Translations under genes and position numbers: made by a program | In this document: in pieces, positions 1-64,000 of the stretch | Layout: each line of letters opens with the position of its first letter | How positions within the stretch are numbered: the first letter of the stretch is position 1 | The notes under the pieces: generated by a model | The model's input: only the letters and a program-made list of their open reading frames with translations | Database searches by the model: none | Told to the model about the DNA's origin: nothing | Source of the DNA: Mycobacteriales bacterium | GTDB lineage: Bacteria > Actinomycetota > Actinomycetes > JAFAQI01 | Direction of reading: 5' to 3' | NCBI GenBank assembly: GCA_035550055.1 | Contig: DASZRO010000092.1 | Coordinates: 2,637-66,636, forward strand | DNA length: 64,000 bases

Positions 1-375
1 GTGGGACTCGGCCCGGACAGCGGGGCGTCCTGGACGCTGCAACGGCTGGTCGGCGCCGGGCGGGCGACTGCAATGCTCATGCTCGCCGAACCGGTCGCCG
101 CCGCGCAGGCACTCGAGATGGGCCTGGTCAGCGTGGTGGTGGCCCCCGAGGACCTGCTGACGACGGCCGGCGAGCTCGCCGCCCGCCTCGCCGCCGGTCC
201 CACGGTCGCCTATGCGGCCATCAAGGAGACTCAGGCCTTCGCGGCGTCTCACTCTCTAGTGGAGAGTTTGGCTAAAGAGGCCGAAACCCAGGCACGCTGC
301 GGCCACACCGCGGACCACCTCGCGGCGGTCGAGGCCTTCCTCGCCAAGCAGCCGGCGACCTTCACCGGTCAGTAG
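1..375 (+). CDS. enoyl-CoA hydratase/isomerase family protein, C-terminal fragment (5' end outside window)
   Basis: ORF-track translation shows a crotonase-fold C-terminal region (GLVSVVVAPEDLLTTAGELAARLA...). Runs in frame to the window start. Confidence 0.55.
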   Translation: MGLGPDSGASWTLQRLVGAGRATAMLMLAEPVAAAQALEMGLVSVVVAPEDLLTTAGELAARLAAGPTVAYAAIKETQAFAASHSLVESLAKEAETQARCGHTADHLAAVEAFLAKQPATFTGQ

Positions 376-383
376 CCGCGCCG

Positions 384-956
384 CTAGCGGGCGAGGCAAC
401 CGGCCAGGTGGTCGTTGACGATCCCGGTCGCCTGCATCAAGGCGTACGCCGTCGTCGGTCCGACGAAGCGCACGCCGTGCGCCTTGAGCGCCTTCGCCAG
501 TGCGGCCGACTCCGGCGAGGTGGCCGGGACGTCGTCGAGGGTCCTCGGGGCGCGTCGGCGGCCGGTCGGCGCGAAGCCGTGGACGAACGAGAGCAGCCCG
601 CCGGGCAAGTCTGCGACGGCGGCGGCGTTGGAGATCGTGGCCTCGATCTTCATCCGGTTGCGGACGATGCCTGGGTCGGCGAGCAAGCGCCGGACGTCTG
701 CGTCGTCGAAGGCGGCCACGGCGGGGATCGAGAAGCAGGCGAAGGCCGCCCGGAACCCAGGGCGCTTGCGCAGGATGATCAGCCAGGACAGCCCCGACTG
801 GAAGCCTTCGAGCGACATCCGTTCGAACATCGCATCGTCGCTGGCGAGCGGGCGTCCCCACTCCTCGTCGTGGTAGGCCACGTAGTCGGGGGCTGACACC
901 GCCCACGGGCAGCGGCGACGGCCGTCAGCGCCGGTGACCGGGCCGCGGGCGATCAC
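384..956 (-). CDS. tag: DNA-3-methyladenine glycosylase I
   Basis: The C-terminal 190 aa of the 384..1424 ORF match Tag family motifs (YHDEEWG, SLEGFQSGLSWLIIL, GIVRNRMKIE). A GTG start at 956 lies immediately after the upstream gene stop (959). The upstream ORF extension is a GC-rich artefact. Confidence 0.8.
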   Translation of the reverse strand: MIARGPVTGADGRRRCPWAVSAPDYVAYHDEEWGRPLASDDAMFERMSLEGFQSGLSWLIILRKRPGFRAAFACFSIPAVAAFDDADVRRLLADPGIVRNRMKIEATISNAAAVADLPGGLLSFVHGFAPTGRRRAPRTLDDVPATSPESAALAKALKAHGVRFVGPTTAYALMQATGIVNDHLAGCLAR

Positions 957-958
957 GC

Positions 959-1408
959 TCAGCCTTCGCCGTCGGCGACCTCGGCGGGCTCGCCGTCGGC
1001 CACCTCGGCGGGGTCGTCCGGCTGCGCGGGGTCGTCCGGCTGCGCGGGGTCGTCCGGCGGCGCGGGGTCGTCCGGCTGCGCGAGGTCGATTGGCTCGGCG
1101 ACCCCGCGTGGAGCGGCCGGGCCGGACGGCGCGGGGGCGGCCGCCGCAGGGATGTCCAACCCCTCCGCCTGGGCGAGCGAGGCGTGGATGCGGGCGAGCG
1201 CGGCGTCGACGTCGTCCATCCGGTAGCCGCGCAGCCCGATCCGGAACCGCAGCTTGGGGATGTCGGCCGCGCCGATCGGGCCGTCGGGCAGGCCGGCGTC
1301 GAGGCGGTCGACCGGCTCCTCGGACATCGGCTGCTCGGCTGCCGCCAGCATCACCGCGACCGCGGTCAGCACAGCGATACCGATGACCACGGCCACGATG
1401 ACGCCCAC
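959..1408 (-). CDS. DivIVA domain-containing small membrane protein with PDDPAQ repeat tail
   Basis: N-terminal TM helix, then a DivIVA-type motif (IPKLRFRIGLRGYRMDDVDAALARI). The acidic PDDPAQ x4 repeat is encoded by an 18-bp tandem DNA repeat. Confidence 0.65.
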   Translation of the reverse strand: MGVIVAVVIGIAVLTAVAVMLAAAEQPMSEEPVDRLDAGLPDGPIGAADIPKLRFRIGLRGYRMDDVDAALARIHASLAQAEGLDIPAAAAPAPSGPAAPRGVAEPIDLAQPDDPAPPDDPAQPDDPAQPDDPAEVADGEPAEVADGEG

Positions 1409-1420
1409 CCCGAGATCGTC

Positions 1421-2434
1421 TCATCCGGCCGCGACGCCGCGATGGCCGTCTGACGGTCCTAGAAAGTTCTCAGACGGCCATCGGAGCCGGGTCACCCCCG
1501 ACGGCAGCCCGCGCCCGGCGTACCTCGCGTGGCAGCGCTCCACCTGCGCCACCACCTCGCGCGGGTGTTCGCGCAGCCGCCGCGGCGGGTTGTGGAGCAC
1601 GATCAGGCCACTGGTGGTCAGCGCGTCGTGGCGTTCCTGCAGATCCTCGAACAGGTCCTCGCGGGCGTGGGCGCTACGCCCGTTGGTCTCGTGGACCACG
1701 CCGGAGTCGGCGATGAGCGCGTCCACGCAGACCACGCGCCCACATGCCAGGCGCAGCCAGACGTTGTACTCGACCTGCGGCAGCACCGCGCTCGCGTCGG
1801 CGAGGCGCCGGAAGTCCGCCTCAGGCACCGAGCGGATGCCACTCGCCAGCGCAGCGAGCGCCTGATCCCCGAACCGGCTGTTGCGAGGCGGCCCTTGCAC
1901 GTGGGCACGGCAGAGGTCGTCGACGGTGGTGACCCGCCGCTGGACGGCGTCACTGAACGCCGCGAGCACGAGCCTGCTCTGACGCATCCGCCGCGTCGCG
2001 GCGACCACGGCCGTCGCGGGCTCGACGTAGCGGATCACGCCGGTGGAGACCACGTCGAAGGGGGCCAGCGTGCGGCGCACCACCACGAACCCGCGGCTGC
2101 GGACCGGCTCGCCGTACGGCACCACGACCTGGACTCGCTCCTGGTCGACCGCGACCGCCTGCACCCCGTGGAAGCGGCAGGCATCCGCACCGTCGATCGC
2201 ACTCGCCGGCCCCGCGAAGAGCACAGCCGCGATCAGCATCTGCCGCCAGCTCGCCTCGCCGGGATGGGTCAGGTAGACCTCCGGCAGCAGCGGTCGCCAC
2301 AGCTCGCGGCGCAACCGATACCCGATGGCCGGTTGCGTGAGCCCATGCTCCAGCGCCTGGGCGCGGTGCACGACGTGGTCCTGGTAGGCGATCAGGCCGG
2401 GCAATCGGGGATCGACGTCGCAGCGCAGCGGCAC
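1421..2434 (-). CDS. AbiEi_4/DUF559-like hypothetical protein (multicopy actinobacterial family)
   Basis: The N-terminus resembles the AbiEi_4-type antitoxin-like wHTH region (HRAQALEHGLTQPAIGYRLRRELWRP...). The 337-aa length is typical of DUF559 fusion proteins. The gene is flanked by two copies of a ~47-bp hairpin. Confidence 0.5.
   Translation of the reverse strand: MPLRCDVDPRLPGLIAYQDHVVHRAQALEHGLTQPAIGYRLRRELWRPLLPEVYLTHPGEASWRQMLIAAVLFAGPASAIDGADACRFHGVQAVAVDQERVQVVVPYGEPVRSRGFVVVRRTLAPFDVVSTGVIRYVEPATAVVAATRRMRQSRLVLAAFSDAVQRRVTTVDDLCRAHVQGPPRNSRFGDQALAALASGIRSVPEADFRRLADASAVLPQVEYNVWLRLACGRVVCVDALIADSGVVHETNGRSAHAREDLFEDLQERHDALTTSGLIVLHNPPRRLREHPREVVAQVERCHARYAGRGLPSGVTRLRWPSENFLGPSDGHRGVAAG
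1436..1486. repeat. 47-bp palindromic element, copy 1 (gatggccgtctga...tcagacggccatc)
   Basis: 13-bp perfect stem with a 16-nt loop. Nearly identical to the element at 2521..2571. Confidence 0.7.
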
Positions 2435-2520
2435 CGCGCAACGGTTCGGCAGACCACGCCGGTACGACGGGCGAAGCGCGCATCATGTGGACGCTCGGCG
2501 GCTTCCCCCGCCGCGGTGCA

Positions 2521-2571
2521 TCCGCGATGGCCGCCTGACGGTCGTAGAAGGTTGTCAGGCGGCCATCGGCC
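2521..2571. repeat. 47-bp palindromic element, copy 2 (gatggccgcctgac...gtcaggcggccatc)
   Basis: 14-bp perfect stem. The t>c / a>g differences relative to copy 1 are compensatory and preserve pairing. Confidence 0.7.
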
Positions 2572-2592
2572 GGGCCGGCGCCGGGCCGATTG

Positions 2593-3015
2593 TCAGAACG
2601 CGGCTTCGTCAGCCGCGCGCAGCCGCTCCGCCAGCGTGGTGAGCAGCCGGTGCGCGATCGCGGGAACCTCGTCGATGACCTGCCAGAACTCCCGGGTCGC
2701 GAGGACCAGCGCCTTCACCGGGCTGGTCGCGGTGATCGTGGCGCTGCGCGGTCCGCCGTCGAGCAGCGACATCTCGCCGATGAACGCGCCCGGGCCGACC
2801 GTGGCGATCTCGACTCCGCTGCGGTCGATCGACGCCTCGCCGTCGACGATCATGATCAGCTCGCGGCCGACCTCGCCTTCGCGGCAGATGAGCTGCCCGA
2901 CCCCGTAGTCGACCTGCGTCGCGGCCCGGTCGATGTGACGTAGCTCGTCCTTGGTGCAACCCCGGAACAGCGGGATCCGGCTGAGCAGGTCGAGCGGCGT
3001 CTCGCGATCCCCCAT
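2593..3015 (-). CDS. cyclic nucleotide-binding (cNMP/Crp-like) domain protein
   Basis: cNMP-binding signature (FRGCTKDELRHI...GEMSLLDGGPRSATITA). Confidence 0.75.
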   Translation of the reverse strand: MGDRETPLDLLSRIPLFRGCTKDELRHIDRAATQVDYGVGQLICREGEVGRELIMIVDGEASIDRSGVEIATVGPGAFIGEMSLLDGGPRSATITATSPVKALVLATREFWQVIDEVPAIAHRLLTTLAERLRAADEAAF

Positions 3016-3085
3016 GACGATGCCTCCCTGCCGCCGGCCACCCGTGGTGAGAAGCGGGCGTGTCAGGCGTATCTACCATGCGGAC

Positions 3086-3964
3086 GTGCCGTCCGTCACC
3101 GATCGCCTGCGCTGGGGCAGCCGGGAGTTCGCCGCCACGGACCTGGCGGTCATGGCGATCGTCAACGCGACGCCGGACTCCTTCTATGACCGCGGGCGGA
3201 CGTTCGGCACCGACAAGGCACTCGAGCGAGTGGCCGAGGTCCTCGACGAAGGCGCCGACATCGTCGACATCGGCGGGATCAAGGCCGCGCCCGGCGGGAC
3301 GGTCGACGCCGCCGAGGAGCTGCAACGGGTGCTGCCGGTCGTCGAGGGCGCTCGGGCCCGCCATCCCGACGCGGTCATCAGCGTCGACACCTGGCGGGCG
3401 GAGGTCGCCGACGTCGTCTGCCGCGCCGGCGCCGACGTCATCAACGACGCCTGGGGCGGCGTCGACCCGGATCTCGCCGCGACGGCGGCGCGCCACGGCG
3501 CCGGTTTGGTGTGCACCCACGCCGGGCGCCAGACGCCCCGGACTCGGCCGCATCGGATCTGGTACGACGACGTCGTCGGCGAGACGACGAGTTACCTCGT
3601 CGAGCTTGCCGACGCTGCGGTGGCCGCCGGCGTACGCCGGGACGGCATCGTCATCGACCCGGCACACGACTTCGGCAAGAACAGCCGCCACTCCCTGCAG
3701 CTGACGCGGGCCACCGACGCGCTGCGCGCAACCGGCTGGCCGGTGCTGGTCTCGATGTCGCGCAAGGACTTCATCGGAGAGGTGCTCGACCTGCCACCCG
3801 ACGACCGGTTGGAGGGCACGCTCGCGGCGACCGCGGTCGCGGCCTGGCTCGGGGCGCAGATCTTCCGGGCGCATGACGTGACCGCGACCCGACGGGTGCT
3901 CGCCACGGTCGCCGCGATCCGCGGTGACCGCGACCTCGCGCTCGGCCGCCGAGCACTGGCGTGA
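3086..3964 (+). CDS. folP: dihydropteroate synthase
   Basis: Strong Pterin_bind/DHPS motifs (MAIVNATPDSFYDRG, DIVDIGG, VDTWRAEVA, INDAWGG, DPAHDFGK). GTG start at 3086 in the frame of the 2951..3964 ORF. Confidence 0.85.
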   Translation: MPSVTDRLRWGSREFAATDLAVMAIVNATPDSFYDRGRTFGTDKALERVAEVLDEGADIVDIGGIKAAPGGTVDAAEELQRVLPVVEGARARHPDAVISVDTWRAEVADVVCRAGADVINDAWGGVDPDLAATAARHGAGLVCTHAGRQTPRTRPHRIWYDDVVGETTSYLVELADAAVAAGVRRDGIVIDPAHDFGKNSRHSLQLTRATDALRATGWPVLVSMSRKDFIGEVLDLPPDDRLEGTLAATAVAAWLGAQIFRAHDVTATRRVLATVAAIRGDRDLALGRRALA

Positions 3965-4632
3965 GCGGGTTCGCCGCGCGCGCCGTCGGCTTCGTACCGT
4001 CGGCGCCGCTGCTGGTGCCGCAGGTCGCGGGCGGTTCGGCGGCTGCCGACGAGGAGCTGCGGGAGGCCTGCCGCAAGCTGGTCCGTTGGCTTGCTCACGA
4101 CGCCGAGGAGATCGTCGTCGTCGCGAGGACGAACGAGCGCGGGGCCTGGTCCGACGAGGCCACCTGGGGGTTCGAAGGGTTCGGCGTGACGCGCCGCCCG
4201 CCCGACGACCGGCCGCGACTGCCCTGGCAGCTCGGGATCGGTGGCTGGCTGCTCGACGAGGTCGGCTGGCAGGGAGCTCGCCGCTACTGCGGCGTCGACG
4301 GCGCGGTGCCGTCGGAGATCGGCTCACATTGCGCGGTCCTGGTCGTCGGTGACGCGTCGGCCCGCCGCAGCGAGAAGGCGCCTGGACACCTCGACGAACG
4401 CGCCGAGGCGTTCGACCACGGCGTCGCGCGCGCCCTCGAGTCGGGCGACGCCGCGGCGCTGCGCGGCCTCGACGCCACGCTGGCCGAGGAGCTGATGTGC
4501 GCGGGCGCACCCGTCTGGCGTTGGCTCGCCGAGGCGATCGATGCCCGGCCGGTGACGAGCGCCGAGCTGCTCGCGGACACCGCGCCGTACGGCGTCGGCT
4601 ACCTGGTGGCGTACTGGGCGCTAGCCGACTGA
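3961..4632 (+). CDS. hypothetical protein (conserved, follows folP; 4-bp overlap)
   Basis: ORF with protein-like composition, translationally coupled to folP. No recognised motif. Confidence 0.45.
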   Translation: MSGFAARAVGFVPSAPLLVPQVAGGSAAADEELREACRKLVRWLAHDAEEIVVVARTNERGAWSDEATWGFEGFGVTRRPPDDRPRLPWQLGIGGWLLDEVGWQGARRYCGVDGAVPSEIGSHCAVLVVGDASARRSEKAPGHLDERAEAFDHGVARALESGDAAALRGLDATLAEELMCAGAPVWRWLAEAIDARPVTSAELLADTAPYGVGYLVAYWALAD

Positions 4633-5593
4633 GTCCAGGGGCGGGCGTTCCGCCGTATCGATCTCGAACTGCTGCAACGCCACGGAACCCTCGAGTCGCT
4701 GCGGCTGCCAGAGCTCGCTCGCGGCGTGGAGGTCGGCGGGCAGCCGGGACTCGGCGCGCAGCCGGTCGACGGCGGTCAGCATCACTTCGCTGGCCATCCG
4801 GCCCAGCGACGGCAGGTCGGAGTGGCGGTGCCAGCGGCGACGCAGGTCGACCTGCGCGATCGCGTCGAGGCCGGCGCAGGCGTGGGTGTCGATGAGCAAG
4901 CCGAGGTCCACGCCGTACCCGCAGCGGAACGGCAGTCGCCGCAGCAGATCGGTGCGGGCGGCGTACTCCCCGGCGAGCGGCTGGAGCACCCCGCTGAGCT
5001 CGGGCCAGAACGCCGACAGCCAGGGTCGCGCCATCAGCTCGGTGACGCGGCCACCGCCGTTGCTCGGCACCGACGGATCCGTCGGCGGGCGGTCGTAGGC
5101 CGCTTTGACGAACGCGACCGATGGGTCGGACAGCAGCGGGCCGAGCAGCGCAACGACGAAGCGAGCGTCGAAGGCCTGCAGGTCTGCGTCGACGAAGACG
5201 ACCACGTCCGCGGTCGTCGAGGCGAGGCCGCGCCACATCGCCTCACCCTTACCGGCCCGCGGTGGGTAGTCCGGCAGTACGTCGCCGAGCGCGATGACCC
5301 GCGCCCCGCTGTCGGCGGCGACTTGCGGCGTCGCGTCGCGCGAGTCGGAGTCGACGACGATCAGCTCGTCGACGAGCGGGTCGGCGCCGTGGGTCAGCTC
5401 GTCGCGGATCGCTCCCACGATCTCGCCGACCGTTGCCTCTTCGTCACGTGCGGGCAGGACGACCGCGACCGTCGTACCGGCTTTCGCCGTCAACACCCGC
5501 GACAGCGGCCAGTCGTCGATGTCCGAGGTACGACGGGCGAACCAGTCGGTGATCCGGCCGTGCGAGCCGACAGCCGACGCTTCGGACACAGTT
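4621..5593 (-). CDS. gpgS: glucosyl-3-phosphoglycerate synthase (GT81)
   Basis: The C-terminal ~320 aa of the 4621..6333 ORF align by eye with mycobacterial GpgS (VVLPARDEEATVGEIV, GKGEAMWRGLA, GGGRVTELMARP, QPLAGEYAA, GYGVDLGLLID). GTG start near 5593. Confidence 0.75.
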
Positions 5594-5664
5594 CGACCGT
5601 ACACGAGCAACCTGTCCGCAAACGTCCGGGTGGCACCCGCGCGAAAGCGGTAGAGAATGGTGCG

Positions 5665-6357
5665 GTGAACCAGGGTCACGACCTCATCGACACCTCGGAG
5701 ATGTATCTCCGAACCGTGCTCGAGCTCGAGGAAGAGGGCGTGGTACCGCTTCGCGCCCGCATCGCCGAACGGCTCGAGCAGAGCCCGCCGACGGTGTCCC
5801 AGACCATCGCCCGGATGGAGCGCGACGGGCTGCTCACGGTGACCTCGGATCGCCGCATCGATCTGACGGACAAGGGTCGCTCGGTCGCGACCCGCGTGAT
5901 GCGCAAGCACCGGCTGGCCGAGTGCCTGCTCGTGCAGATCATCGGGCTGGACTGGCAGCTCGTTCATGAAGAGGCCTGCCGCTGGGAGCACGTGATCAGC
6001 GAGACCGTCGAACGGCGGCTGCTGGAGATCCTCGGTCACCCGACGGAGTCCCCTTACGGCAACCCGATCCCCGGCCTGGCCGAGCTCGGCGACGACGACT
6101 CCGACGAGTTCCTCGGTGGCATGGTGGCTCTGACCGAGGTGCCGAAGGAAACGACGAGTGTCGTCGTACGTCGCATCGGTGAGCCGATCCAGTCCGACAC
6201 CAAGCTGATGACGCGGCTGCGCAAGGCCGGGCTGCGCCCGAACGCGCCCGTCGCGGTCGGCCGGATCGACGGCAAGGTGCACCTCGGTGAAGGCGCTCGC
6301 GCGATCGCGCTCGACGACGCCATCGCCGCGCACGTGTTCGTCACGTCGCCGAACTGA
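5665..6357 (+). CDS. ideR: iron-dependent transcriptional repressor (DtxR/IdeR family)
   Basis: Near-identity of motif blocks to IdeR (TSEMYLRTVLELEEEGVVPLRARIAERL, MRKHRLAECLLV, EACRWEHV, SPYGNPIPG) plus an SH3-like C-terminal domain. GTG start at 5665. Confidence 0.85.
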   Translation: MNQGHDLIDTSEMYLRTVLELEEEGVVPLRARIAERLEQSPPTVSQTIARMERDGLLTVTSDRRIDLTDKGRSVATRVMRKHRLAECLLVQIIGLDWQLVHEEACRWEHVISETVERRLLEILGHPTESPYGNPIPGLAELGDDDSDEFLGGMVALTEVPKETTSVVVRRIGEPIQSDTKLMTRLRKAGLRPNAPVAVGRIDGKVHLGEGARAIALDDAIAAHVFVTSPN

Positions 6358-6413
6358 CGCGCTCGACGTCTCGCACTGGCGGCGGGGTCCCGACGCAGCT
6401 AGGTTGCTCCCCC

Positions 6414-6956
6414 ATGGTGATGACCTCGCGTCGACGTCGTAGCGGCTCAGCAGCCGTCGTCTCTCTGGCCGCTGTGCTGGCCGGGCCGCTCGCGGCCACG
6501 TCGGCGCACGCCGTGCCGGCCAGCAGCCAGAAGAAGCTGGCCGCTTGCCCGATGTCGTCGCCGGCGGCGGTCACCGCGGCGCTCGGCGGGACGTTCGTCA
6601 AGGGCGAGTACTACCAGACGACCGGCAACCCCGGCGGCGCAGTCGGAACGTCATGCATCTTCGTGTTGAACAACATCACCGGTAAGTCCGGCCAGACGAT
6701 CGCTGACATCTCCAAGTCGACGAAGTCGGGCACTGTCGCCCGCCAGGCGATCGCGCGCGACAGCAAGGAGTCGAACTTCCAACGGGTCAGCGGCGTCGGC
6801 GACGAGGCGGTTGTCGCCAGCTCGTCGATGACGATCGCTCAGGGCTCCAATGAGTTCATCCTCAACGTGAACCCGTCCAGCAGCATCTCCTACGAGAAGA
6901 CGGAGTGCCTCAAGCTCGCCAAAGCGGTGCACGGACCGGCGATCAAGGGCGCGTAG
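6414..6956 (+). CDS. secreted hypothetical protein (signal peptide)
   Basis: N-terminal signal peptide (AAVVSLAAVLAGPLAATSAHA), then a Ser/Thr-rich mature region. Confidence 0.5.
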   Translation: MVMTSRRRRSGSAAVVSLAAVLAGPLAATSAHAVPASSQKKLAACPMSSPAAVTAALGGTFVKGEYYQTTGNPGGAVGTSCIFVLNNITGKSGQTIADISKSTKSGTVARQAIARDSKESNFQRVSGVGDEAVVASSSMTIAQGSNEFILNVNPSSSISYEKTECLKLAKAVHGPAIKGA

Positions 6957-6987
6957 CGTCACGCGTCGTCACGCGAGACGTCCGCGG

Positions 6988-7788
6988 CTACGACGACCAG
7001 ACCGCGGCGTCGGCGTTGTCGAGCACCGCAGCGATTGCCGCGAGACCTTCGCGCAGCCGCGTACCGATGTCCTCGGCTCCCTCGACGACGAGCAGCCATC
7101 CGCGGTCGAGTGCGATCTGGTAACCGCTGGCGGCCGTGAAGCTGTTCTGGCGCTGGCTGACGTGAGTGGCGAGCAGCGCCTGCCGCACCCGGTCGTCGAA
7201 CAGCCGGCGCGCGAAGTCGGCGTCTTCAGCGGTGACCGAGAAACGGCTGTCGAACTGCGCGTCGCCGGTCTTCACTGACAGGAAGCGGTCGGCGACGAAC
7301 GCGGTCGTCGCGACGTTCACCAGCGCGCTCACCCCGCTGTAGCCGGTCACCGACACGGTCGGCGTGGTAGCGGCCGGGGAACGGACGGCCACGACCGACG
7401 TACGCAGCACCTCGGTGCCGGCGCCGGCGCTGGTGCGGTCGCGGCTGTGGCCGGTCCGCACGGTCCGCACGAACTCGAACGTGACGAAGTCGCGGCCGTC
7501 GCTGCGCCCGCTGACGACGTTGCGATGCGCGATCGTGCCGTCGAGGATCTGGACGTCACTGAACGGCCAGACCGACCAGCCCGGATCCACGCTCGCGTCG
7601 GTCGCTGCGAACCGGTAGCCGTTGTCCCGGGCGTACCGCTCCACCGCGTCGTTCTTGCGGGTACGACGGGCCCGGCGCCGCGAGTTGTCGAGCCGGTTGA
7701 GAACGAACAGAACGGCGAAGATCACGACCGCGACCCCGACGATCTTCGGCAGCGGCGTGCTGCCTAGTGACGATGCCCCCAGTCGCAC
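6988..7788 (-). CDS. membrane-anchored hypothetical protein
   Basis: Single N-terminal TM helix (IVGVAVVIFAVLFVL). No recognised catalytic motif. Confidence 0.4.
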   Translation of the reverse strand: MRLGASSLGSTPLPKIVGVAVVIFAVLFVLNRLDNSRRRARRTRKNDAVERYARDNGYRFAATDASVDPGWSVWPFSDVQILDGTIAHRNVVSGRSDGRDFVTFEFVRTVRTGHSRDRTSAGAGTEVLRTSVVAVRSPAATTPTVSVTGYSGVSALVNVATTAFVADRFLSVKTGDAQFDSRFSVTAEDADFARRLFDDRVRQALLATHVSQRQNSFTAASGYQIALDRGWLLVVEGAEDIGTRLREGLAAIAAVLDNADAAVWSS

Positions 7789-7850
7789 GGCCGAAGTGTA
7801 GGGGCAGAAACCGTTCGCGCCGTACCGCCAAGGAATGCCACGCTTCGGCC

Positions 7851-8441
7851 ATGTCGCTGCGGATCGGGATCGTGCTGTTCGACGGAGTGGAGGAGCTCGA
7901 CGCGGTCGGCCCGTGGGAGGTCTTCGCGGCGTGGTCGCACTACTTCCCCGCCGACGAGGTCGCGGTGAGCTGTCTCGCGCCGAACGGTGGGACCGTGGCG
8001 GCCGCGAAGGGAATGACGCTGACCGCGCATCACTCGTTCGCCGATGCCCCGGCGTACGACGTGCTGCTCTACCCCGGCGGGCAAGGGACCCGGCCGATGA
8101 TGAAGGACGAGCCGCACCTGGCGTGGGTGCAGGAGCAGCGCCGTGCCGTGCCCCTGATGACGAGCGTCTGCACCGGGGCGTTGGTCTACGCCGCCGCCGG
8201 GCTGCTGCGCAACCGTCCGGCGACGACCCACTGGGGATCGCTGGACCTGTTGCACGAGACCGACCCGACGATCACCGTCAGACCCGACGACCGTTACGTC
8301 GACGACGGCGACGTGGTCACGTCGTCCGGGGTCTCGGCGGGGATCGACATGGCGCTGCATCTGGTCCGCCGCTTCGCCGGCGAGGAGCGGGCCCGCGAGG
8401 TCCGCCGCGTCATCCAGTACGACCCGGCGCCGCCGGTCTAG
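7851..8441 (+). CDS. DJ-1/PfpI (ThiJ) family protein
   Basis: DJ-1/PfpI motifs (IGIVLFDGVEELDAVGPWEVF...SVCTGALVYAAAGLL...TSSGVSAGIDMALHLV). ATG at 7851 inside the longer 7767 ORF. Confidence 0.75.
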   Translation: MSLRIGIVLFDGVEELDAVGPWEVFAAWSHYFPADEVAVSCLAPNGGTVAAAKGMTLTAHHSFADAPAYDVLLYPGGQGTRPMMKDEPHLAWVQEQRRAVPLMTSVCTGALVYAAAGLLRNRPATTHWGSLDLLHETDPTITVRPDDRYVDDGDVVTSSGVSAGIDMALHLVRRFAGEERAREVRRVIQYDPAPPV

Positions 8442-9969
8442 GGACCCGCCAGCGGCAGCTCGATGCGGAACGTCGCGCCGTGGCCGGGTTCGGACTCCAC
8501 CGAGACGTGACCGTCGTGCGCCGCCACCAGGCCGGCCACGATCGACAGGCCGAGACCGCTGCCGCCGGCACTGCGGCTGCGCGATGGGTCGGCGCGATAG
8601 AACCGCTCGAAGACGCGCTCGGCGTCTTCCGGCGACAGGCCCGGGCCGGTGTCGGACACCCCGACCACAGCGCTCTTGGTCACCGCGTTGATCGAAACCG
8701 CAACCGTGATGATCGCGTCGTCCGGCGTGTGCACGAGCGCGTTCGACATGAGGTTGTGCACGACCTGGCGCAGTCGCGCCTCGTCACCGACGACGACCGG
8801 CGGGGTCGTCACGTCGGCGTGCAGCTCGATCGAGCGCGCCGGCGCGATCCGCCGGCTGTCCTCGACGACGTCGTGCGCGATGTCGAGCAGGTCGACGCGG
8901 CCTCGTTCCAGCGGTCGCTGCTCGTCGAGTCGCGCCAGCAACAACAGGTCGTCCACCAGCAAACCCATCCGGGTCGCCTCGTCCTCGATGCGCCCCATCG
9001 TGCGATCGAGCTCGGCGCCGGTAGTGGCTCCCATCCGGTGCAGCTCGGCGAAACCGCGAATCGAGGTCAGCGGCGTACGCAGCTCGTGGCTTGCGTCGGC
9101 GACCAGCCGGCGCATCCGCTCCTCCGACGCGGTCGCCCGCAGCTGCGACTCGCGCTCGTGTGCGAACGCGGACTCGATCCGGCCGAGCATGACGTTGAGC
9201 GCGTTCGAGAGCCGCCCGATCTCGGTGCGAGGATGGCGGTCCGGCACTCGCTGGGTCAGGTCACCCGCCGCGATCGCCGCCGCGGTTCGTTCGACCGCGA
9301 CCAGCGGCGCGAGCGATCGCCGGATCAGCAGGTAGCCGCCGCCTCCCATGAGCACCAGGATTCCGGCACCGATCAGGACCTCGAGCACGACGAGGTGGTT
9401 GACCGTGTGGTCGATGTCGGACAGCGAAGTCGCGATCTCCGCGACCCCGGACCCGTCGCCCGCTTCGACCGCGACGACCCGCCAGGCGCTCTTGTGGTCG
9501 GCCGCCGGGACGGTGAAGGGCTCGCCGTCGACCACCTGCTTCGACGTCGCCGTCAGCGCCGGCAGCACCGGCGGCGACTGGCTGGTGAGGAACGCCGAGT
9601 CAGGCCCCCCAGCGGGCGAGCCGGCGTCGTACAGGCGCACGTAGTACGGACTGGGCAACCGGCTCGGGTCGTCGCTTGTCGTCGTCGTCGGCGCACCGCC
9701 GGCGGGAACCGGAGTGCCGGCCAGGCCGCCGCCGGCGCCGAACCCGCCGCGGAACCGAAACCCATCGGCGATCCCGCGGGCGGCGACCTGTAGCTGCTCG
9801 TCGGCGCGGTTGAGCAGGTAGGAGTGCAGCGACGCCGTCGCGGCGACGGCGGCGCCGGTCAGGCCGACGGCGGCGAGCGCGAGAACCATCACCAACAGCT
9901 CGAGCCGCAAAGACATTCGCGCGAGGACACGCCGCAGCGGCGCCACCAGCGTCGCGAACCGGGAGCGCA

Positions 9970-9973
<4 letters not shown>
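8438..9973 (-). CDS. two-component sensor histidine kinase (HAMP-HisKA-HATPase)
   Basis: H-box SHELRTPLTSIRGFAELH plus N, G1 and G2 boxes (DTGPGLSPED, GGSGLGLSIV). Two TM segments flank the periplasmic loop. 4-bp overlap with the upstream response regulator. Confidence 0.85.
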
Positions 9974-10716
<743 letters not shown>

Positions 10717-10729
10717 CGTTCACTCTCCC

Positions 10730-12496
10730 TCAGCCTGCGGGCCCACCGAACGTCACCGCGCCGGGCTGGCCTTCGGTGCCGCCGGTGATGCGGCGGACGA
10801 ACTGACCACCGCCGGGGAAGGTGAAGCCGCCGTTGCCGAACGTCGCGCTGGTGTTGGAGCTCGAGCTCGGCACCGACGCGTTCAGGTCGGCGAGCACGAC
10901 GCGATCGCCTGCCGTGAGTCCGGACGTGATCTGGGTCAACGCCGCGCCGACCGCTGAGACCTTCACCGTCTTGCGGGTCACCTTGCCCGACTCGAGCAGC
11001 TCGACGTAGGTCGTCGTACCGCTGTAGTGGACGGCCGACGTCGGCACGGCCAGGACGTCCGCGACCGAGGCGACGACGACAGTCACCGACGCGGCGGCGC
11101 CGCTGACGACGCTCGTTGCGCCGGGCAGCGCGATGGTCACCGGGAAGGTGACGGAGCCGGCGGACGACTCGACCCCGGCCGTGTCCACGGAGACGACGTG
11201 TCCGGTGACGGCGTGGGTCGAACCGTCCGCCACCACATCCGCCGTCATGCCGTCGTGCACCTTGCCGATGTCGGCGGATGAGAGGTCGACGGTCACCTGC
11301 TCCTGGCGCGAGCCGACGATGACGAAGGCGGCGTTGCTCGACGACGCGGTCACCTGGTCGCCATGAGCGACCGTGACTGCGGCGACCCGACCGGCGATCG
11401 TCGCCCGCAGCGTCGCCTGCTCGAGGCTCGCCCGGTCGGCGTCGACGGTCGCCAGCGCCTGGTCGATCGAGGCCTGGTCGAGCGCGATGTCGGCAGCGCT
11501 GACAGCGGTCGTCGACGATCGTGACGGCTGCGACTTCGCCGCGTTGACCGAGCCACGGTTGGCGGCCGAGCTGTCACTCGCCATCGCGGTGAGGATCTTG
11601 GTCAGCGCGAGCTCTGCTTCGGAGACCTGTTGCTCGTCGCGGTCGACCTGCTGCTGCGCCGCGAGCAGCGCTGCGCCCGCAGACGTACACGCGTCGCCGC
11701 CGGCGGTGACTGGCGTCGATGCGGTGGGGTCGGGCGTGGCGCTGCCCGTCGGGTCTGGCGAGGCGCTCGGCGATCCGGACGCCGGCGGTGGGGTGGCCTG
11801 GTCCGACCCGCACGCGTCGTTCGCTGTCGCCAGAGCCTGGCTCGCCTCGCCGAGCGCCGCGTCGGTCGACTGCTGCGCGCTGCGCACCGCCGCCTGCGCT
11901 TCGCCGAGCCGGCCGGTCCCGGTTGCGCCGGCGGGCCGCCCGGTGGGCGGGGGCTGACTCGACACCGTCGAGGTGGCGACGACGTGCGGGTGGGCCGCTT
12001 GCAACGTCGGCGTCGTGGCGGCGGCTTCGTCGAAGGACCCGCCCGTCACGCTCTGACCCGTCTCGTCCGCAACCATGCGGCTACGGGCCTGTCCGAGCGT
12101 CGAGCGCGCGGAACGCAGTGCGCTTCGCAGCTGGCCGCGATCGAGGTGAGCCAGCACCTGACCGGCGCGGACGTGCTGACCGGTCTTCACGGCGACCCGC
12201 GCGACGGTGCCACTCACCTGGAACGACTCGTCGGCATGGGACACCGGGCTGACCGTTCCGGTCGCCGACAGCGTCTGCATCACGGTCGCCGGCGCGGCCT
12301 CCGCCGTCCGGTAGCGGGCATCGGCGCCGCGGGTCAGACCCCACGCCGTGCCGCCACCGGCGAGAACGAGCAGTACGGCGCCGCCCGCGACGACTCGCGC
12401 TCTGCGACGCGATCGCGGCTGCCAGGTGTCAGCGGTCGAGTCAGGCACCGCCGCCACCCTCCGGGAACCCGCCCGTGGCGAAGCGACCGCCGGCAA
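10730..12496 (-). CDS. efflux adaptor (membrane-fusion/HlyD-like) protein with long Pro/Ser/Thr-rich hairpin and Gly-rich C-terminal tail
   Basis: N-terminal TM anchor, biotinyl-lipoyl-like and beta-barrel segments, a long coiled-coil/PT-rich insert, and a GNGGFTFPGGG tail. Sits in the operon with MacB-like ABC genes. Confidence 0.65.
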   Translation of the reverse strand: MPAVASPRAGSRRVAAVPDSTADTWQPRSRRRARVVAGGAVLLVLAGGGTAWGLTRGADARYRTAEAAPATVMQTLSATGTVSPVSHADESFQVSGTVARVAVKTGQHVRAGQVLAHLDRGQLRSALRSARSTLGQARSRMVADETGQSVTGGSFDEAAATTPTLQAAHPHVVATSTVSSQPPPTGRPAGATGTGRLGEAQAAVRSAQQSTDAALGEASQALATANDACGSDQATPPPASGSPSASPDPTGSATPDPTASTPVTAGGDACTSAGAALLAAQQQVDRDEQQVSEAELALTKILTAMASDSSAANRGSVNAAKSQPSRSSTTAVSAADIALDQASIDQALATVDADRASLEQATLRATIAGRVAAVTVAHGDQVTASSSNAAFVIVGSRQEQVTVDLSSADIGKVHDGMTADVVADGSTHAVTGHVVSVDTAGVESSAGSVTFPVTIALPGATSVVSGAAASVTVVVASVADVLAVPTSAVHYSGTTTYVELLESGKVTRKTVKVSAVGAALTQITSGLTAGDRVVLADLNASVPSSSSNTSATFGNGGFTFPGGGQFVRRITGGTEGQPGAVTFGGPAG

Positions 12497-13388
12497 AGCC
12501 GCCGAAACCGCCGACCGCCGGCGCAGCCGGGCAGTTGCCGTTGACCGGGGAGCTGATCGACACCGATCGGGCGTCGAGGTTGCCGCTCACGTCGTCGCTG
12601 CCGACCGCGGTCACGCACTTGCCCGACTTCACGTCCGCGGCGGAGCCGGCGCTCGTCGCCTCGTACATCGTCGACGAGGTCGTCTTGACAGTGGTGGTCG
12701 TCGACGACCCGAACGGCGAGGTCACCGTGAACGAGGTGGCGGTGATCGATGCGATCGTGCCGAACGCGCCACCGAAGGCGCGACGGACGAAACCGCCACT
12801 GCCCGGCCCGAGTCGCGGAAACGCGCTGGTCGTCGGGAACGGCCTCGGTGTCCCGCCGTTCTCACCGAATCCTCCGGCCGGCGGGGTGAAGCCGCCGCCC
12901 GCGGGTGGCGTGAAGTTGCCACCGCCGGGAACCCGGCCGAACCCGCTGGGAGGTTGGCAGCCTGAGGTGCTGGTCACCGTGACGGTCTTCGCCGTGATCG
13001 TCGTGGGTGCCGCCGTCGCACCGTTGGTCGCCGCGCTGTCCGTCGTACCGGTCGACACCGTCACGCAGTCACCGGTCGCGAGCGCCGCGCGGGTCGTCGA
13101 CGCTGTCGTGGTGAAGCGGGTGTCGGAGCCGTAGTCGACCGTCGCCGGCCCGCTTGTCTGCTGGACCGCGGCGCTGGTCGCGCTGGACGCGATCACCTTC
13201 CCCGAGACCGAGGCGATCGAGACCGCGGAGCCGTTCGCGCTCGTACCGGTCGTCGACGACACCGACGACGGTGAGGACCCGCCACCGCAGGCGGCCAGCA
13301 GTGTGGCGAGAGCGGCGCCACCGCCGACGATCATCGCGAGGCGCGGCGTACGACGGCCGGTACGCGCCGGCGCTGCTGCTTCAGACAT
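12441..13388 (-). CDS. lipoprotein, Thr/Ser/Gly-rich (lipobox LLAAC)
   Basis: Signal peptide with lipobox (MIVGGGAALATLLAACGGGSS). The mature protein is low-complexity T/S-rich with a Gly-rich tail. An alternative start lies at 13406. Overlaps the downstream adaptor gene start by ~55 bp. Confidence 0.5.
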   Translation of the reverse strand: MSEAAAPARTGRRTPRLAMIVGGGAALATLLAACGGGSSPSSVSSTTGTSANGSAVSIASVSGKVIASSATSAAVQQTSGPATVDYGSDTRFTTTASTTRAALATGDCVTVSTGTTDSAATNGATAAPTTITAKTVTVTSTSGCQPPSGFGRVPGGGNFTPPAGGGFTPPAGGFGENGGTPRPFPTTSAFPRLGPGSGGFVRRAFGGAFGTIASITATSFTVTSPFGSSTTTTVKTTSSTMYEATSAGSAADVKSGKCVTAVGSDDVSGNLDARSVSISSPVNGNCPAAPAVGGFGGFAGGRFATGGFPEGGGGA

Positions 13389-13410
13389 GAGGACGGTTCG
13401 CTCCATTTCC

Positions 13411-14649
13411 CTACTCGGTTCGCAGTGCGTCGATCGGGGCGAGCCGCGCGGCCCTTGTCGCCGGGTAGACGCCGAAGCCGAGCGCGAGCACGACGGCGAC
13501 GGCGATCGCCGCGGCGGCGGCCAGCGGCGAGATGGAAATCGGGTCGGAGATGAAGTGCGGCAGCACCTCCGCGCCGACGATGCCGAGCACCACACCGAGC
13601 ACCCCGCCGGAGAACCCGAGCAACGAGGCCTCGAACAAGAACTGCCGGCGGATCGCCTTCGGCGTGGCGCCGAGCGCCTTGCGCAGCCCGATCTCCCGGA
13701 TTCGCTCGGTGACGGAGACGAGCATGATGTTCATCACGCCGATCCCGCCCACCAGCAGCGAGATGGCCGCGATGCCGGCGAGCAGCACGGTCAATGTCTT
13801 GCTGACGCTCGTCGCGGTCGAGATCAAGTTCTTCTGCGACGTGATGGTGAAGTCGGCGTCGGAAGCGTCGGTGATCTCGTGCAGCGCGAGGAGCTCGGCA
13901 TCCGCCTCCTGATATGCCGCGGAGATCGTGCTGCCACTGGTCGCCTCGAGGTAGATGTCGTTGACGGCGTTGCGGGAGTCCCCGCCGATCACCCGCGACG
14001 CCGCGGTGGTGATCGGGATGATCGCGGTGTCGTCCTGGTCCTGCGTCGACGACGAACCGCTGCCGACTGGATCGAGCACCCCCACGACCTGGAAGGGCAC
14101 CGAGCCGATCGTGACGGTCTGCCCGACCGGATCACGTACTCCGAACAGCTCGGATGAGGTGTCCGCTCCGAGCACCACGACGGCCGCCGAGGTCGCGACG
14201 TCGTCGGCAGTGAGGAAGCGACCTGACTCGACCGACCGCGCCCGGACCTGCAGCCAGCTGGGTGTCGCTCCGACGACCGAGGTGGTCCAGTTGGTCGAGC
14301 CCGCCGTCAGCTCCTGCACGGTCGAGCTGGTCGCCGCCACGGACTCGATGTCCGGTGCGGTCTGCTTCGAGCTCAGCGCGGCAGCATCCTGAGTGGTCAG
14401 CGTCGAGGCGGTGCCGAAGCCACCGCGAACCCCGGAGCTGCTGGTCGTGCTGCCGGGGGTGACGATCAGCAGGTTGCTGCCGAGGGCACTGATCTGGCTC
14501 TTCACCTGCTGTTGCGCGCCCTCGCCGAGACCGACGGTCAACATGACCGCGGCGATGCCGATCAGGATGCCGAGCATGGTCAGCAGCGAACGCAGCCGGT
14601 GCGACCGGACGGCGTCGAGTCCGGTCCGCGCGGTTTCCAGCCAGTTCAC
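13411..14649 (-). CDS. ABC transporter permease (FtsX/MacB family)
   Basis: MacB_PCD plus the FtsX 4-TM topology (N-terminal TM, large periplasmic domain, three C-terminal TMs with GVMNIMLVSVTERIREIGLRKALGA). Confidence 0.8.
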   Translation of the reverse strand: MNWLETARTGLDAVRSHRLRSLLTMLGILIGIAAVMLTVGLGEGAQQQVKSQISALGSNLLIVTPGSTTSSSGVRGGFGTASTLTTQDAAALSSKQTAPDIESVAATSSTVQELTAGSTNWTTSVVGATPSWLQVRARSVESGRFLTADDVATSAAVVVLGADTSSELFGVRDPVGQTVTIGSVPFQVVGVLDPVGSGSSSTQDQDDTAIIPITTAASRVIGGDSRNAVNDIYLEATSGSTISAAYQEADAELLALHEITDASDADFTITSQKNLISTATSVSKTLTVLLAGIAAISLLVGGIGVMNIMLVSVTERIREIGLRKALGATPKAIRRQFLFEASLLGFSGGVLGVVLGIVGAEVLPHFISDPISISPLAAAAAIAVAVVLALGFGVYPATRAARLAPIDALRTE

Positions 14650-15338
14650 TGCAGCCGCCCGTCCCGGATGTGCACCGTGCGCTGCGCGGTGGCCGCGACG
14701 TCGCCGTCGTGCGTGATGAGGACGACGGTGCGGCCGGCCCGATGCATGTCGTGAAAGACGGCCAGGACGTCCGCCGACGAGCCGGAGTCGAGGTTGCCGG
14801 TCGGCTCGTCGGCAAGGACGAGGTCCGGGTCGGTGACGATCGCGCGGGCGATCGCGACGCGCTGCTGCTGGCCGCCCGAGAGCTCTCCCGGCCTGTGGTC
14901 GAGGCGATCAGCCAGCCCGACCCGCGCCAGGGCCTCGGCGGCACGGTCGCGTCGCTCGCCGGGCCGGATGCCGGCGTACGTCAGGGGAAGCTCGACGTTG
15001 CGGAGTGCGGTCAGCGACGGCAACAGGTTGAACTGCTGGAAGACGAACCCGATACGGCGGTTGCGCACCTCGGCGAGGCGTCGCTCGTCCATGCGGGAGA
15101 CGTCCTCACCGCCGATCCGGTACTCACCGGAGGTCGGGACGTCGAGGCAACCCAGGATGTGCATCAGCGTCGACTTGCCCGACCCGGACGGGCCGACGAT
15201 CGCGACCAGGTCCGACGCGTCGATCGACAGCGACACGCCGCGGAGCGCCTCGACCTCCAGCAACCCCGAGCGGTAGGTCTTGTGAACGTCGGTGAGCGCA
15301 AGCACCGGGGCGGCGGGGCCCTCCATCACCGAGGTCAC
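14646..15338 (-). CDS. ABC transporter ATP-binding protein (MacB/LolD type)
   Basis: Walker [10 protein letters not shown], signature [14 protein letters not shown], Walker [14 protein letters not shown]-loop. Confidence 0.9.
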
Positions 15339-16510
15339 CCGTTGCCACCGAAGCTCGGCAGGCCACCGCCGTTGCCGCCGAAGCCAGGGAAGCCGCCGCC
15401 AGTGGAGCCGCCGCTGCCACCGAAGCCGCGGATGAAGGTGCCGCCGCTCCCACCGCCATTCGAGATCCGGCCGAAGGTCGGAATCGTCACGACGACCTGA
15501 TCTCCAGGCTTCAGGCCGGACTCGACGGCGGTCTGCAACCCGTACGTCTGCCCGACGGTGATCGTTCGCGTCTCGGTGCCGCTTCCGGTCTTGACCTTCA
15601 CGGTGGCGGTCGAGCCGTCGTAGGTGATGGCGAGGGTTGGGATCGCCAGCACGTCGACCGCCTTGCTGGTCGTGATCGTCAGCGTCGCGCTCGACCCGGC
15701 GTACACCCCGGTCGGGTGGCCCGACACGGTGACGGTGATCGGGAAGCTGACTACTCCCGAGGTCGTCGTCGGGACGGTGGTCACCGAGCTGACGGTGCCC
15801 GCGAGTGGGGCGGCAGAACCGGCCGGGGTGATCGCGACGGCCTGACCTTGCTTGATCTCGCTGATCTCGGTGTCGTCGACGGTGGCGTTGACGATGAAGG
15901 TCCGCGTCGACTGGACCGACACCTGCGCCGACGAGGCGCCATCGCTCGGCGACTGCGTGCCGTCACCCGACGAGCCGACCTGCTCACCGACGGAGAGGTT
16001 CACCGCGGTGACGGTGCCTGCGAACGTCGCCGTCAGACGGGCGTCAGCGAGATCCAGGTTCGCGGCGTGCAACGACGCACGGGCGGCGTCGAGGGCGGCC
16101 TCGTCGGAGGCCAGCTGCGCGGACCCGGCCGCATCGTCGTCGACCTTGTCGGCGTCGGCCGACACCGTCGCCTCCGCCGCGGCCCGCTGGGCGACCAACG
16201 AGGCGGTGCCCAGTCTCGCGAGGGTCTCGCCCTTCGTGACGACGTCGCCCGCCTTGACCCGCACCTGAGTGACGCGGCCGGACACGGCGAAGTCGAGGTC
16301 TGCCTGCTTCGCCGGCTCGATCGTCCCGGACGCCGACACGGTCTGCACGATCGTGGTCCGTTTCGCGGTGACGACCTCGGTGGTCGCGCCACCGGACTTG
16401 CTGCTCCACGGCTGAGTGGCGGCCAGCGCCGAGCCGGTGCCGAGCAAGGCGACGACGACGACCGCAACGACGACCCGGCCACGGGTCATTCTCGGGACAA
16501 CTCTTCGCAC
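15335..16510 (-). CDS. efflux adaptor (membrane-fusion/HlyD-like, MacA-type) protein with Gly-rich tail
   Basis: TM anchor, then lipoyl/beta-barrel-like segments. The C-terminal tail is [30 protein letters not shown]. First gene of the minus-strand operon. Confidence 0.75.
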   Translation of the reverse strand: MRRVVPRMTRGRVVVAVVVVALLGTGSALAATQPWSSKSGGATTEVVTAKRTTIVQTVSASGTIEPAKQADLDFAVSGRVTQVRVKAGDVVTKGETLARLGTASLVAQRAAAEATVSADADKVDDDAAGSAQLASDEAALDAARASLHAANLDLADARLTATFAGTVTAVNLSVGEQVGSSGDGTQSPSDGASSAQVSVQSTRTFIVNATVDDTEISEIKQGQAVAITPAGSAAPLAGTVSSVTTVPTTTSGVVSFPITVTVSGHPTGVYAGSSATLTITTSKAVDVLAIPTLAITYDGSTATVKVKTGSGTETRTITVGQTYGLQTAVESGLKPGDQVVVTIPTFGRISNGGGSGGTFIRGFGGSGGSTGGGFPGFGGNGGGLPSFGGNG

Positions 16511-16648
16511 AGCCGCTGGCTCCCTCGAAAGGCTGGGCGACAGCCTGGGCGTCTGCCCTTAGCAGTGCGTGAGAGGAACCTGTGAGTTACCTGGCAGATC
16601 CGGGACGGGTCCGACTAGCCGCAGTCGTCGGCGATATGTCCTGATCGA

Positions 16649-17215
16649 CTAGACGTGTTGCGGGCCGTAGGCGAGCGTCAGGAACTCCGCACGGGTGCGA
16701 GCGTCGTCACGGAGCCGGCCGAGCAGTGTCGAGGTGACGGTCGAAGCGCCGCGGGCGGCGACGCCACGCACCGTCATGCAGGTGTGCTCGGCCCGCAGGA
16801 CGATGCCCACGCCCTTGGGGGTGAGGTTGTCCTCGAGCCAGTGCGCGATCTGTGTCGTCATCCGTTCCTGGACCTGCGGCCGCCGCGCGAACAGCTCGAC
16901 GACCCGAGCCAGCTTGGACAGCCCGAGGATGCGCTCGCCGGGCAGATAGGCGACGACGGCGGTGCCCATGAACGGCAGCAGGTGGTGCTCGCAGAGCGAG
17001 GTGAACGGAATGTCGCGGGCGATGACCATCTCGTCGTATCCCTCGTCATTGGGGAACGTGGTCATCGAGAACTCACGCGGGGTCAGCAGTTCCGCGTAGG
17101 CGCGGGCGATCCGGCCCGGCGTACCGGCAAGCGGGCCGTCGTCGTGGCCGATCCCAAGGGCGTCGAGCAGCGCGCTGGCGGCTGCCTCCGCCGCCGCCAG
17201 GTCGATGGCTGACAC
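16649..17215 (-). CDS. folE: GTP cyclohydrolase I
   Basis: FolE motifs (CEHHLLPF, GLSKLARVVELFARRPQVQERMTTQIA, EHTCMTVRGV). Confidence 0.85.
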   Translation of the reverse strand: MSAIDLAAAEAAASALLDALGIGHDDGPLAGTPGRIARAYAELLTPREFSMTTFPNDEGYDEMVIARDIPFTSLCEHHLLPFMGTAVVAYLPGERILGLSKLARVVELFARRPQVQERMTTQIAHWLEDNLTPKGVGIVLRAEHTCMTVRGVAARGASTVTSTLLGRLRDDARTRAEFLTLAYGPQHV

Positions 17216-17539
17216 AACGCAAGGTTACGGGGGCCGGTCCGCCGATCATGCAACTACCCGTACGTCGGCGCCGACCGCCTCGTAGGTGGGTGTCGCTCGC
17301 GCGTCACGCGAGCCGAGCGAGAGGTTCGCACCGACCGCGGCAAGGCCGCGCGTGCCCACTCAGAGCAAGATCGCACCCGAAAGCCCACTCGGCAACGGCG
17401 GCGTGAGCGGGATGCGAGTCATATCCCTCCGCCGATCCGCGGCCTTCAGGCCGCCGCTGACTAGTCATCCCGAGGGGGGCGGAAATGGTCGGAGTTCGTC
17501 AAGAGAGAGGGGGCCCGGCACGTCGATAGTGGCAACGAA

Positions 17540-18718
17540 ATGAACACCTTGTTCGGCGATGCCCGTATCCGACGGCGCGCGCGGTCGTTGAATGCGGGCC
17601 GCGACGCCGGCATGACGCTCGTCGAAATCGTGGTCGCCATCTCGATCGTCACGCTCGGTGTCCTCGCGTTGCTCAGCGCACTGGCGACCGGGATCCGGCA
17701 GCAGGGCCTCGAGAAGTCCCAGGCGACGGCGCTGCATCTGGCCGACAGTGCCATCGAGGCCGCAAAAGCGATGGCGTACTCGACACTCGTCGGCCAGGCC
17801 GGGACGACAACCACGGCCAACCCGGTGAACGGCGTGAGCTACACCGAGACCAAGACGTTCCAGGTCTGTTCGCCCACCGACGCCCCGACGACCTGCACGT
17901 CGCCCGGAGCGGGCGCGGTGTCGACGGTGCACGCCGACGTGTCGGTGCGCTGGAGCTTCGCCGGCAAGACCCACGTCGTGCAGGTGGCCCAGAGCGTGAG
18001 CGACCACAGCGCGCTCACCGTCAGCAGCGCGACGAGTCCCCTCGGCATCTGCGGTGGGGCAGGTACGACGCTGGTCATCGGCCAGCTCGGCCTCTCCCCG
18101 TCAAGCGTCACCGTCAACAAGACAGGCACGCCGTCGAGCGCCATAACCGCAACCCTCACCGAAACCGGGCTGTCCAACGCGACCTGCGTGCCGCTGACCT
18201 GGAGCGATGACAACGGCTCACACCAGGTCGCGATGACGCGGAGCGGGTCGACGTTCACCGCGACGATCCCCGCAAGCTCCATCACCAAAGCGACTCCGAC
18301 CAGTGGCGGGTCGATCGCGTTCACCGCGACAGTTCCCGGCAGCCAGGCCGTACCCGCCGCGACCCTCACGCTGATCGGCGCGCCGGCGTTCTCCGGCAAC
18401 TGCTCGATCTCCGTGGTCGGGCTCGGGCTCAACGTCATCACGCTGACACCGCTCACCCGCAACACCCTGCTGCCGGCCGGTCTGACCTGCACCACCGTGA
18501 ACCTGGCCAAGACCGACTCCGTCGTCGCGACGTACCAGAGCGGCACGGGCACGAAGAACCTCGCGATGACGAGCACAAACGGCTCGACCTGGACGGCGAC
18601 ACTGCCGAGTGGATCGGCGATGGTGAAGTCCGGCGTGTCCGAGGGTTTCACCTTCTCGCTGACGCGCGCAGCTGACGGCTCGACCGCGTCCCAGAACGTC
18701 ACGGCGACACTGGCATGA
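17540..18718 (+). CDS. type IV pilin-like protein (prepilin N-terminal cleavage/methylation signal), large Thr/Ser-rich (module A, gene 1)
   Basis: Class-III leader ending ...GRDAG|MTLVEIVVAISIV with Gly-1, Met+1 and Glu+5, followed by a hydrophobic helix. Cys-containing T/S-rich domain. Paralogous to 20810..22318. Confidence 0.7.
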   Translation: MNTLFGDARIRRRARSLNAGRDAGMTLVEIVVAISIVTLGVLALLSALATGIRQQGLEKSQATALHLADSAIEAAKAMAYSTLVGQAGTTTTANPVNGVSYTETKTFQVCSPTDAPTTCTSPGAGAVSTVHADVSVRWSFAGKTHVVQVAQSVSDHSALTVSSATSPLGICGGAGTTLVIGQLGLSPSSVTVNKTGTPSSAITATLTETGLSNATCVPLTWSDDNGSHQVAMTRSGSTFTATIPASSITKATPTSGGSIAFTATVPGSQAVPAATLTLIGAPAFSGNCSISVVGLGLNVITLTPLTRNTLLPAGLTCTTVNLAKTDSVVATYQSGTGTKNLAMTSTNGSTWTATLPSGSAMVKSGVSEGFTFSLTRAADGSTASQNVTATLA

Positions 18719-19323
18719 CCACGCGCTACGCGTCGGGACGAGACGCCCGGGACCGCGGCTTCACGCTGACCGAGACGCTCGTCGTGATCGTGCTGTTCGC
18801 GATCATCGGCACGATCGTCACGACGGCATCCGTCACGGGACTGCACAAGCAGACCCAGCTGCAGGACCGCAGCGACGTGCTCGCCCAGGCACGCACCGCC
18901 CTGGAGCGCATCGACCGCGACATCCGGTCGGCGAACCCGCTGCTGGCGGCCAGCTCGACACAGCTCGTGCTCCGCGAAGTCGAGCCAGCCCTCACCCGCA
19001 CGGTGACGTACGCGGTGAGCAGCCACCAGCTCGTCGCCCGCGAGACCGATGTCACCAGCTCCGGTGTCACGACCACGTCGACCACCGTCTTGCTGAAAAA
19101 CCTCGTGAACTCTGCGAGCAACCCGTTGTTCACGGCGTCCCCGACCCTCGGCTATGTGGCGCCGGCCGGCAGCGGCGTCAGCGCAACCACGTGCGCGATG
19201 ACCGGCGGCTTCGACCCGGGCTGCATCGGAAGCGTGACGGTTCACGTGATGGTCCAGCCGCCGACGCTGTCCACCGCGATCAGCATCAGCGACAACGGCA
19301 CCGAGCTGAGGAACGCGCCGTGA
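18715..19323 (+). CDS. pseudopilin / minor pilin-like protein (module A, gene 2)
   Basis: Leader ...DRG|FTLTETLVVIVLFAIIG (Phe+1, Glu+5). Shares the LERIDRDIRSANPL block with 22314..23010. ATGA overlap with the previous gene. Confidence 0.7.
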   Translation: MTTRYASGRDARDRGFTLTETLVVIVLFAIIGTIVTTASVTGLHKQTQLQDRSDVLAQARTALERIDRDIRSANPLLAASSTQLVLREVEPALTRTVTYAVSSHQLVARETDVTSSGVTTTSTTVLLKNLVNSASNPLFTASPTLGYVAPAGSGVSATTCAMTGGFDPGCIGSVTVHVMVQPPTLSTAISISDNGTELRNAP

Positions 19324-20627
19324 CCGGCGTACGCCGCGCTTCGCGGTACGACCACTCCCGCGACCGCGGCAGCATCATGCTGGCGCTGCTGGCGATCGTC
19401 ATCTTGAGCAGCGTGGTGTCGGTCGGGCTCGCGACCGTCATCAAGGGACAGGCGCAGACCCGGCACGACGATGCGTTCGCGCAGGCGCTGACCGGAGCAG
19501 AGACCGGCCTCGACACGATGGTGGCGCGGATCAAGGCGGCACCATCGGTCAGCAGCCAGGCCGCGATCACCGGCACGAACTCCGCGACCGGCGCGACGTA
19601 CCGGACGACGGCGACCGACACCGCAGGCGTGTGGTCGCTGGACTCGATCGGCACCGCGAAGACCCCGACCGAGACGATCACCCGAGAGGTTCAGGAGACG
19701 GTCGCGGTCAAGGGCCTCTACACCGTGCCGCTGTTCGGCAGCTCGGCACTGACCATGGGCTCCGGATCCGGGGTCAACGAGTACGACTCGGGGGCGACCG
19801 GCGGGGCGAGCACGACCACCTGCTCGGTGCTCCCGGACACCGGAGTCCTCGGGCTGCTGGCAACGACGATGTGCACGCCGACCATCTCCACCACCGGCCC
19901 GGCGGCCACCGACGGTGCGCTGACGATGGTCGGGTCCGATCTGTCGAACTTCAGCGAAGTGGACGTCGACGACGCGGCGCCGACCGGGTACGCCGACCCG
20001 GACGCGACCGGCACGTGTGTCGGGGACGCGTCGTCGTGCGCGTCGACGACGGTGGTCAGGTCGTCCCAGCCGCTGACCTACCCGGCGAGCACCGCCTGCT
20101 CCGCCGGAATCGGCGTCAACGCCTCCGCGGTCACGGGCTCGAACTATCTCGCGGCAGGCGCCGTCTACAACATCCTCGGGAACCTCACGCTCAACGCCGC
20201 GGTCACCGCGAACCTCACGAACCTGGCGTCCTCGGGCGTCACGCTGTGCTTCAACGGCAACCTGCTGGTCCCCTCGCTCGGCGCCGCCGGAGTGACCCTG
20301 CCGTGGAACAGCTACGTCAGCTCGGTGCTACCCCTCCAGTACGCGCCACGCCCACCGGCGACGCTGATGCTGATCGACACCGCAACCTCGGCCGGGTCCT
20401 CGACGATCACGATCGGCGACGGGTTGAACCCCGAGACCGTGCTGTCAGGTGTGATCTACGCGCCGAACGCCACCTGCGTCGTCAACGGCCACCTCGACCT
20501 CTACGGCACGCTGATCTGCGGGAGCGTCTCGGCGCCCGGCGGGGTCTCCGTGCACTTCGACAAGGAGCTGTCCACCATCACCACCGAGCAGACCGTGACG
20601 GTGTCCAACTGGCGGGAGGTCCGCTAG
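19320..20627 (+). CDS. PilX N-terminal domain-like pilus assembly protein (module A, gene 3)
   Basis: N-terminus ...DRGSIMLALLAIVILSSVVSVGLATVIKGQAQTRHDDAFAQAL resembles the PilX_N pattern. Paralogous to 23029..24525. GTGA overlap with the previous stop. Confidence 0.6.
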   Translation: MTGVRRASRYDHSRDRGSIMLALLAIVILSSVVSVGLATVIKGQAQTRHDDAFAQALTGAETGLDTMVARIKAAPSVSSQAAITGTNSATGATYRTTATDTAGVWSLDSIGTAKTPTETITREVQETVAVKGLYTVPLFGSSALTMGSGSGVNEYDSGATGGASTTTCSVLPDTGVLGLLATTMCTPTISTTGPAATDGALTMVGSDLSNFSEVDVDDAAPTGYADPDATGTCVGDASSCASTTVVRSSQPLTYPASTACSAGIGVNASAVTGSNYLAAGAVYNILGNLTLNAAVTANLTNLASSGVTLCFNGNLLVPSLGAAGVTLPWNSYVSSVLPLQYAPRPPATLMLIDTATSAGSSTITIGDGLNPETVLSGVIYAPNATCVVNGHLDLYGTLICGSVSAPGGVSVHFDKELSTITTEQTVTVSNWREVR

Positions 20628-20809
20628 GCCGATCGGCACGACCCAAGCACCCAATCGCTGCTCCGTTCGGCGCAGTTGGGAGCGTGTGGCGCCGATCGTG
20701 TACCACGTTTTCAGCCTCTTCTCAGGCTGGGTCTCGCATTCGGCGCACATTTTGTTAGCCATAACGGCGTAGCAGGTAGTGGTTTAGGGGCCTTACACAA
20801 GGCTTTCAA

Positions 20810-22318
20810 ATGTCCGATGCTTACTTCGTGGGAGTTTGGCGGCGATTTGTCCTGCACCGGGGGCGCGGTCGCGCCGTCGGCAACGCAGCCGACGCCGGCA
20901 TCTCGCTGGTCGAGATCCTGGTCGCCATCATCCTGTTGTCGGTCGCGCTGATCGGCACTGCCGGCGAGATCGCCGCCTACATCAAGCAGCAGGTCGTCGA
21001 ACGCAGCCAGATCACCGCCAATCATCTCGCCGACAGCTGGTTCGAGTACGCCGAGTCACTCGAGCACGGCGCGACGTCGGAAAGCGGTGACGGCGGAGCG
21101 GTCACCACGAGCATCACCCCGATCAGCACCACCACGACGACCACCACGAAGCAGAGCAACGGCGTCACCTATGTCGAGACGATGACGCCGCACATCTGCT
21201 CCCCGTCCCAGCTCGACGCCTCGAACTTCACGCTGTCGAAGTGCGTCGGCAACACCGTCAGCCCGGTCAACACGATCTACTCCACGATCACCATCAAGTG
21301 GACGCTCGGCGGCAGTTCGCACCAGCTGACCCAGACCCGCAACCTCGCCGACAACACGACCTTCAAGCCGGCGAACACCCCGTCCGCCAGCGACAACGGC
21401 CTGTCGAACTGCACTCGAGCCGGCACGGTGACGAGCTCGCTGAGCATCACCTCGCCCCAGACGACCACGAAGCACACCGTCACGCCGGCCTCGATCGGGC
21501 CCGCGTATCTCAACGGCGCCGGCAACCCCGCCGAGGACGGCAACGGCGCGGCGTTCTCCTCGGTGACCCTGACGCTGACCGAACACGGCCTGGTCAACAC
21601 CACCGACACGACGCAGACCTTCTTCGGCGCGGCCACGTGCGTGCCGCTGCTGTGGACCGACAGCACGGGCACGCACCAGGTCGACATGCACACCAGCGAC
21701 TGCGAGGCGACCGGCACCGTCACGCCCGCCAACTACACCAGCGCGACGTGCACCTACACGGCGTCCGTCCCCGCCTCGTCGATCACCGAGACCGGCCTGA
21801 CCTCGCCGTGGGACGCCACTGTGCCGTTCTGCGCCTACGTGTTGGCCCCGACCCCGCCCGCGACGTCGACCTGCACGACGACGACGGCGAACAGCGGGGT
21901 CGTCGCCGTGGCGCCGCTCAACGTCGCCGCCTCGCCCGTGCTCACCTGCACGCCCTACCCGGGGATGACCGTCTCGGCCACCGGGATTCTCGGGGTCAAG
22001 GATGCGGTCACCGCTCCGGTGACCGAGAAGTGCACGGCGTTGAACCTCGCGACGACGGACACCATCCAGGTGAGTGCCGTGAACACCACCGTTGCGAACC
22101 TGGTCTGGGTGCCCAAGAACAACGACTACGAAGGCCCCATCCCGAACCGCACGGTCGTCACCACGCCGAGCACCTGCGCGCTGGCGCTGTGCAACGTCAC
22201 CCTCACGTTCAGCACCACCCGCGCGCTCGACGGGGTGACCTCGAGCCTGCTGAACCCGCTCGTGGTGACCGGCGGCCTGGTGTCCCTCGGCACGTTCGTC
22301 GTGGTCGGTTCGCTGTGA
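20810..22318 (+). CDS. type IV pilin-like protein, large (module B, gene 1)
   Basis: Leader ...AADAG|ISLVEILVAIILLSVALIG (Glu+5). Cys/Thr-rich with many N-x-T/S. Paralogue of 17540..18718. Confidence 0.7.
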   Translation: MSDAYFVGVWRRFVLHRGRGRAVGNAADAGISLVEILVAIILLSVALIGTAGEIAAYIKQQVVERSQITANHLADSWFEYAESLEHGATSESGDGGAVTTSITPISTTTTTTTKQSNGVTYVETMTPHICSPSQLDASNFTLSKCVGNTVSPVNTIYSTITIKWTLGGSSHQLTQTRNLADNTTFKPANTPSASDNGLSNCTRAGTVTSSLSITSPQTTTKHTVTPASIGPAYLNGAGNPAEDGNGAAFSSVTLTLTEHGLVNTTDTTQTFFGAATCVPLLWTDSTGTHQVDMHTSDCEATGTVTPANYTSATCTYTASVPASSITETGLTSPWDATVPFCAYVLAPTPPATSTCTTTTANSGVVAVAPLNVAASPVLTCTPYPGMTVSATGILGVKDAVTAPVTEKCTALNLATTDTIQVSAVNTTVANLVWVPKNNDYEGPIPNRTVVTTPSTCALALCNVTLTFSTTRALDGVTSSLLNPLVVTGGLVSLGTFVVVGSL

Positions 22319-23010
22319 GCCGGCACTGGGACGCCGACGGCGGCTACACGCTCGTCGAGATGCTGGTCACGATCATCATGCTGACGTTGATCACCGGCTC
22401 CATCACGGCCGTGGTGATCACCAGCCTCAAGCACCAGAACTCGCTTCAGGTACGAGGCTCGGTGCTGGCCAGCGTCCGGTCATCGCTCGAGGACATCGAC
22501 CGGGACATCCGCTCGGCCAACCCGCTGTGCTACGCGACCGGCACCGAGATCACCATGCTCGAAAGCAAGGAGACCTCTCCGGTCCAGACGCCCGTCATCG
22601 TCGACTACAAGGTGCAGGGCACGAAACTCGTCTACACGCAGTACAACGTGGTTTCGACCGTCGTCCCGCCCGCCACGGCGCCGGCGAACTACACCTGCAG
22701 CGTCGCCAAGACCACGGGCACGCTCACCTCGACGACGTACTACACCGAGCTCACGCCGATCCGCTCCCAACGCACCGTCATCAGCAACCTGACAGGAAGC
22801 ACGTCGACGATCTTCGCGCTGCCGGGCGCCCCGACGTTCAACACCTGCCCGGCGCCGGTCAACGTCCCGAACGCGCTGACCCAGGCCGCAGCGATGGCCA
22901 TCCAGGAGCTCACGGTCAGCGTCTCGGTGCAGCCATCAACCCTCAGCAGCCCGGTGTCGGCGTCGGACTGCGGCACGTACCTCCGCAACTACGCAGTAGC
23001 CACCTCGTAG
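22314..23010 (+). CDS. pseudopilin / minor pilin-like protein (module B, gene 2)
   Basis: Leader VSRHWDADGG|YTLVEMLVTIIML (Glu+5). LEDIDRDIRSANPL block. GTGA overlap with the previous gene. Confidence 0.7.
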
Positions 23011-23028
23011 GGACAGGACAGGATCCTC

Positions 23029-24525
23029 ATGCGAGCTTTCTATCTCCGGGACCTCAGGGACGATCGCGGCAGCATCATCCTTGCCCTGCTCGGCATCATC
23101 ATCCTCACGACGGTCGCCAGCGTCGGGCTGGCCGCCGCGGTGAACGGCCAGGGCCAGGCGCGCCACGACAACACGTTCACGCAGGCGCTGGACAACGCCG
23201 AGAGCGGCATCGACGCCATGGCCGCGACCATCAAGGGTGCAACTGCCAACGGGACGACCGACTACTACAACAGCCCGGGTGCCAGCGCACCACCGAAGCT
23301 GACCCTGTCCGGCGCGTACTCGGTCGTCGCCAAGAAGGTCAACCAGATCGGGCAGACCGGCAGCGCGTCGGCGTCGGTGTGGACCATCCAGTCGACCGGT
23401 ACGGCGGTGACCCAAGGACGCACGATCACCCGGGTCGTCACCGAGACGCTTACGGTCGCCCACACGTACAACGCCCCGCTGGAGGGCTCGAACGGCATCA
23501 ACCTCGGCTCGACCGGCAACAGCGTCAACAACTGCAGCGCGTGCGTCGGCGCCGGCGCCGTCAACGACCCGACGGTGATCTCGAAGGGGATCACCGTGCC
23601 GATCCTCGGCACACTCGGGTCCACGACGATCACCGACCCGCCCGGCGACAGCAGCCCCAACTCGACCCCGGGCGCCGCGGAGACCGGAGGACAGCTCGTG
23701 CTCCAGGGCGGTGACCTGCAGAACTTCGCCCAGGTCGCGCTAGACCAGGGCGGCACGTCCAACGGCTCGTGCAAGAGCACCTCCGACGTGTGCAACTCGA
23801 CCACCGTCGTCACCCAGGCCACCCAGGCGCCGGCGATCACGACTCCTGGTTGCCTGCCGGGCGCCATCGGTGCCGCGCTGAACGGAGTCGGCCTGTCGTT
23901 GCCGGACCCGCTCGGGGTGGTGCTCAACACCAACCTGGTGGCCAAGCTCGACGCTCAGCCGCCGATCGCTGACACGGTGTGCACCAACCTGCCGATCATC
24001 ATCCCGACCATTGGGACCACCCTGTCGTCGCTGCCGCTGATCGGGGGCCTGACCAACCTGACCGGCCTCGACGCCAGCCTCGACGCACCCATCGGCGCGG
24101 ACTGCCTGACCAACGGCGTGCAGTCGGTGCTGACCACGCTCGCCAGCGGCGCCAACCTCACCTGCACGATGGACCCGCCGCAGGACCTCGTCATCAACAA
24201 CGTGTCCAACCTCAACAACGACGGCACGTGCTCGGGTACCGGGTCGAGCGTGTACCTGGGAACCGGCACCACGGGCTCGCCGCCGGCGTACGTCTCGGCG
24301 CTGATCAACAACCCGTGCGGCAACTGCCAGATCACCGGCAACGTCGTGCTGTACGGCGCGCTGGAGTGCGCCACCATCACGGTGCCCCCGGGCTCGACGC
24401 TGACGGTGGAGTACCCGACCGACCAGGGCCTCACCGCAGGGCAGACCACGCACCTCGACACGGTGTCGAACTGGAACGAGTGCGAACCGGCGACGTCGGT
24501 CAGCGTCTGTCAACCGATCTCCTAG
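23029..24525 (+). CDS. PilX N-terminal domain-like pilus assembly protein (module B, gene 3)
   Basis: N-terminus MRAFYLRDLRDDRGSIILALLGIIILTTVASVGLAAAVNGQGQARHDNTFTQAL is near-colinear with 19320..20627. RBS-like aggacagg lies upstream. Confidence 0.65.
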   Translation: MRAFYLRDLRDDRGSIILALLGIIILTTVASVGLAAAVNGQGQARHDNTFTQALDNAESGIDAMAATIKGATANGTTDYYNSPGASAPPKLTLSGAYSVVAKKVNQIGQTGSASASVWTIQSTGTAVTQGRTITRVVTETLTVAHTYNAPLEGSNGINLGSTGNSVNNCSACVGAGAVNDPTVISKGITVPILGTLGSTTITDPPGDSSPNSTPGAAETGGQLVLQGGDLQNFAQVALDQGGTSNGSCKSTSDVCNSTTVVTQATQAPAITTPGCLPGAIGAALNGVGLSLPDPLGVVLNTNLVAKLDAQPPIADTVCTNLPIIIPTIGTTLSSLPLIGGLTNLTGLDASLDAPIGADCLTNGVQSVLTTLASGANLTCTMDPPQDLVINNVSNLNNDGTCSGTGSSVYLGTGTTGSPPAYVSALINNPCGNCQITGNVVLYGALECATITVPPGSTLTVEYPTDQGLTAGQTTHLDTVSNWNECEPATSVSVCQPIS

Positions 24526-24546
24526 GTAGGCCGATCGGGCGAGCGG

Positions 24547-25887
24547 TCAGTCCTCCGCTAAGCCGGGGATCCAGCGGCGCAGCTCCGCGCCGTACGGGAT
24601 CTCCGCGTCGAGCTGGCAGAGCACCCCGATGCTGCCCGCCGCGACCCGGTGCATGAGCAGGTAGTCCGGCGGCAGGTTGAGCTTGCGGCCGAGCTGCGCG
24701 GCCGGTGATCGAGGATCCACCACACGCGCCGCCTCGCCGCGCAGCCAGCGCCGCGAGAAGTGGAAGGTGTCCGTGGCGACCGGCTCCAGCAGCGGCTGGA
24801 CGTAGTCGAGGATCGCCTGCGCGTCCACCTCCAGCCCCTCCGGCACGAACCCCTCGGCCCGCAGACCGTCGAGCACCTCCTGGCCGCGGCCTTCGAGGGC
24901 CAACCGGCCCAGTGGCCCCATGGTCGTCGGCAGGCCGTCAGGAAGCCGGTTCACGGCGCCGTAGTCGAGCACGGCGAGTTTCCCGTCGGCGGTCAGCCGG
25001 AAGTTGCCGGGGTGCGGGTCGGCGTGGAGCAGGCCGGCACGTGAGGGCCCGGACAGCAGGAAGCGCGCGAAGAGCAGGCCGGCGCGATTGCGGTCCTCGC
25101 GCGAACCGTCGCGGATGATCGCCGACAGCGGCGTCCCATCGACCCACTCGGTGACGATGACGTTGCCGGCGTGCGCGACGACCTTCGGTACGACGAAGTC
25201 CTCGTCACCGTCGTAGGCCGCGGCGTACTCCGCCTGCGTCTTCGCTTCGAGTGAGTAGTCGAGCTCCTCCTTGACCCGCTCCTTGAGCTCCTTGATCAAC
25301 GGCTTCACGTCGAGCCCGGGGCTGAGCACCGCGAACATCCGGGCGAACCGCGCCAGCTGGTTGAGGTCGGACATCAGCGCGGGGCCGGCACCCGGGTACT
25401 GAAGCTTGACCGCGACCTCGCGGCCGTCGTGCCACACCGCCTTGTGCACCTGCCCGATGGAGGCCGCGGCGGCCGGTTTGTCGTTCCACTCGCGGAACTG
25501 CTCGCGCCAGTCGGCGCCGAACGCCTCGGAGAGCACCTGATGCACCGCCGAGGCGGGCATCGGCGGAGCGGCGTCCTGCAGCTTGGTCAGCGCGGCGCGG
25601 TACGGCGCGGCCAGATCCTCGGGCAGCGCCGCTTCGAAGACCGACAGCGCCTGGCCGAACTTCATGGCCCCGCCCTTGAGCTCACCGAGCACCTTGAACA
25701 GCTGCTCGGCGGTGCGCGCCTGGATCTCGGTCGCGACCATCTCGGCCGGCCGGCCGCCGATCCGCTTGCCCAGACCGACCGCGGTACGGCCCGCCGCACC
25801 GAGCGGCAAGCTCGCCAGCTTCACGCTTCGCGAGATCGCCCACTTCGGGATGTCCGACACCCCTCTATTCTCATGGACGGATCTCAC
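24547..25887 (-). CDS. ABC1/UbiB-family atypical protein kinase
   Basis: ABC1 motifs (LGELKGGAMKFGQALS, ASIGQVHKA, KLQYPG, HADPHPGNF, DYG). The start may be an internal GTG at about 25860. Confidence 0.7.
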   Translation of the reverse strand: MRSVHENRGVSDIPKWAISRSVKLASLPLGAAGRTAVGLGKRIGGRPAEMVATEIQARTAEQLFKVLGELKGGAMKFGQALSVFEAALPEDLAAPYRAALTKLQDAAPPMPASAVHQVLSEAFGADWREQFREWNDKPAAAASIGQVHKAVWHDGREVAVKLQYPGAGPALMSDLNQLARFARMFAVLSPGLDVKPLIKELKERVKEELDYSLEAKTQAEYAAAYDGDEDFVVPKVVAHAGNVIVTEWVDGTPLSAIIRDGSREDRNRAGLLFARFLLSGPSRAGLLHADPHPGNFRLTADGKLAVLDYGAVNRLPDGLPTTMGPLGRLALEGRGQEVLDGLRAEGFVPEGLEVDAQAILDYVQPLLEPVATDTFHFSRRWLRGEAARVVDPRSPAAQLGRKLNLPPDYLLMHRVAAGSIGVLCQLDAEIPYGAELRRWIPGLAED

Positions 25888-25897
25888 GAGGAGCGAA

Positions 25898-27184
25898 ATG
25901 GCTGACTACGAGCTGACCTACCCGGGCGGCGTGCTGCCCCTGGACGCGGTCGACGGCACCGAGGCACCTGCGGGCCTGCAGATCTCCAAGCTGCTGGGCA
26001 CCACCGGCCGGGTGACCTACGACTCCGGGTTCGGCAACACCGCGGCCTGCACCTCGGCGATCACCTTCATCGACGGTGACGCAGGCATCCTGCGCTACCG
26101 CGGCTACCCGATCGAGCAGCTGGCGAAGGAGTCGACGTTCCTCGAGACGTCGTACCTGCTCATCTACGGCGAGCTCCCGACCGCCGGCCAGCTCGACGAC
26201 TTCCGGGGCCGCATCGCGAAGCACACGATGCTGCACGAGGACCTGCGCGACTTCTTCGGCGGGTTCCGCCACGACGCGCACCCGATGGCGGTCCTCAACT
26301 CCGCGGTCAGCGCGTTGTCGACGTTCTACCAGGACTCCCTCGACCCGTTCGACGCCGACCAGGTCGAGCTGTCCACGATCCGGCTGCTCGCCAAGGTGCC
26401 GACGATCGCGGCGACGGCGTACAAGAAGGCCGTCGGCCAGCCGGCGCTCTATCCCGACAACTCGATCGGGTACGTCGAGAACTTCCTGCGGATGACCTTC
26501 GGCGTCCCGGCGGAGTCCTACGACGTCAACCCGGTCATGGCGCGGGCGCTGGACATGCTGTTCATCCTCCACGCCGACCACGAGCAGAACTGCTCGACGT
26601 CCACCGTGCGCATGGTCGGGTCTGCCAACGCCAACATGTTCACCTCGATCGCCGCCGGCATCGGCGCGCTGTCGGGCCCGCTGCACGGCGCGGCCAACCA
26701 GGCCGTCATCGAGATGCTCGAGGGCATCGCCGCCGACGGTGGCGACATGAAGGCGTTCGTCGAGCGGGTCAAGAAGAAGGAGCCCGGCGTCAAGCTGATG
26801 GGCTTCGGCCACCGGGTCTACAAGAACTACGACCCGCGCGCGGCCATCGTGAAGCAGGCCACTCACGACGTACTGACCAACCTGGGCGTCTCCGACCCGC
26901 TGCTCGACCTCGCGATCCAGCTCGAGGAGATCGCCCTCGCGGACGACTACTTCATCGAGCGCAAGCTCTACCCGAACGTCGACTTCTACAGCGGCGTCAT
27001 CTACAAGGCCATGGGCTTCCCGACCCGGATGTTCACCGTGCTGTTCGCGCTCGGCCGACTGCCGGGCTGGATCGCGCACTGGCGGGAGATGATGACCGAC
27101 TCGGACACCCGGATCGGCCGGCCCCGCCAGGTCTACACCGGCGCCACCGAGCGCTCCTACGTGACGGTCGGCGACCGCAAGTAG
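25898..27184 (+). CDS. gltA: citrate synthase (type II, 428 aa)
   Basis: Citrate synthase motifs (GILRYRGYPIEQLA, HADHEQNCSTSTVRMVGSA, GPLHGGAN, GFGHRVYK, DFYSG). GAGGAG RBS 7 nt upstream of the ATG at 25898. Confidence 0.85.
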   Translation: MADYELTYPGGVLPLDAVDGTEAPAGLQISKLLGTTGRVTYDSGFGNTAACTSAITFIDGDAGILRYRGYPIEQLAKESTFLETSYLLIYGELPTAGQLDDFRGRIAKHTMLHEDLRDFFGGFRHDAHPMAVLNSAVSALSTFYQDSLDPFDADQVELSTIRLLAKVPTIAATAYKKAVGQPALYPDNSIGYVENFLRMTFGVPAESYDVNPVMARALDMLFILHADHEQNCSTSTVRMVGSANANMFTSIAAGIGALSGPLHGAANQAVIEMLEGIAADGGDMKAFVERVKKKEPGVKLMGFGHRVYKNYDPRAAIVKQATHDVLTNLGVSDPLLDLAIQLEEIALADDYFIERKLYPNVDFYSGVIYKAMGFPTRMFTVLFALGRLPGWIAHWREMMTDSDTRIGRPRQVYTGATERSYVTVGDRK

Positions 27185-27191
27185 CCAGCCG

Positions 27192-28322
27192 GTGACCACC
27201 GACCCGGCAGGTCTCGCGATCCCGCCGGGTGGCTGCCTGGTCCACATCGGCTTCGACAAGACCGGTACGACGGCACTGCAAGGTGCCTTCCACCGTGACC
27301 GGGCGCGGATCCGCGACCTCGGGGTCCGCTATCCCGGCGACGAGGCCTATCACAAGAGCGCAGGCATCGCGGTCACGCAGGCGCGGGGCAACACCGGCGA
27401 CGCGGCCGTCACGACGGCGGACTGGCGAGCCCTCTGTCGGGAGGTTCGCGCGGCACGCGGCGAGCGGGTGTTCGTCAGCAGCGAGTGGCTGTGCCGCGCC
27501 AGCGACGCCCAGGCCGAGCGCGTCGTCGACGGGCTCGGCGGGCAGCGGGTGCACGTCGTGGCGACGCTGCGGCCGCTGGCCAAGATCCTGCCGTCCGCCT
27601 GGCAGCAGTACGTCAAGGACGGCTTCACCGGCGACTACGACTCGTGGCTTCGCGGGATGCTGGTCGAGGCGCCGTACGTCGAGCCGACGCCGTGGTTCTG
27701 GATCCGCCACAGCCACGACGTCGTACTGGCGCGCTGGGCGCAGATCGTCGGACCCGAGCGCGTGACCGCGATCGTCGTGGACGGTCTCGATCACGACCTG
27801 CTGCTGCGCCAGTTCGAAGGCTTGCTCGCCCTGCCCGCCGGCACGCTCGTCGGTGAGCCGGAGGGCAAGCGCAACGCGTCGTTGACGTTGCCGGAAGTCG
27901 AGCTGCTGCGACGGGTCAACCTGGCCTTCGCCGAACGTGGGCTGCCGGACGACCTGTACGCCGCGGCGATCCGCTCCGGAATGCTGCCGCGGCTCGCGGA
28001 CGCCCGAACCGAGCTGGCCGCGCCGTACCCGATCGAGACCCCGCAGTGGGCGCTTGAGCGAGCGGCGCAGATCGGCTCGGCGGCGGCGGCGGCGATCGCC
28101 GCGTCGGGGATCCGGGTGCTCGGCGACCTCGCCTCATTGGGCGCTGCTCCACCGGGGCGGGCGTCGGGTCCCCGTAGCGCGACCGGCGACCTGCCCGTCG
28201 AGGTGGCGACCGTCGCCCAGTCGATCATCGGCGTCCTGGCGGGCACCAGGCCCGACCGCCCGAAGCCCCCGTCGCCGCCCCGCTGGCGTCGCCGCCCGAT
28301 CTCACCCCTCAAAGAGTTCTAA
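27192..28322 (+). CDS. sulfotransferase-like P-loop hypothetical protein
   Basis: N-terminal GFDKTGTTAL resembles the sulfotransferase 5'-PSB motif (xKTGTTxL). A mid-protein RPLAKILPSAWQQY resembles the 3'-PB region. Pro/Arg-rich C-terminal tail. Confidence 0.45.
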   Translation: MTTDPAGLAIPPGGCLVHIGFDKTGTTALQGAFHRDRARIRDLGVRYPGDEAYHKSAGIAVTQARGNTGDAAVTTADWRALCREVRAARGERVFVSSEWLCRASDAQAERVVDGLGGQRVHVVATLRPLAKILPSAWQQYVKDGFTGDYDSWLRGMLVEAPYVEPTPWFWIRHSHDVVLARWAQIVGPERVTAIVVDGLDHDLLLRQFEGLLALPAGTLVGEPEGKRNASLTLPEVELLRRVNLAFAERGLPDDLYAAAIRSGMLPRLADARTELAAPYPIETPQWALERAAQIGSAAAAAIAASGIRVLGDLASLGAAPPGRASGPRSATGDLPVEVATVAQSIIGVLAGTRPDRPKPPSPPRWRRRPISPLKEF

Positions 28323-28338
28323 CCCACCCCACCCCCGC

Positions 28339-28412
28339 CCTTACGTCGAGCCCAACGTTGTTGGTCACTCAACGGGGGTTGAAAGACCAACAACGTTGGG
28401 CTCGACGTAAGG
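28339..28412. repeat. 28-bp perfect inverted repeat with 18-nt loop (ccttacgtcgagcccaacgttgttggtc ... gaccaacaacgttgggctcgacgtaagg)
   Basis: Read directly from the sequence. Lies between the convergent genes 27192..28322(+) and 28422..29474(-). Locally GC-poor. Confidence 0.9.
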
Positions 28413-28421
28413 AGGGGTAAG

Positions 28422-29474
28422 TCAGGAGGCGGCTTGGTGTTGCTCGGGTTCCCAGGCGGGGCACCCGCACTCGGGGTGGGCGAGGACGGTACGCCGGCGA
28501 AGCGTCAGCTCGGACAAGCCCAGCTCGACCGTTCCGCCGAGCAACGGCGAGACGAAGCGCGCGTCGTCGAGCCAGGCGAGGACGTGCATCGCGGTCAACG
28601 ACGCCGCCGCGCTGGACAGCGCCACGTCGCACGGCTCGACCGGCCGCGTCTCACCGACGAGCTGCGCGGCGAGCACCGGCCAGACCGGGTCCCGGTCAGC
28701 CCGGGCGAGCTCGAGGCAACGCAGACAGGGCGAGCGGCCGGGCACGACCAGCGGCCCGATGGAGGCGGTCGTCTCGCGCACCATCACGAGCAGATGCGCC
28801 CGGCGACGGACCCGGACCAGCCACTCCGGCGGGAACGCCGAGCCGGTCGGGGCGAGCACGACCAGCGAGCGATTCGAGCCGTGGGAAGCGCCGCCGGCGG
28901 CCGCGGTGCGCACCGTGCTCACGACCGCGTTGGCGGCGTCCCCGCGCCGGTGGTGCACCCCGATGGCCCGGACGCCACCGGGAGCGAGGTCGGCCGGCCG
29001 CAGCAGCGCGGGATCGTCGACCACCACCCGACCGACACCGGCGGCGGCGAGCAGCGCCGCCAGCGTCGAGCCCGTGCGTCCGGCGCCGAGCACCTCGACG
29101 GTGGCCGCCTGCCGGCTCGCCATCGCCCGCGCGGCTCCGCCCGGACGCGGATGGCACAGCGACAGCGACAGCTGGTCGGGGGTCAGCCGGCCGGAGGTCG
29201 CGTTGGTCGGGGCGCCGAGCTCGGCGTCGTCGAGCACGCCGGCACTGCTCAGCAGCTCGAGCAGCGTCTGCCCGCGGTGCACCGGCTGGCCCAGCCGGCC
29301 GGCCTCGGCGATCGCGGCGTCGCTCTCGCGGCTGCCGTCGAGCAGCGTCAGGAGCTCTCGGTCAGCCGAGCTCACGCCGCTGACGACGACCGCATGTCGC
29401 GGATCGACGCCGAACTGAAGGGTGGACGGGTCGCGCCAGAGTCGGCGCAGTGCGGGCTTGAGCACCGGACGCAT
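28422..29474 (-). CDS. ThiF/HesA/MoeB-family E1-like adenylyltransferase domain protein
   Basis: Rossmann dinucleotide fold VLGAGRTGSTLAALLAAAGVGRVVVDD. C-terminal CxxC...CGC. AAGGAG RBS upstream of the ATG at 29474. The N-terminal 100 aa are winged-helix-like. Confidence 0.6.
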   Translation of the reverse strand: MRPVLKPALRRLWRDPSTLQFGVDPRHAVVVSGVSSADRELLTLLDGSRESDAAIAEAGRLGQPVHRGQTLLELLSSAGVLDDAELGAPTNATSGRLTPDQLSLSLCHPRPGGAARAMASRQAATVEVLGAGRTGSTLAALLAAAGVGRVVVDDPALLRPADLAPGGVRAIGVHHRRGDAANAVVSTVRTAAAGGASHGSNRSLVVLAPTGSAFPPEWLVRVRRRAHLLVMVRETTASIGPLVVPGRSPCLRCLELARADRDPVWPVLAAQLVGETRPVEPCDVALSSAAASLTAMHVLAWLDDARFVSPLLGGTVELGLSELTLRRRTVLAHPECGCPAWEPEQHQAAS

Positions 29475-29582
29475 GTGCGCTCCTTGGTGAGGGTCAGCTC
29501 GTCGGGACGGACAGGGCGCCGGCAGCCTGCCACCGCGACCACCCCACGCGCATCCGGCCGTCCACAGGAGCGCAGCAGACAT

Positions 29583-29618
29583 ACGAAAGGCGCCTGACGG
29601 ACTCCGTCAGGCGCCTTT
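29583..29618 (-). terminator. perfect 16-bp stem / 3-nt loop hairpin (gaaaggcgcctgacgg act ccgtcaggcgcctttc) downstream of the DUF5679 gene
   Basis: Read from the sequence. On the minus strand it is followed by TTTCG. Putative intrinsic terminator. Confidence 0.5.
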
Positions 29619-29647
29619 CGGCAGTGCGGGTGCGCTGCGCTGAATCC

Positions 29648-29800
29648 TCAGGCCTTGCCCAGGATCCGGTTCACCTTGGTGCCGCAGACCGGGCAGGGGC
29701 CCTGCGCCATGCGGCGGCCCGACTCGCTGGTGCGGATCTCACCTTCGAACTTGCGCTTCTCCTTGCACTTCACGCAGTAGCCCTCATAGGTGTCGGCCAT
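29648..29800 (-). CDS. DUF5679-like small zinc-ribbon protein (50 aa)
   Basis: MADTYEGYCVKCKEKRKFEGE...GPCPVCGTKVNRILGK gives CxxC...CPxCG. GGAGGA RBS. The family resembles mycobacterial TB9.4 (from memory). Confidence 0.7.
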   Translation of the reverse strand: MADTYEGYCVKCKEKRKFEGEIRTSESGRRMAQGPCPVCGTKVNRILGKA

Positions 29801-29941
29801 CTCGTCCTCCTCGATCGATCGCCGCCGGCCGGGACCGGCCGAACCTGCTGACAACGCTACCGTCGCCACGCTCGAAATCCGTGGATTCGAGCGTGAGCGC
29901 CGCGTTGCCCGCTAGCCTCCGCGGCGTACCAGGCAGCCCCT

Positions 29942-29958
29942 ACCGAATCGGATTCGGT
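29942..29958. promoter_or_regulatory. 17-bp palindrome accgaatcGgattcggt, ~25 bp upstream of the enoyl-CoA hydratase start; second related imperfect palindrome at 29872..29890 (tcgaaatccgtggattcga)
   Basis: Perfect dyad symmetry apart from the central base. Both sites share the GGATTCG half-site. Lies in the divergent promoter region between DUF5679 and echA. Confidence 0.3.
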
Positions 29959-29982
29959 CAGGTTTTCGGGCAGGAGTTCCCC

Positions 29983-30771
29983 ATGAGCGCACCCCTTCGC
30001 GTCGAACGACGGCCCTCCGGGGTGGCGATCTTGACCCTCGCGCTCCCCGAGCGGCGCAACGCGATGACCGGCGAGCTGACGGCCGCGTGGACCGCCGCGA
30101 TCGACGAGCTGCGCGCCGACCCGGCGCTTCGCTCGGTCGTGGTCACCGGCGAGGGCAGCGCCTTCTGCTCCGGCGGCGACCTGTCGTGGATCGGGGAGTC
30201 GCCGGACCTGACCGTCCCGGCGATCCGCGACCGGATGCTGCCCTTCTACCGGGCGTGGCTGGCGATCCGCGACCTGGAGGTGCCCAGCATCGCCGCGGTG
30301 AACGGACCCGCCGTCGGGGCGGGCCTGTGCCTCGCGCTCGCCTGCGACCTTCGCTACGCGGCCGCCTCGGCCACGCTGTCGGCGCCGTTCACGGCCCTCG
30401 GGATGCACGCCGGCATGGCGGCGACGTACCTGCTTCCCGCCACGGTCGGCATCCCGGCCGCGCGCGACCTGCTGCTCACGGGCCGCCGGGTGGACGCCGA
30501 CGAAGCGCTGCGGCTCGGGCTGGTGAACGGCGTGTACGACGGCGCCGAGCTGCTCGACCGGGCCATCGACGTCGCCGAGCAGATCGCCGGCAACGGCCCG
30601 GTCGCGGTGCGGCTGACCGTCGCCGGGCTGCGCAACGGCGCGCCACGCAGCCTCGACGAGGCGTTGCAGTACGAGGCGCTCGCCCAGCCGACGACGTTCG
30701 CCAGCGCCGACCTCACCGAGGGCCTCGCTGCGGCCAAGGAGCGTCGCAAGCCCCGCTTCCAGGGCAAGTAG
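29983..30771 (+). CDS. enoyl-CoA hydratase/isomerase
   Basis: Crotonase motifs (GEGSAFCSGGDL, AAVNGPAVGAGLCLALACDLRYAA). ATG at 29983. Confidence 0.85.
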   Translation: MSAPLRVERRPSGVAILTLALPERRNAMTGELTAAWTAAIDELRADPALRSVVVTGEGSAFCSGGDLSWIGESPDLTVPAIRDRMLPFYRAWLAIRDLEVPSIAAVNGPAVGAGLCLALACDLRYAAASATLSAPFTALGMHAGMAATYLLPATVGIPAARDLLLTGRRVDADEALRLGLVNGVYDGAELLDRAIDVAEQIAGNGPVAVRLTVAGLRNGAPRSLDEALQYEALAQPTTFASADLTEGLAAAKERRKPRFQGK

Positions 30772-31160
30772 CGCGACGCCGGCCCGCAACGCTCGACGCG
30801 GGCCGGGACATCTGGCCACGGGCAATACGAAGCCCCCGAGGCTTCGCACGACAGCCGTTCGCCTTCCCCTTGCGAACGTCCGCCTGGTCAACCACGGGGG
30901 CTCCGTTGACATGACCGTACGGAAGCGGTGGGAGCCGCGTCAACGCCCGTCGACGCCGCCCTGTGGACGATGCTGGGGACGAGCTGGGGACGAGCAGGGG
31001 TGTCGTTGTGGACGTCACTGTCCACCGACTGTGTACGGCGATGGGGACGCCCGCGGCACGCCGTCACGACCTGCGGGAACGCCGTACACCGGTTGTGCAC
31101 AGCAACTCCCCGGCGGGTTTCGCGCCGAAACCGTCGGGTTGCGCCGCTAGCGTCAGCCGG

Positions 31161-31667
31161 GTGACCGCGCAACCGGCTCCGGAGGTCGCTGTCGTGCGCA
31201 GCGCCCGCCGCCGGCGTACGGTCGCCGCGCACCGGGAAGGCGACCGGATCGTGGTGTCCGTGCCGGCGCGGATGTCGCGCGCCGAGGAAGCCCGCTGGGT
31301 CGAGCTGCTCGTGACCCGGGTGCTGGCCAAGGAAGCACGGCTCGCGCCGTCGGATGCCGACTTGCTCGCCCGTGCCGGGCGGCTGTCCGAGTCCTATCTC
31401 GGCGGGCGCGCCGTGCCGGCGAGCGTGCGCTGGGTGGACACGATGCGGTCTCGATGGGGCTCCTGCACCCCGCTCGATCGCACGATCCGGATCTCGCGGC
31501 GCCTGGAGGGGATGCCGGAGTACGTCGTCGACTACGTGCTGTTGCACGAGCTCGTCCATCTGCTCGTGCCCGGTCACGGTCCGGCGTTTCGCGCCGAGCT
31601 CGCCCGCTACCCGAAGCTAGAGCGTGCCGAAGGCTTTCTCGAGGGGCTCAGCGCAGCGGATCGCTGA
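31161..31667 (+). CDS. DUF45/M48-like (YgjP/WLM) metal-dependent hydrolase
   Basis: HELVHLLVPGHGPAF (HExxH) near the C-terminus, with N-terminal VxRSxRRRT. GTG start at 31161. Confidence 0.65.
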   Translation: MTAQPAPEVAVVRSARRRRTVAAHREGDRIVVSVPARMSRAEEARWVELLVTRVLAKEARLAPSDADLLARAGRLSESYLGGRAVPASVRWVDTMRSRWGSCTPLDRTIRISRRLEGMPEYVVDYVLLHELVHLLVPGHGPAFRAELARYPKLERAEGFLEGLSAADR

Positions 31668-31681
31668 CCGACGCCCGCAGC

Positions 31682-32935
31682 TCAGCCCGTCGGGGGGTCG
31701 AGCTCGGAGATGTCCAAACCGTCGTCAGGTCCACGGTCGGCCCAGCCCTGCGGGTCGTCGAGATCGCTCGCGGCGGGCAGCAGGTCGGGGTGGTCCCAGA
31801 TCGCGTCACGGCCCTCGACGCCGCGGCGCGCCGCCAGCGTCTGCCACAACACCGCCGCGTCGCGGGCGCGGCGCGGACGCAGCTCGAGACCCACGAGAGT
31901 GGCGAACGTGCGCTCGGCCGGCCCGCCGGTCGCGCGCCGGCGCCGCATCGTCTCCTGCAGCGCCCCGAAGCTCGGTAGCGACGCGCTCGCGGCCGCGGCA
32001 GTCGTCACGTCGACCCAGCCTTCGACGAGGGCGAGTGCGGTCTCGAGCCGCTCCAACGCCGACTGCTGCGCCGGCGAGTTGGTCGGTTCGAACAGACCCT
32101 GGCCGAGCGCCTGCTGAAGCGCCTCGGGATCCGACGGGTCGACCATGCCGACCAGGTCCTCGATCCGCGAGCTGTCGATCGAGATGCCCTCGGCGTAGGC
32201 GCGCACCGCACTGAACAGGTGACCGCGCAGCCACGGCACGTGAACGAACAGGCGCTGGTGCGCCGCCTCACGCAGCGCGATGAACAGCCTCACCTGGTCG
32301 CCCGGCACCGCCAGGCCGTCACCGAACGCGCGGACCGACTCCGGCAGCAGGGCCGCGACGCCGGCCGGGCCGAGCGGCAGCCCGATGTCGGTGGCGGCCA
32401 CCACCTCGGTCGCGAGCGTTCCCAGCGCCTGACCGACCTGACTGCCGAACACCAGACCGCCGACCTGAGTCATGACACCGATCAACGGCGCCGCCATGGC
32501 GCGCATCTCCTCGGGGATCGCCTGACCCATCGCGGCCGACACCTGGGCGGCGACCGGCTCGACGAGCTCGCTCCACGACGCGCGCGTCGCCTCGAGCCAG
32601 CGCCGCCGGCTCCACGCCTCGGTGCTCGTGACGCCCGATGGCAGCGACGTCACCGGGTCGAGCCACAGGTCGGCGAGGCGGACCGCGTCGGCGACCTCGG
32701 CGGCCTCCGCCGCGGTGGTGCCGGCGTCGGCACCGATCACGGCCATCGCCGACTGACGGGCGACCTGCCAGTTGACCGGCCCGGTCTCCCCCGACATGAG
32801 GTCGCCGAGCTGATGCAGCATCGCTCCCAGGTCCGGAGCGGCGTTGAGCGCGGCGAACGGATCGACCGGCTCACCCGGCTCGTCGCCGGAGCCGCCGCTC
32901 GGGCCGAAGCCCATCGGAGGGCGTGTCATGAGCAA
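31682..32935 (-). CDS. DUF2342-like putative zinc-dependent metalloprotease (coenzyme PQQ synthesis protein D-like hydrolase family)
   Basis: 417-aa conserved actinobacterial protein with HQRLFVHVPWLRGHL (candidate metal site). Assigned by family resemblance only. Confidence 0.5.
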   Translation of the reverse strand: MLMTRPPMGFGPSGGSGDEPGEPVDPFAALNAAPDLGAMLHQLGDLMSGETGPVNWQVARQSAMAVIGADAGTTAAEAAEVADAVRLADLWLDPVTSLPSGVTSTEAWSRRRWLEATRASWSELVEPVAAQVSAAMGQAIPEEMRAMAAPLIGVMTQVGGLVFGSQVGQALGTLATEVVAATDIGLPLGPAGVAALLPESVRAFGDGLAVPGDQVRLFIALREAAHQRLFVHVPWLRGHLFSAVRAYAEGISIDSSRIEDLVGMVDPSDPEALQQALGQGLFEPTNSPAQQSALERLETALALVEGWVDVTTAAAASASLPSFGALQETMRRRRATGGPAERTFATLVGLELRPRRARDAAVLWQTLAARRGVEGRDAIWDHPDLLPAASDLDDPQGWADRGPDDGLDISELDPPTG

Positions 32936-32958
32936 ACGGTAGTTGCCAAGATGGACCG

Positions 32959-33987
32959 GTGGGCACCGACGGTGAGCGCGTTCGCCGTCGGCGCAGCCCC
33001 GCCGTCATCGGACTGACCGGCGCCGACACGCCCCTGGGCGGCGCGTTCGCCGAGCTTGCCCGCGGCCATCCGTCGACGCCGACGCTCACCCGCGTCGACG
33101 ACGTGTCGGCGGCCGCGCTCGACGGTGTCGACGTCGTCGTCCACCTGGCGGTCGACCGGTCGGCGACCACCCCGAGCGCCCAGCGCCACGCCCGCAACGT
33201 GGACGGCACGGAGGCGCTGCTGGACGCCGCCGCGGCGGCCGGGACCGGTCGCGTCGTACTGCTGACGAGCGCGATGGTGTACGGCGCGAGCGCGACCAAC
33301 CCGGTCCCGCTCGACGAGGACGCGCCACTGCTTTCCGGCGCGCCGGCCGGGTTGCTCGGCGAGTGGCTGGCGATGGAGCGGGCTGCCGCTGCCTGCGCAG
33401 CGGCCGGCGGACCCGAGGTGGTCTCGGTGCGGCCCGCGTCCGTGGTCGGCGTCGTCGCCGACTCGCTGCTGCCCGGGTTGTTCGAGGCGGTACGACTGCT
33501 GGCGATCCGTGACGGCCGCTGCCACTGGCAGCTCTGCCACACCGACGACCTGCTCAGCGCACTGATGGCAGCCGCGACCGGGGCCGTGACGGGCGCGGTG
33601 ACGGTCGGGTGCGACGGTTGGATGGCGCAGCGGCAGGTCGAGGCGCTCGCGGACATGCGTTCGGTCGTGCTCCCAGGCGCCGTCGCCTTCGCGACCGCCG
33701 AGCGGCTGCACCGGATCGGCATGCTGTCCTCGCCGTCCTCCGATCTGCAGTACCTGATCGACCCGTGGGTGGTCGGAGCGCAGCGGCTGCGGGCGACCGG
33801 CTGGCAGCCTGCGTGGACCAACCAGGCGGCGCTGGCCGCTCACCTCGACACCCTCGGCGAGCGGGTCGGCAGCAGCTTCGGGCTCCTCGACCGCAAGAAC
33901 GCGACGCGGGCGGCCGCCGGGGCCGGGGCGACGCTTGCCGTGGTCGGCTCGCTGGCGCTGGCGCGCGCCCGCAACCGACGTCGCTGA
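32959..33987 (+). CDS. NAD-dependent epimerase/dehydratase (SDR) family protein
   Basis: VIGLTGADTPLGGAF Rossmann-like N-terminus, VVLLTSAMVYGA, with a C-terminal TM-like tail. Confidence 0.55.
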   Translation: MGTDGERVRRRRSPAVIGLTGADTPLGGAFAELARGHPSTPTLTRVDDVSAAALDGVDVVVHLAVDRSATTPSAQRHARNVDGTEALLDAAAAAGTGRVVLLTSAMVYGASATNPVPLDEDAPLLSGAPAGLLGEWLAMERAAAACAAAGGPEVVSVRPASVVGVVADSLLPGLFEAVRLLAIRDGRCHWQLCHTDDLLSALMAAATGAVTGAVTVGCDGWMAQRQVEALADMRSVVLPGAVAFATAERLHRIGMLSSPSSDLQYLIDPWVVGAQRLRATGWQPAWTNQAALAAHLDTLGERVGSSFGLLDRKNATRAAAGAGATLAVVGSLALARARNRRR

Positions 33988-34049
33988 CTGCCTGATCGGG
34001 CGGCGCGGGACCGCTGAACCGAAGCGGTCGAGCCCCTACACTGACGCGC

Positions 34050-34241
34050 ATGGGTGTCCTCGCGTGGCTCGGTGTGCCTGCGGTCGCCACGGTCGTCGCC
34101 ATCGTGTGGGTCAACTGGGCCGCCCGGCCCCGCGGGCCGGTCGAGGTCGAGCAGTCGTTGGCCGAGCGCGAACGCTTCAAGGCCGCGTTCTCCCGGCCCG
34201 AGGCCACCGTCGAGGTCGATCGGACGCCGCACCACGTCTGA
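34050..34241 (+). CDS. small membrane protein (63 aa)
   Basis: Single TM helix (VLAWLGVPAVATVVAIVWVNWA). Low confidence. Confidence 0.3.
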   Translation: MGVLAWLGVPAVATVVAIVWVNWAARPRGPVEVEQSLAERERFKAAFSRPEATVEVDRTPHHV

Positions 34242-34348
34242 GCGCTTGATCAACTGACCTCAACCTCACCGCGGCGGCTGCCGAAACGCCTATAAGGGTT
34301 CGAATCAGCGACTATCAGCCGTCACGCCTCAGTGAGCCGGGGGACCGT

Positions 34349-35032
34349 ATGGAGCACGTGGTCTTCTACCAGTCGACGCAGGGCACTCCGGCGTTTCGTC
34401 GCATGGCCTCGATCGAGGACGCGGTCAGCTTCGCCGAGCATCTGCGCAACGTCGAAGGCGTCACGGACTTCTCGGTCTATGCGCTGAGCCCGGTGTCGTT
34501 GAAGCTGCGGGCGTACTACCACGTCGAGGTCTCCGAGGCGGTCCGCGCCCGCGCCCTTCCGGCCGAGACCGGCCTGCCGCCGGCCGCCTCCGCACCAGCC
34601 GCGTCCGCGCCGCCCGCTGCGTCCGCGCCGCCCGCAGCGGACCCGCCGACGCGGACCACCGCGGCGGATGTCGCCACGCCGCCCCCGGCGCCGCCGCCGA
34701 GCGCCGACCGCTACGCGATTCCGGAGGACGTTGCGCCGGCCGAGGCGGAAAGCTCCGAGGAGCCGGCAGCCGACGACGCAGCGCCCGCCAACCCTGCGAC
34801 CGCCGGCAGCATGCCGTTCGTCGCGGCGCCGACCGCCACCCCCACCGCCATCCCTACCGCGACCAGGTTCGGCCAGACGGATGCCTTCGTGAAGGACGAC
34901 CCGGTCGAGCCTCCCGCGGCATCTGCGGAGCCGCCCGCCCCGATCGATCCCGGTGTGGTCGACCCGACGGTCGAGGAAGTGGTACCGGTTCCGACCGGAC
35001 GGCGCAGCATGGGCTTCTTCGCCCGCTCGTAG
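34349..35032 (+). CDS. hypothetical protein with Pro/Ala-rich linker
   Basis: Structured N-terminal ~90 aa (MEHVVFYQSTQGTPAFRRMASIEDAVSFAEHLRNVEG), then a PA-rich low-complexity region. Confidence 0.45.
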   Translation: MEHVVFYQSTQGTPAFRRMASIEDAVSFAEHLRNVEGVTDFSVYALSPVSLKLRAYYHVEVSEAVRARALPAETGLPPAASAPAASAPPAASAPPAADPPTRTTAADVATPPPAPPPSADRYAIPEDVAPAEAESSEEPAADDAAPANPATAGSMPFVAAPTATPTAIPTATRFGQTDAFVKDDPVEPPAASAEPPAPIDPGVVDPTVEEVVPVPTGRRSMGFFARS

Positions 35033-35081
35033 TCGCGACCACAGACTCTTCGCAGCACACCCGGATAGGCTTTCGCGGGCC

Positions 35082-36158
35082 ATGAGCCGCCGCGGAATGA
35101 CCTTCGGGATCGCCGCAGCCCTCTTCTTCGCCATGATCGTGGTCGCGGCGCGGATGCCGGTGCCCTACGTCGTACTCGTGCCCGGCCCGGTCACCGACAC
35201 CCTCGGCCACACCACCGCCGCCGACAGCATCACCGGCAAGCCCGGGGACGTCATCCAGATCTCGGGTGCCAAGGTGCAGCCGACCGACGGGCACCTCTAC
35301 ATGACGACCGTCGGGCTGATCCCCGGCAGCTGCGACGAGCACCCGACGCTGTGGGACGCGATGAAGGCGTGGTTCAACTCGACCGAGGCGATCGAGCCGC
35401 AGGAAGTCCAGTGCCCGCCGGGTCAGAGCAGCGCGAAGGTGAACCAGCAAGGCGTCGACGAGATGACCCAGGCGCAAAGCGACGCGGTCTACGCCGCACT
35501 GACCGAGCTCGGCTACCACGCGACGGGCAACGCGGTGTTCATCGGGTCGATCACCCCCGACGTGCCGGCAGCCGCCGTGCTCAAGCCGAACGACGAGATC
35601 GTCTCGGCGAACGGCACCACGATCACCAGCCCGGAGCAGCTCGTCTCGCTGGTCAAAGCACTGTCACCCAACGACTCCGTCACGTTCGTGGTGGAACGCG
35701 CCGGCACGCGGAAGACGGTGCAGGTGCGCACCATCCGCGGCTCCGACGGCAAGGCGAAGCTCGGGATCAGCATCGAGACCCGGCCGACCTTCAACGGCAT
35801 CAACGTGTCGATCGGGATCGACCCGGACGTGATCGAAGGCCCCAGCGCCGGTACCGCGCTGGCTCTGGGCATCATCGACAAGCTGACCCCGGGCGGCATC
35901 ACCGGCGGGCGCACCATCGCCGGCACCGGGACGGTGAGCCGGCTCGGCAAGGTCGGGCCGATCGGGGGGATCCAGCAGAAGATCGCCGCGGCCGTCGACG
36001 CCGGCGCGAGTGTCTTCTTCGCGCCGGCGAGCGAGTGCGCCGACGCCAAAGCGGTCGCTCCATCGTCCCTTGCGCTCGTCGCCGTCACGACGCTGCACGG
36101 CGCGGTGCTCGCGCTCGAAGCGATCAAGAGCGGCAGCGACAACTACCCGCACTGCTGA
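35082..36158 (+). CDS. PDZ domain / Lon-protease S16 C-terminal domain protein (YlbL-like)
   Basis: N-terminal TM, PDZ (SITPDVPAAAVLKPNDEIVSANGTTITSPEQLVSLV), and a Lon_C-like GPSAGTALALGIIDKLT. Confidence 0.7.
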   Translation: MSRRGMTFGIAAALFFAMIVVAARMPVPYVVLVPGPVTDTLGHTTAADSITGKPGDVIQISGAKVQPTDGHLYMTTVGLIPGSCDEHPTLWDAMKAWFNSTEAIEPQEVQCPPGQSSAKVNQQGVDEMTQAQSDAVYAALTELGYHATGNAVFIGSITPDVPAAAVLKPNDEIVSANGTTITSPEQLVSLVKALSPNDSVTFVVERAGTRKTVQVRTIRGSDGKAKLGISIETRPTFNGINVSIGIDPDVIEGPSAGTALALGIIDKLTPGGITGGRTIAGTGTVSRLGKVGPIGGIQQKIAAAVDAGASVFFAPASECADAKAVAPSSLALVAVTTLHGAVLALEAIKSGSDNYPHC

Positions 36159-36222
36159 TGCCGATCGCCGCCTGGGCGCGTAGCGCCACGTCGGCGCCCC
36201 GCGACCTCTAGCCTGGCTATTC

Positions 36223-38910
36223 GTGGCGCCCGCCGTACCGTTTGCGCTGCTCGGCGTCGTCCAGCTGGCAGCTGTGGCGGTGTGGCTGGGCTTCGCGGCT
36301 GCGTGCTGCTTCCCCGGCCTGGTGCGCCGCACCACGCCCGTGGTGGTGATGGCCTCCCTCGCGATGGCGGCCGCGGACGCCCTGACCGCGCTCCACCTCG
36401 ATGTCGCGTCATCCGACGGCATCGGGCTGTTGCGGGTGATCGCGTTGGCGCTTCTCGTGCTCGGCCTCGCCGACGGCGCCCCTCAGCGCCCGAGCACCGC
36501 GCTCCCCGCGATCACCGCTCCGCTCGGGGCGCGGACGTCCGTCGCGATGGCAGGGGGGATCGTCGGGATCGTCGCCGCGGCGACGGCGGTGTTCCGCGGC
36601 TTCCGGCCAGGTGGCGACCGGCGGATCGGCGCATGGCTCGGCGCCGGACTCGCCCTCACCGCCACGGCGGCAGCGCTCGCCGGGCCGAGCGCGACGAACA
36701 AGAATGCGGCACTCGCGCAGCTGGCCGCGCGCGGCGCAGCCTGCATCGCGCTGGCCGTCGTCATCGGCCTGATCGCCCGCGCCAGCCTGCTGGGCAAGAT
36801 CGTCACCGCCATCGTTGCCGGCGTCGTCGCGATGGCGGTGGGCGGGGTCGCGGTCGTCGGCATCGGCGTCGCGGCCGAGGTGCAGCACGACCAGTCGAAC
36901 CGGCTGCTGCGCGTCGCCGACACCCAGCAGCAGAACTTCCAGTCCCTCGAGACCCGTGCCGGCCTGCTGGCGCAGCTGCTCGTCGAGTGCGTCCAGCAGA
37001 GGAAGCAGAACTGCCCGGCCACCCTCCAGTTCTTCGCCGAGGACCCGAGCTACTTCGCCGCGGTCTACCAGCCCGGCAAGGGCGTCAAGCTCATCGCGCC
37101 GAACAAGACCGCGCTGGAGAACACCGCGCTGCTGCAGCTGGCAGGAAGCAACGTCGTACGCGGCGCGCTTCGTCTCGGCTCGACGTTCCAGACCGTCGCT
37201 TCCGGCGCCATCCTGCTGTCGGGCGCGCCCGTCCAGCTCGCGCTGATCTCAGCAGTGCCCAACAGCGTGAGCGCGCAGGTGAAGCCGTCGTTCGTCGCGA
37301 TCTACGGCATCGGGCTCGTCGACCGCTACCTCGCGACGCTGCAGAACGAGATCGGCTACGACGTCTCGATCATCGCCGACGGCTACGTCATCGCCAGCAG
37401 CCTCAACACCCCGGACCGGGCGCAGGTGCTCAGCGAGGACAAGTCCAACGGCATCGAGTCCCAGGACCCGACGCTGTCGACAGTGGTTCCCGCGCAGGGC
37501 ACGGCACCCACCGTCGCGTTCGTGCCGATCACCGCCGCCGGCAACGACAACGTACGGATCGCCACACTTGCGGTGAGCCAACCGGCCAGTGCCGCGCTCG
37601 CGGCTCAGCGCAGCGTGTTGCGACGGCTCGTGCTCACCGCGCTCGCAGTTCTCGTGACGATCGCGATGGTCGCCTTCCTGATGGCGCAGCGCATCTCGGA
37701 GCCGGTGCGCCGCCTCACGCTGGCGGCGGGGCGGGTGCGCGCCGGAGACCTCGACAGCACGGTCGCGGTCGAAAGCATGGACGAGGTCGGCGAGCTGGCG
37801 CGCGCGTTCGACGCCATGACCAGCTCGTTGCGCGGCCTGACCGGCGACCTGCGCGACGCCGCGGAGCTCGAAGCGCGATTGCGCGCCCGGCTCGAGACCG
37901 TGGTCAGCTCGATGACCGACGGCCTGGTCACGACCGACGGCACCGGTGTCGTCGTCGCGGCGAACCCGATGGCGCTGGAGCTGCTCGGCTGCACCGAGTC
38001 CGACATCATCGGCCGCGAGCTCGCCGACGCCGTCGACGTACGTGGCCCGGACGGCGCGCCGCTGCTCGGTCCCGGCCGCGGGCTCGCGATCGCCGACGGG
38101 CTGCTCAGCCGCGGGGACGGCGAAGAGCCCATTGCGGTCCGGGTCTCGCGGGCCCCGCTGTCGGGTCAACCGGGCGAAGTGGTCGTCATCTCCGACCGCA
38201 CCCGCGAGCGCGAGATCGAACGGCTGAAGACGGAGTTCCTGTCGAACGTCAGCCACGAGCTGCGCACGCCACTGACCCCGATCCGGGGCTATGCGGAGAT
38301 GCTGGCGCGCCGTCCTGACCTGCCGCCGGAGCGGGTGAAGACGTTCGTCTCGGAGATCCTCGCGGGCACGGTACGCATGAGCCGCGCGGTCGAGCTGCTG
38401 GTCGACGTCGCCGCGCTCGACGCTGGACGGGTGTCCCCGACCCGCGACAAGGTCGTCGTCGCGAACCTCGTCGACGACCGGCTCGCCGCGTGGCGGGAGC
38501 GGTACCCCGAGCGTGCCAAGGACCTGCATCGGCGGGTCGCCGGCAAGCTCCCGCCCGTCGAGGTGGACTCGCGTTGGCTGGCAAAAGCTCTCGACGAGCT
38601 CGCCGACAACGCCGTGAAGTACACCGCCCCGGGCACGTCGATCACGCTGGGCGCGGCCCGCGCGGAGGGCGGCGCGGTGAGCATCTCGGTGCGCGACGCC
38701 GGGGAGGGCATCGACACCGACCGGCTGGGCGAGCTGCTCGGGGACTTCTCCCAGGCCGACGCCTCCGACACCCGCAAGGTCGGCGGGATGGGGCTCGGGC
38801 TCGGGTTCGTGACCCGGGTCGCCGATGCCCTCGGCCTCACGCTGGAAGTCAGCTCGGAACCGGCCAAGGGTGCGGAGTTCTCGATCGAGGTTCCGGCCGC
38901 CGCCGAGTGA
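36223..38910 (+). CDS. multi-pass membrane sensor histidine kinase (HAMP-PAS-HisKA-HATPase), orphan
   Basis: About 8 to 10 N-terminal TM helices, HAMP, a PAS-like region, H-box SHELRTPLTPIRGYAEML, and N/G boxes (DNAVKYT, DAGEGI, GGMGLGLGF). No response regulator is adjacent. Confidence 0.75.
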   Translation: MAPAVPFALLGVVQLAAVAVWLGFAAACCFPGLVRRTTPVVVMASLAMAAADALTALHLDVASSDGIGLLRVIALALLVLGLADGAPQRPSTALPAITAPLGARTSVAMAGGIVGIVAAATAVFRGFRPGGDRRIGAWLGAGLALTATAAALAGPSATNKNAALAQLAARGAACIALAVVIGLIARASLLGKIVTAIVAGVVAMAVGGVAVVGIGVAAEVQHDQSNRLLRVADTQQQNFQSLETRAGLLAQLLVECVQQRKQNCPATLQFFAEDPSYFAAVYQPGKGVKLIAPNKTALENTALLQLAGSNVVRGALRLGSTFQTVASGAILLSGAPVQLALISAVPNSVSAQVKPSFVAIYGIGLVDRYLATLQNEIGYDVSIIADGYVIASSLNTPDRAQVLSEDKSNGIESQDPTLSTVVPAQGTAPTVAFVPITAAGNDNVRIATLAVSQPASAALAAQRSVLRRLVLTALAVLVTIAMVAFLMAQRISEPVRRLTLAAGRVRAGDLDSTVAVESMDEVGELARAFDAMTSSLRGLTGDLRDAAELEARLRARLETVVSSMTDGLVTTDGTGVVVAANPMALELLGCTESDIIGRELADAVDVRGPDGAPLLGPGRGLAIADGLLSRGDGEEPIAVRVSRAPLSGQPGEVVVISDRTREREIERLKTEFLSNVSHELRTPLTPIRGYAEMLARRPDLPPERVKTFVSEILAGTVRMSRAVELLVDVAALDAGRVSPTRDKVVVANLVDDRLAAWRERYPERAKDLHRRVAGKLPPVEVDSRWLAKALDELADNAVKYTAPGTSITLGAARAEGGAVSISVRDAGEGIDTDRLGELLGDFSQADASDTRKVGGMGLGLGFVTRVADALGLTLEVSSEPAKGAEFSIEVPAAAE

Positions 38911-38950
38911 TGACGGCGCGGTCGTCGACCTCGGCCGATAGGTTGCGGGT

Positions 38951-41905
38951 GTGACGTTCAACCTGCCGCGCCCGCAGCTCCCGCCGCTGAATCGCCGCGT
39001 GCAGATCGCCGCTGTGGCAGTCGCGGTGCTCGTTGTCCTGTTCATCCTCTGGTCGGTCTTCGCCAGCGAGTTCACCGACTTGTTGTGGTTCCGCTCCGTC
39101 GGTTACTCGTCGGTGTTCAGCAGACGGCTGGTCACCGAGATCGTGCTGTTCTGCCTGTTCGGCAGCGTGATGGCCATCGTCGTCGCGACGAACATCTTCA
39201 TCGCCTACAAGCTGCGACCCAAGGAGCCCCCGCACTCCCTCGAGCAGCAGCAGCTCGACCGGTACCGGCGGCTGATCCATCCGTGGCGCGGTTGGCTGCT
39301 CGCCGCGGTCGCGCTGCTCATCGGGATCATCACGGGCGCCACGGCGTCGCGCCATTGGGCGACCTGGCTGATGTGGCGCAACGGGACGCGCTTCGGGATG
39401 AAGGACCCGCAGTTCCACAAGGACATCTCGTACTTCGCCTTCACCTATCCAATGCAACGGTTCACGCTCGGCACGTTGTTCGCGGTGGTTGCGGTCTCCC
39501 TCGTGGCCGCCCTCGTGACCGCCTATCTCTACGGCTCGTTGCGACTGCAGACCCCCGGACCGAAGTGGACGCCGGCCGGACGGGTCCACATCTCGGTGCT
39601 GCTGGGAGTGTTCGTCTTGCTCAAGGCGTTCGCGTACTGGCTGGACCGCTACGGCCTGGCGTTCTCCGGCCGGGGCATCGTGACCGGACCGTCGTACACC
39701 GACGTCCACGCCGTGCTGCCCGCAAAGACGATCCTCGTCTTCGTCGCGATCATCTGCTCGTTGCTGTTCTTCGCCAACATCTACACGCGCAACTGGATGC
39801 TGCCGGCCGTCGCGTTCGGGCTGATGGTCATCTCGGCACTCGTGATCGGCGGCGCCTACCCGGCGCTGGTCCAGCAGTTCAAGGTGAAGCCGAGCGCGCA
39901 GGACCTCGAAGCGCCTTACATCCATCGCAACATCGACGAGACGACGCTCGCCTACGGCATCGGCACGAACAACGTGACGACCGAACAGTACGCCGGGGTG
40001 TCCACCGAGACCCCCGCCCAGCAGCGGCAGCAGGTCAGCCAGGACGCCCAGCTCCGGGTGCTCGACCCGAACGTCGTGTCGCAGACCTTCGAGCAGCTGC
40101 AACAGCAGCGGTCGTTCTACTCCTTCGAGGACTCCCTCGACGTCGACCGCTACCCGCTGAGCAGGAACGGCGGGCTGACCGACGTGGTGATCGGGACCCG
40201 CAACATCAATCTCAGCGGCCTGCAGCCCAGCCAGCGGAACTGGATCAACGACCACCTCGTCTACACCCACGGCTACGGCGTCGTCGCGGCACAGGCGGAC
40301 ACCGCGCAATCCGACGGCTCCCCCGACTTCGTCGAGTCCGACCTGCCACCGACCGGGTCGATCAGCAACCTGCAGACGACGACGGACGACAAGTTCCAGC
40401 CGCGGATCTACTTCGGCGACGGTTCCCCGAACTACTCGATCGTTGGCGCGCCGCCCGGCGCCCGACCCCGTGAGCTCGACCTGCCGACCGATAGCGGCTC
40501 CGGTCAGACCAACTTCACCTATGCCGGCGGTGGCGGCGTACCGATCGGTTCGTTCTTCAAGCAGCTGCTGTACGCGTGGAAGTTCAAGGACAAGAACATC
40601 CTGCTGTCCAGCGGGGTCAACCAGGACTCCCGCATCCTCTACATCCGCGACCCCCGCTCGCGGGTCGCAAAGGTCGCTCCCTGGCTCACCCTCGACGGCG
40701 ACCCGTACCCGGTCGTCGTCAACGGGCAGATCCTGTGGGTCGTCGACGGCTACACGACCAGCGACGGCTTCCCGTACTCGGAGCAGGAGTCGCTGAGCTC
40801 GTCGACCAAGACGTCGCTGAACACGACCACCAACGCGGTCGCGTCGCAGCGCAATGCGCAGATCAACTACATCCGCAACTCGGTCAAGGCGACCGTCAAC
40901 GCCTACACCGGCCAGGTCACGCTCTACGAGTGGAACCAGGTGAAGACCGCGTGGACGCCTGACCCGCAGCCCGACCCGGTCCTCCAGACCTGGGAGAAGG
41001 CCTTCCCCGGTGTCGTCAAGCCGCAGTCGGACATGCCGACCGACCTGATCGCGCACCTTCGATACCCGGAGGACCTGTTCAACATCCAGCGGACTCTGAT
41101 CGCGCACTACCACGTGACCGATCCGCGCTCGTTCTACAACGGCACCGAGTTCTGGAACGTCCCCTACGACCCGACGCTCAACAACGGCGAGTCGACGGTG
41201 CCGCAGCCGTCCTACTACCTGACGATGTCGCCGGACGGCGGCACGACGACACCGGTCTTCTCGTTGACCTCGCCGCTGGTCTCGCTCACCCGGCGAAATC
41301 TCACCGCGTACCTGTCGGTCGACTCCCAACCCGGTCCGGACTACGGCAAGTTCACCCTGCTCACGTTGCCGGCCAACGCCGGGCTGGCCGGTCCGGGTCA
41401 GGTGCAGAACGAGCTCGACTCCAACACGACCATCTCCCCTCAGCTGACGCTGCTGAGCTCCGGTGGCTCGGTGATCATCAAGGGCAACCTGCTCACCATC
41501 CCGGTCGCCGGCTCGATGCTGTACGTCGAGCCGCTGTACGTGCAGGCCTCCGGCGGGCAGTCCTTCCCGGTGCTGCGCGAGTTCCTCGTCTACTCCGACG
41601 GCAACGCGGCGTACCAGCCGACGCTCGACGCCGCCCTCAACCAGGTGTTCGGCGTGAAGGGAGCGGCGCCACCCGCGTCCGGCAGCTCCGGGACGTCGAC
41701 CGGCTCCACCACGACCTCACCCCCGACGACCGGCGCGCCGGCGTCCGCGGCGTTGCGGCAGGCGATCGCCGATGCGCAGCAGGACGAGCGAAACGCGGAG
41801 GCGGACCTGCGACGCGGTGACTTCGCGGCGTACGGGCGGGACGAGACTGCCCTGAAGTCCGACCTGGCCCGGGTCGCGGCCGCTGCCGGCGGCACGTCGC
41901 CGTAA
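38951..41905 (+). CDS. UPF0182 family large transmembrane protein
   Basis: 984 aa with ~7 N-terminal TM helices and a large extracytoplasmic domain. By eye it resembles mycobacterial Rv3193c-type proteins. Confidence 0.8.
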   Translation: MTFNLPRPQLPPLNRRVQIAAVAVAVLVVLFILWSVFASEFTDLLWFRSVGYSSVFSRRLVTEIVLFCLFGSVMAIVVATNIFIAYKLRPKEPPHSLEQQQLDRYRRLIHPWRGWLLAAVALLIGIITGATASRHWATWLMWRNGTRFGMKDPQFHKDISYFAFTYPMQRFTLGTLFAVVAVSLVAALVTAYLYGSLRLQTPGPKWTPAGRVHISVLLGVFVLLKAFAYWLDRYGLAFSGRGIVTGPSYTDVHAVLPAKTILVFVAIICSLLFFANIYTRNWMLPAVAFGLMVISALVIGGAYPALVQQFKVKPSAQDLEAPYIHRNIDETTLAYGIGTNNVTTEQYAGVSTETPAQQRQQVSQDAQLRVLDPNVVSQTFEQLQQQRSFYSFEDSLDVDRYPLSRNGGLTDVVIGTRNINLSGLQPSQRNWINDHLVYTHGYGVVAAQADTAQSDGSPDFVESDLPPTGSISNLQTTTDDKFQPRIYFGDGSPNYSIVGAPPGARPRELDLPTDSGSGQTNFTYAGGGGVPIGSFFKQLLYAWKFKDKNILLSSGVNQDSRILYIRDPRSRVAKVAPWLTLDGDPYPVVVNGQILWVVDGYTTSDGFPYSEQESLSSSTKTSLNTTTNAVASQRNAQINYIRNSVKATVNAYTGQVTLYEWNQVKTAWTPDPQPDPVLQTWEKAFPGVVKPQSDMPTDLIAHLRYPEDLFNIQRTLIAHYHVTDPRSFYNGTEFWNVPYDPTLNNGESTVPQPSYYLTMSPDGGTTTPVFSLTSPLVSLTRRNLTAYLSVDSQPGPDYGKFTLLTLPANAGLAGPGQVQNELDSNTTISPQLTLLSSGGSVIIKGNLLTIPVAGSMLYVEPLYVQASGGQSFPVLREFLVYSDGNAAYQPTLDAALNQVFGVKGAAPPASGSSGTSTGSTTTSPPTTGAPASAALRQAIADAQQDERNAEADLRRGDFAAYGRDETALKSDLARVAAAAGGTSP

Positions 41906-42062
41906 CGCGTCGCGGGGTGACTAGCCCGGCCATGACTAATCCGGGCCATGCCAGGAACGGCTAAATGACAACGATCCGCTATTCAGATGGATACGGGTCC
42001 CGGCAATGCTCACCAAAGGCTCATCGCGCACCCATGCCGCGCGAAGCCGGAGGAGGCAGACG

Positions 42063-43667
42063 ATGCGCGGTCGACCGGCGCCCTCGAAGGTACGGCGGCT
42101 CGCCGCCGCGATCCTGTCGGGCGGGCTGCTCGCCGGCGGGCTGAGCGCAGCTGCGCCGGCCGCCGCCTCGACGCCGGTCACGGTGATCGTCCAGGGGCCG
42201 GCCGTGTCGGTCGTCGAGACGCTGGTGTCGACGGTCGGCGGTCACACCACGACGCCGCTTCCTCTGATTGACGGCGTCGTCGCCCAGGTCCCGTCGAACG
42301 CTGCGCTCAACCTGCTCGACGCGCTGGGGCTGGTCACCAGTCCGGACGCTCCGGTCGCCGTCGACGGGCTCGTCGGCGCACTGCCCGCGACGGCGCCCGC
42401 GGCCGCCAGCTCGTTTCCGGCCTCGACCGGCGCGACGAAGCTCGCGGCGAACGGCGTCGACGGCTCGGGGGTCGGCGTCGCGGTCCTCGACACCGGCATC
42501 GACCCAATCCCGGACTTCGGCAGCCGACTGATCGGCGGCGTCGACTTCTCCGGCGCCGGCAACCCACTCCAGGACAGCTACGGTCACGGCACGTTCGTCG
42601 CGGGCCTGATCGCCGGCAGCGGCGCCTCGTCGGCTGGCGCGTACCCGGGTGAGGCGCCCGGCGCGAACCTGGTGTCGATCAAGGTGGCGGGCGCCACCGG
42701 CGTCACCGACGTCGCGAAGGTCATCGAGGGCATCGCCTGGGCGATCAACAACCGGGCGGCGTACGGCATCAAGGTGCTCAACATGTCCCTCGGCGAGGTG
42801 CCGACCGGACCGACGCAGCTGAACCCGCTCGACCAGGCGGTCGAGAGCGCGTGGCAAGCCGGGATCACCGTGGTCACCTCGGCCGGGAACTCGGGTCCGG
42901 GCCAGGGCACCATCACCTCGCCCGGCGACGACCCCGACGTCGTCACCGTCGGTGCACTCGACGACACCGCAACCGCCGGCGGCGGCAACGCGTCGGTCCC
43001 CGCGTTCAGCAGCGAGGGACCGACCTCCGCCAACGGCTGGCTCAAGCCCGACCTCGTCGCCTCCGGTCGCTCGGTGGTCAGCCTCCGCGCACCCGGCTCG
43101 ACCATCGACCAGACCTACCCCAGCGCAGAGGTCGGCGCCGCGAACTTCGTCGGGTCCGGCACGTCGTTCTCCGCGGCGATCACCAGCGGCGCGGCCGCCC
43201 TGGTCGCCGAGCAGAACCCCTCGGCGACACCGGACGAGATCAAGGCGCGACTGCTCGCCACCGCCACCCCCGGCCCTACCGGCAACGCGTCGCTCGAGGG
43301 TCATGGTGTGCTCGACGCGTACGACGCGGCGACCGCCCCCGCCGTATCGCTGAACCAGCAGCGCTTCCTCGGGCTGGCGATCCCGGCGGTCCCCGGAGTC
43401 TCGATCCCGCTGCTGTCGACGTGGTCGGTCTCGTCGTGGAACCCGGCGAACTACAGCACGAACGTCACGGCGTCGGCGTGGAACGCGTCCGCGTGGAACG
43501 CCTCAGCCTGGAACGCCAGCGCTTGGAACGCCTCGGCCTGGAACGCGTCCGCGTGGAACGCCTCGGCCTGGAACGCCTCGGCCTGGAACGCGTCGTCTTG
43601 GAACGCGTCCGCGTGGAACGCCAGCGCCTGGAACGCCTCTGCGTGGAACTCCTCGTCATGGTCGTGA
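42063..43667 (+). CDS. secreted S8 (subtilisin-like) serine peptidase with C-terminal (A/S)WNAS x13 repeat
   Basis: Signal peptide. Catalytic triad motifs ([36 protein letters not shown]). GGAGGAGG RBS before the ATG at 42063. C-terminal pentapeptide repeat array. Confidence 0.8.
43465..43665 (+). repeat. 15-bp tandem repeat x13 (gcS tgg aac gcS tcN) encoding AWNAS
   Basis: Read directly from the sequence. In frame within the S8 peptidase gene. Confidence 0.9.
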
Positions 43668-43674
43668 CCGCTCG

Positions 43675-46374
43675 ATGACCGGCCTGCCGATGCGGGCTCG
43701 CCTGCTCATCACCGTCGTCACGGTCGCTGCCATCGCGACAGCTGTCGGTGCCGCCGACGCGGCGACGCGCTCCGGCGCAGGCAGCATCGCGGCCCTCGCC
43801 GTGCTCGGGGCGCTGCTGCTGGTGTCGAACCGGTTCCCGCTGCTGATCTACGGCCCCAACTACTCCGAGGCGGTCAGCCTCGACGACGGCCTGCTCGCGG
43901 TGGTCATCGCGCTCGTTCCCTCCGGAGTCACCGTCCTGCTGTTCGCCGTGGCTCAGCTCGCAGCCCAGATCTGGCGACGCCGCCAGCCGGTGAAGACCGC
44001 CTTCAACACCGCGCTGTTCACGCTGTCCGCCGCGGCGGCGGTGACAGTCGCGGATGCGGTCGGCCGCACCCCCGGGCAGGTCACCCCGACGCTCGTGCCG
44101 GCGACCCTCGCCGGCGTCGTGACGTTCATCGCGGTCAACGCCGTGCTGGTCGGGGTGCTGCTCAAGACGGTCGCCAACCAGCCGTTCCGGGAAGCATGGC
44201 GGGAGGCGTGGACGACGCGCCTGCTGCTCGTCGCCGTCGGCACCACCACCGGGCTGCTTGCCGGCCTCGCAGCGGCGAGCACGTCATGGGCGCTGTGCGC
44301 GGTGCCCGTGGTCTTCGTCTTGTTGCGGCAGGTGCTGGCCGGCCACTTCGATGCCCGCCGGGACCGCGATCGCGTCCTGGGCCTGCTCGACGCGGCACAC
44401 GACATCCACGCCGCGATGGCGGAAGGACAGGTCTCGAACACGCTCGAGGCGATCGCGTCACGGGTGCTTCGCGGGACGGCGAAGGTCCAGCCGCGTCGGC
44501 CCGGCGACGGCGTACCGACCGCCCCGCTCGGCGGATCCGGCAGCTGGCTGGTCGTGACCGGACGCAACCCCGGCGAGCCGTTCGACGCCGAGGACCAGCG
44601 ACTCCTGAAGGCGCTCGCGACCATCGCCGAGGGCGCGTTCGCCAACGCGGCGCTGTACTCGGAGGTGCAGCAGCAGCGCCGCGAGATCGCGGCGGTGCTC
44701 GGCAACATCGCCGAGGGCGTGTGCGCGTTCGACGCAGCCGAGCGGCCGACGTTCTGGAACGCCGCTGCGGAATCCCTGCTCGCGATGACGTTGGAGGACT
44801 TCGATCGAAGCCATCCGGTCGCCGAACAGCTGCTTGCGCCGGTACGCCGCTGCATGCAGTCGCAGACGACGTTGACCGCCTCGATGACGCTCCTGCTCGG
44901 CGACGGCCGGTTGCTCCCGATCAGCTACACCTGCGCTCCCACCCACGGCAGCGACGGCGTTGCCGGCGTCGTACTCGCCTTCCGGGACGACACCGAACGC
45001 ACCAACTATGAAGCGCAGCTCACCCATCACGCGTTCCACGACCAGCTGACCGGCCTGGCCAATCGGCGGCTGTTCATCGACCGGCTCGACCAGGCACTGA
45101 TGCGGACGTCGCGGGGCGCGTCTACCAGCGCCGTCGTCTTCATCGACGTCGACCGCTTCAAGCTGATCAACGACAGCCTCGGCCATCAGGCCGGTGACCG
45201 GCTGCTGCAGGAGATCGCGCTGCGACTCAGCTCGCTGGTGCGAGAAGGAGACACCGTCGCGCGCTTCGGTGGCGACGAGTTCACGTTGCTGCTCGAGGAC
45301 ATCGACGGAGTGGTCGCCGTCCACGAGCTGGCCGACCGGATCGTGCGCGCGATGCAGGAGCCGATCGAGGTCGCCGCGCAGCGCACGGTGGTGGCGAGCC
45401 TGTCCGTGGGCGTCGCGATCTCACGACCCGACGCGACAGGCGACGACCTGCTGCACGACGCCGACCTGGCGATGTACGACGCGAAGGCCGAAGGGCTCGG
45501 CCGCTGGCGGCAGTTTGCCGGAGGCACCAGCCGGTCGGCGGAGCAGCTCGACCTGGAGACCGACCTGCGGGCGGCGATCATCGAGGGCGCTATCGAGGTC
45601 TTCTTCCAGCCGCTCGTCGACGCGGTGAGCGGTCGCCCCGAGGACGCCGAGGCACTCGTGCGGTGGCCGCACCCGACCCGCGGGCTGGTCTCACCCGCCG
45701 ACTTCATCCCGATCGCCGAGGAGACCGGGCTGATCCTGCCGCTCGGCGCGCTCGTGCTGGGCGAAGCGTGCCGGCAGTGCAAGTCGTGGGAGACCACCCA
45801 AGGCGTCGCGCTCGGCATCAGCGTGAACCTGTCGGCGCGCCAGTTCCAGGACAGCGAGCTCGTCGACGTCGTACGTGACGCGCTGGTCGCCGCGGACCTG
45901 CCGCCCGAACGGCTGTGCCTCGAGATCACCGAGACCCTCGCCATGCGGGACATCGAGTGGACGATCCAGACGCTGGCGCGCCTCAAGGCGATCGGCGTAC
46001 GAGTCGCGATCGACGACTTCGGCACCGGGCACTCGTCGCTGAACTACCTCAAGCGCTTCCCGATCGACGTCGTGAAGATCGACGGCAGCTTCGTCCACGA
46101 CATCGACACCAGCGTGGTCGACAACGCCATCGTCATGGCGGTGGTGACGCTGGCGCAGACGCTACAGATCACGACGGTCGCCGAATGCGTGGAAAGCGCC
46201 GGGCAGCTCACCAAGCTTCGCCAGCTCGGCTGCACGTTGATCCAGGGGTACCTGTTCGCCAAGCCGATGCCGGCGGCGGACATGGCCGCCTGGCTCGAAG
46301 AGGTCTGCGGCGGCGGCGCCGGCGCCCGGATCCCGGCGCCCAGGCGGATGGCGGGTGCGGCGGCGCGGAGCTGA
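43675..46374 (+). CDS. membrane-anchored GGDEF/EAL (diguanylate cyclase/phosphodiesterase) signalling protein with GAF/PAS-like sensor region
   Basis: About 7 N-terminal TM helices. GGDEF motif RFGGDEF. EAL domain ([29 protein letters not shown]). Confidence 0.85.
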
Positions 46375-46386
46375 CAACCGCTGGGT

Positions 46387-46416
46387 TTGCTGCCCGTCGC
46401 GGGCCCGGGCTATCGT
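46387..46416 (+). promoter_or_regulatory. putative sigma-A-type promoter for tRNA-Met (ttgctg -35, 18-nt spacer, tatcgt -10)
   Basis: Hexamers with correct spacing ~11 nt upstream of the tRNA 5' end. Prediction only. Confidence 0.3.
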
Positions 46417-46427
46417 GATGAGACCGA

Positions 46428-46501
46428 CGCGGGGTGGAGCAGCTCGGTAGCTCGCTGGGCTCATAACCCAGAGGTCACAGGTTCAAATCCTGTCCCCGCT
46501 A
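46428..46501 (+). tRNA. tRNA-Met (CAT), initiator-like (three G:C pairs in anticodon stem, C1xU72 unpaired); no encoded CCA
   Basis: The cloverleaf folds by hand: acceptor cgcgggg/ccccgct, D-arm gagc..gctc, anticodon stem ctggg/cccag with loop ctCATaa, T-arm acagg ttcaaat cctgt. Confidence 0.85.
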
Positions 46502-46519
46502 CTAGTAAAACCCCAGGTC

Positions 46520-46555
46520 AGGGGCCTGATCACCCATTCGGGTGATCAGGCCCCT
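46520..46555 (+). terminator. perfect 16-bp hairpin (aggggcctgatcaccc attcg ggtgatcaggcccct) 19 nt after tRNA-Met
   Basis: Read from the sequence. tRNA terminator and/or part of an attachment site. Confidence 0.5.
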
Positions 46556-46792
46556 TGATCATTCGTCCGTGGCTCGTCCGTGAACCTGGGGGGACGCAGG
46601 GACACGTCCGGTGACTCGTGCGGCACCGTGAAGGCGCCACAAACGCCTGAGCCGATCGACGATCATCGCCTTGATGCACTTCAAGATCGATCCGGGCCGA
46701 CCCCGCAAAGCTCCCGCTGCGCGTGCCCATTTAGGCCCGAGGATGCCTCTGCTAACCGGGAATGTGTCGGGGGCTCGCAGTAAGTTCCGACC

Positions 46793-47437
46793 ATGTCGAT
46801 TGGTCAGGCCGGCGCGCTGGAGAGCAAGTGCGAGGCGGGGTTGGTAGCCGAGACGATTGCCACATACGACCTCGGCGCCGATGTCTATGGACGACGGTTC
46901 GCGCAAGTCGACATGGGGGTGTATCTCGATCGCTTCGCCGAACTGATTCCGCTAGGCAGCATCACGCTAGATGCGGGCTGTGGTTCTGGTCGGGATCTTG
47001 CCTGGCTGAGAGCTCAGGGTATCCGTGCAGTTGGTCTCGATCGGTCCACGGGAATGCTCAGACTTGCTCGCCGCTCCGTGCAAGGCGGCTTGCTGGTTCG
47101 CGGTGACCTCCGCCGTCTTCCCTTCTCGGCGGCGACGTTCGGCGGTGTCTGGCAATGCGCTTCGCTGGTTCATCTGTCGCGGCCGCAGACGGTGATGGCT
47201 CTCGCTGAAGTCGAGCGCGTGCTGACGCCTGGTGGAGTCGTCTTCCTTTCGGTCGCGACGGGCGGCGAACCGGAATGGCGCGCTTCGTACGCCGGTCGAC
47301 GATGGTTCCATTACTACGACGGTGGCGATCTGAATGCGATGTTGCAAAGCGTCGGCTTGACAGTCCTAACGAGCGCGACGGAGCCGGGCGTGGTTCGCGG
47401 TTCGTGGGTAAACGTCTTCGCGCGGAAGGCCCGATAG
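46793..47437 (+). CDS. class I SAM-dependent methyltransferase
   Basis: Motif I LDAGCGSGRDLAWL, post-I GLDRS, and a Methyltransf_11/25-like layout. Confidence 0.65.
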   Translation: MSIGQAGALESKCEAGLVAETIATYDLGADVYGRRFAQVDMGVYLDRFAELIPLGSITLDAGCGSGRDLAWLRAQGIRAVGLDRSTGMLRLARRSVQGGLLVRGDLRRLPFSAATFGGVWQCASLVHLSRPQTVMALAEVERVLTPGGVVFLSVATGGEPEWRASYAGRRWFHYYDGGDLNAMLQSVGLTVLTSATEPGVVRGSWVNVFARKAR

Positions 47438-48019
47438 TTGATTTCGCTCGTCGCTGCCGATGCTGCCACGAAAGTCTGGGGTATCGATGTCACATTGCTC
47501 GCAGCAGGAGTGGCCGCTGTAGCTGCCATCGCAGCAGCGGGGCTCTCTTACCGCGGGAATCTCGCCACGAACCGAGCTGCTGAGGCTCAGCGGCAGCGTG
47601 ACTATCGGGTTCGCCAGCTCAACGAGCTGTACGGCCCGCTGTACATGAGGCGCCGACTCAGCCGACAACTCTGGAAACAGCTCCCCGGCGTGCCTGATGC
47701 TGAGCCCGGAGTCACCCAGTGGCACCTGATTGATCATGTCGAGGAGATCAAGACCGAGCAAGACGCTCACCGCAGGCAGGTTGTCGAAGAGATTCTTAAA
47801 ATCAATGACGAGCTAACTGGCCTAATCACGGGAAGTGCCGGCCTGCTGGTGGAGTTTCCTGCTCCGCAGAGTTTCGAGACCTTCCTTGTGCATGCGGCGA
47901 CCCTTCGGATGTTCTGGGAGCAGGGCCGGAACGCAACTAAGGCCGCCTACATCCCGTTTCCGGGATCCATCGATCGCGACATTGAGGATGCGATCACTCG
48001 TCTGCGCTCTCAGCTATGA
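47438..48019 (+). CDS. hypothetical membrane-anchored protein (island cargo)
   Basis: N-terminal TM (LLAAGVAAVAAIAAAGL). Locally lower GC. Start abuts the methyltransferase stop. Confidence 0.4.
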   Translation: MISLVAADAATKVWGIDVTLLAAGVAAVAAIAAAGLSYRGNLATNRAAEAQRQRDYRVRQLNELYGPLYMRRRLSRQLWKQLPGVPDAEPGVTQWHLIDHVEEIKTEQDAHRRQVVEEILKINDELTGLITGSAGLLVEFPAPQSFETFLVHAATLRMFWEQGRNATKAAYIPFPGSIDRDIEDAITRLRSQL

Positions 48020-48360
48020 ACTCGACGGATAGTGATGTGACGGACGAGAGCCCGGATGCCGATCTCGACCATGAGTTTCACGTGGAGTCGGAGGCGGCGA
48101 TCGCCGAGTGCCGGTCCTTGGGATACACACCGACCGTCTGGATTTCAATGCTGAGCCAGGTTGGCGCTGCGGAAGCCGCGCGCCGGCTTCTCGTGAGTGG
48201 TGACATTCAGAGTGGGTTTTCACGGCTGGTCGCGCTTGGCAGGCCGGAGCTGACGGTCGAGTGGGCTGCGCTCAACCCTAGGTGGGAGCCTCTATTCGAC
48301 GATCAGCACCGGGAAGCGGCGCGCTGGCGCTTGCGTCAGGCGGGAGTAGAACCGCGCTAA
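48016..48360 (+). CDS. hypothetical acidic protein (island cargo)
   Basis: ATGA overlap with the previous gene. No recognised motif. Confidence 0.4.
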   Translation: MNSTDSDVTDESPDADLDHEFHVESEAAIAECRSLGYTPTVWISMLSQVGAAEAARRLLVSGDIQSGFSRLVALGRPELTVEWAALNPRWEPLFDDQHREAARWRLRQAGVEPR

Positions 48361-48366
48361 CGCGAA

Positions 48367-48510
48367 TTACGACGGCGTGGACCACGCAGGCCTCGCGGAC
48401 ACGATCAGCATGCGGTCCGCCAGGGCCCGCGCATCGACCAACACCTGCCGTCGCTCCTGCGGATCCTCGACGACGTTGATCACGTAACCGAGGTTGACGA
48501 CATGAGCGCG
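48367..48510 (-). pseudogene. possible C-terminal remnant of a methyltransferase-like gene (…HVVNLGYVINVVEDPQERRQVLVDARALADRMLIVSARP)
   Basis: Only the last ~45 codons of the 48367..48789 ORF look protein-like. The upstream part is Arg-rich GC noise. Confidence 0.2.
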
Positions 48511-48851
48511 CCGCCGGGGTTCATGTGGCGCATGGGCGGGATCCCAGCCATCGGCGGCGACACCTAAGGCGCGCAATGCTCGGACATACCCCCCCCCCGC
48601 CCGCACCCGTAGTCGAAGACGTGCTGGTCGCGCGAGATGAGCCCATCCCCGAGCGCCAGGGCGATTGGCCGGCACAGACTGCTCCTGGCGATAGCGGTCC
48701 GATGTCTCGGACGCCCGCCGCCGACCCCGGATGGGCTTTACCATCCCGAAGAGCGCCCTTTTCGGGCCCGTCGTCGAGTACGTCCGCATTGTTCACACCT
48801 GGAGGCCCGTCAAGTGTGCCGGCTCCGTCCGACCCGTATGTAGCTGCCGTC

Positions 48852-51050
48852 ATGCCGACCGTCCGCGCCGCCTTCCCGTTCCTCGTTGAGCTGCCTACCG
48901 TCGAAGAATCGCTCGGGCTGGATCTCCGCGGCGATCTCGATGCTCTCAGGCGTCGCGACGACTGGCAGCAGACCGCGGACGCCATCGCGAAGGCGATGGT
49001 CCGGTTCGAAGATCGTCCTGTGGGCGACCTGCTGCCCGGGCTGCGGGACTGGAACGTCCAGATCCCAAGCCACCTGCTACGCACCCGGACGCAGAACCTC
49101 CTTCGCCGCCACGACGTCACGACGTGGGCGGACCTGGCCGGCCTGTCCGTCTACGACCTCGGCCAATTCCGGGGAGCGGGCGCGCAGACAGTCCTCGACC
49201 TTGCCTGCCTCGCAGTAGCCGCGGTCGGGAATCAGAAGGGCTCTGGCGCCCCAGTGGTCGAGGAGCCGTTGACGTTGGAGCAGGACGAGGCGCTACCGCC
49301 CCAGCGAGAGCCGCTCGACCCCGCAGTCGCCCGGATCACAGACGGCCTGCGGACCCTCGCGGCGTGGGCACTACGTGAGCGGCAGCTCGACGAGTTCAAG
49401 GGCCTGGTGCAGCCGGCCGCCGGACTGCAGTTGCCTGAGCCCGTCGCCGCTTTGTGGCATGCAGTCGCCGGCCAACGACTCGAAGACGTCGCCGACCCCG
49501 ATCTCGTGAACGCAGACGTCGCCGAGTTGAGCGCGGCGCTGCTGGACCGGTTCGCGGGCGCCCAGCGGGTCATCCTGGAGCAGCGGCTCCTGAGCTCGAC
49601 GCCGGCGACTCTCGATCAGGTGGGCCAGCAGGTCGGCCTTACCCGCGAGCGAGTACGTCAGCTGCAGACGAAGCTGATCGAGCACCTGACACGCTCGCTG
49701 ACCGAGCGGCAGTTCCTCCCCCTTACCTGGCGCAGCGCCGACCTCGCCGATACGTTGCGCAGCTTCGCTCCAGCGGATGCACCCGAGACCGTTCAGGCGA
49801 TCGACCGTGCGTGCCGCAGCCAGACGGATGAAGGTGCGAGCGAGCTGAAGGCGCTGCTGTTGTACCTGGCCGGTCCGTTCAACCTTCGCGACGGCTGGCA
49901 CATCCGCCGCGGCTCGGAGTTCCCCGACGGTCGAGCCCTGGAGTCAGCGGCGGACGCAAGCCGCACGCTGTCGTTCGAGACGATCGACGAGTGGCTGGAC
50001 GCCAATGGAATCAACACCCTCTTCCGGAGCGTTTGGCTGCAGCACACCGGCCGCTTCCGTGTCATGGGCGACCGCGTCGCCGTTTGGTCGGGTTCGGTCG
50101 TGGACAAGTGCGTGACGTTGCTGGCGATGCGAGGCAGCCCGTGCACGGTAGAGTCGCTTCTCGACGACGTTGGTGAAGGGCACAGCCCGCGAGGCGTCCG
50201 GAACCGGTTCTTCGAAGATCCGCGGCTGATGCGCGTCAACAAGAACGACTGGGCGCTGCGCGCGTGGGACCTCGAGGAATACACGGGCATCGCGGAAGAG
50301 ATTGCCCAGCGCATCGTCGAGTGGGGTGGCAGCGCTCGCATCAGCGACCTCGTCGACGAGCTCGTGCGCCTGTTCGGCGTGAGCGCAGCCTCCGTCCGCG
50401 TCTACGTCGAGGCGCCGATGTTTGTAGTGGAGGGCGGGGTCGTCCGCCTGCGGCGTGAGGACGAGGCCTTCCAGCTCGCTTCCGGACTGTCTCGGGCCCG
50501 CGGTTGTTTCCGCCTCGACGCCAGCCGCATCTCGTACTTGGTGACCGTCGACAAAGATGTTGTCCGCGGCAGCGGCAGGCAGTGCCCGGAGCAGTTTGCC
50601 GCGGCCTTGGGCGTGCGGCCGGGCCAGCCACAGTCGTTCTCGGCCGCGGACGGCACGGTGGCCGTGACTTGGCCCGCGACCTCAGGGTTGGGGCCTTCGC
50701 TCGGGTCGGTCAGGGGACTCGCTGATGATGTCGGCGCTGCGGAAGGCGACTTCCTTCGGCTCGAATTCGATGTCGTCGAGAAGAACGTCGTCGGGCACCT
50801 CGTGACAAGGGCGCTTTTGGACGCCGCCTCTAGTGATGAGGCCGTGCGAATGATGTCGGGACTTGATCTCGGAGCCGATCAGTTGGCGGCCGTGGCGAGG
50901 GCGATCGACGTCGCTGCCGCGGATGTTTTCCGTGTCCTACGTCAACGTGGCGACGACCGGCTCGCCGACCTGCTGCCGCGTCCGGTCGCCGACGAGGCGC
51001 TCCAGCAGGCTCTTGCGGAGCTCGCCGGAACCTTGGACGAGCTCGACTGA
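48852..51050 (+). CDS. large hypothetical DNA-binding protein combining an RNAP alpha-CTD-like HhH and a sigma-70 region-4-like HTH
   Basis: IPSHLLRTRTQNLLRRHDVTTWADLAGLSVYDLGQFRGAGAQTVLDL (alpha-CTD-like) and TLDQVGQQVGLTRERVRQLQTKLIEHL (sigma region-4-like). The start is uncertain (ORF opens at 48525; first plausible ATG at 48852). A C10 tract lies in the upstream part of the ORF. Confidence 0.5.
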   Translation: MPTVRAAFPFLVELPTVEESLGLDLRGDLDALRRRDDWQQTADAIAKAMVRFEDRPVGDLLPGLRDWNVQIPSHLLRTRTQNLLRRHDVTTWADLAGLSVYDLGQFRGAGAQTVLDLACLAVAAVGNQKGSGAPVVEEPLTLEQDEALPPQREPLDPAVARITDGLRTLAAWALRERQLDEFKGLVQPAAGLQLPEPVAALWHAVAGQRLEDVADPDLVNADVAELSAALLDRFAGAQRVILEQRLLSSTPATLDQVGQQVGLTRERVRQLQTKLIEHLTRSLTERQFLPLTWRSADLADTLRSFAPADAPETVQAIDRACRSQTDEGASELKALLLYLAGPFNLRDGWHIRRGSEFPDGRALESAADASRTLSFETIDEWLDANGINTLFRSVWLQHTGRFRVMGDRVAVWSGSVVDKCVTLLAMRGSPCTVESLLDDVGEGHSPRGVRNRFFEDPRLMRVNKNDWALRAWDLEEYTGIAEEIAQRIVEWGGSARISDLVDELVRLFGVSAASVRVYVEAPMFVVEGGVVRLRREDEAFQLASGLSRARGCFRLDASRISYLVTVDKDVVRGSGRQCPEQFAAALGVRPGQPQSFSAADGTVAVTWPATSGLGPSLGSVRGLADDVGAAEGDFLRLEFDVVEKNVVGHLVTRALLDAASSDEAVRMMSGLDLGADQLAAVARAIDVAAADVFRVLRQRGDDRLADLLPRPVADEALQQALAELAGTLDELD

Positions 51051-51051
51051 C

Positions 51052-51474
51052 TTAGGCGAACTCAGAGAGCCGGTTGGTCAAGGTAAGAGTCGGCTCCGCC
51101 TCGCCAAGCAGCTTCTCGATGAGCCAAGCGAACCCGGCGTTGGCGTACTCGGTGGCGATGCGGATCACCTGGGCGGGGCTGTCGAGGACGCCCTTGCCTT
51201 CGACGGCGAGGGCCAGCAATTCGAGATGCGTGATGCGCCACGGGTCGGTCGCCAGGATTGTGCCGTCGTTGAACTTCACGGTCTTGTCTGGCAGGGGTGT
51301 GCGTTGGCGGAGTCGAACGCCGATGCCGAGCGCCACCCACCAGGCATCAACCTGACGGGCGAACGGCCGGGCGTCCTGCGCGGAACGTGAGACGAGGTCA
51401 TCCATGCGATCTCTGACGTCGCTCGCGATGAACAGGTCCTGGTTGGCATAGGGGTTCGCGACGGCGGCGGGCAT
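51052..51474 (-). CDS. hypothetical protein, last gene of phosphorothioation/defence operon (141 aa)
   Basis: Start overlaps the upstream ATPase stop by 1 nt (TGATG). No motif recognised. A DndE-like role is speculative. Confidence 0.45.
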   Translation of the reverse strand: MPAAVANPYANQDLFIASDVRDRMDDLVSRSAQDARPFARQVDAWWVALGIGVRLRQRTPLPDKTVKFNDGTILATDPWRITHLELLALAVEGKGVLDSPAQVIRIATEYANAGFAWLIEKLLGEAEPTLTLTNRLSEFA

Positions 51475-53618
51475 CAGACTGCAGCCTCCACGTCCCGGAA
51501 GTCGATTCCGTGCCGGTCGTCGTACTGACGGGCGCAGATTCGGCACGACTGGTGATGGTCACATGAGCAGGCGCGGACGACCGGATGGTCGATACCCCAG
51601 GGGTTGACGAGGTCGGTCGGGTAGTCCTTCGAACACGAGATGCTGACGATCTCGCCGGCACTGTTGTCAAGGAGCTCTTCGACGTCGCGAATCTCGGAGC
51701 GCGTGAGCAACAGCACCACCTGGAAGTCGGGGAGATCGGCGCCTGACGGCCTGGTGATGCGGTCGACCATCCGCGTTTTCACGCCGCCGGTGATCATCCC
51801 GAGTGGGGTGTCGATGATGCGTGGTGCTGTCGTGCCGGAGACCTCCATCAGCGCCCAGATGAACGAGACGGTCAGGGCACGCTGTGACGCACCGTTCAAC
51901 TCGAAGTCCGTATCCAGCGTCCGGCCGTCGTGCGTGTCGACGATGATGTTGTAGTTCTCATCGATGTGGACGCCTTCGAACACGCCGGCCTCGAACCCGG
52001 GGTGTGATCCGACAATGTCCATGAACAGTTCGTTCATGCGGTCGGACACACGACGAACGTAGTCGCCCTCGAGCATCTCTAGCGTGCCTGCGGCGAGCGC
52101 GGCAAGGTCTTGAGAGACGTCGCGTTTGACAACCAAATCGCCGCTCGCGCGCACCGCTTTCTCCGCTTCGCGCAGTTGTTGGTCCTGCACCTGTCGGCGG
52201 TCATCGAGTTGCTGAATTCTCGCCTGGATCCCGCCGAACTCGGTCCTGGCGTCGCCGATCTTTCGCTCGACGCCGGCGATCTTTCCGGTGAGGTCGCGGA
52301 CGCGGTCCTCGTCGATCTGCCTGCGCCGCTCCTTGAGTTGCTCGAGTTCCGTTGCCTTGGCTGCGAGCGAGTCCTTGGCGTCGGTGAACTCACTGAGCAA
52401 CTTCAGGCGTTGATCTCCGTACGCGTCGTTCTGCTCTTGTCGGGCGTCCTCGGCGGCGCGCGCCTGCCGAGCTGTGTGGAAGAGGCCTGTGAGTCGTTGC
52501 CTGCTGTCTGACTCGGCTCGTTGCTCGTCTCTGAGCTGCTCGACGCGATGACGGTGCCCGGAGCCTGGCTCCAGCGCTTCACCGCAGATGCATTCCTTCA
52601 ACTCGAGCCGGTCGGTGAGTACCTCGATAGAGGTTCCAGGAATGACGCGTCGGTCCACGAGGTCGGAGAGCAGCTTCATTCCCTCGTCGAGCTGGTCACT
52701 CATCAGTGTCCAGGAGATCGCCTCCGAACGCAGCGCCTCCCGCATGCGACCGAGCGCGCGGGCGCGCGCCTTCTCCAGAAGCTCGCGATCGCGCTCGGCC
52801 GTTTCGATGCGCGTGTTCAATTCATCGAGATCACCGAAACCGCGCAGCCCGTTGAGTTCCTTTTCCCAGTTGTTCTTCTGCTCGGTCATGTTGGCGAGTT
52901 GCTCTGTGACCTCGTCCGAACGAGCCCTCTCGTCGGCGAGTTCTGCCTCGGTTTCTTCGAGGGCAGTTTCGAGCTTGGACGTGTCCGAGCCGCCTGACCT
53001 TGAGACCTCAGCGCGGAGCTTCTTGAAGACGAATTCCAGGTCTTCCTTGGCTGTGCGTAGCGTGTCCAAGCTCAGCAACATCCTGATTGACCGATGGACT
53101 CGGTCTTGCCGCTGCTGGCTGGACACGCTCCCCGAGATGAAGGTCTGAACGTCGTCGCCGTTGGTGAAGAAGATGTCCTTCAACCGCAGCGGGATGAACT
53201 TTCCGATCAGCGCGTCGGCGCCCTCGATCTCGTCTTCGCCGGCAGACGTGATCTTGAACAGCCGAACGCGGTCACGCCCCCGGTCGACCTTGTCGCCGGC
53301 TTGCGGCGTCTCCGTCACGCTGCGAACAACCCGATAGCGCGTCGTGATGTCGTTGTCATCGGTGTGTTCGAACTCCACCATGACCGAGATCTCGACCGGC
53401 GTGCCGGCAGGTAGCGCCGTGGATGTCAAGCGACGGGCGGAGTCGGGGAGCCCTGGCATCCCGTAGAACGCCCAAAGCAGCGCGTACAAGATCGAGGTCT
53501 TGCCCGAGCCGTTCTCCGCCCGAATCACTGTTAGTGGCTTCTTCGGGTCGGTGGAGAAGTTGATCTTCACGTTCTCCAGCAGCTTGAAGTTCTCGATATG
53601 AGTGCGGATGAGGCGCAC
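51474..53618 (-). CDS. SMC/ABC-type ATPase (DndD/AAA_23-like N-terminus) with coiled coil and C-terminal Cys/His cluster
   Basis: MRLIRTHIENFKLLENVKINF...VIRAENGSGKTSILYALLWAFYG (Walker A). Long coiled-coil middle. Walker B/D-loop RIIDTPLGMI. C-terminal CSCDHHQSCRIC. GTG start overlaps the upstream ORF stop (TAGTG). Confidence 0.7.
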   Translation of the reverse strand: MRLIRTHIENFKLLENVKINFSTDPKKPLTVIRAENGSGKTSILYALLWAFYGMPGLPDSARRLTSTALPAGTPVEISVMVEFEHTDDNDITTRYRVVRSVTETPQAGDKVDRGRDRVRLFKITSAGEDEIEGADALIGKFIPLRLKDIFFTNGDDVQTFISGSVSSQQRQDRVHRSIRMLLSLDTLRTAKEDLEFVFKKLRAEVSRSGGSDTSKLETALEETEAELADERARSDEVTEQLANMTEQKNNWEKELNGLRGFGDLDELNTRIETAERDRELLEKARARALGRMREALRSEAISWTLMSDQLDEGMKLLSDLVDRRVIPGTSIEVLTDRLELKECICGEALEPGSGHRHRVEQLRDEQRAESDSRQRLTGLFHTARQARAAEDARQEQNDAYGDQRLKLLSEFTDAKDSLAAKATELEQLKERRRQIDEDRVRDLTGKIAGVERKIGDARTEFGGIQARIQQLDDRRQVQDQQLREAEKAVRASGDLVVKRDVSQDLAALAAGTLEMLEGDYVRRVSDRMNELFMDIVGSHPGFEAGVFEGVHIDENYNIIVDTHDGRTLDTDFELNGASQRALTVSFIWALMEVSGTTAPRIIDTPLGMITGGVKTRMVDRITRPSGADLPDFQVVLLLTRSEIRDVEELLDNSAGEIVSISCSKDYPTDLVNPWGIDHPVVRACSCDHHQSCRICARQYDDRHGIDFRDVEAAV

Positions 53619-53833
53619 TACGCCTCCCCGCCCTGCGCGGAGACCTTGCTGCCCAACGCCTCGACCAGCTTGGTGATCTTGTCCCGCCGCCCTTTCTCGG
53701 ACAGACCTTCCTGCTGCACGTTGATGGTGGCTACTAGCGCCTTCACGAGCTCGGCGCGGTATCCCGGGGTGCGTTCACTTATTAGCAGGACCTTCTCGCC
53801 GGCGACTTCTGCAATCCGGTTACCCGCCATCAC
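53618..53833 (-). CDS. small hypothetical protein (71 aa), translationally coupled
   Basis: Its stop overlaps the ATPase start by 1 nt. It sits 15 nt after the helicase stop. Confidence 0.4.
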   Translation of the reverse strand: MMAGNRIAEVAGEKVLLISERTPGYRAELVKALVATINVQQEGLSEKGRRDKITKLVEALGSKVSAQGGEA

Positions 53834-53847
53834 GTCTCCCCGTTAGG

Positions 53848-56007
53848 TCAGTCGTACTTCGACAGTATCTGGCGCGGTCCGTCGTTCGACCACTCGTTGA
53901 CGGCGAGGCTCGCGAACTCCTCAGCGCGACGCAGCTCGCCGCGCAGGATCGCCTTGCCGTGGTCCGAGCCTGGGTCCGGCGGGATGACGAGAAAGTCATG
54001 CAGGGTGGCGACTTCCTTGCCGGGCGCCTTGCGCAGGATGCGGCCCCTGCGCTGCACCCACTCTCGGTACACCGTGCTCGACGCTAGGAGATATGCCGTG
54101 TCGGTCTGCGGGATGTCGATGCCTTCGTCGAGGACCTTCATCGCAGTCAGCACCTGGTAGTCGCCCTGCCCGAAGCGGTCGAGCAGCTTCTTCGCATCCG
54201 CGCGCGAGGTCTCTGCGTTGGTGAACTGGTGGGAGATGATTCCGAGGCGCGATAGCAGCTCGTTGACTTCCTCAATCTGGCGAGTGCTGCCGAGGATCGT
54301 CGGCTTCGCCGAGGTGTAGATCAGCGTGCGCTGGACATTGCTCGCACCGTGCTCCTGCAACAGCAGTTCTAGCTGGTCGATCTTTCCGGATGCTTGCTCG
54401 AGCACCGCCCGTCGTTCGCGGAGCAGCCTCTCGATCTTCGGATTGGACACAACCGTGCGGCCGTCGTCTTCGAGGCGGAAGCCGGCGGCCTTCAATTCCT
54501 CGCACAGCTCGGTGTACTTGTTCATCTCGTCGTCGGCCAGCCGGACCTCGTGCAAGAAGTACCGGTAGCGGGTGAGGCAACCGGCCGCGATCGCGTCGGC
54601 GAGGCTGAAGTCGAAGACTGGCTGGCCGAAAAAGTCGAACAGCTTGTCGGTCCCGTCGGGGTCGTATTGGCGGACTGGCGTCGCGGACAGTCCAAGCCGG
54701 GTGTCGAATCGTTCCGGGAGATTGTTCAGGAACGTGGGTGTGCCGAGGTTGTGCATCTCGTCGCCGACGAGCATGGTCGCCGTATCTGCTGCTAGTTCGT
54801 CGATGAGCGCTCGCAGCGACTCGTCTTGTGCGAACAGTTGGTTAGTTGCAATGAGTACCTCGGTGCGTCGCTCGCCGCCGGCCAGGCCGGCGCGAACCTC
54901 TTCAAAGCGAACCCGGCGGCTATCTGGAGACCACTTGCTCGGCAGCAGGGGCTCTATCCCGAACTCTCGGAGATCGTCGGCCCACTGGGTCATGAGCGGT
55001 GTGGAGGGGACCAGGATCAGCAGCAGCATGGGGCCTTGATGACGCTCCTGCGTCTCCGTCGCGCAGATAAGTGCGGTTCGGGTCTTGCCTCCGCCGGTCG
55101 CGATCTCGAGGACCCCGCGGCCGTTCGCCTCGAAGTAGGCGTCGACGGCCCTGCCTTGGTGTCGGAACGGACCGGTCCGCCATTCCATCCCCGCCGGAAT
55201 TTGGAGCACGTGGGCGGGAGCGGAGCGGTAGTTCGGCGGCAGGTCCGGCTCTAGGCCGGCTTCGTGATCAGCCCGCCAGGCATCCCAGAAGTCCCGGACA
55301 GTGGGGACCTGCATCTCGTTGCCGTGACGCCCGGCGAATCGCAGGCCCTGCGGTGCCAGCAGCGTGAGCGAGTTGGGGTTTTCGTTGTTCCATTGGCGGT
55401 CCCATTGGCTCACCAGCAGCTCAACGCGCTTCGTCACGGACTGACCGTCCATCCAGGGGCGGTCGACGGTCATCTGCTCGCCGTTGACCAGTAGGCCGCG
55501 CGTTGTGGCGTTGCCGGAACCATGAACCGCGCCCCATGCGTTGCCGTCGTAGAACAGCCACATCTTCTTGTGGTACATCCCGCGTTGCATGAGCACGAAC
55601 CGCAGCTCGAGTCGGTCGCTCGCGACGAGGTAGGACAGGCAGTCGAGGGTGTGCCGTACGAGCGCGGACGGCGAGAGCTGTGCATCGGCGAGCAGACGCG
55701 TCGCTGTCTGCTCGATGACCCCCACCGGGTTGGACACGCCTCGGTCGATCGCGTCTCTGTCCTCGGCACTGATCTCAGGGCTCACGAGTAGTTCGAGCGG
55801 CTTAGAGCTGCTCGCAATGAACGAGGCAAGACCCGGCGCGATCTGCGCCAAGCAGTGCGAGCTGAAGAAGCCCGCGCCTATGCGGACGGAGGTGCTGACG
55901 TTCATGGCCGGCACCAGAACCTCGCCGACGAGATCATCGTCAGGGATTTCATAGACAGGAAGCGCGTCCGCGAGTGCTTCCGAAAGTCCGCCTGCTGCTT
56001 CGCTCAC
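53848..56007 (-). CDS. PLD-family nuclease domain fused to SF2 (DEAH/ResIII-type) helicase
   Basis: N-terminal HKKMWLFYD...GSGNAT (HxK..D..GSxN PLD motif). Helicase motifs I ATGGGKT, II VGDEMH, III SAT, and the C-terminal helicase domain (TAMKVLDEGIDIP, QRRGRILR). The GTG at 56007 overlaps the sspD-like stop (GTGA). An alternative start lies at 56025. Confidence 0.75.
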   Translation of the reverse strand: MSEAAGGLSEALADALPVYEIPDDDLVGEVLVPAMNVSTSVRIGAGFFSSHCLAQIAPGLASFIASSSKPLELLVSPEISAEDRDAIDRGVSNPVGVIEQTATRLLADAQLSPSALVRHTLDCLSYLVASDRLELRFVLMQRGMYHKKMWLFYDGNAWGAVHGSGNATTRGLLVNGEQMTVDRPWMDGQSVTKRVELLVSQWDRQWNNENPNSLTLLAPQGLRFAGRHGNEMQVPTVRDFWDAWRADHEAGLEPDLPPNYRSAPAHVLQIPAGMEWRTGPFRHQGRAVDAYFEANGRGVLEIATGGGKTRTALICATETQERHQGPMLLLILVPSTPLMTQWADDLREFGIEPLLPSKWSPDSRRVRFEEVRAGLAGGERRTEVLIATNQLFAQDESLRALIDELAADTATMLVGDEMHNLGTPTFLNNLPERFDTRLGLSATPVRQYDPDGTDKLFDFFGQPVFDFSLADAIAAGCLTRYRYFLHEVRLADDEMNKYTELCEELKAAGFRLEDDGRTVVSNPKIERLLRERRAVLEQASGKIDQLELLLQEHGASNVQRTLIYTSAKPTILGSTRQIEEVNELLSRLGIISHQFTNAETSRADAKKLLDRFGQGDYQVLTAMKVLDEGIDIPQTDTAYLLASSTVYREWVQRRGRILRKAPGKEVATLHDFLVIPPDPGSDHGKAILRGELRRAEEFASLAVNEWSNDGPRQILSKYD

Positions 56008-56840
56008 AGCGCGCAAACGGTGCACGCCGGCGTGTCGTCGTCGCTATCCAAAGCAGACGACAAGACCTCAATCAGTGGAATGTTGCGACGGGACTGGCTC
56101 GCACGCTCCATCGCGGCACGGTGTCGTTCGAGAATCTCGTCGCGGCGTGCGAGAAGTTCGCTCAGTGTCTCACCGCCTGACCAGGTGTAGGCCCGACTGC
56201 GCATGGCGCGATCACCGAAGTCGGCGTCGCCGTCGACGCCCGCGTCTTTGAGCATCTTCTGCTCGATGGCGACTGCTCGCTCCCACAGCTCCGGGTGACG
56301 GTCATGCAGCCCGACCCATTCGGCCTTTCGCTGGTAGAAGCAGAAGTAGCACCCGGATCGGGTTCGCCATTCGTAATACAACGGCAGCCCGATACCGGCG
56401 TCGGACAGGATGCGCATCACGCCGTCGTGGTCGATGTCGTCGTCGAGGAACGGAAAGACCGCGGTGATGTTGGGTTTGGTGGAGACATAGCCTTTGCGGT
56501 TGCGTTCATCGCTGCGGATCGCGATGTAGGACGTCGCGGGGGCGTCGCCGATCCACTCTTCCAAGGGTTTGATTTTCATCTGGCGGGTGCACCACCGCAT
56601 TTGCGGCGATGGCAGCGTCCCGCGGTACACCTCGAACCAGTGATCGAACCCGCGTTGAGCGTTGATGCGTTCGATCGGCTTGCCGAGCGCGACTTCGAGG
56701 CGGTTCAGGAACTCGTAAGTCTCCGGCAGTTCGGCGCCGGTATCGCAGAAGAAGTATTCCAGGTCGGGCACTCGGTCGCGCAGGTAGATCGCGAGTGCGC
56801 TGGAATCCTTCCCCCCGGAGATTCCACAGACGTGTCTCAC
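56004..56840 (-). CDS. PAPS-reductase-like PP-loop ATP pyrophosphatase (SspD/DndC-like)
   Basis: PP-loop CGISGGKDSSALA. Conserved Cys (CDTG, WCTRQMKIKP). ATGA overlap with the upstream ATPase gene. Confidence 0.75.
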   Translation of the reverse strand: MRHVCGISGGKDSSALAIYLRDRVPDLEYFFCDTGAELPETYEFLNRLEVALGKPIERINAQRGFDHWFEVYRGTLPSPQMRWCTRQMKIKPLEEWIGDAPATSYIAIRSDERNRKGYVSTKPNITAVFPFLDDDIDHDGVMRILSDAGIGLPLYYEWRTRSGCYFCFYQRKAEWVGLHDRHPELWERAVAIEQKMLKDAGVDGDADFGDRAMRSRAYTWSGGETLSELLARRDEILERHRAAMERASQSRRNIPLIEVLSSALDSDDDTPACTVCAL

Positions 56841-59800
56841 TTGCGCACCCTTCGTGCGTTCACGTTCTTCTTGGTGGCGTCGGTAGCTGGCGTGGCAGCG
56901 CTCCCTGCAGTGTGCGTTTGCCGGCTGGCGAGCAGTGCGAGCACGGTGTCTTCAGCCAGGCCGTCGGAGCCGAGGCGGGTCGCGACACGGGCGATCAACG
57001 CGTCGACTTCCGTGGCGATGGCGATCCGCTGATGCTCATCGACCCACACAACGCGGGCGCTCTCCGCTCCGTCGGGCAGCGTCACCGTGACGCGCATGGC
57101 TTCGAAGCCGTCCTGCTGGCTGGCGAGATGATCGTGGTTGAGAGCTTCGAGGCGGCGGAACGTGCCGCCGATCTCTCGCAGGGCACTGAAGAACCCGACG
57201 CGGTCGTCGTCGGTCCACGTCTGCGGCGGCAGTTCCGAGACGGTCATCGCGACGTACTCGGTCCAGTTGTTGTCGTCGTCGCCGGTTTCGGATGTGATCG
57301 CCGACAGGAAGGCCCGCATCCGCGGCTGGATGACCTTGCCGACGAGCAAGGCTCCTCGCTCGGCGAGGTTCGCCCGCAGACGCTCGCGTGGCACTCCGCA
57401 CACGTCGCTGATGCGGCCGCGGATTTCGTCGAGGAGTGCGGGATACGAGTTCTGGATTTCGGTGACCGCCGCCACGATCTGATCGGTCAGCGCTGTTAAT
57501 TGCCGCGGGGTGTAGGACGCGCCGGGATCTAGGGGCGGCAGATCGAACGCGGCGGGGAGAGCGCGGAACAGCAGCTCGTCAGGCTCGGTCGCGGCTTCGA
57601 GCGCCTGCCGGAATCGCAGCGTCGCGTCGCTCAAGTGTCGGGTCTTGCGGATGTGCTCGGGAGCGACTGCGACGACCTGCATCAGTTGCGCCACGACGGC
57701 GAGGACGCCGCCGCTGCGGAAGCCGGTGCCGGTGAGCGTTGCGGGCAACCGCGCGGGGAGCTTTTCAATGAGGGCTTGTCGTCCGCCGGAGCGGCTCGCG
57801 AAGTGCTTGATCTGGAAGTGCGCGGGATTGCGGACGAGTCGTTCGAGAACCTCGGGAGTAACAGCGGGCCGGAACGTGCCGTGTTCGTAGAGGGCGACCT
57901 GTTCACCGTGGACGAGCAACGCCGCGGTGAACAGGACCGGCGCGAGTCCGGCGCGCAAGCCGTACGGGGGAGCGGCGAGCCGGTCGAACAGCTCATCGAG
58001 CGCCACTCGTCCCGTCGTCGCCTGGTTGAACGTGCGCACGATCGCGTCCCACACTGGCTTGTACCCGGAGCGCGACGTGGGCTGCGCGAACCGCCACGAG
58101 TCGCCGTCCTGACGGTGCATGCCCGTGTCGTTGAGAATCGCCTCGTACATCGCGCGCTCGGGGCCGAAGCCCTCGATGCCGAGCCGCGGCGCCTCGGCGT
58201 CGCTGAGCATCGCCTCCAGCAGCTCCCGGCGCGCCTTGGCGGCCTGCGAGGACAGCTCATGACGGTTGATCAAGTCGTTGCGGACCCGTGGCGCCTTGGA
58301 GTAGACGTCGTCCGCTACCCACGACAGCGCGGCCGAGCCCGCTGGGGCGTCGATCACCGTTGACTGCCCGTTATCGCCGAGCAGGGACCAGCGATTGCCC
58401 TTCGCAGCGGGTCCGAAGACGGATTCGAAGGCGGCGTCGAGGGTCGTGACCGCTTCGGCGAGCCGCTCCTCGAGTTCCCGCTGAGCGACCCAGTCGATGC
58501 CAGCGACGGGATCGTTGCTGCTGAGCACGTCGCCGAGCGCAGCCGCCTCGATCGCGGCCTCCGTGACCGCGCCGACGTTGCGTGCGGTGACGATGACGAC
58601 AGGCTTGGCGCTTGCGCGGCTTTCGATGACGTCGCGCGGGAGCGGGCTGAGGGCATAGAGAACGCTTCCGTCGCAGCGGTCGGCCGACGTCGCGGGGGTG
58701 ACACGGCTTTGCCCGTCGACCCAGTGCCGGGTGAAGGTGCGCAGCGTCCCCGTCTCGTGACTGTGACGGCCGGCGACGAGCGGAGGCAGCGGACGAATGC
58801 GTTCGAGCAGCGTGGCGACGGACTCGCCGCGCAGCCGGCGCCGCGCCTGGTCGATGGCGTTCTTGAGGTCGAAGTCGCTGCCTTGCCAGACCCGGTACTC
58901 ATCGGCAAAGTCGCGGAAGGTGATCAGACCGAGCGCTTCGAGCTCTTTCAGGCGACGTTCCACCGCCTTGGCGTCTTGCGTTCCCGGCGCGCCGTCCGCA
59001 GCGGACCACGCGACGATCTGTTTCGACGCGCGCAGCGCGCCGCCCGACGCGACGAGGTTGAGCAGACCGACTGTGCGCACGACACGACGCTGCGCGGCGT
59101 CGAGCCCGTGGGCATCCCGGATTCGGGTGTCGACCTCCAGCCAGCGGCTCGCTGCGCTCGACACGGAGGCGAGGGTCGAAGCGGACTCGAGGAAGTAGCC
59201 GTAGAGGCGGTCGAGTCGCACGCACGGCAGCTCATCGTCGCCCGCGGGAAGGGCCGTGTCCTTCAACCAGGAGTGAATGCCTTTCGGCTCGCTGCCGGCC
59301 AGGAACGAAAACAGCGTGCGTTCGTTCTGTCCGTAGCGTTGGCACAGTTCAGGGAGCACGAGCAGCGCGAGAGGATGTAGGGGCCAAGTGCGTGCGAGAA
59401 CCGCGTCGTCCGCAAGGTCACCGAGCCCGGCAAGCCTCGCGCGTGCCGCCTGATCGGCGGCCCAGCGAGCCGTTCGCTGCGTGAACGCGCGGTTGGAAGA
59501 GTCGTTGAACGCCGCAGCGATCAGGGTCCGTGTTTGCGCCGGACTGTCAACGAACGGAACGTCTTCGAAGCGTCCCTGGATCTTCGCCCATTCGCGGCGA
59601 TGCGCAGCGGTCGCTCCTAGCGCGTAGTCGTCGAATGCCATGTGCTGCATCGTCACGAGGACGAGCGGAAGCGCCCGCTCGCCCCGAGTCCATTCCGCGA
59701 GGTCCTGCAGTAGGAACAGATCGGCGTCGCTGCGCGAGTCGGCGAATGCTTCGAGGTTCTTGCCGAACTCGTCGATGACAATCAGCACCGGCGCTGCCTC

Positions 59801-60382
59801 GGTCATCGTCTGCAAGCACGCCTTGATCTCACGCGCCTCGATGTGACGGGGCGTGCCTGCCGTCGCTTGCCGCTGGAGTTGGTCGAGGCGTCGACCCAAG
59901 CCGGCGAACTCCGCGCGCTGCGTTCGCGCCGGGAACCGTTCGATGCCGGAGCGCAAGGCTCGCACAACCGTCAGAGCGACCGGCTCGCGTTGTGCGGTGA
60001 CGAGGCAGCGGATGAAGCCGTCCCGGTCCGCATTCATGTCGCGGCGCGCGGCCACGAGCAGGCGGGCCGTGTCCGGGTCGGCGTTGAAGAGCAGGTCGTC
60101 AGCGGCAACGCGTGCGCGATCGCCGGTAGGTCCGAGCAACGCGTCGATGAGGATGGCGAGGCTGGACTTGCCAGAACCGTAGGGCCCGGTCACGGAAAGC
60201 GCGCGTTCGACGTCGTTGCGGCTCAAGCTGACGGCGAGCCGGTGGACGGTGTCGATGGCACGCGCGACCGGGAGATAGCTTTCGATCGACTCGCTGCCCG
60301 CGTCACGCTCGACGTTGATCGACCGTGCGAACCGTGGCTTCGGCGCGCGGAAGTCCAGCATCGAATGCTTGGCGGGGGTCAT
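56837..60382 (-). CDS. large P-loop ATPase, BrxC/PglY-like (DUF499-type), SspC-like
   Basis: 1181 aa. Walker A VTGPYGSGKSSLA near the N-terminus and Walker B LIVIDEFGKN. The size and layout match BREX BrxC-type proteins as I recall them. ATGA overlap with the DUF4007 gene stop (start at 60382, inside the 60589 ORF). Confidence 0.65.
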   Translation of the reverse strand: MTPAKHSMLDFRAPKPRFARSINVERDAGSESIESYLPVARAIDTVHRLAVSLSRNDVERALSVTGPYGSGKSSLAILIDALLGPTGDRARVAADDLLFNADPDTARLLVAARRDMNADRDGFIRCLVTAQREPVALTVVRALRSGIERFPARTQRAEFAGLGRRLDQLQRQATAGTPRHIEAREIKACLQTMTEAAPVLIVIDEFGKNLEAFADSRSDADLFLLQDLAEWTRGERALPLVLVTMQHMAFDDYALGATAAHRREWAKIQGRFEDVPFVDSPAQTRTLIAAAFNDSSNRAFTQRTARWAADQAARARLAGLGDLADDAVLARTWPLHPLALLVLPELCQRYGQNERTLFSFLAGSEPKGIHSWLKDTALPAGDDELPCVRLDRLYGYFLESASTLASVSSAASRWLEVDTRIRDAHGLDAAQRRVVRTVGLLNLVASGGALRASKQIVAWSAADGAPGTQDAKAVERRLKELEALGLITFRDFADEYRVWQGSDFDLKNAIDQARRRLRGESVATLLERIRPLPPLVAGRHSHETGTLRTFTRHWVDGQSRVTPATSADRCDGSVLYALSPLPRDVIESRASAKPVVIVTARNVGAVTEAAIEAAALGDVLSSNDPVAGIDWVAQRELEERLAEAVTTLDAAFESVFGPAAKGNRWSLLGDNGQSTVIDAPAGSAALSWVADDVYSKAPRVRNDLINRHELSSQAAKARRELLEAMLSDAEAPRLGIEGFGPERAMYEAILNDTGMHRQDGDSWRFAQPTSRSGYKPVWDAIVRTFNQATTGRVALDELFDRLAAPPYGLRAGLAPVLFTAALLVHGEQVALYEHGTFRPAVTPEVLERLVRNPAHFQIKHFASRSGGRQALIEKLPARLPATLTGTGFRSGGVLAVVAQLMQVVAVAPEHIRKTRHLSDATLRFRQALEAATEPDELLFRALPAAFDLPPLDPGASYTPRQLTALTDQIVAAVTEIQNSYPALLDEIRGRISDVCGVPRERLRANLAERGALLVGKVIQPRMRAFLSAITSETGDDDNNWTEYVAMTVSELPPQTWTDDDRVGFFSALREIGGTFRRLEALNHDHLASQQDGFEAMRVTVTLPDGAESARVVWVDEHQRIAIATEVDALIARVATRLGSDGLAEDTVLALLASRQTHTAGSAATPATDATKKNVNARRVRK

Positions 60383-61419
60383 CCTGCCACCTTCGCCTTG
60401 CCGCGGCTCGAACTCGCCGTGACGATGCTCGCGGGTTCGTCGCCGGCGGTTCCCGCGATTGGCGTCTCCGCCGGTTGCGCGTCCGGGTTTACGTGGAGGT
60501 AGTGCGCGTGCAGAACCTTGGTCGCGATCGCGGCCGGATCGCCGTCGAACGTCAGCTGGGTGACGCCAGTCGTCGTGATGAGCCGGCACCGGGGGCCGCT
60601 GAGGGGCAGCGCCTGTTCGATGTGTTCAATCAGGGACTGTTCGCTGATTCGGAATGCACGGCCCGGTCCGCCAGGCTCGGTCGCCAGTCGCGACATCGTC
60701 ACGGTCCGCGCGGTCGTGTCGGTTCGGGCGACGAAATCCAACGCGGCGAAGAGCACGACCGCGGACGGCAGGCCGGGTTTGCGCGACGAGACGAATCGGT
60801 AGCGGCGCCTGCCCGTGCCGGGGCGCAGCAGGCCGAGTTCGCGGAACGGGCAATCAACCAGGTCATCGGAGGTTGGCCGGCCACCTTCGGCTTCGGCCGT
60901 ATACATCCGGAGCAGGCAGTCGATGTCCTTCTTCAACGAGCCGGAGTGCACGTCGTCCCAGTCGCTGACGCCATCGACGAATTCGGAGACGAACGCTCGC
61001 AGATCGTCGTCGCCGAAGTCCAGCGCAGGAAATTCGTGGAACGTCACCCACCATGCGGGCGCGAGTGACGGCGGCGCCAACAGCCACCAGTGGAGCAGCC
61101 ACAGCGTGGCCCGGTCCTCGCAATACGGATCCCAGCCGTCGCCACCGAACAGCGTGACGCCGATGCGCGAGGGCACAGTTTTGGGCATGCGCAGGCGTTC
61201 TGGATCGGCTTCCTGGGTCAGCAGCTTGGTCGCGAGACCCCAGAACCTGATCGAGCGCACCATGTTCTTGCCAACACCGAGTTGGACAACGGCGTCGTCT
61301 CGCGTGAACATGCGCGGGTCGGCGGTCGCGCCGTCCACGGCCTTCTTCATCCACCCATACCTAGGGTGAAATGATTCGTGCCGCGCGAAAGCGGGAGTCG
61401 CGCTTGCCTCGAGTCTCAT
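60379..61419 (-). CDS. DUF4007 family protein (SspB-like)
   Basis: N-terminal FARHESFHPRYGWMKKA, the signature I associate with DUF4007/SspB. Its start overlaps the cysteine desulfurase stop by 4 nt. The true start is an internal Met of the 61575 ORF. Confidence 0.65.
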   Translation of the reverse strand: MRLEASATPAFARHESFHPRYGWMKKAVDGATADPRMFTRDDAVVQLGVGKNMVRSIRFWGLATKLLTQEADPERLRMPKTVPSRIGVTLFGGDGWDPYCEDRATLWLLHWWLLAPPSLAPAWWVTFHEFPALDFGDDDLRAFVSEFVDGVSDWDDVHSGSLKKDIDCLLRMYTAEAEGGRPTSDDLVDCPFRELGLLRPGTGRRRYRFVSSRKPGLPSAVVLFAALDFVARTDTTARTVTMSRLATEPGGPGRAFRISEQSLIEHIEQALPLSGPRCRLITTTGVTQLTFDGDPAAIATKVLHAHYLHVNPDAQPAETPIAGTAGDEPASIVTASSSRGKAKVAG

Positions 61420-62633
61420 GCCAACGCGCCGGCGGGCGTCGTCGCGGCCGTGGCATCGGTCGGGATGTCCGGGTGCGTGAGATCCCGGACCCGGTTCACC
61501 GCGGCCGCGAGGAGCGCCGCCGCCTCGGCGATCTCGGATCGCGTGGTCGGTCGGCCGACGCTGATGCGCACGCACTCGGATGCGGCTTCGTCGTCAGCGA
61601 GCATCGCGCGCAGGACATGCGACGGTCCGGGAACGCTCGAGGTGCACGCGCTGCCCGACGACAGCGCGAGCGTCGGCGCGTTAGCTATAACGGCGTCCGC
61701 GTCGGCTCCGGCGAATCGCCAGTTCCGGGTGTTGGCGAGTCGCGGTGGGCCGGCTGCTCCGGATGACGGCGAGACGATGTCGATCGGCGCGCATCCGGCG
61801 ATCACGAGTTTGTCGTGCAGATGGTCGATCAGCTCAGCGAAATGCTGGACGTCGGCCGCCAGCCGCGTCCTCGCGATGGCGGCAGCAGCGCCCATGCCCA
61901 CGATGGCGGGGACGTTGAGCGTGCCCGGTCGCAGTCCGCGCTCGTGGCCGCCTCCGTGCATCAGCGGCTCGATGCGGATGCCGCGGCGGATATACAGCGC
62001 GCCGACGCCCTTGGGGCCATACATCTTGTGACCGCTGAAGGACGCCATATCGACGTCGAGCGCGTCGAGGTCGATCGCGAGCCTGCCTGCCGCCTGCGTC
62101 GCGTCGGTGTGGGTGATCGCACCCGCCTGGTGGGCGAGTTCGTTGATGCGGGCGAGTGGCTGGATGACCCCGGATTCGTTGTTGGCGAGCATCACGGTCA
62201 CGAGACCAATGTCGTCCCCGAGTGTCGCCGCGAGTTGATCAAGGTCGAGCAGCCCGTCCGGGGCGACCGGAAGAAGCTCGATCTTGTAACCGTGATCTTG
62301 GGCCCAGGTCAGCGGTTCCAGCACCGCCTTGTGCTCCGTCAGGGGAGCAATGATCCGACGCCGATTGTCCGGCAATGCGGAGAGCGCGCCGAGAAGCGCA
62401 AGGTTGTTCGCCTCGGTGGCACCTGACGTGAAGACGATCTCGCCCGGGCGCGCACCGACGAGCTCAGCCAGCCGTGCGCGCGCGTCGTCGACCGCGGCGT
62501 GCGCCATTCGGCCCGGTAGATGATGACTCGCCGGGTTCGCGAACGCGCTGGTCAGCCACGGCTGCATGACGTCCAGCACAGCGCCGTCGATGGGCGTGCT
62601 GGCGTTGTAGTCGAGGTAGATCGCGTCACGCAC
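61416..62633 (-). CDS. cysteine desulfurase (class V aminotransferase; SspA/DndA/IscS-like)
   Basis: AIYLDYNASTP, TSGATEANNLAL, PLP-Lys motif SFSGHKMYGPKGVGALY, catalytic Cys loop SSGSACTS. GTG start near 62633. Confidence 0.8.
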   Translation of the reverse strand: MRDAIYLDYNASTPIDGAVLDVMQPWLTSAFANPASHHLPGRMAHAAVDDARARLAELVGARPGEIVFTSGATEANNLALLGALSALPDNRRRIIAPLTEHKAVLEPLTWAQDHGYKIELLPVAPDGLLDLDQLAATLGDDIGLVTVMLANNESGVIQPLARINELAHQAGAITHTDATQAAGRLAIDLDALDVDMASFSGHKMYGPKGVGALYIRRGIRIEPLMHGGGHERGLRPGTLNVPAIVGMGAAAAIARTRLAADVQHFAELIDHLHDKLVIAGCAPIDIVSPSSGAAGPPRLANTRNWRFAGADADAVIANAPTLALSSGSACTSSVPGPSHVLRAMLADDEAASECVRISVGRPTTRSEIAEAAALLAAAVNRVRDLTHPDIPTDATAATTPAGALA

Positions 62634-62908
62634 GGAGATGGCCCCAGTTCGGTGTCGTGTGGTGTCCACCGTATGGCGTGGATGCGACAGAAAGCACCCC
62701 CGACATGCGACCTGGGGATGCGGGTCGGTCAGCCGAGTAGGCACAAGATCACGGACCTCCTTCATCTGCCGGCGATGAGCGGGCGGCACGGCAGACCTGC
62801 TCTGCCAGTCCTGCAATTACGCGTGGCAGGCCTCGGACGACGGCACGCCCGGCACAAGCTGGGAAGCCAGAGAGTCCGCTGGAGCTTCTCGCCTCGAGCG
62901 GGAGTCCG

Positions 62909-63079
62909 CTATGTCCGATGTCGCTCACGGGGCTCCGCGCCAAGCAGCGCCGTGACTTGGGCCAGCGGGATTAGTAGTCGCCGGCCTATCCGGACTGCAG
63001 GTAGTTCACCACTACGCACCGCCCGGAATGCGGAGTTGCGCGAGATGCCGAGCACTTGCGCGGCCTCCTCGACGGTCAT
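62909..63079 (-). CDS. excisionase-family helix-turn-helix DNA-binding protein
   Basis: MTVEEAAQVLGISRNSAFRAVRSGELPAVRIGRRLLIP matches the Xis/MerR-type HTH_17 pattern. Confidence 0.55.
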   Translation of the reverse strand: MTVEEAAQVLGISRNSAFRAVRSGELPAVRIGRRLLIPLAQVTALLGAEPRERHRT

Positions 63080-63296
63080 CGTTAGACGCTCAGGGCCGGC
63101 CATGCGCGGTCACTCCTTACGTATGAGTCAGTCGTCGACGAGGAATCACAGTTGGCTGACGCCCCCGGGGCGTCCCCCAGGAGGTCCCGTACCGATTGCG
63201 TGACCGCGGCCGTGTCCATCGGAACAGTGGGGCGCTCGAGCAGACCCTGCGCCTCCGACGCCGGCGTCGCGAGTGCGGTGCCAGCGGTGGGCGCGC

Positions 63297-63686
63297 TCAT
63301 CGGCCGCGCGCCACTACCGCGTCACCGCGCGACGCATCACATCTGACATGCGATGGCGGAAGGTCCGGGTCGGGCGGCCAGGTCGGTTGGCGCAGCAGCA
63401 CCTGCCGGTCGCGGAAGACACGTTCGGCGTCGGCGACACCGAACCCGGCGTCGATGAGGGTTTCCATGGCGGCGCGGGGGGCCTCGCCGGGGTAGCCGGC
63501 GGTCAGGCCGGACAGGAACATCCGGTTGCCTTGGTCGTCGCGCAGCTCGAAACAGTACGGGTAGTGCTCGGACAGTCCTGGGAAGCTGATCTCGGCGGCG
63601 ATGATGGTGCCGAGTTCGTGGCGGTGGTCGCGGTAGTAGGCGATCGAGCCGGCGGGGTTGCCGTCGCCGCTGTCGAAGTAGTTCAT
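63297..63686 (-). CDS. hypothetical protein
   Basis: The N-terminal ~100 aa are protein-like. The C-terminal part is Arg/Pro-rich and may be an over-extension. Confidence 0.3.
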   Translation of the reverse strand: MNYFDSGDGNPAGSIAYYRDHRHELGTIIAAEISFPGLSEHYPYCFELRDDQGNRMFLSGLTAGYPGEAPRAAMETLIDAGFGVADAERVFRDRQVLLRQPTWPPDPDLPPSHVRCDASRGDAVVARGR

Positions 63687-63870
63687 GGTTGGTCCTTCCG
63701 CCAGATTGATGTGCTGCCGGAGGGATCACACGTCGGGGGTGTACCCCGAGACGTACCGGTTTGCGTACCGCTCGGCGTACCACCGCGAGGGATCCGCTGC
63801 CCTCAAGGTCAGTGGACGGGTTCCGGCCTGGCCCGTCCCGTCGGGTGGACCAGGCCGGGCCGCGTCGGTG

Positions 63871-64000
63871 TCAGGTGAAGCTGGTGGTGACGTGCAGCCC
63901 TCGGGTGCGCAGGGTGGCGGCGAGGCGCCGGAGCTCGGATTCGAGGACGTCACACTGAGCGGCGACCGCAACGGCGCTGAGGTTGGCCGGGCCACGCAGC
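63871..64000 (-). CDS. 3' end of an unannotated minus-strand gene continuing beyond the window (…CDVLESELRRLAATLRTRGLHVTTSFT*)
   Basis: Open frame to the window edge with protein-like composition. Not in the ORF track because no start lies inside the window. Confidence 0.25.
   Translation of the reverse strand, partial: LRGPANLSAVAVAAQCDVLESELRRLAATLRTRGLHVTTSFT

Follow-up and report, generated by a model that had tools for sequence, protein, structure and literature searches.

Introduction

SspABCD writes single-strand phosphorothioate (PT) marks on host DNA. SspE (Xiong 2020), a restriction half that uses this mark, is reportedly a single protein with a DUF262 NTPase and a DUF1524 nuclease domain. 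Another, SspFGH, has three genes, which encode the Walker-A protein SspF, SspG, and SspH with its FtsK/SpoIIIE-like C-terminus (PMC8092258). A published survey could assign no known restriction half to about 84% of sspBCD clusters (PMC8092258).

PbeABCD has been shown experimentally to be a PT-dependent antiviral module in haloarchaea (PMC6459918). In that system, host PT was required, PT-modified virus was spared, all four genes were needed, and viral DNA replication was stopped (PMC6459918). PbeABCD without PT caused neither toxicity nor protection in the archaeal test (PMC6459918). The H. jeotgali cassette encodes a PLDc_2+ResIII+Helicase_C protein, a 66-aa protein, an AAA_23 protein, and a 152-aa protein (PMC6459918). 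Plasmids with single pbe deletions were described as still expressing PT modification in H. jeotgali (PMC6459918); therefore, the pbe genes appear dispensable for writing and needed for defence. Previous reports also showed that dndCD is missing from the neighbourhood of 58% of PbeAC pairs (PMC6459918) and that many of these pairs adjoin methylases (PMC6459918, PMC10853773). Since published surveys call the pairing non-universal, pairing with dndCDEA is a trait of the founding example and not of the family. The PbeABCD family at large is not dedicated to PT. Restriction halves differ in their response to PT: SspE and archaeal Pbe are activated by it and cause no toxicity in its absence, and DndFGH and SspFGH are blocked by it and are toxic in its absence.

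In this study, we analysed a 64,000-nucleotide stretch of DNA (the window) in which four genes lie directly behind sspABCD. Judged by sequence, the four-gene module is PbeABCD, which is already known and not new.

Results

Gene organization

The genes of the locus are as follows.

61416-about 62633 (ORF open to 62816), minus strand: sspA (PADLOC SspA, 1.7e-130)
60379-61419, minus strand: sspB (PADLOC SspB, 1.5e-99)
56837-60382, minus strand: sspC (PADLOC SspC, E=0), about 1180 aa with the ATG at 60382 as start
56004-56840, minus strand: sspD (PADLOC SspD, 9e-108)
53848..56007, minus strand: pbeA, a 719-aa protein with an HKD (PLD-family) nuclease domain and a DExH superfamily-2 helicase
53618..53833, minus strand: pbeB, a 71-aa small protein (70 aa if the start is the ATG at 53830)
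51474..53618, minus strand: pbeC, a 714-aa ABC ATPase (DndD-like, CxC clade) that contains a coiled-coil insert
51052..51474, minus strand: pbeD, a 140-aa DndE-like tandem ribbon-helix-helix protein
48852..51050, plus strand: a predicted 732-aa sigma-factor-like multi-domain DNA-binding protein (Pfam Sigma70_r4), convergent to the pbe genes

Direct reading placed the four pbe ORFs on the minus strand exactly where a sequence-only reading had put them. The 719-aa and 140-aa products have identical starts in NCBI records of the same MAG (P0001, P0121). Longest-ORF starts for pbeA (725 aa) and pbeD (164 aa) were dropped, and the shorter forms were preferred because they agree with the homolog alignments and with the overlaps between genes. 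Codon-position GC was about 0.67/0.43/0.81 in each of the four genes, the 71-aa ORF included, and an ORF of 64-82 aa was found between pbeA and pbeC in 79/79 related loci examined. These results indicate that the four genes are real and not chance high-GC ORFs.

The junctions were also read directly. The 1-nt overlaps claimed earlier for pbeB/pbeC (TAGTG) and pbeC/pbeD (TGATG) were both present, and a 14-nt gap with a GGGGAG Shine-Dalgarno sequence lies between pbeA and pbeB. The earlier reading did not include two further observations: the GTG start of pbeA overlaps the sspD stop as GTGA (4 nt), and the sspA/B, sspB/C, and sspC/D start-stop overlaps are ATGA, ATGA, and GTGA. The ssp stretch (56004..62633) gave Pfam matches to Aminotran_5, DUF4007, and PAPS_reduct, and PADLOC found no Dnd genes in the window operon. 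The A-B-C-D order of the window was also found in related loci. Read from this chain of overlaps, sspABCD-pbeABCD is a single, translationally and tightly coupled operon of eight genes.

A sigma-70 promoter scan found no site, and terminator-like sites were fewer than in shuffles, so these scans were uninformative on operon boundaries. The region is a lower-GC island adjoining a tRNA-Met gene; a second copy of the tRNA-Met 3' end (attR) was not found within the window.

PbeA

Two parts of PbeA were located.

55510..55572, minus strand: single HKD catalytic motif, residues 146-166 (HKK...GSGN), from conservation and PLDc_2
53968..55161, minus strand: helicase core, about residues 283-680 (ATGGGKT, DEMH, SATP, QRRGRILR), from these motifs and Pfam

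PADLOC assigned residues 25-712 of the 719-aa protein to PbeA (E=5.2e-180), and NCBIfam TIGR04095, 'DNA phosphorothioation system restriction enzyme', matched it at E=2e-108. Pfam matched ResIII (288-452), DEAD, and Helicase_C (555-666). In the PDB profile search, the helicase matched XPB/Rad25 (E=6.5e-29) and also type I/ISP restriction helicases. The DEAH-type helicase motifs expected of this protein are present in the four forms listed above. PLDc_2 was the top or only Pfam match of the N-terminal domain in 9/10 family members (best E=7.8e-10). The PLD motif reads YHKKMWLF...VHGSGNAT, and H146, K148, G163, S164, and N166 were invariant in 23 homologs. An HxK(x4)D..GSxN motif had been proposed; its H, K, and GSxN held, but the Asp is unconserved and lies one residue further along. 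The catalytic residues H146, K148, and N166 and the DEMH motif are intact. DNA cleavage by PbeA is disputed: viral DNA degradation was not seen with the archaeal Pbe system (PMC6459918), and cleavage has been argued for instead (PMC10853773). Type I/III R subunits combine a PD-(D/E)xK nuclease with an SF2 helicase and act with Mod/HsdM-HsdS; this identification was rejected, as only the helicase region matches, weakly, the nuclease belongs to the HKD class, and a methyltransferase is missing from the operon.

PbeB

The pbeB product gave no match to profiles in PADLOC, Pfam, or NCBIfam. Because no PbeB profile exists, it was judged by position, size, and conservation alone. It is a small protein of the expected size (about 60-80 aa), it lies between pbeA and pbeC, and it is conserved within its clade; close relatives have ERYPGY(R/H)xxLV in common.

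These properties bear on an abortive-infection reading, in which PbeB restrains PbeA until a phage product frees the nuclease against the host chromosome and the cell dies. Abortive infection has been raised as an alternative (PMC10853773), a small partner protein is always present, and viral DNA degradation was unseen in the archaeal system (PMC6459918). However, the escape of PT-modified virus, together with the finding that Pbe without PT is neither toxic nor protective (PMC6459918), points to self/non-self discrimination. Moreover, PbeB in the clade of the window locus is conserved and helical, not fast-evolving or disordered. We therefore regard killing of the host cell as quite improbable.

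PbeC and PbeD

Three motifs of PbeC were located.

53493..53516, minus strand: Walker A (P-loop) stretch, residues 35-42 (ENGSGKTS; GSGKTS = 37-42), from the alignment
52584..52592, minus strand: C343-I-C345, the CxC motif halfway along the coiled coil, a predicted zinc hook, from conservation
51534..51569, minus strand: C-terminal CxCx5Cx2C cluster, residues 684-695, from conserved cysteines

PADLOC matched the protein to PbeC (E=1e-49) better than to DndD (4.5e-37), and the best 25 of its 98 PADLOC matches were all PbeC or DndD. Pfam matched AAA_23. The NCBIfam DndD profile TIGR03185 scored 110 bits against a cut-off of 246, and N-terminal matches to Rad50 and SbcC (NCBIfam) were far under their cut-offs. 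Sequence searches of the PDB gave no match for PbeC. In an alignment of 72 full-length homologs and the window protein, Walker A, the NGASQR signature, and the IIDTPLG Walker B were conserved, and K40 of Walker A is intact. C.CG occupied the CxC position in every full-length PbeC homolog, including those of Pseudanabaena and Halococcus. The CxC motif defines the CxC ABC-ATPase clade (PMC10853773). The better PADLOC match, the conserved motifs, and C343-x-C345, with its predicted zinc hook, place the protein within the PbeABCD family. Its N-terminus had been called 'DndD/SspC-class'; the likeness to DndD stood, but SspC, whose gene lies upstream in this operon, is unrelated. The label 'SMC-like ATPase' was imprecise, since the insert between the ATPase half-sites has only about 330 residues, is centred on CxC, and lacks a hinge. 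[quoted passage not shown]

The CSCDHHQSCRIC cluster at residues 684-695 lies 19 residues short of the C-terminus. The CxCx5Cx2C pattern was found in all full-length PbeC homologs of related loci, down to 24% identity, and in a Sphingomonadaceae plasmid copy; it was missing from three PbeC outside the clade (L084, L085, L087). PADLOC PbeC profile matches stop near residue 650, and the cluster lies beyond. This tail, once described as a 'possible zinc hook or zinc finger', is probably an extra zinc-binding knuckle, whereas the predicted hook corresponds to CxC 343-345.

PbeD also had no match in PDB sequence searches, and fold comparison alone identified it, with a DndE fold. On this modelled fold, PbeD is predicted to be the cognate DndE-like protein. 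NCBIfam TIGR04062 was a further match in support of the identity of the module.

Since PbeC and PbeD are closest to the DndD-DndE pair that directs PT insertion, they could instead form a second target-selection module that works with SspA/SspD to place an extra mark, with PbeA as the cognate nuclease. The locus would then hold two modification routes, not one writer and one reader. ABC-ATPase/DndE pairs have been interpreted as modules that scan for sites and may set off or signal modification (PMC10853773). Against a second writer, the pbe genes appear dispensable for PT in H. jeotgali (PMC6459918), SspBCD is already a complete writer, and Pbe modules also occur with methylases or without sulfur-transfer genes. 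We consider a second writer very improbable.

The sigma-like neighbour

For the convergent gene, the NCBI start (P0241) gives 732 aa. The full 841-aa ORF has a low-complexity false N-terminus and gave 10 matches in the homolog search; the 732-aa form was used. A homolog was found directly beside pbeABCD in 48/65 full loci. The AlphaFold2 model had a pLDDT of 91.5, and its fold matches were at the domain level only: sigma region 4, RNAP alpha-CTD, RNAP delta-like winged HTH, tandem winged helices, and a B3 barrel. The B3 assignment of the beta-rich domain comes from several Foldseek matches with E of 0.02-0.3.

Linkage of Pbe to Ssp among relatives

We examined the best 80 of 439 PbeA relatives from a genome scan, and linkage was counted over the 65 loci with full flanks. 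SspB, SspC, or SspD was found within 10 kb of Pbe in 50/65 loci (77%), and all three were found in 43/65; 15/65 were without Ssp. The Ssp-linked loci had at least eight arrangements and came from Actinomycetota, Chloroflexota, Acidobacteriota, Planctomycetota, Gemmatimonadota, and several Proteobacteria. An identical eight-gene operon was annotated on a Sphingomonadaceae plasmid, CP099618. Cultured carriers include the host of this plasmid and strains of Nonomuraea, Microtetraspora, Streptantibioticus, and Streptomyces. Ssp-Pbe pairing is common in nature. No description of it was found in the literature searched, though an earlier mention may exist.

Family members were also seen beside methylases or alone, and members without any PT genes included L085, L087, and L088. 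It had been asked whether relatives always accompany ssp-like genes; most did (50/65), but 15/65 did not. A dedicated PT-sensing role had been suggested for the module, but the family is already known and has members without PT genes. The proposal of a four-gene effector module working with ssp was supported by the PbeA and PbeC matches, the DndE fold of PbeD, the coupling to sspD, and the linkage in 50/65 loci.

PbeA and PbeC identities were correlated (rho=0.89), which shows that the Pbe genes evolve together as a single unit. PbeA and SspD identities were uncorrelated (rho=0.10), so the two halves are freely exchanged. Free exchange fits the reading of a chemical mark and equally fits mere co-location. 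PbeABCD may be a self-contained ATP-dependent restriction or exclusion system that shares a mobile defence island with SspABCD and leaves the PT mark unused. The uncorrelated identities, the members without any PT genes, the 58% of PbeAC pairs without dndCD (PMC6459918), and the lower-GC island beside a tRNA-Met gene are in line with this. However, through the GTGA overlap, pbeA becomes part of the ssp mRNA, with its translation tied to that of sspD. In addition, adjacency in 77% of full-flank loci, across rearrangements and phyla, is far above expectation for an uncommon modification system, and PT was required for activity in the one tested relative (PMC6459918). A self-contained system is therefore unlikely.

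Discussion

The four genes are likely to serve a PT-based defence operon as its restriction (exclusion) half. The PT dependence of the Ssp-linked Pbe would be carried over, by analogy, from the Dnd-linked archaeal system, which has a different, double-stranded mark. PT-dependent inhibition of viral DNA replication by the window module is likewise predicted.

In such a restriction half, PbeC may dimerize via its CxC zinc hook and, with the DndE-like DNA binder PbeD, assemble into a complex that uses ATP to scan or loop DNA and to read its PT status. PbeA would be the effector, with its DExH motor translocating along DNA. Nuc and BfiI build one nuclease site from two chains. Because PbeA has a single HKD motif per chain, two PbeA would have to meet to form one nuclease site, and the paired PbeA would nick, cleave, or block unmarked DNA. 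We can only infer roles for the remaining parts. PbeB, small and helical, may serve as an adaptor or as a brake. The Cys4 tail of PbeC, which is specific to the clade, is a probable binding site for a second zinc and probably contacts a protein or DNA, and the sigma-like multi-winged-helix neighbour may add DNA recognition or regulation.

The window operon and the linkage in 50/65 loci suggest that the gap of partnerless sspBCD and the gap of dndCD-less pbeAC partly explain each other. Tentatively, SspABCD-PbeABCD could be a distinct, widespread, undescribed PT-defence subtype with the PbeC Cys4 tail and the 732-aa protein as working parts, although we hold this to be doubtful. If so, some of the 'orphan' sspBCD clusters and some of the 'solitary' pbeAC pairs known from earlier reports would belong to this subtype. 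The B3 domain of BfiI recognises DNA in cis. The 732-aa protein (alpha-CTD-like, sigma region 4, four winged helices, B3-like barrel) would be a trans-acting subunit that recognises DNA, or discriminates PT, for the HKD nuclease or, alternatively, a link to RNA polymerase. The window operon also raises the question of how one machine of an ABC ATPase, a DndE-like protein, and an HKD-helicase works with Dnd marks, which are double-stranded, as well as with Ssp marks, which are single-stranded. Current annotation would split the locus into two separate or partial systems.

Comparison with known systems

Like SspABCD-SspE and SspABCD-SspFGH, the locus joins an SspABCD modification half to a restriction half that probably uses the PT mark; neither SspE nor SspFGH is similar to PbeABCD. 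SspE was rejected, since the four proteins have no DUF262 or DUF1524 and no SspE model was among the PADLOC matches listed for them or for the other scanned window ORFs. SspFGH was rejected because there are four genes with other domains, and no FtsK-like or SspF/G/H match was among those listed from PADLOC, Pfam, and NCBIfam. DndFGH (TIGR03236-03238) had no match among the listed PADLOC and NCBIfam output, and DISARM was considered and rejected.

Pbe shares an SF2 translocase coupled to a nuclease with type I/III/ISP enzymes and with BfiI and NgoAVII/CglI of the PLD family. It has one HKD motif per chain, as in BfiI, and the B3-like barrel of the neighbour protein recalls the BfiI DNA-binding domain. 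Unlike type I/III/ISP restriction enzymes, it has no PD-(D/E)xK nuclease, methyltransferase, or specificity subunit. PbeC resembles Rad50/SbcC and SMC in that an antiparallel coiled coil divides its ABC ATPase head, and, as in Rad50, a cysteine hook sits at the apex; its coil has about 330 residues, CxC and not CxxC, no hinge, and no Mre11/SbcD partner. Compared with DndD-DndE of DndABCDE, PbeC has a CxC hook and scores under the DndD cut-off, PbeC-PbeD is joined to a nuclease-helicase and not to DndC, and its tested archaeal relative serves defence and not writing.

The closest system is DndCDEA-PbeABCD of Haloterrigena jeotgali A29 (PMC6459918), whose PbeABCD has also been described as a CxC ABC-ATPase/DndE conflict system (PMC10853773). 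The two cassettes agree in their four genes, gene order, and domains, and their proteins are of comparable size (here 719/71/714/140 aa). These include a small protein of about 70 aa and a DndE-like protein of about 140-150 aa, and both cassettes adjoin PT-writing genes. In contrast to that system, the writer here is SspABCD, with the ORC/Cdc6-type ATPase SspC, the DUF4007 protein SspB, and single-strand PT, and not DndCDEA. The window PbeC has the extra CxCx5Cx2C cluster, the sigma-like multi-winged-helix protein usually adjoins window-type loci, and the host is a bacterium, a high-GC actinobacterium.

Results

In the window, an eight-gene operon joins the phosphorothioate (PT) modification genes sspABCD to the restriction module pbeABCD, in the transcription order sspA, sspB, sspC, sspD, pbeA, pbeB, pbeC, pbeD.

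Genes of the ssp-pbe locus and its left edge
61416-about 62633, minus strand, sspA
60379-61419, minus strand, sspB
56837-60382, minus strand, sspC
56004-56840, minus strand, sspD
53848-56007, minus strand, pbeA, 719 aa
53618-53833, minus strand, pbeB, 71 aa
51474-53618, minus strand, pbeC, 714 aa
51052-51474, minus strand, pbeD, 140 aa
48852-51050, plus strand, 732-aa 'sigma factor-like HTH' protein, convergent on pbeD with stop codons 1 nt apart
46428-46502, tRNA-Met, hairpin after the gene, left boundary of an island lower in GC and GC3

The junctions were read directly. They are ATGA at sspA/sspB and sspB/sspC and GTGA at sspC/sspD and sspD/pbeA; the last couples the Pbe module to sspD, a point absent from the sequence-only reading. 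Between pbeA and pbeB lie 14 nt that include a GGGGAG Shine-Dalgarno sequence, and the two 1-nt overlaps claimed within the module are real (TAGTG at pbeB/pbeC, TGATG at pbeC/pbeD). Codon-position GC of approximately 0.67/0.43/0.81 indicated that all eight genes are coding, the 71-aa ORF included.

The source is an actinobacterial MAG, and GC in the window is high (0.63-0.74). Its proteins were 100% identical to database entries under the name 'Mycobacteriales bacterium'. Since GC3 of the ssp-pbe genes was lower than that of the flanking core genes (0.80 vs 0.92), the data fit an acquired island that starts at the tRNA-Met and holds the whole ssp-pbe locus. Neither a repeat of the tRNA 3' end nor an integrase was seen inside the window, which places the right edge of the island beyond it. 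The part of the island that separates the tRNA from the sigma-like gene (46793-47437 and 47438-48360, plus strand) holds a gene for a class I SAM-dependent methyltransferase, with a weak PADLOC 'mad2' match, and two ORFs of 193 and 114 aa that matched no family. The core genes to the left encode a subtilase (Peptidase_S8, with weak PADLOC subtilase/IetS matches), a PAS-GGDEF-EAL protein, and a UPF0182 membrane protein (42006-43667, 43675-46374, and 38951-41905, all plus strand), and nothing suggests that they are part of the defence locus.

PbeA matched the PADLOC PbeA profile from end to end (E=5e-180) and NCBIfam TIGR04095, 'DNA phosphorothioation system restriction enzyme' (2e-108). A ResIII/DEAD and Helicase_C helicase makes up the C-terminal two thirds of the protein; it has the motifs ATGGGKT, DEMH, SATP, and QRRGRILR, and its closest solved relatives are XPB/Rad25 and the type I/ISP restriction motors. 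The N-terminal domain has one HKD motif. For 9 of 10 family members PLDc_2 was the top or sole Pfam match of this domain, and two of these matches exceeded the gathering score. Of the phospholipase D motif HxK(x4)D..GSxN proposed earlier at this terminus, H146, K148, G163, S164, and N166 were invariant among 23 homologs, but the textbook Asp was not conserved.

PbeC scored best against PADLOC PbeC profiles (1e-49), with DndD second, and also gave AAA_23 and Rad50/SbcC-type N-terminal matches. When the window protein was aligned with 72 full-length homologs, Walker A GSGKTS (37-42), the NGASQR signature, and Walker B IIDTPLG were all conserved, as was C343-I-C345, which lies midway along the helical insert. 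A CxC zinc hook defines the 'CxC ABC ATPase' clade (PMC10853773), and C343-I-C345 is the predicted hook of this clade. The stretch CSCDHHQSCRIC, previously read as a possible zinc hook or zinc finger, is not the hook; it is a separate element, CxCx5Cx2C, at residues 684-695. All full-length PbeC homologs in the fetched loci have this Cys4 tail, including those with as little as 24% identity, and so does the copy on a Sphingomonadaceae plasmid. It was absent in three PbeC proteins outside the clade (Pseudanabaena, Halococcus, and the metagenomic locus L084), and the PADLOC PbeC profile matches end before it.

PbeB matched no profile. Each of the 79 related loci examined has an ORF of 64-82 aa in the space separating pbeA from pbeC, and ERYPGY(R/H)xxLV is common to close relatives. 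PbeD showed no significant sequence match in Pfam or PDB and a weak match to TIGR04062 'dnd_assoc_4'; its AlphaFold2 model on 35 homologs was confident (pLDDT 91.6).

The 80 genome loci with PbeA closest to that of the window (34-65% identity) were searched with the window proteins, and 65 of them had at least 9 kb on both sides. SspB/C/D lay within 10 kb in 50 of these 65 loci, and all three were present in 43; the 77% linkage describes this clade, not the whole family, since the sample holds nearest relatives only, many of them MAGs from a few projects. At least eight relative arrangements of Ssp and Pbe occurred among the Ssp-linked full-flank loci, and Ssp-linked loci span Actinomycetota, Chloroflexota, Acidobacteriota, Planctomycetota, Gemmatimonadota, Thermodesulfobacteriota, and Alpha- and Gammaproteobacteria. 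Whether the four families always accompany sspABCD-like genes had been asked; they do so in these 50 loci, but Ssp-less members exist. The eight-gene operon also occurs on a complete Sphingomonadaceae plasmid, where its genes have only generic names. In this plasmid (CP099618, positions 3208-14306 of the fetched locus L086, from the cultured isolate Sphingomonadaceae bacterium OTU29MARTA1), sspABCD-pbeABCD adjoins an integrase and the sigma-like gene is absent; the isolate is a ready experimental source.

PbeA identity tracked that of PbeC (Spearman 0.89) and not that of SspD (0.10), which argues that the Pbe genes move as one unit and have recombined with different Ssp modules. This non-correlation parallels the weak DndCD-PbeAC correlation published earlier (PMC6459918). 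One rival reading considered is that Pbe and Ssp are independent systems that share a location. PADLOC scans of loci whose PbeA relatives lack SspBCD, covering L066 and two L024 genes, gave the candidates PDC-M33A and PDC-M33B (L066:30-6173, L024:3240-5983), which are encoded upstream of both the sigma-like gene and pbeABCD. L066 also had a PAPS-reductase-like gene and a DndA/SspA-like cysteine desulfurase. In the PDC-M33 loci, Pbe may be paired with a sulfur-modification module of a third type. More distant Pbe members adjoin methylases or have no modification genes nearby. On the Arthrobacter sp. StoSoilB13 megaplasmid NZ_AP024649 (L088:11884-17438), the sigma-like gene is followed by pbeA and then pbeC, and Ssp is absent within 12 kb; the match to pbeA falls into two pieces that part near residue 120, suggesting a frameshift or sequencing error.

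In 48 of the 65 full loci, with or without Ssp, the immediate neighbour of pbeABCD encodes a homolog of the sigma-like protein, and the Arthrobacter megaplasmid shows this arrangement too. Counted over all 80 loci, the homolog gene immediately precedes pbeA in the same orientation in 37 cases and is convergent after pbeD in 16. The AlphaFold2 model was confident (pLDDT 91.5), and its fold matches, at domain level only, were to sigma region 4, RNAP alpha-CTD, RNAP-delta-like winged HTH, tandem winged helices as in SelB, and plant B3 DNA-binding barrels. The modelled protein would comprise an alpha-CTD-like domain, sigma region 4, four winged helices, and a B3-like barrel; no enzymatic domain was found by fold comparison. 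The family is large, with 1911 cluster representatives, and extends beyond Pbe loci. One relative (32% identical, metagenomic contig L081:1-8848) is divergent from a C5 DNA methylase, which is followed by a SNF2 helicase, an EcoRII-N domain protein, a HATPase_c_3 protein, an HNH protein, and Vsr. The locus resembles a methylation-based defence system and has the same DNA-binding partner. Shorter relatives occur on mycobacterial plasmids without obvious defence genes, and distant relatives occur as fusions with an RNase T-like exonuclease. The protein is best described as a frequent, predicted DNA-binding partner of this Pbe clade, with a putative role.

Discussion

The observation of the four genes was confirmed, and the proposal that they form an effector module is supported: they belong to the family, their catalytic motifs are intact, they are coupled within the operon, and their linkage to Ssp is conserved. 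SspABCD writes single-strand PT. Archaeal PbeABCD requires host PT and all four genes, spares PT-modified virus, and stops viral DNA replication without visible degradation (PMC6459918). Abortive infection by the module and a second-writer function of PbeCD were also considered as rival readings. In the restriction mechanism that we propose, a zinc-hook PbeC dimer with PbeD would scan or loop DNA and read its modification status, and PbeA would translocate along DNA and act in pairs when it cuts or blocks DNA without the mark; pairing would be required because each chain has only one HKD motif. PbeB may be an adaptor or brake, and the Cys4 tail of PbeC could provide an extra zinc-dependent contact.

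SspE and SspFGH are both missing from 84% of sspBCD clusters (PMC8092258), and 58% of pbeAC pairs are without dndCD (PMC6459918); the two survey gaps match each other. No description of the Ssp-Pbe pairing was found in the literature searched, and an earlier mention elsewhere is possible. This pairing, the clade-specific Cys4 tail of PbeC, and the sigma-like neighbour mark the module as a new form of PbeABCD that merits modest follow-up.

SspFGH, SspE, DndFGH, SMC, and type I/III enzyme identities were rejected on the listed PADLOC, Pfam, and NCBIfam output and the published SspFGH description. The Haloterrigena jeotgali pbeABCD encodes a PLDc_2+ResIII+Helicase_C protein, a 66-aa protein, an AAA_23 protein, and a 152-aa protein (PMC6459918), re-annotated by the Aravind laboratory as an HKD-SF2 helicase, a small protein, a CxC ABC ATPase, and a DndE cognate (PMC10853773). 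Since the window module agrees with this cassette in gene sizes, domains, and order, and with the re-annotation, it is a member of the known PbeABCD family. The founding system is DndCDEA-PbeABCD, whereas the writer in the window is SspABCD, each protein of which matched PADLOC with E from 1e-99 to 0.
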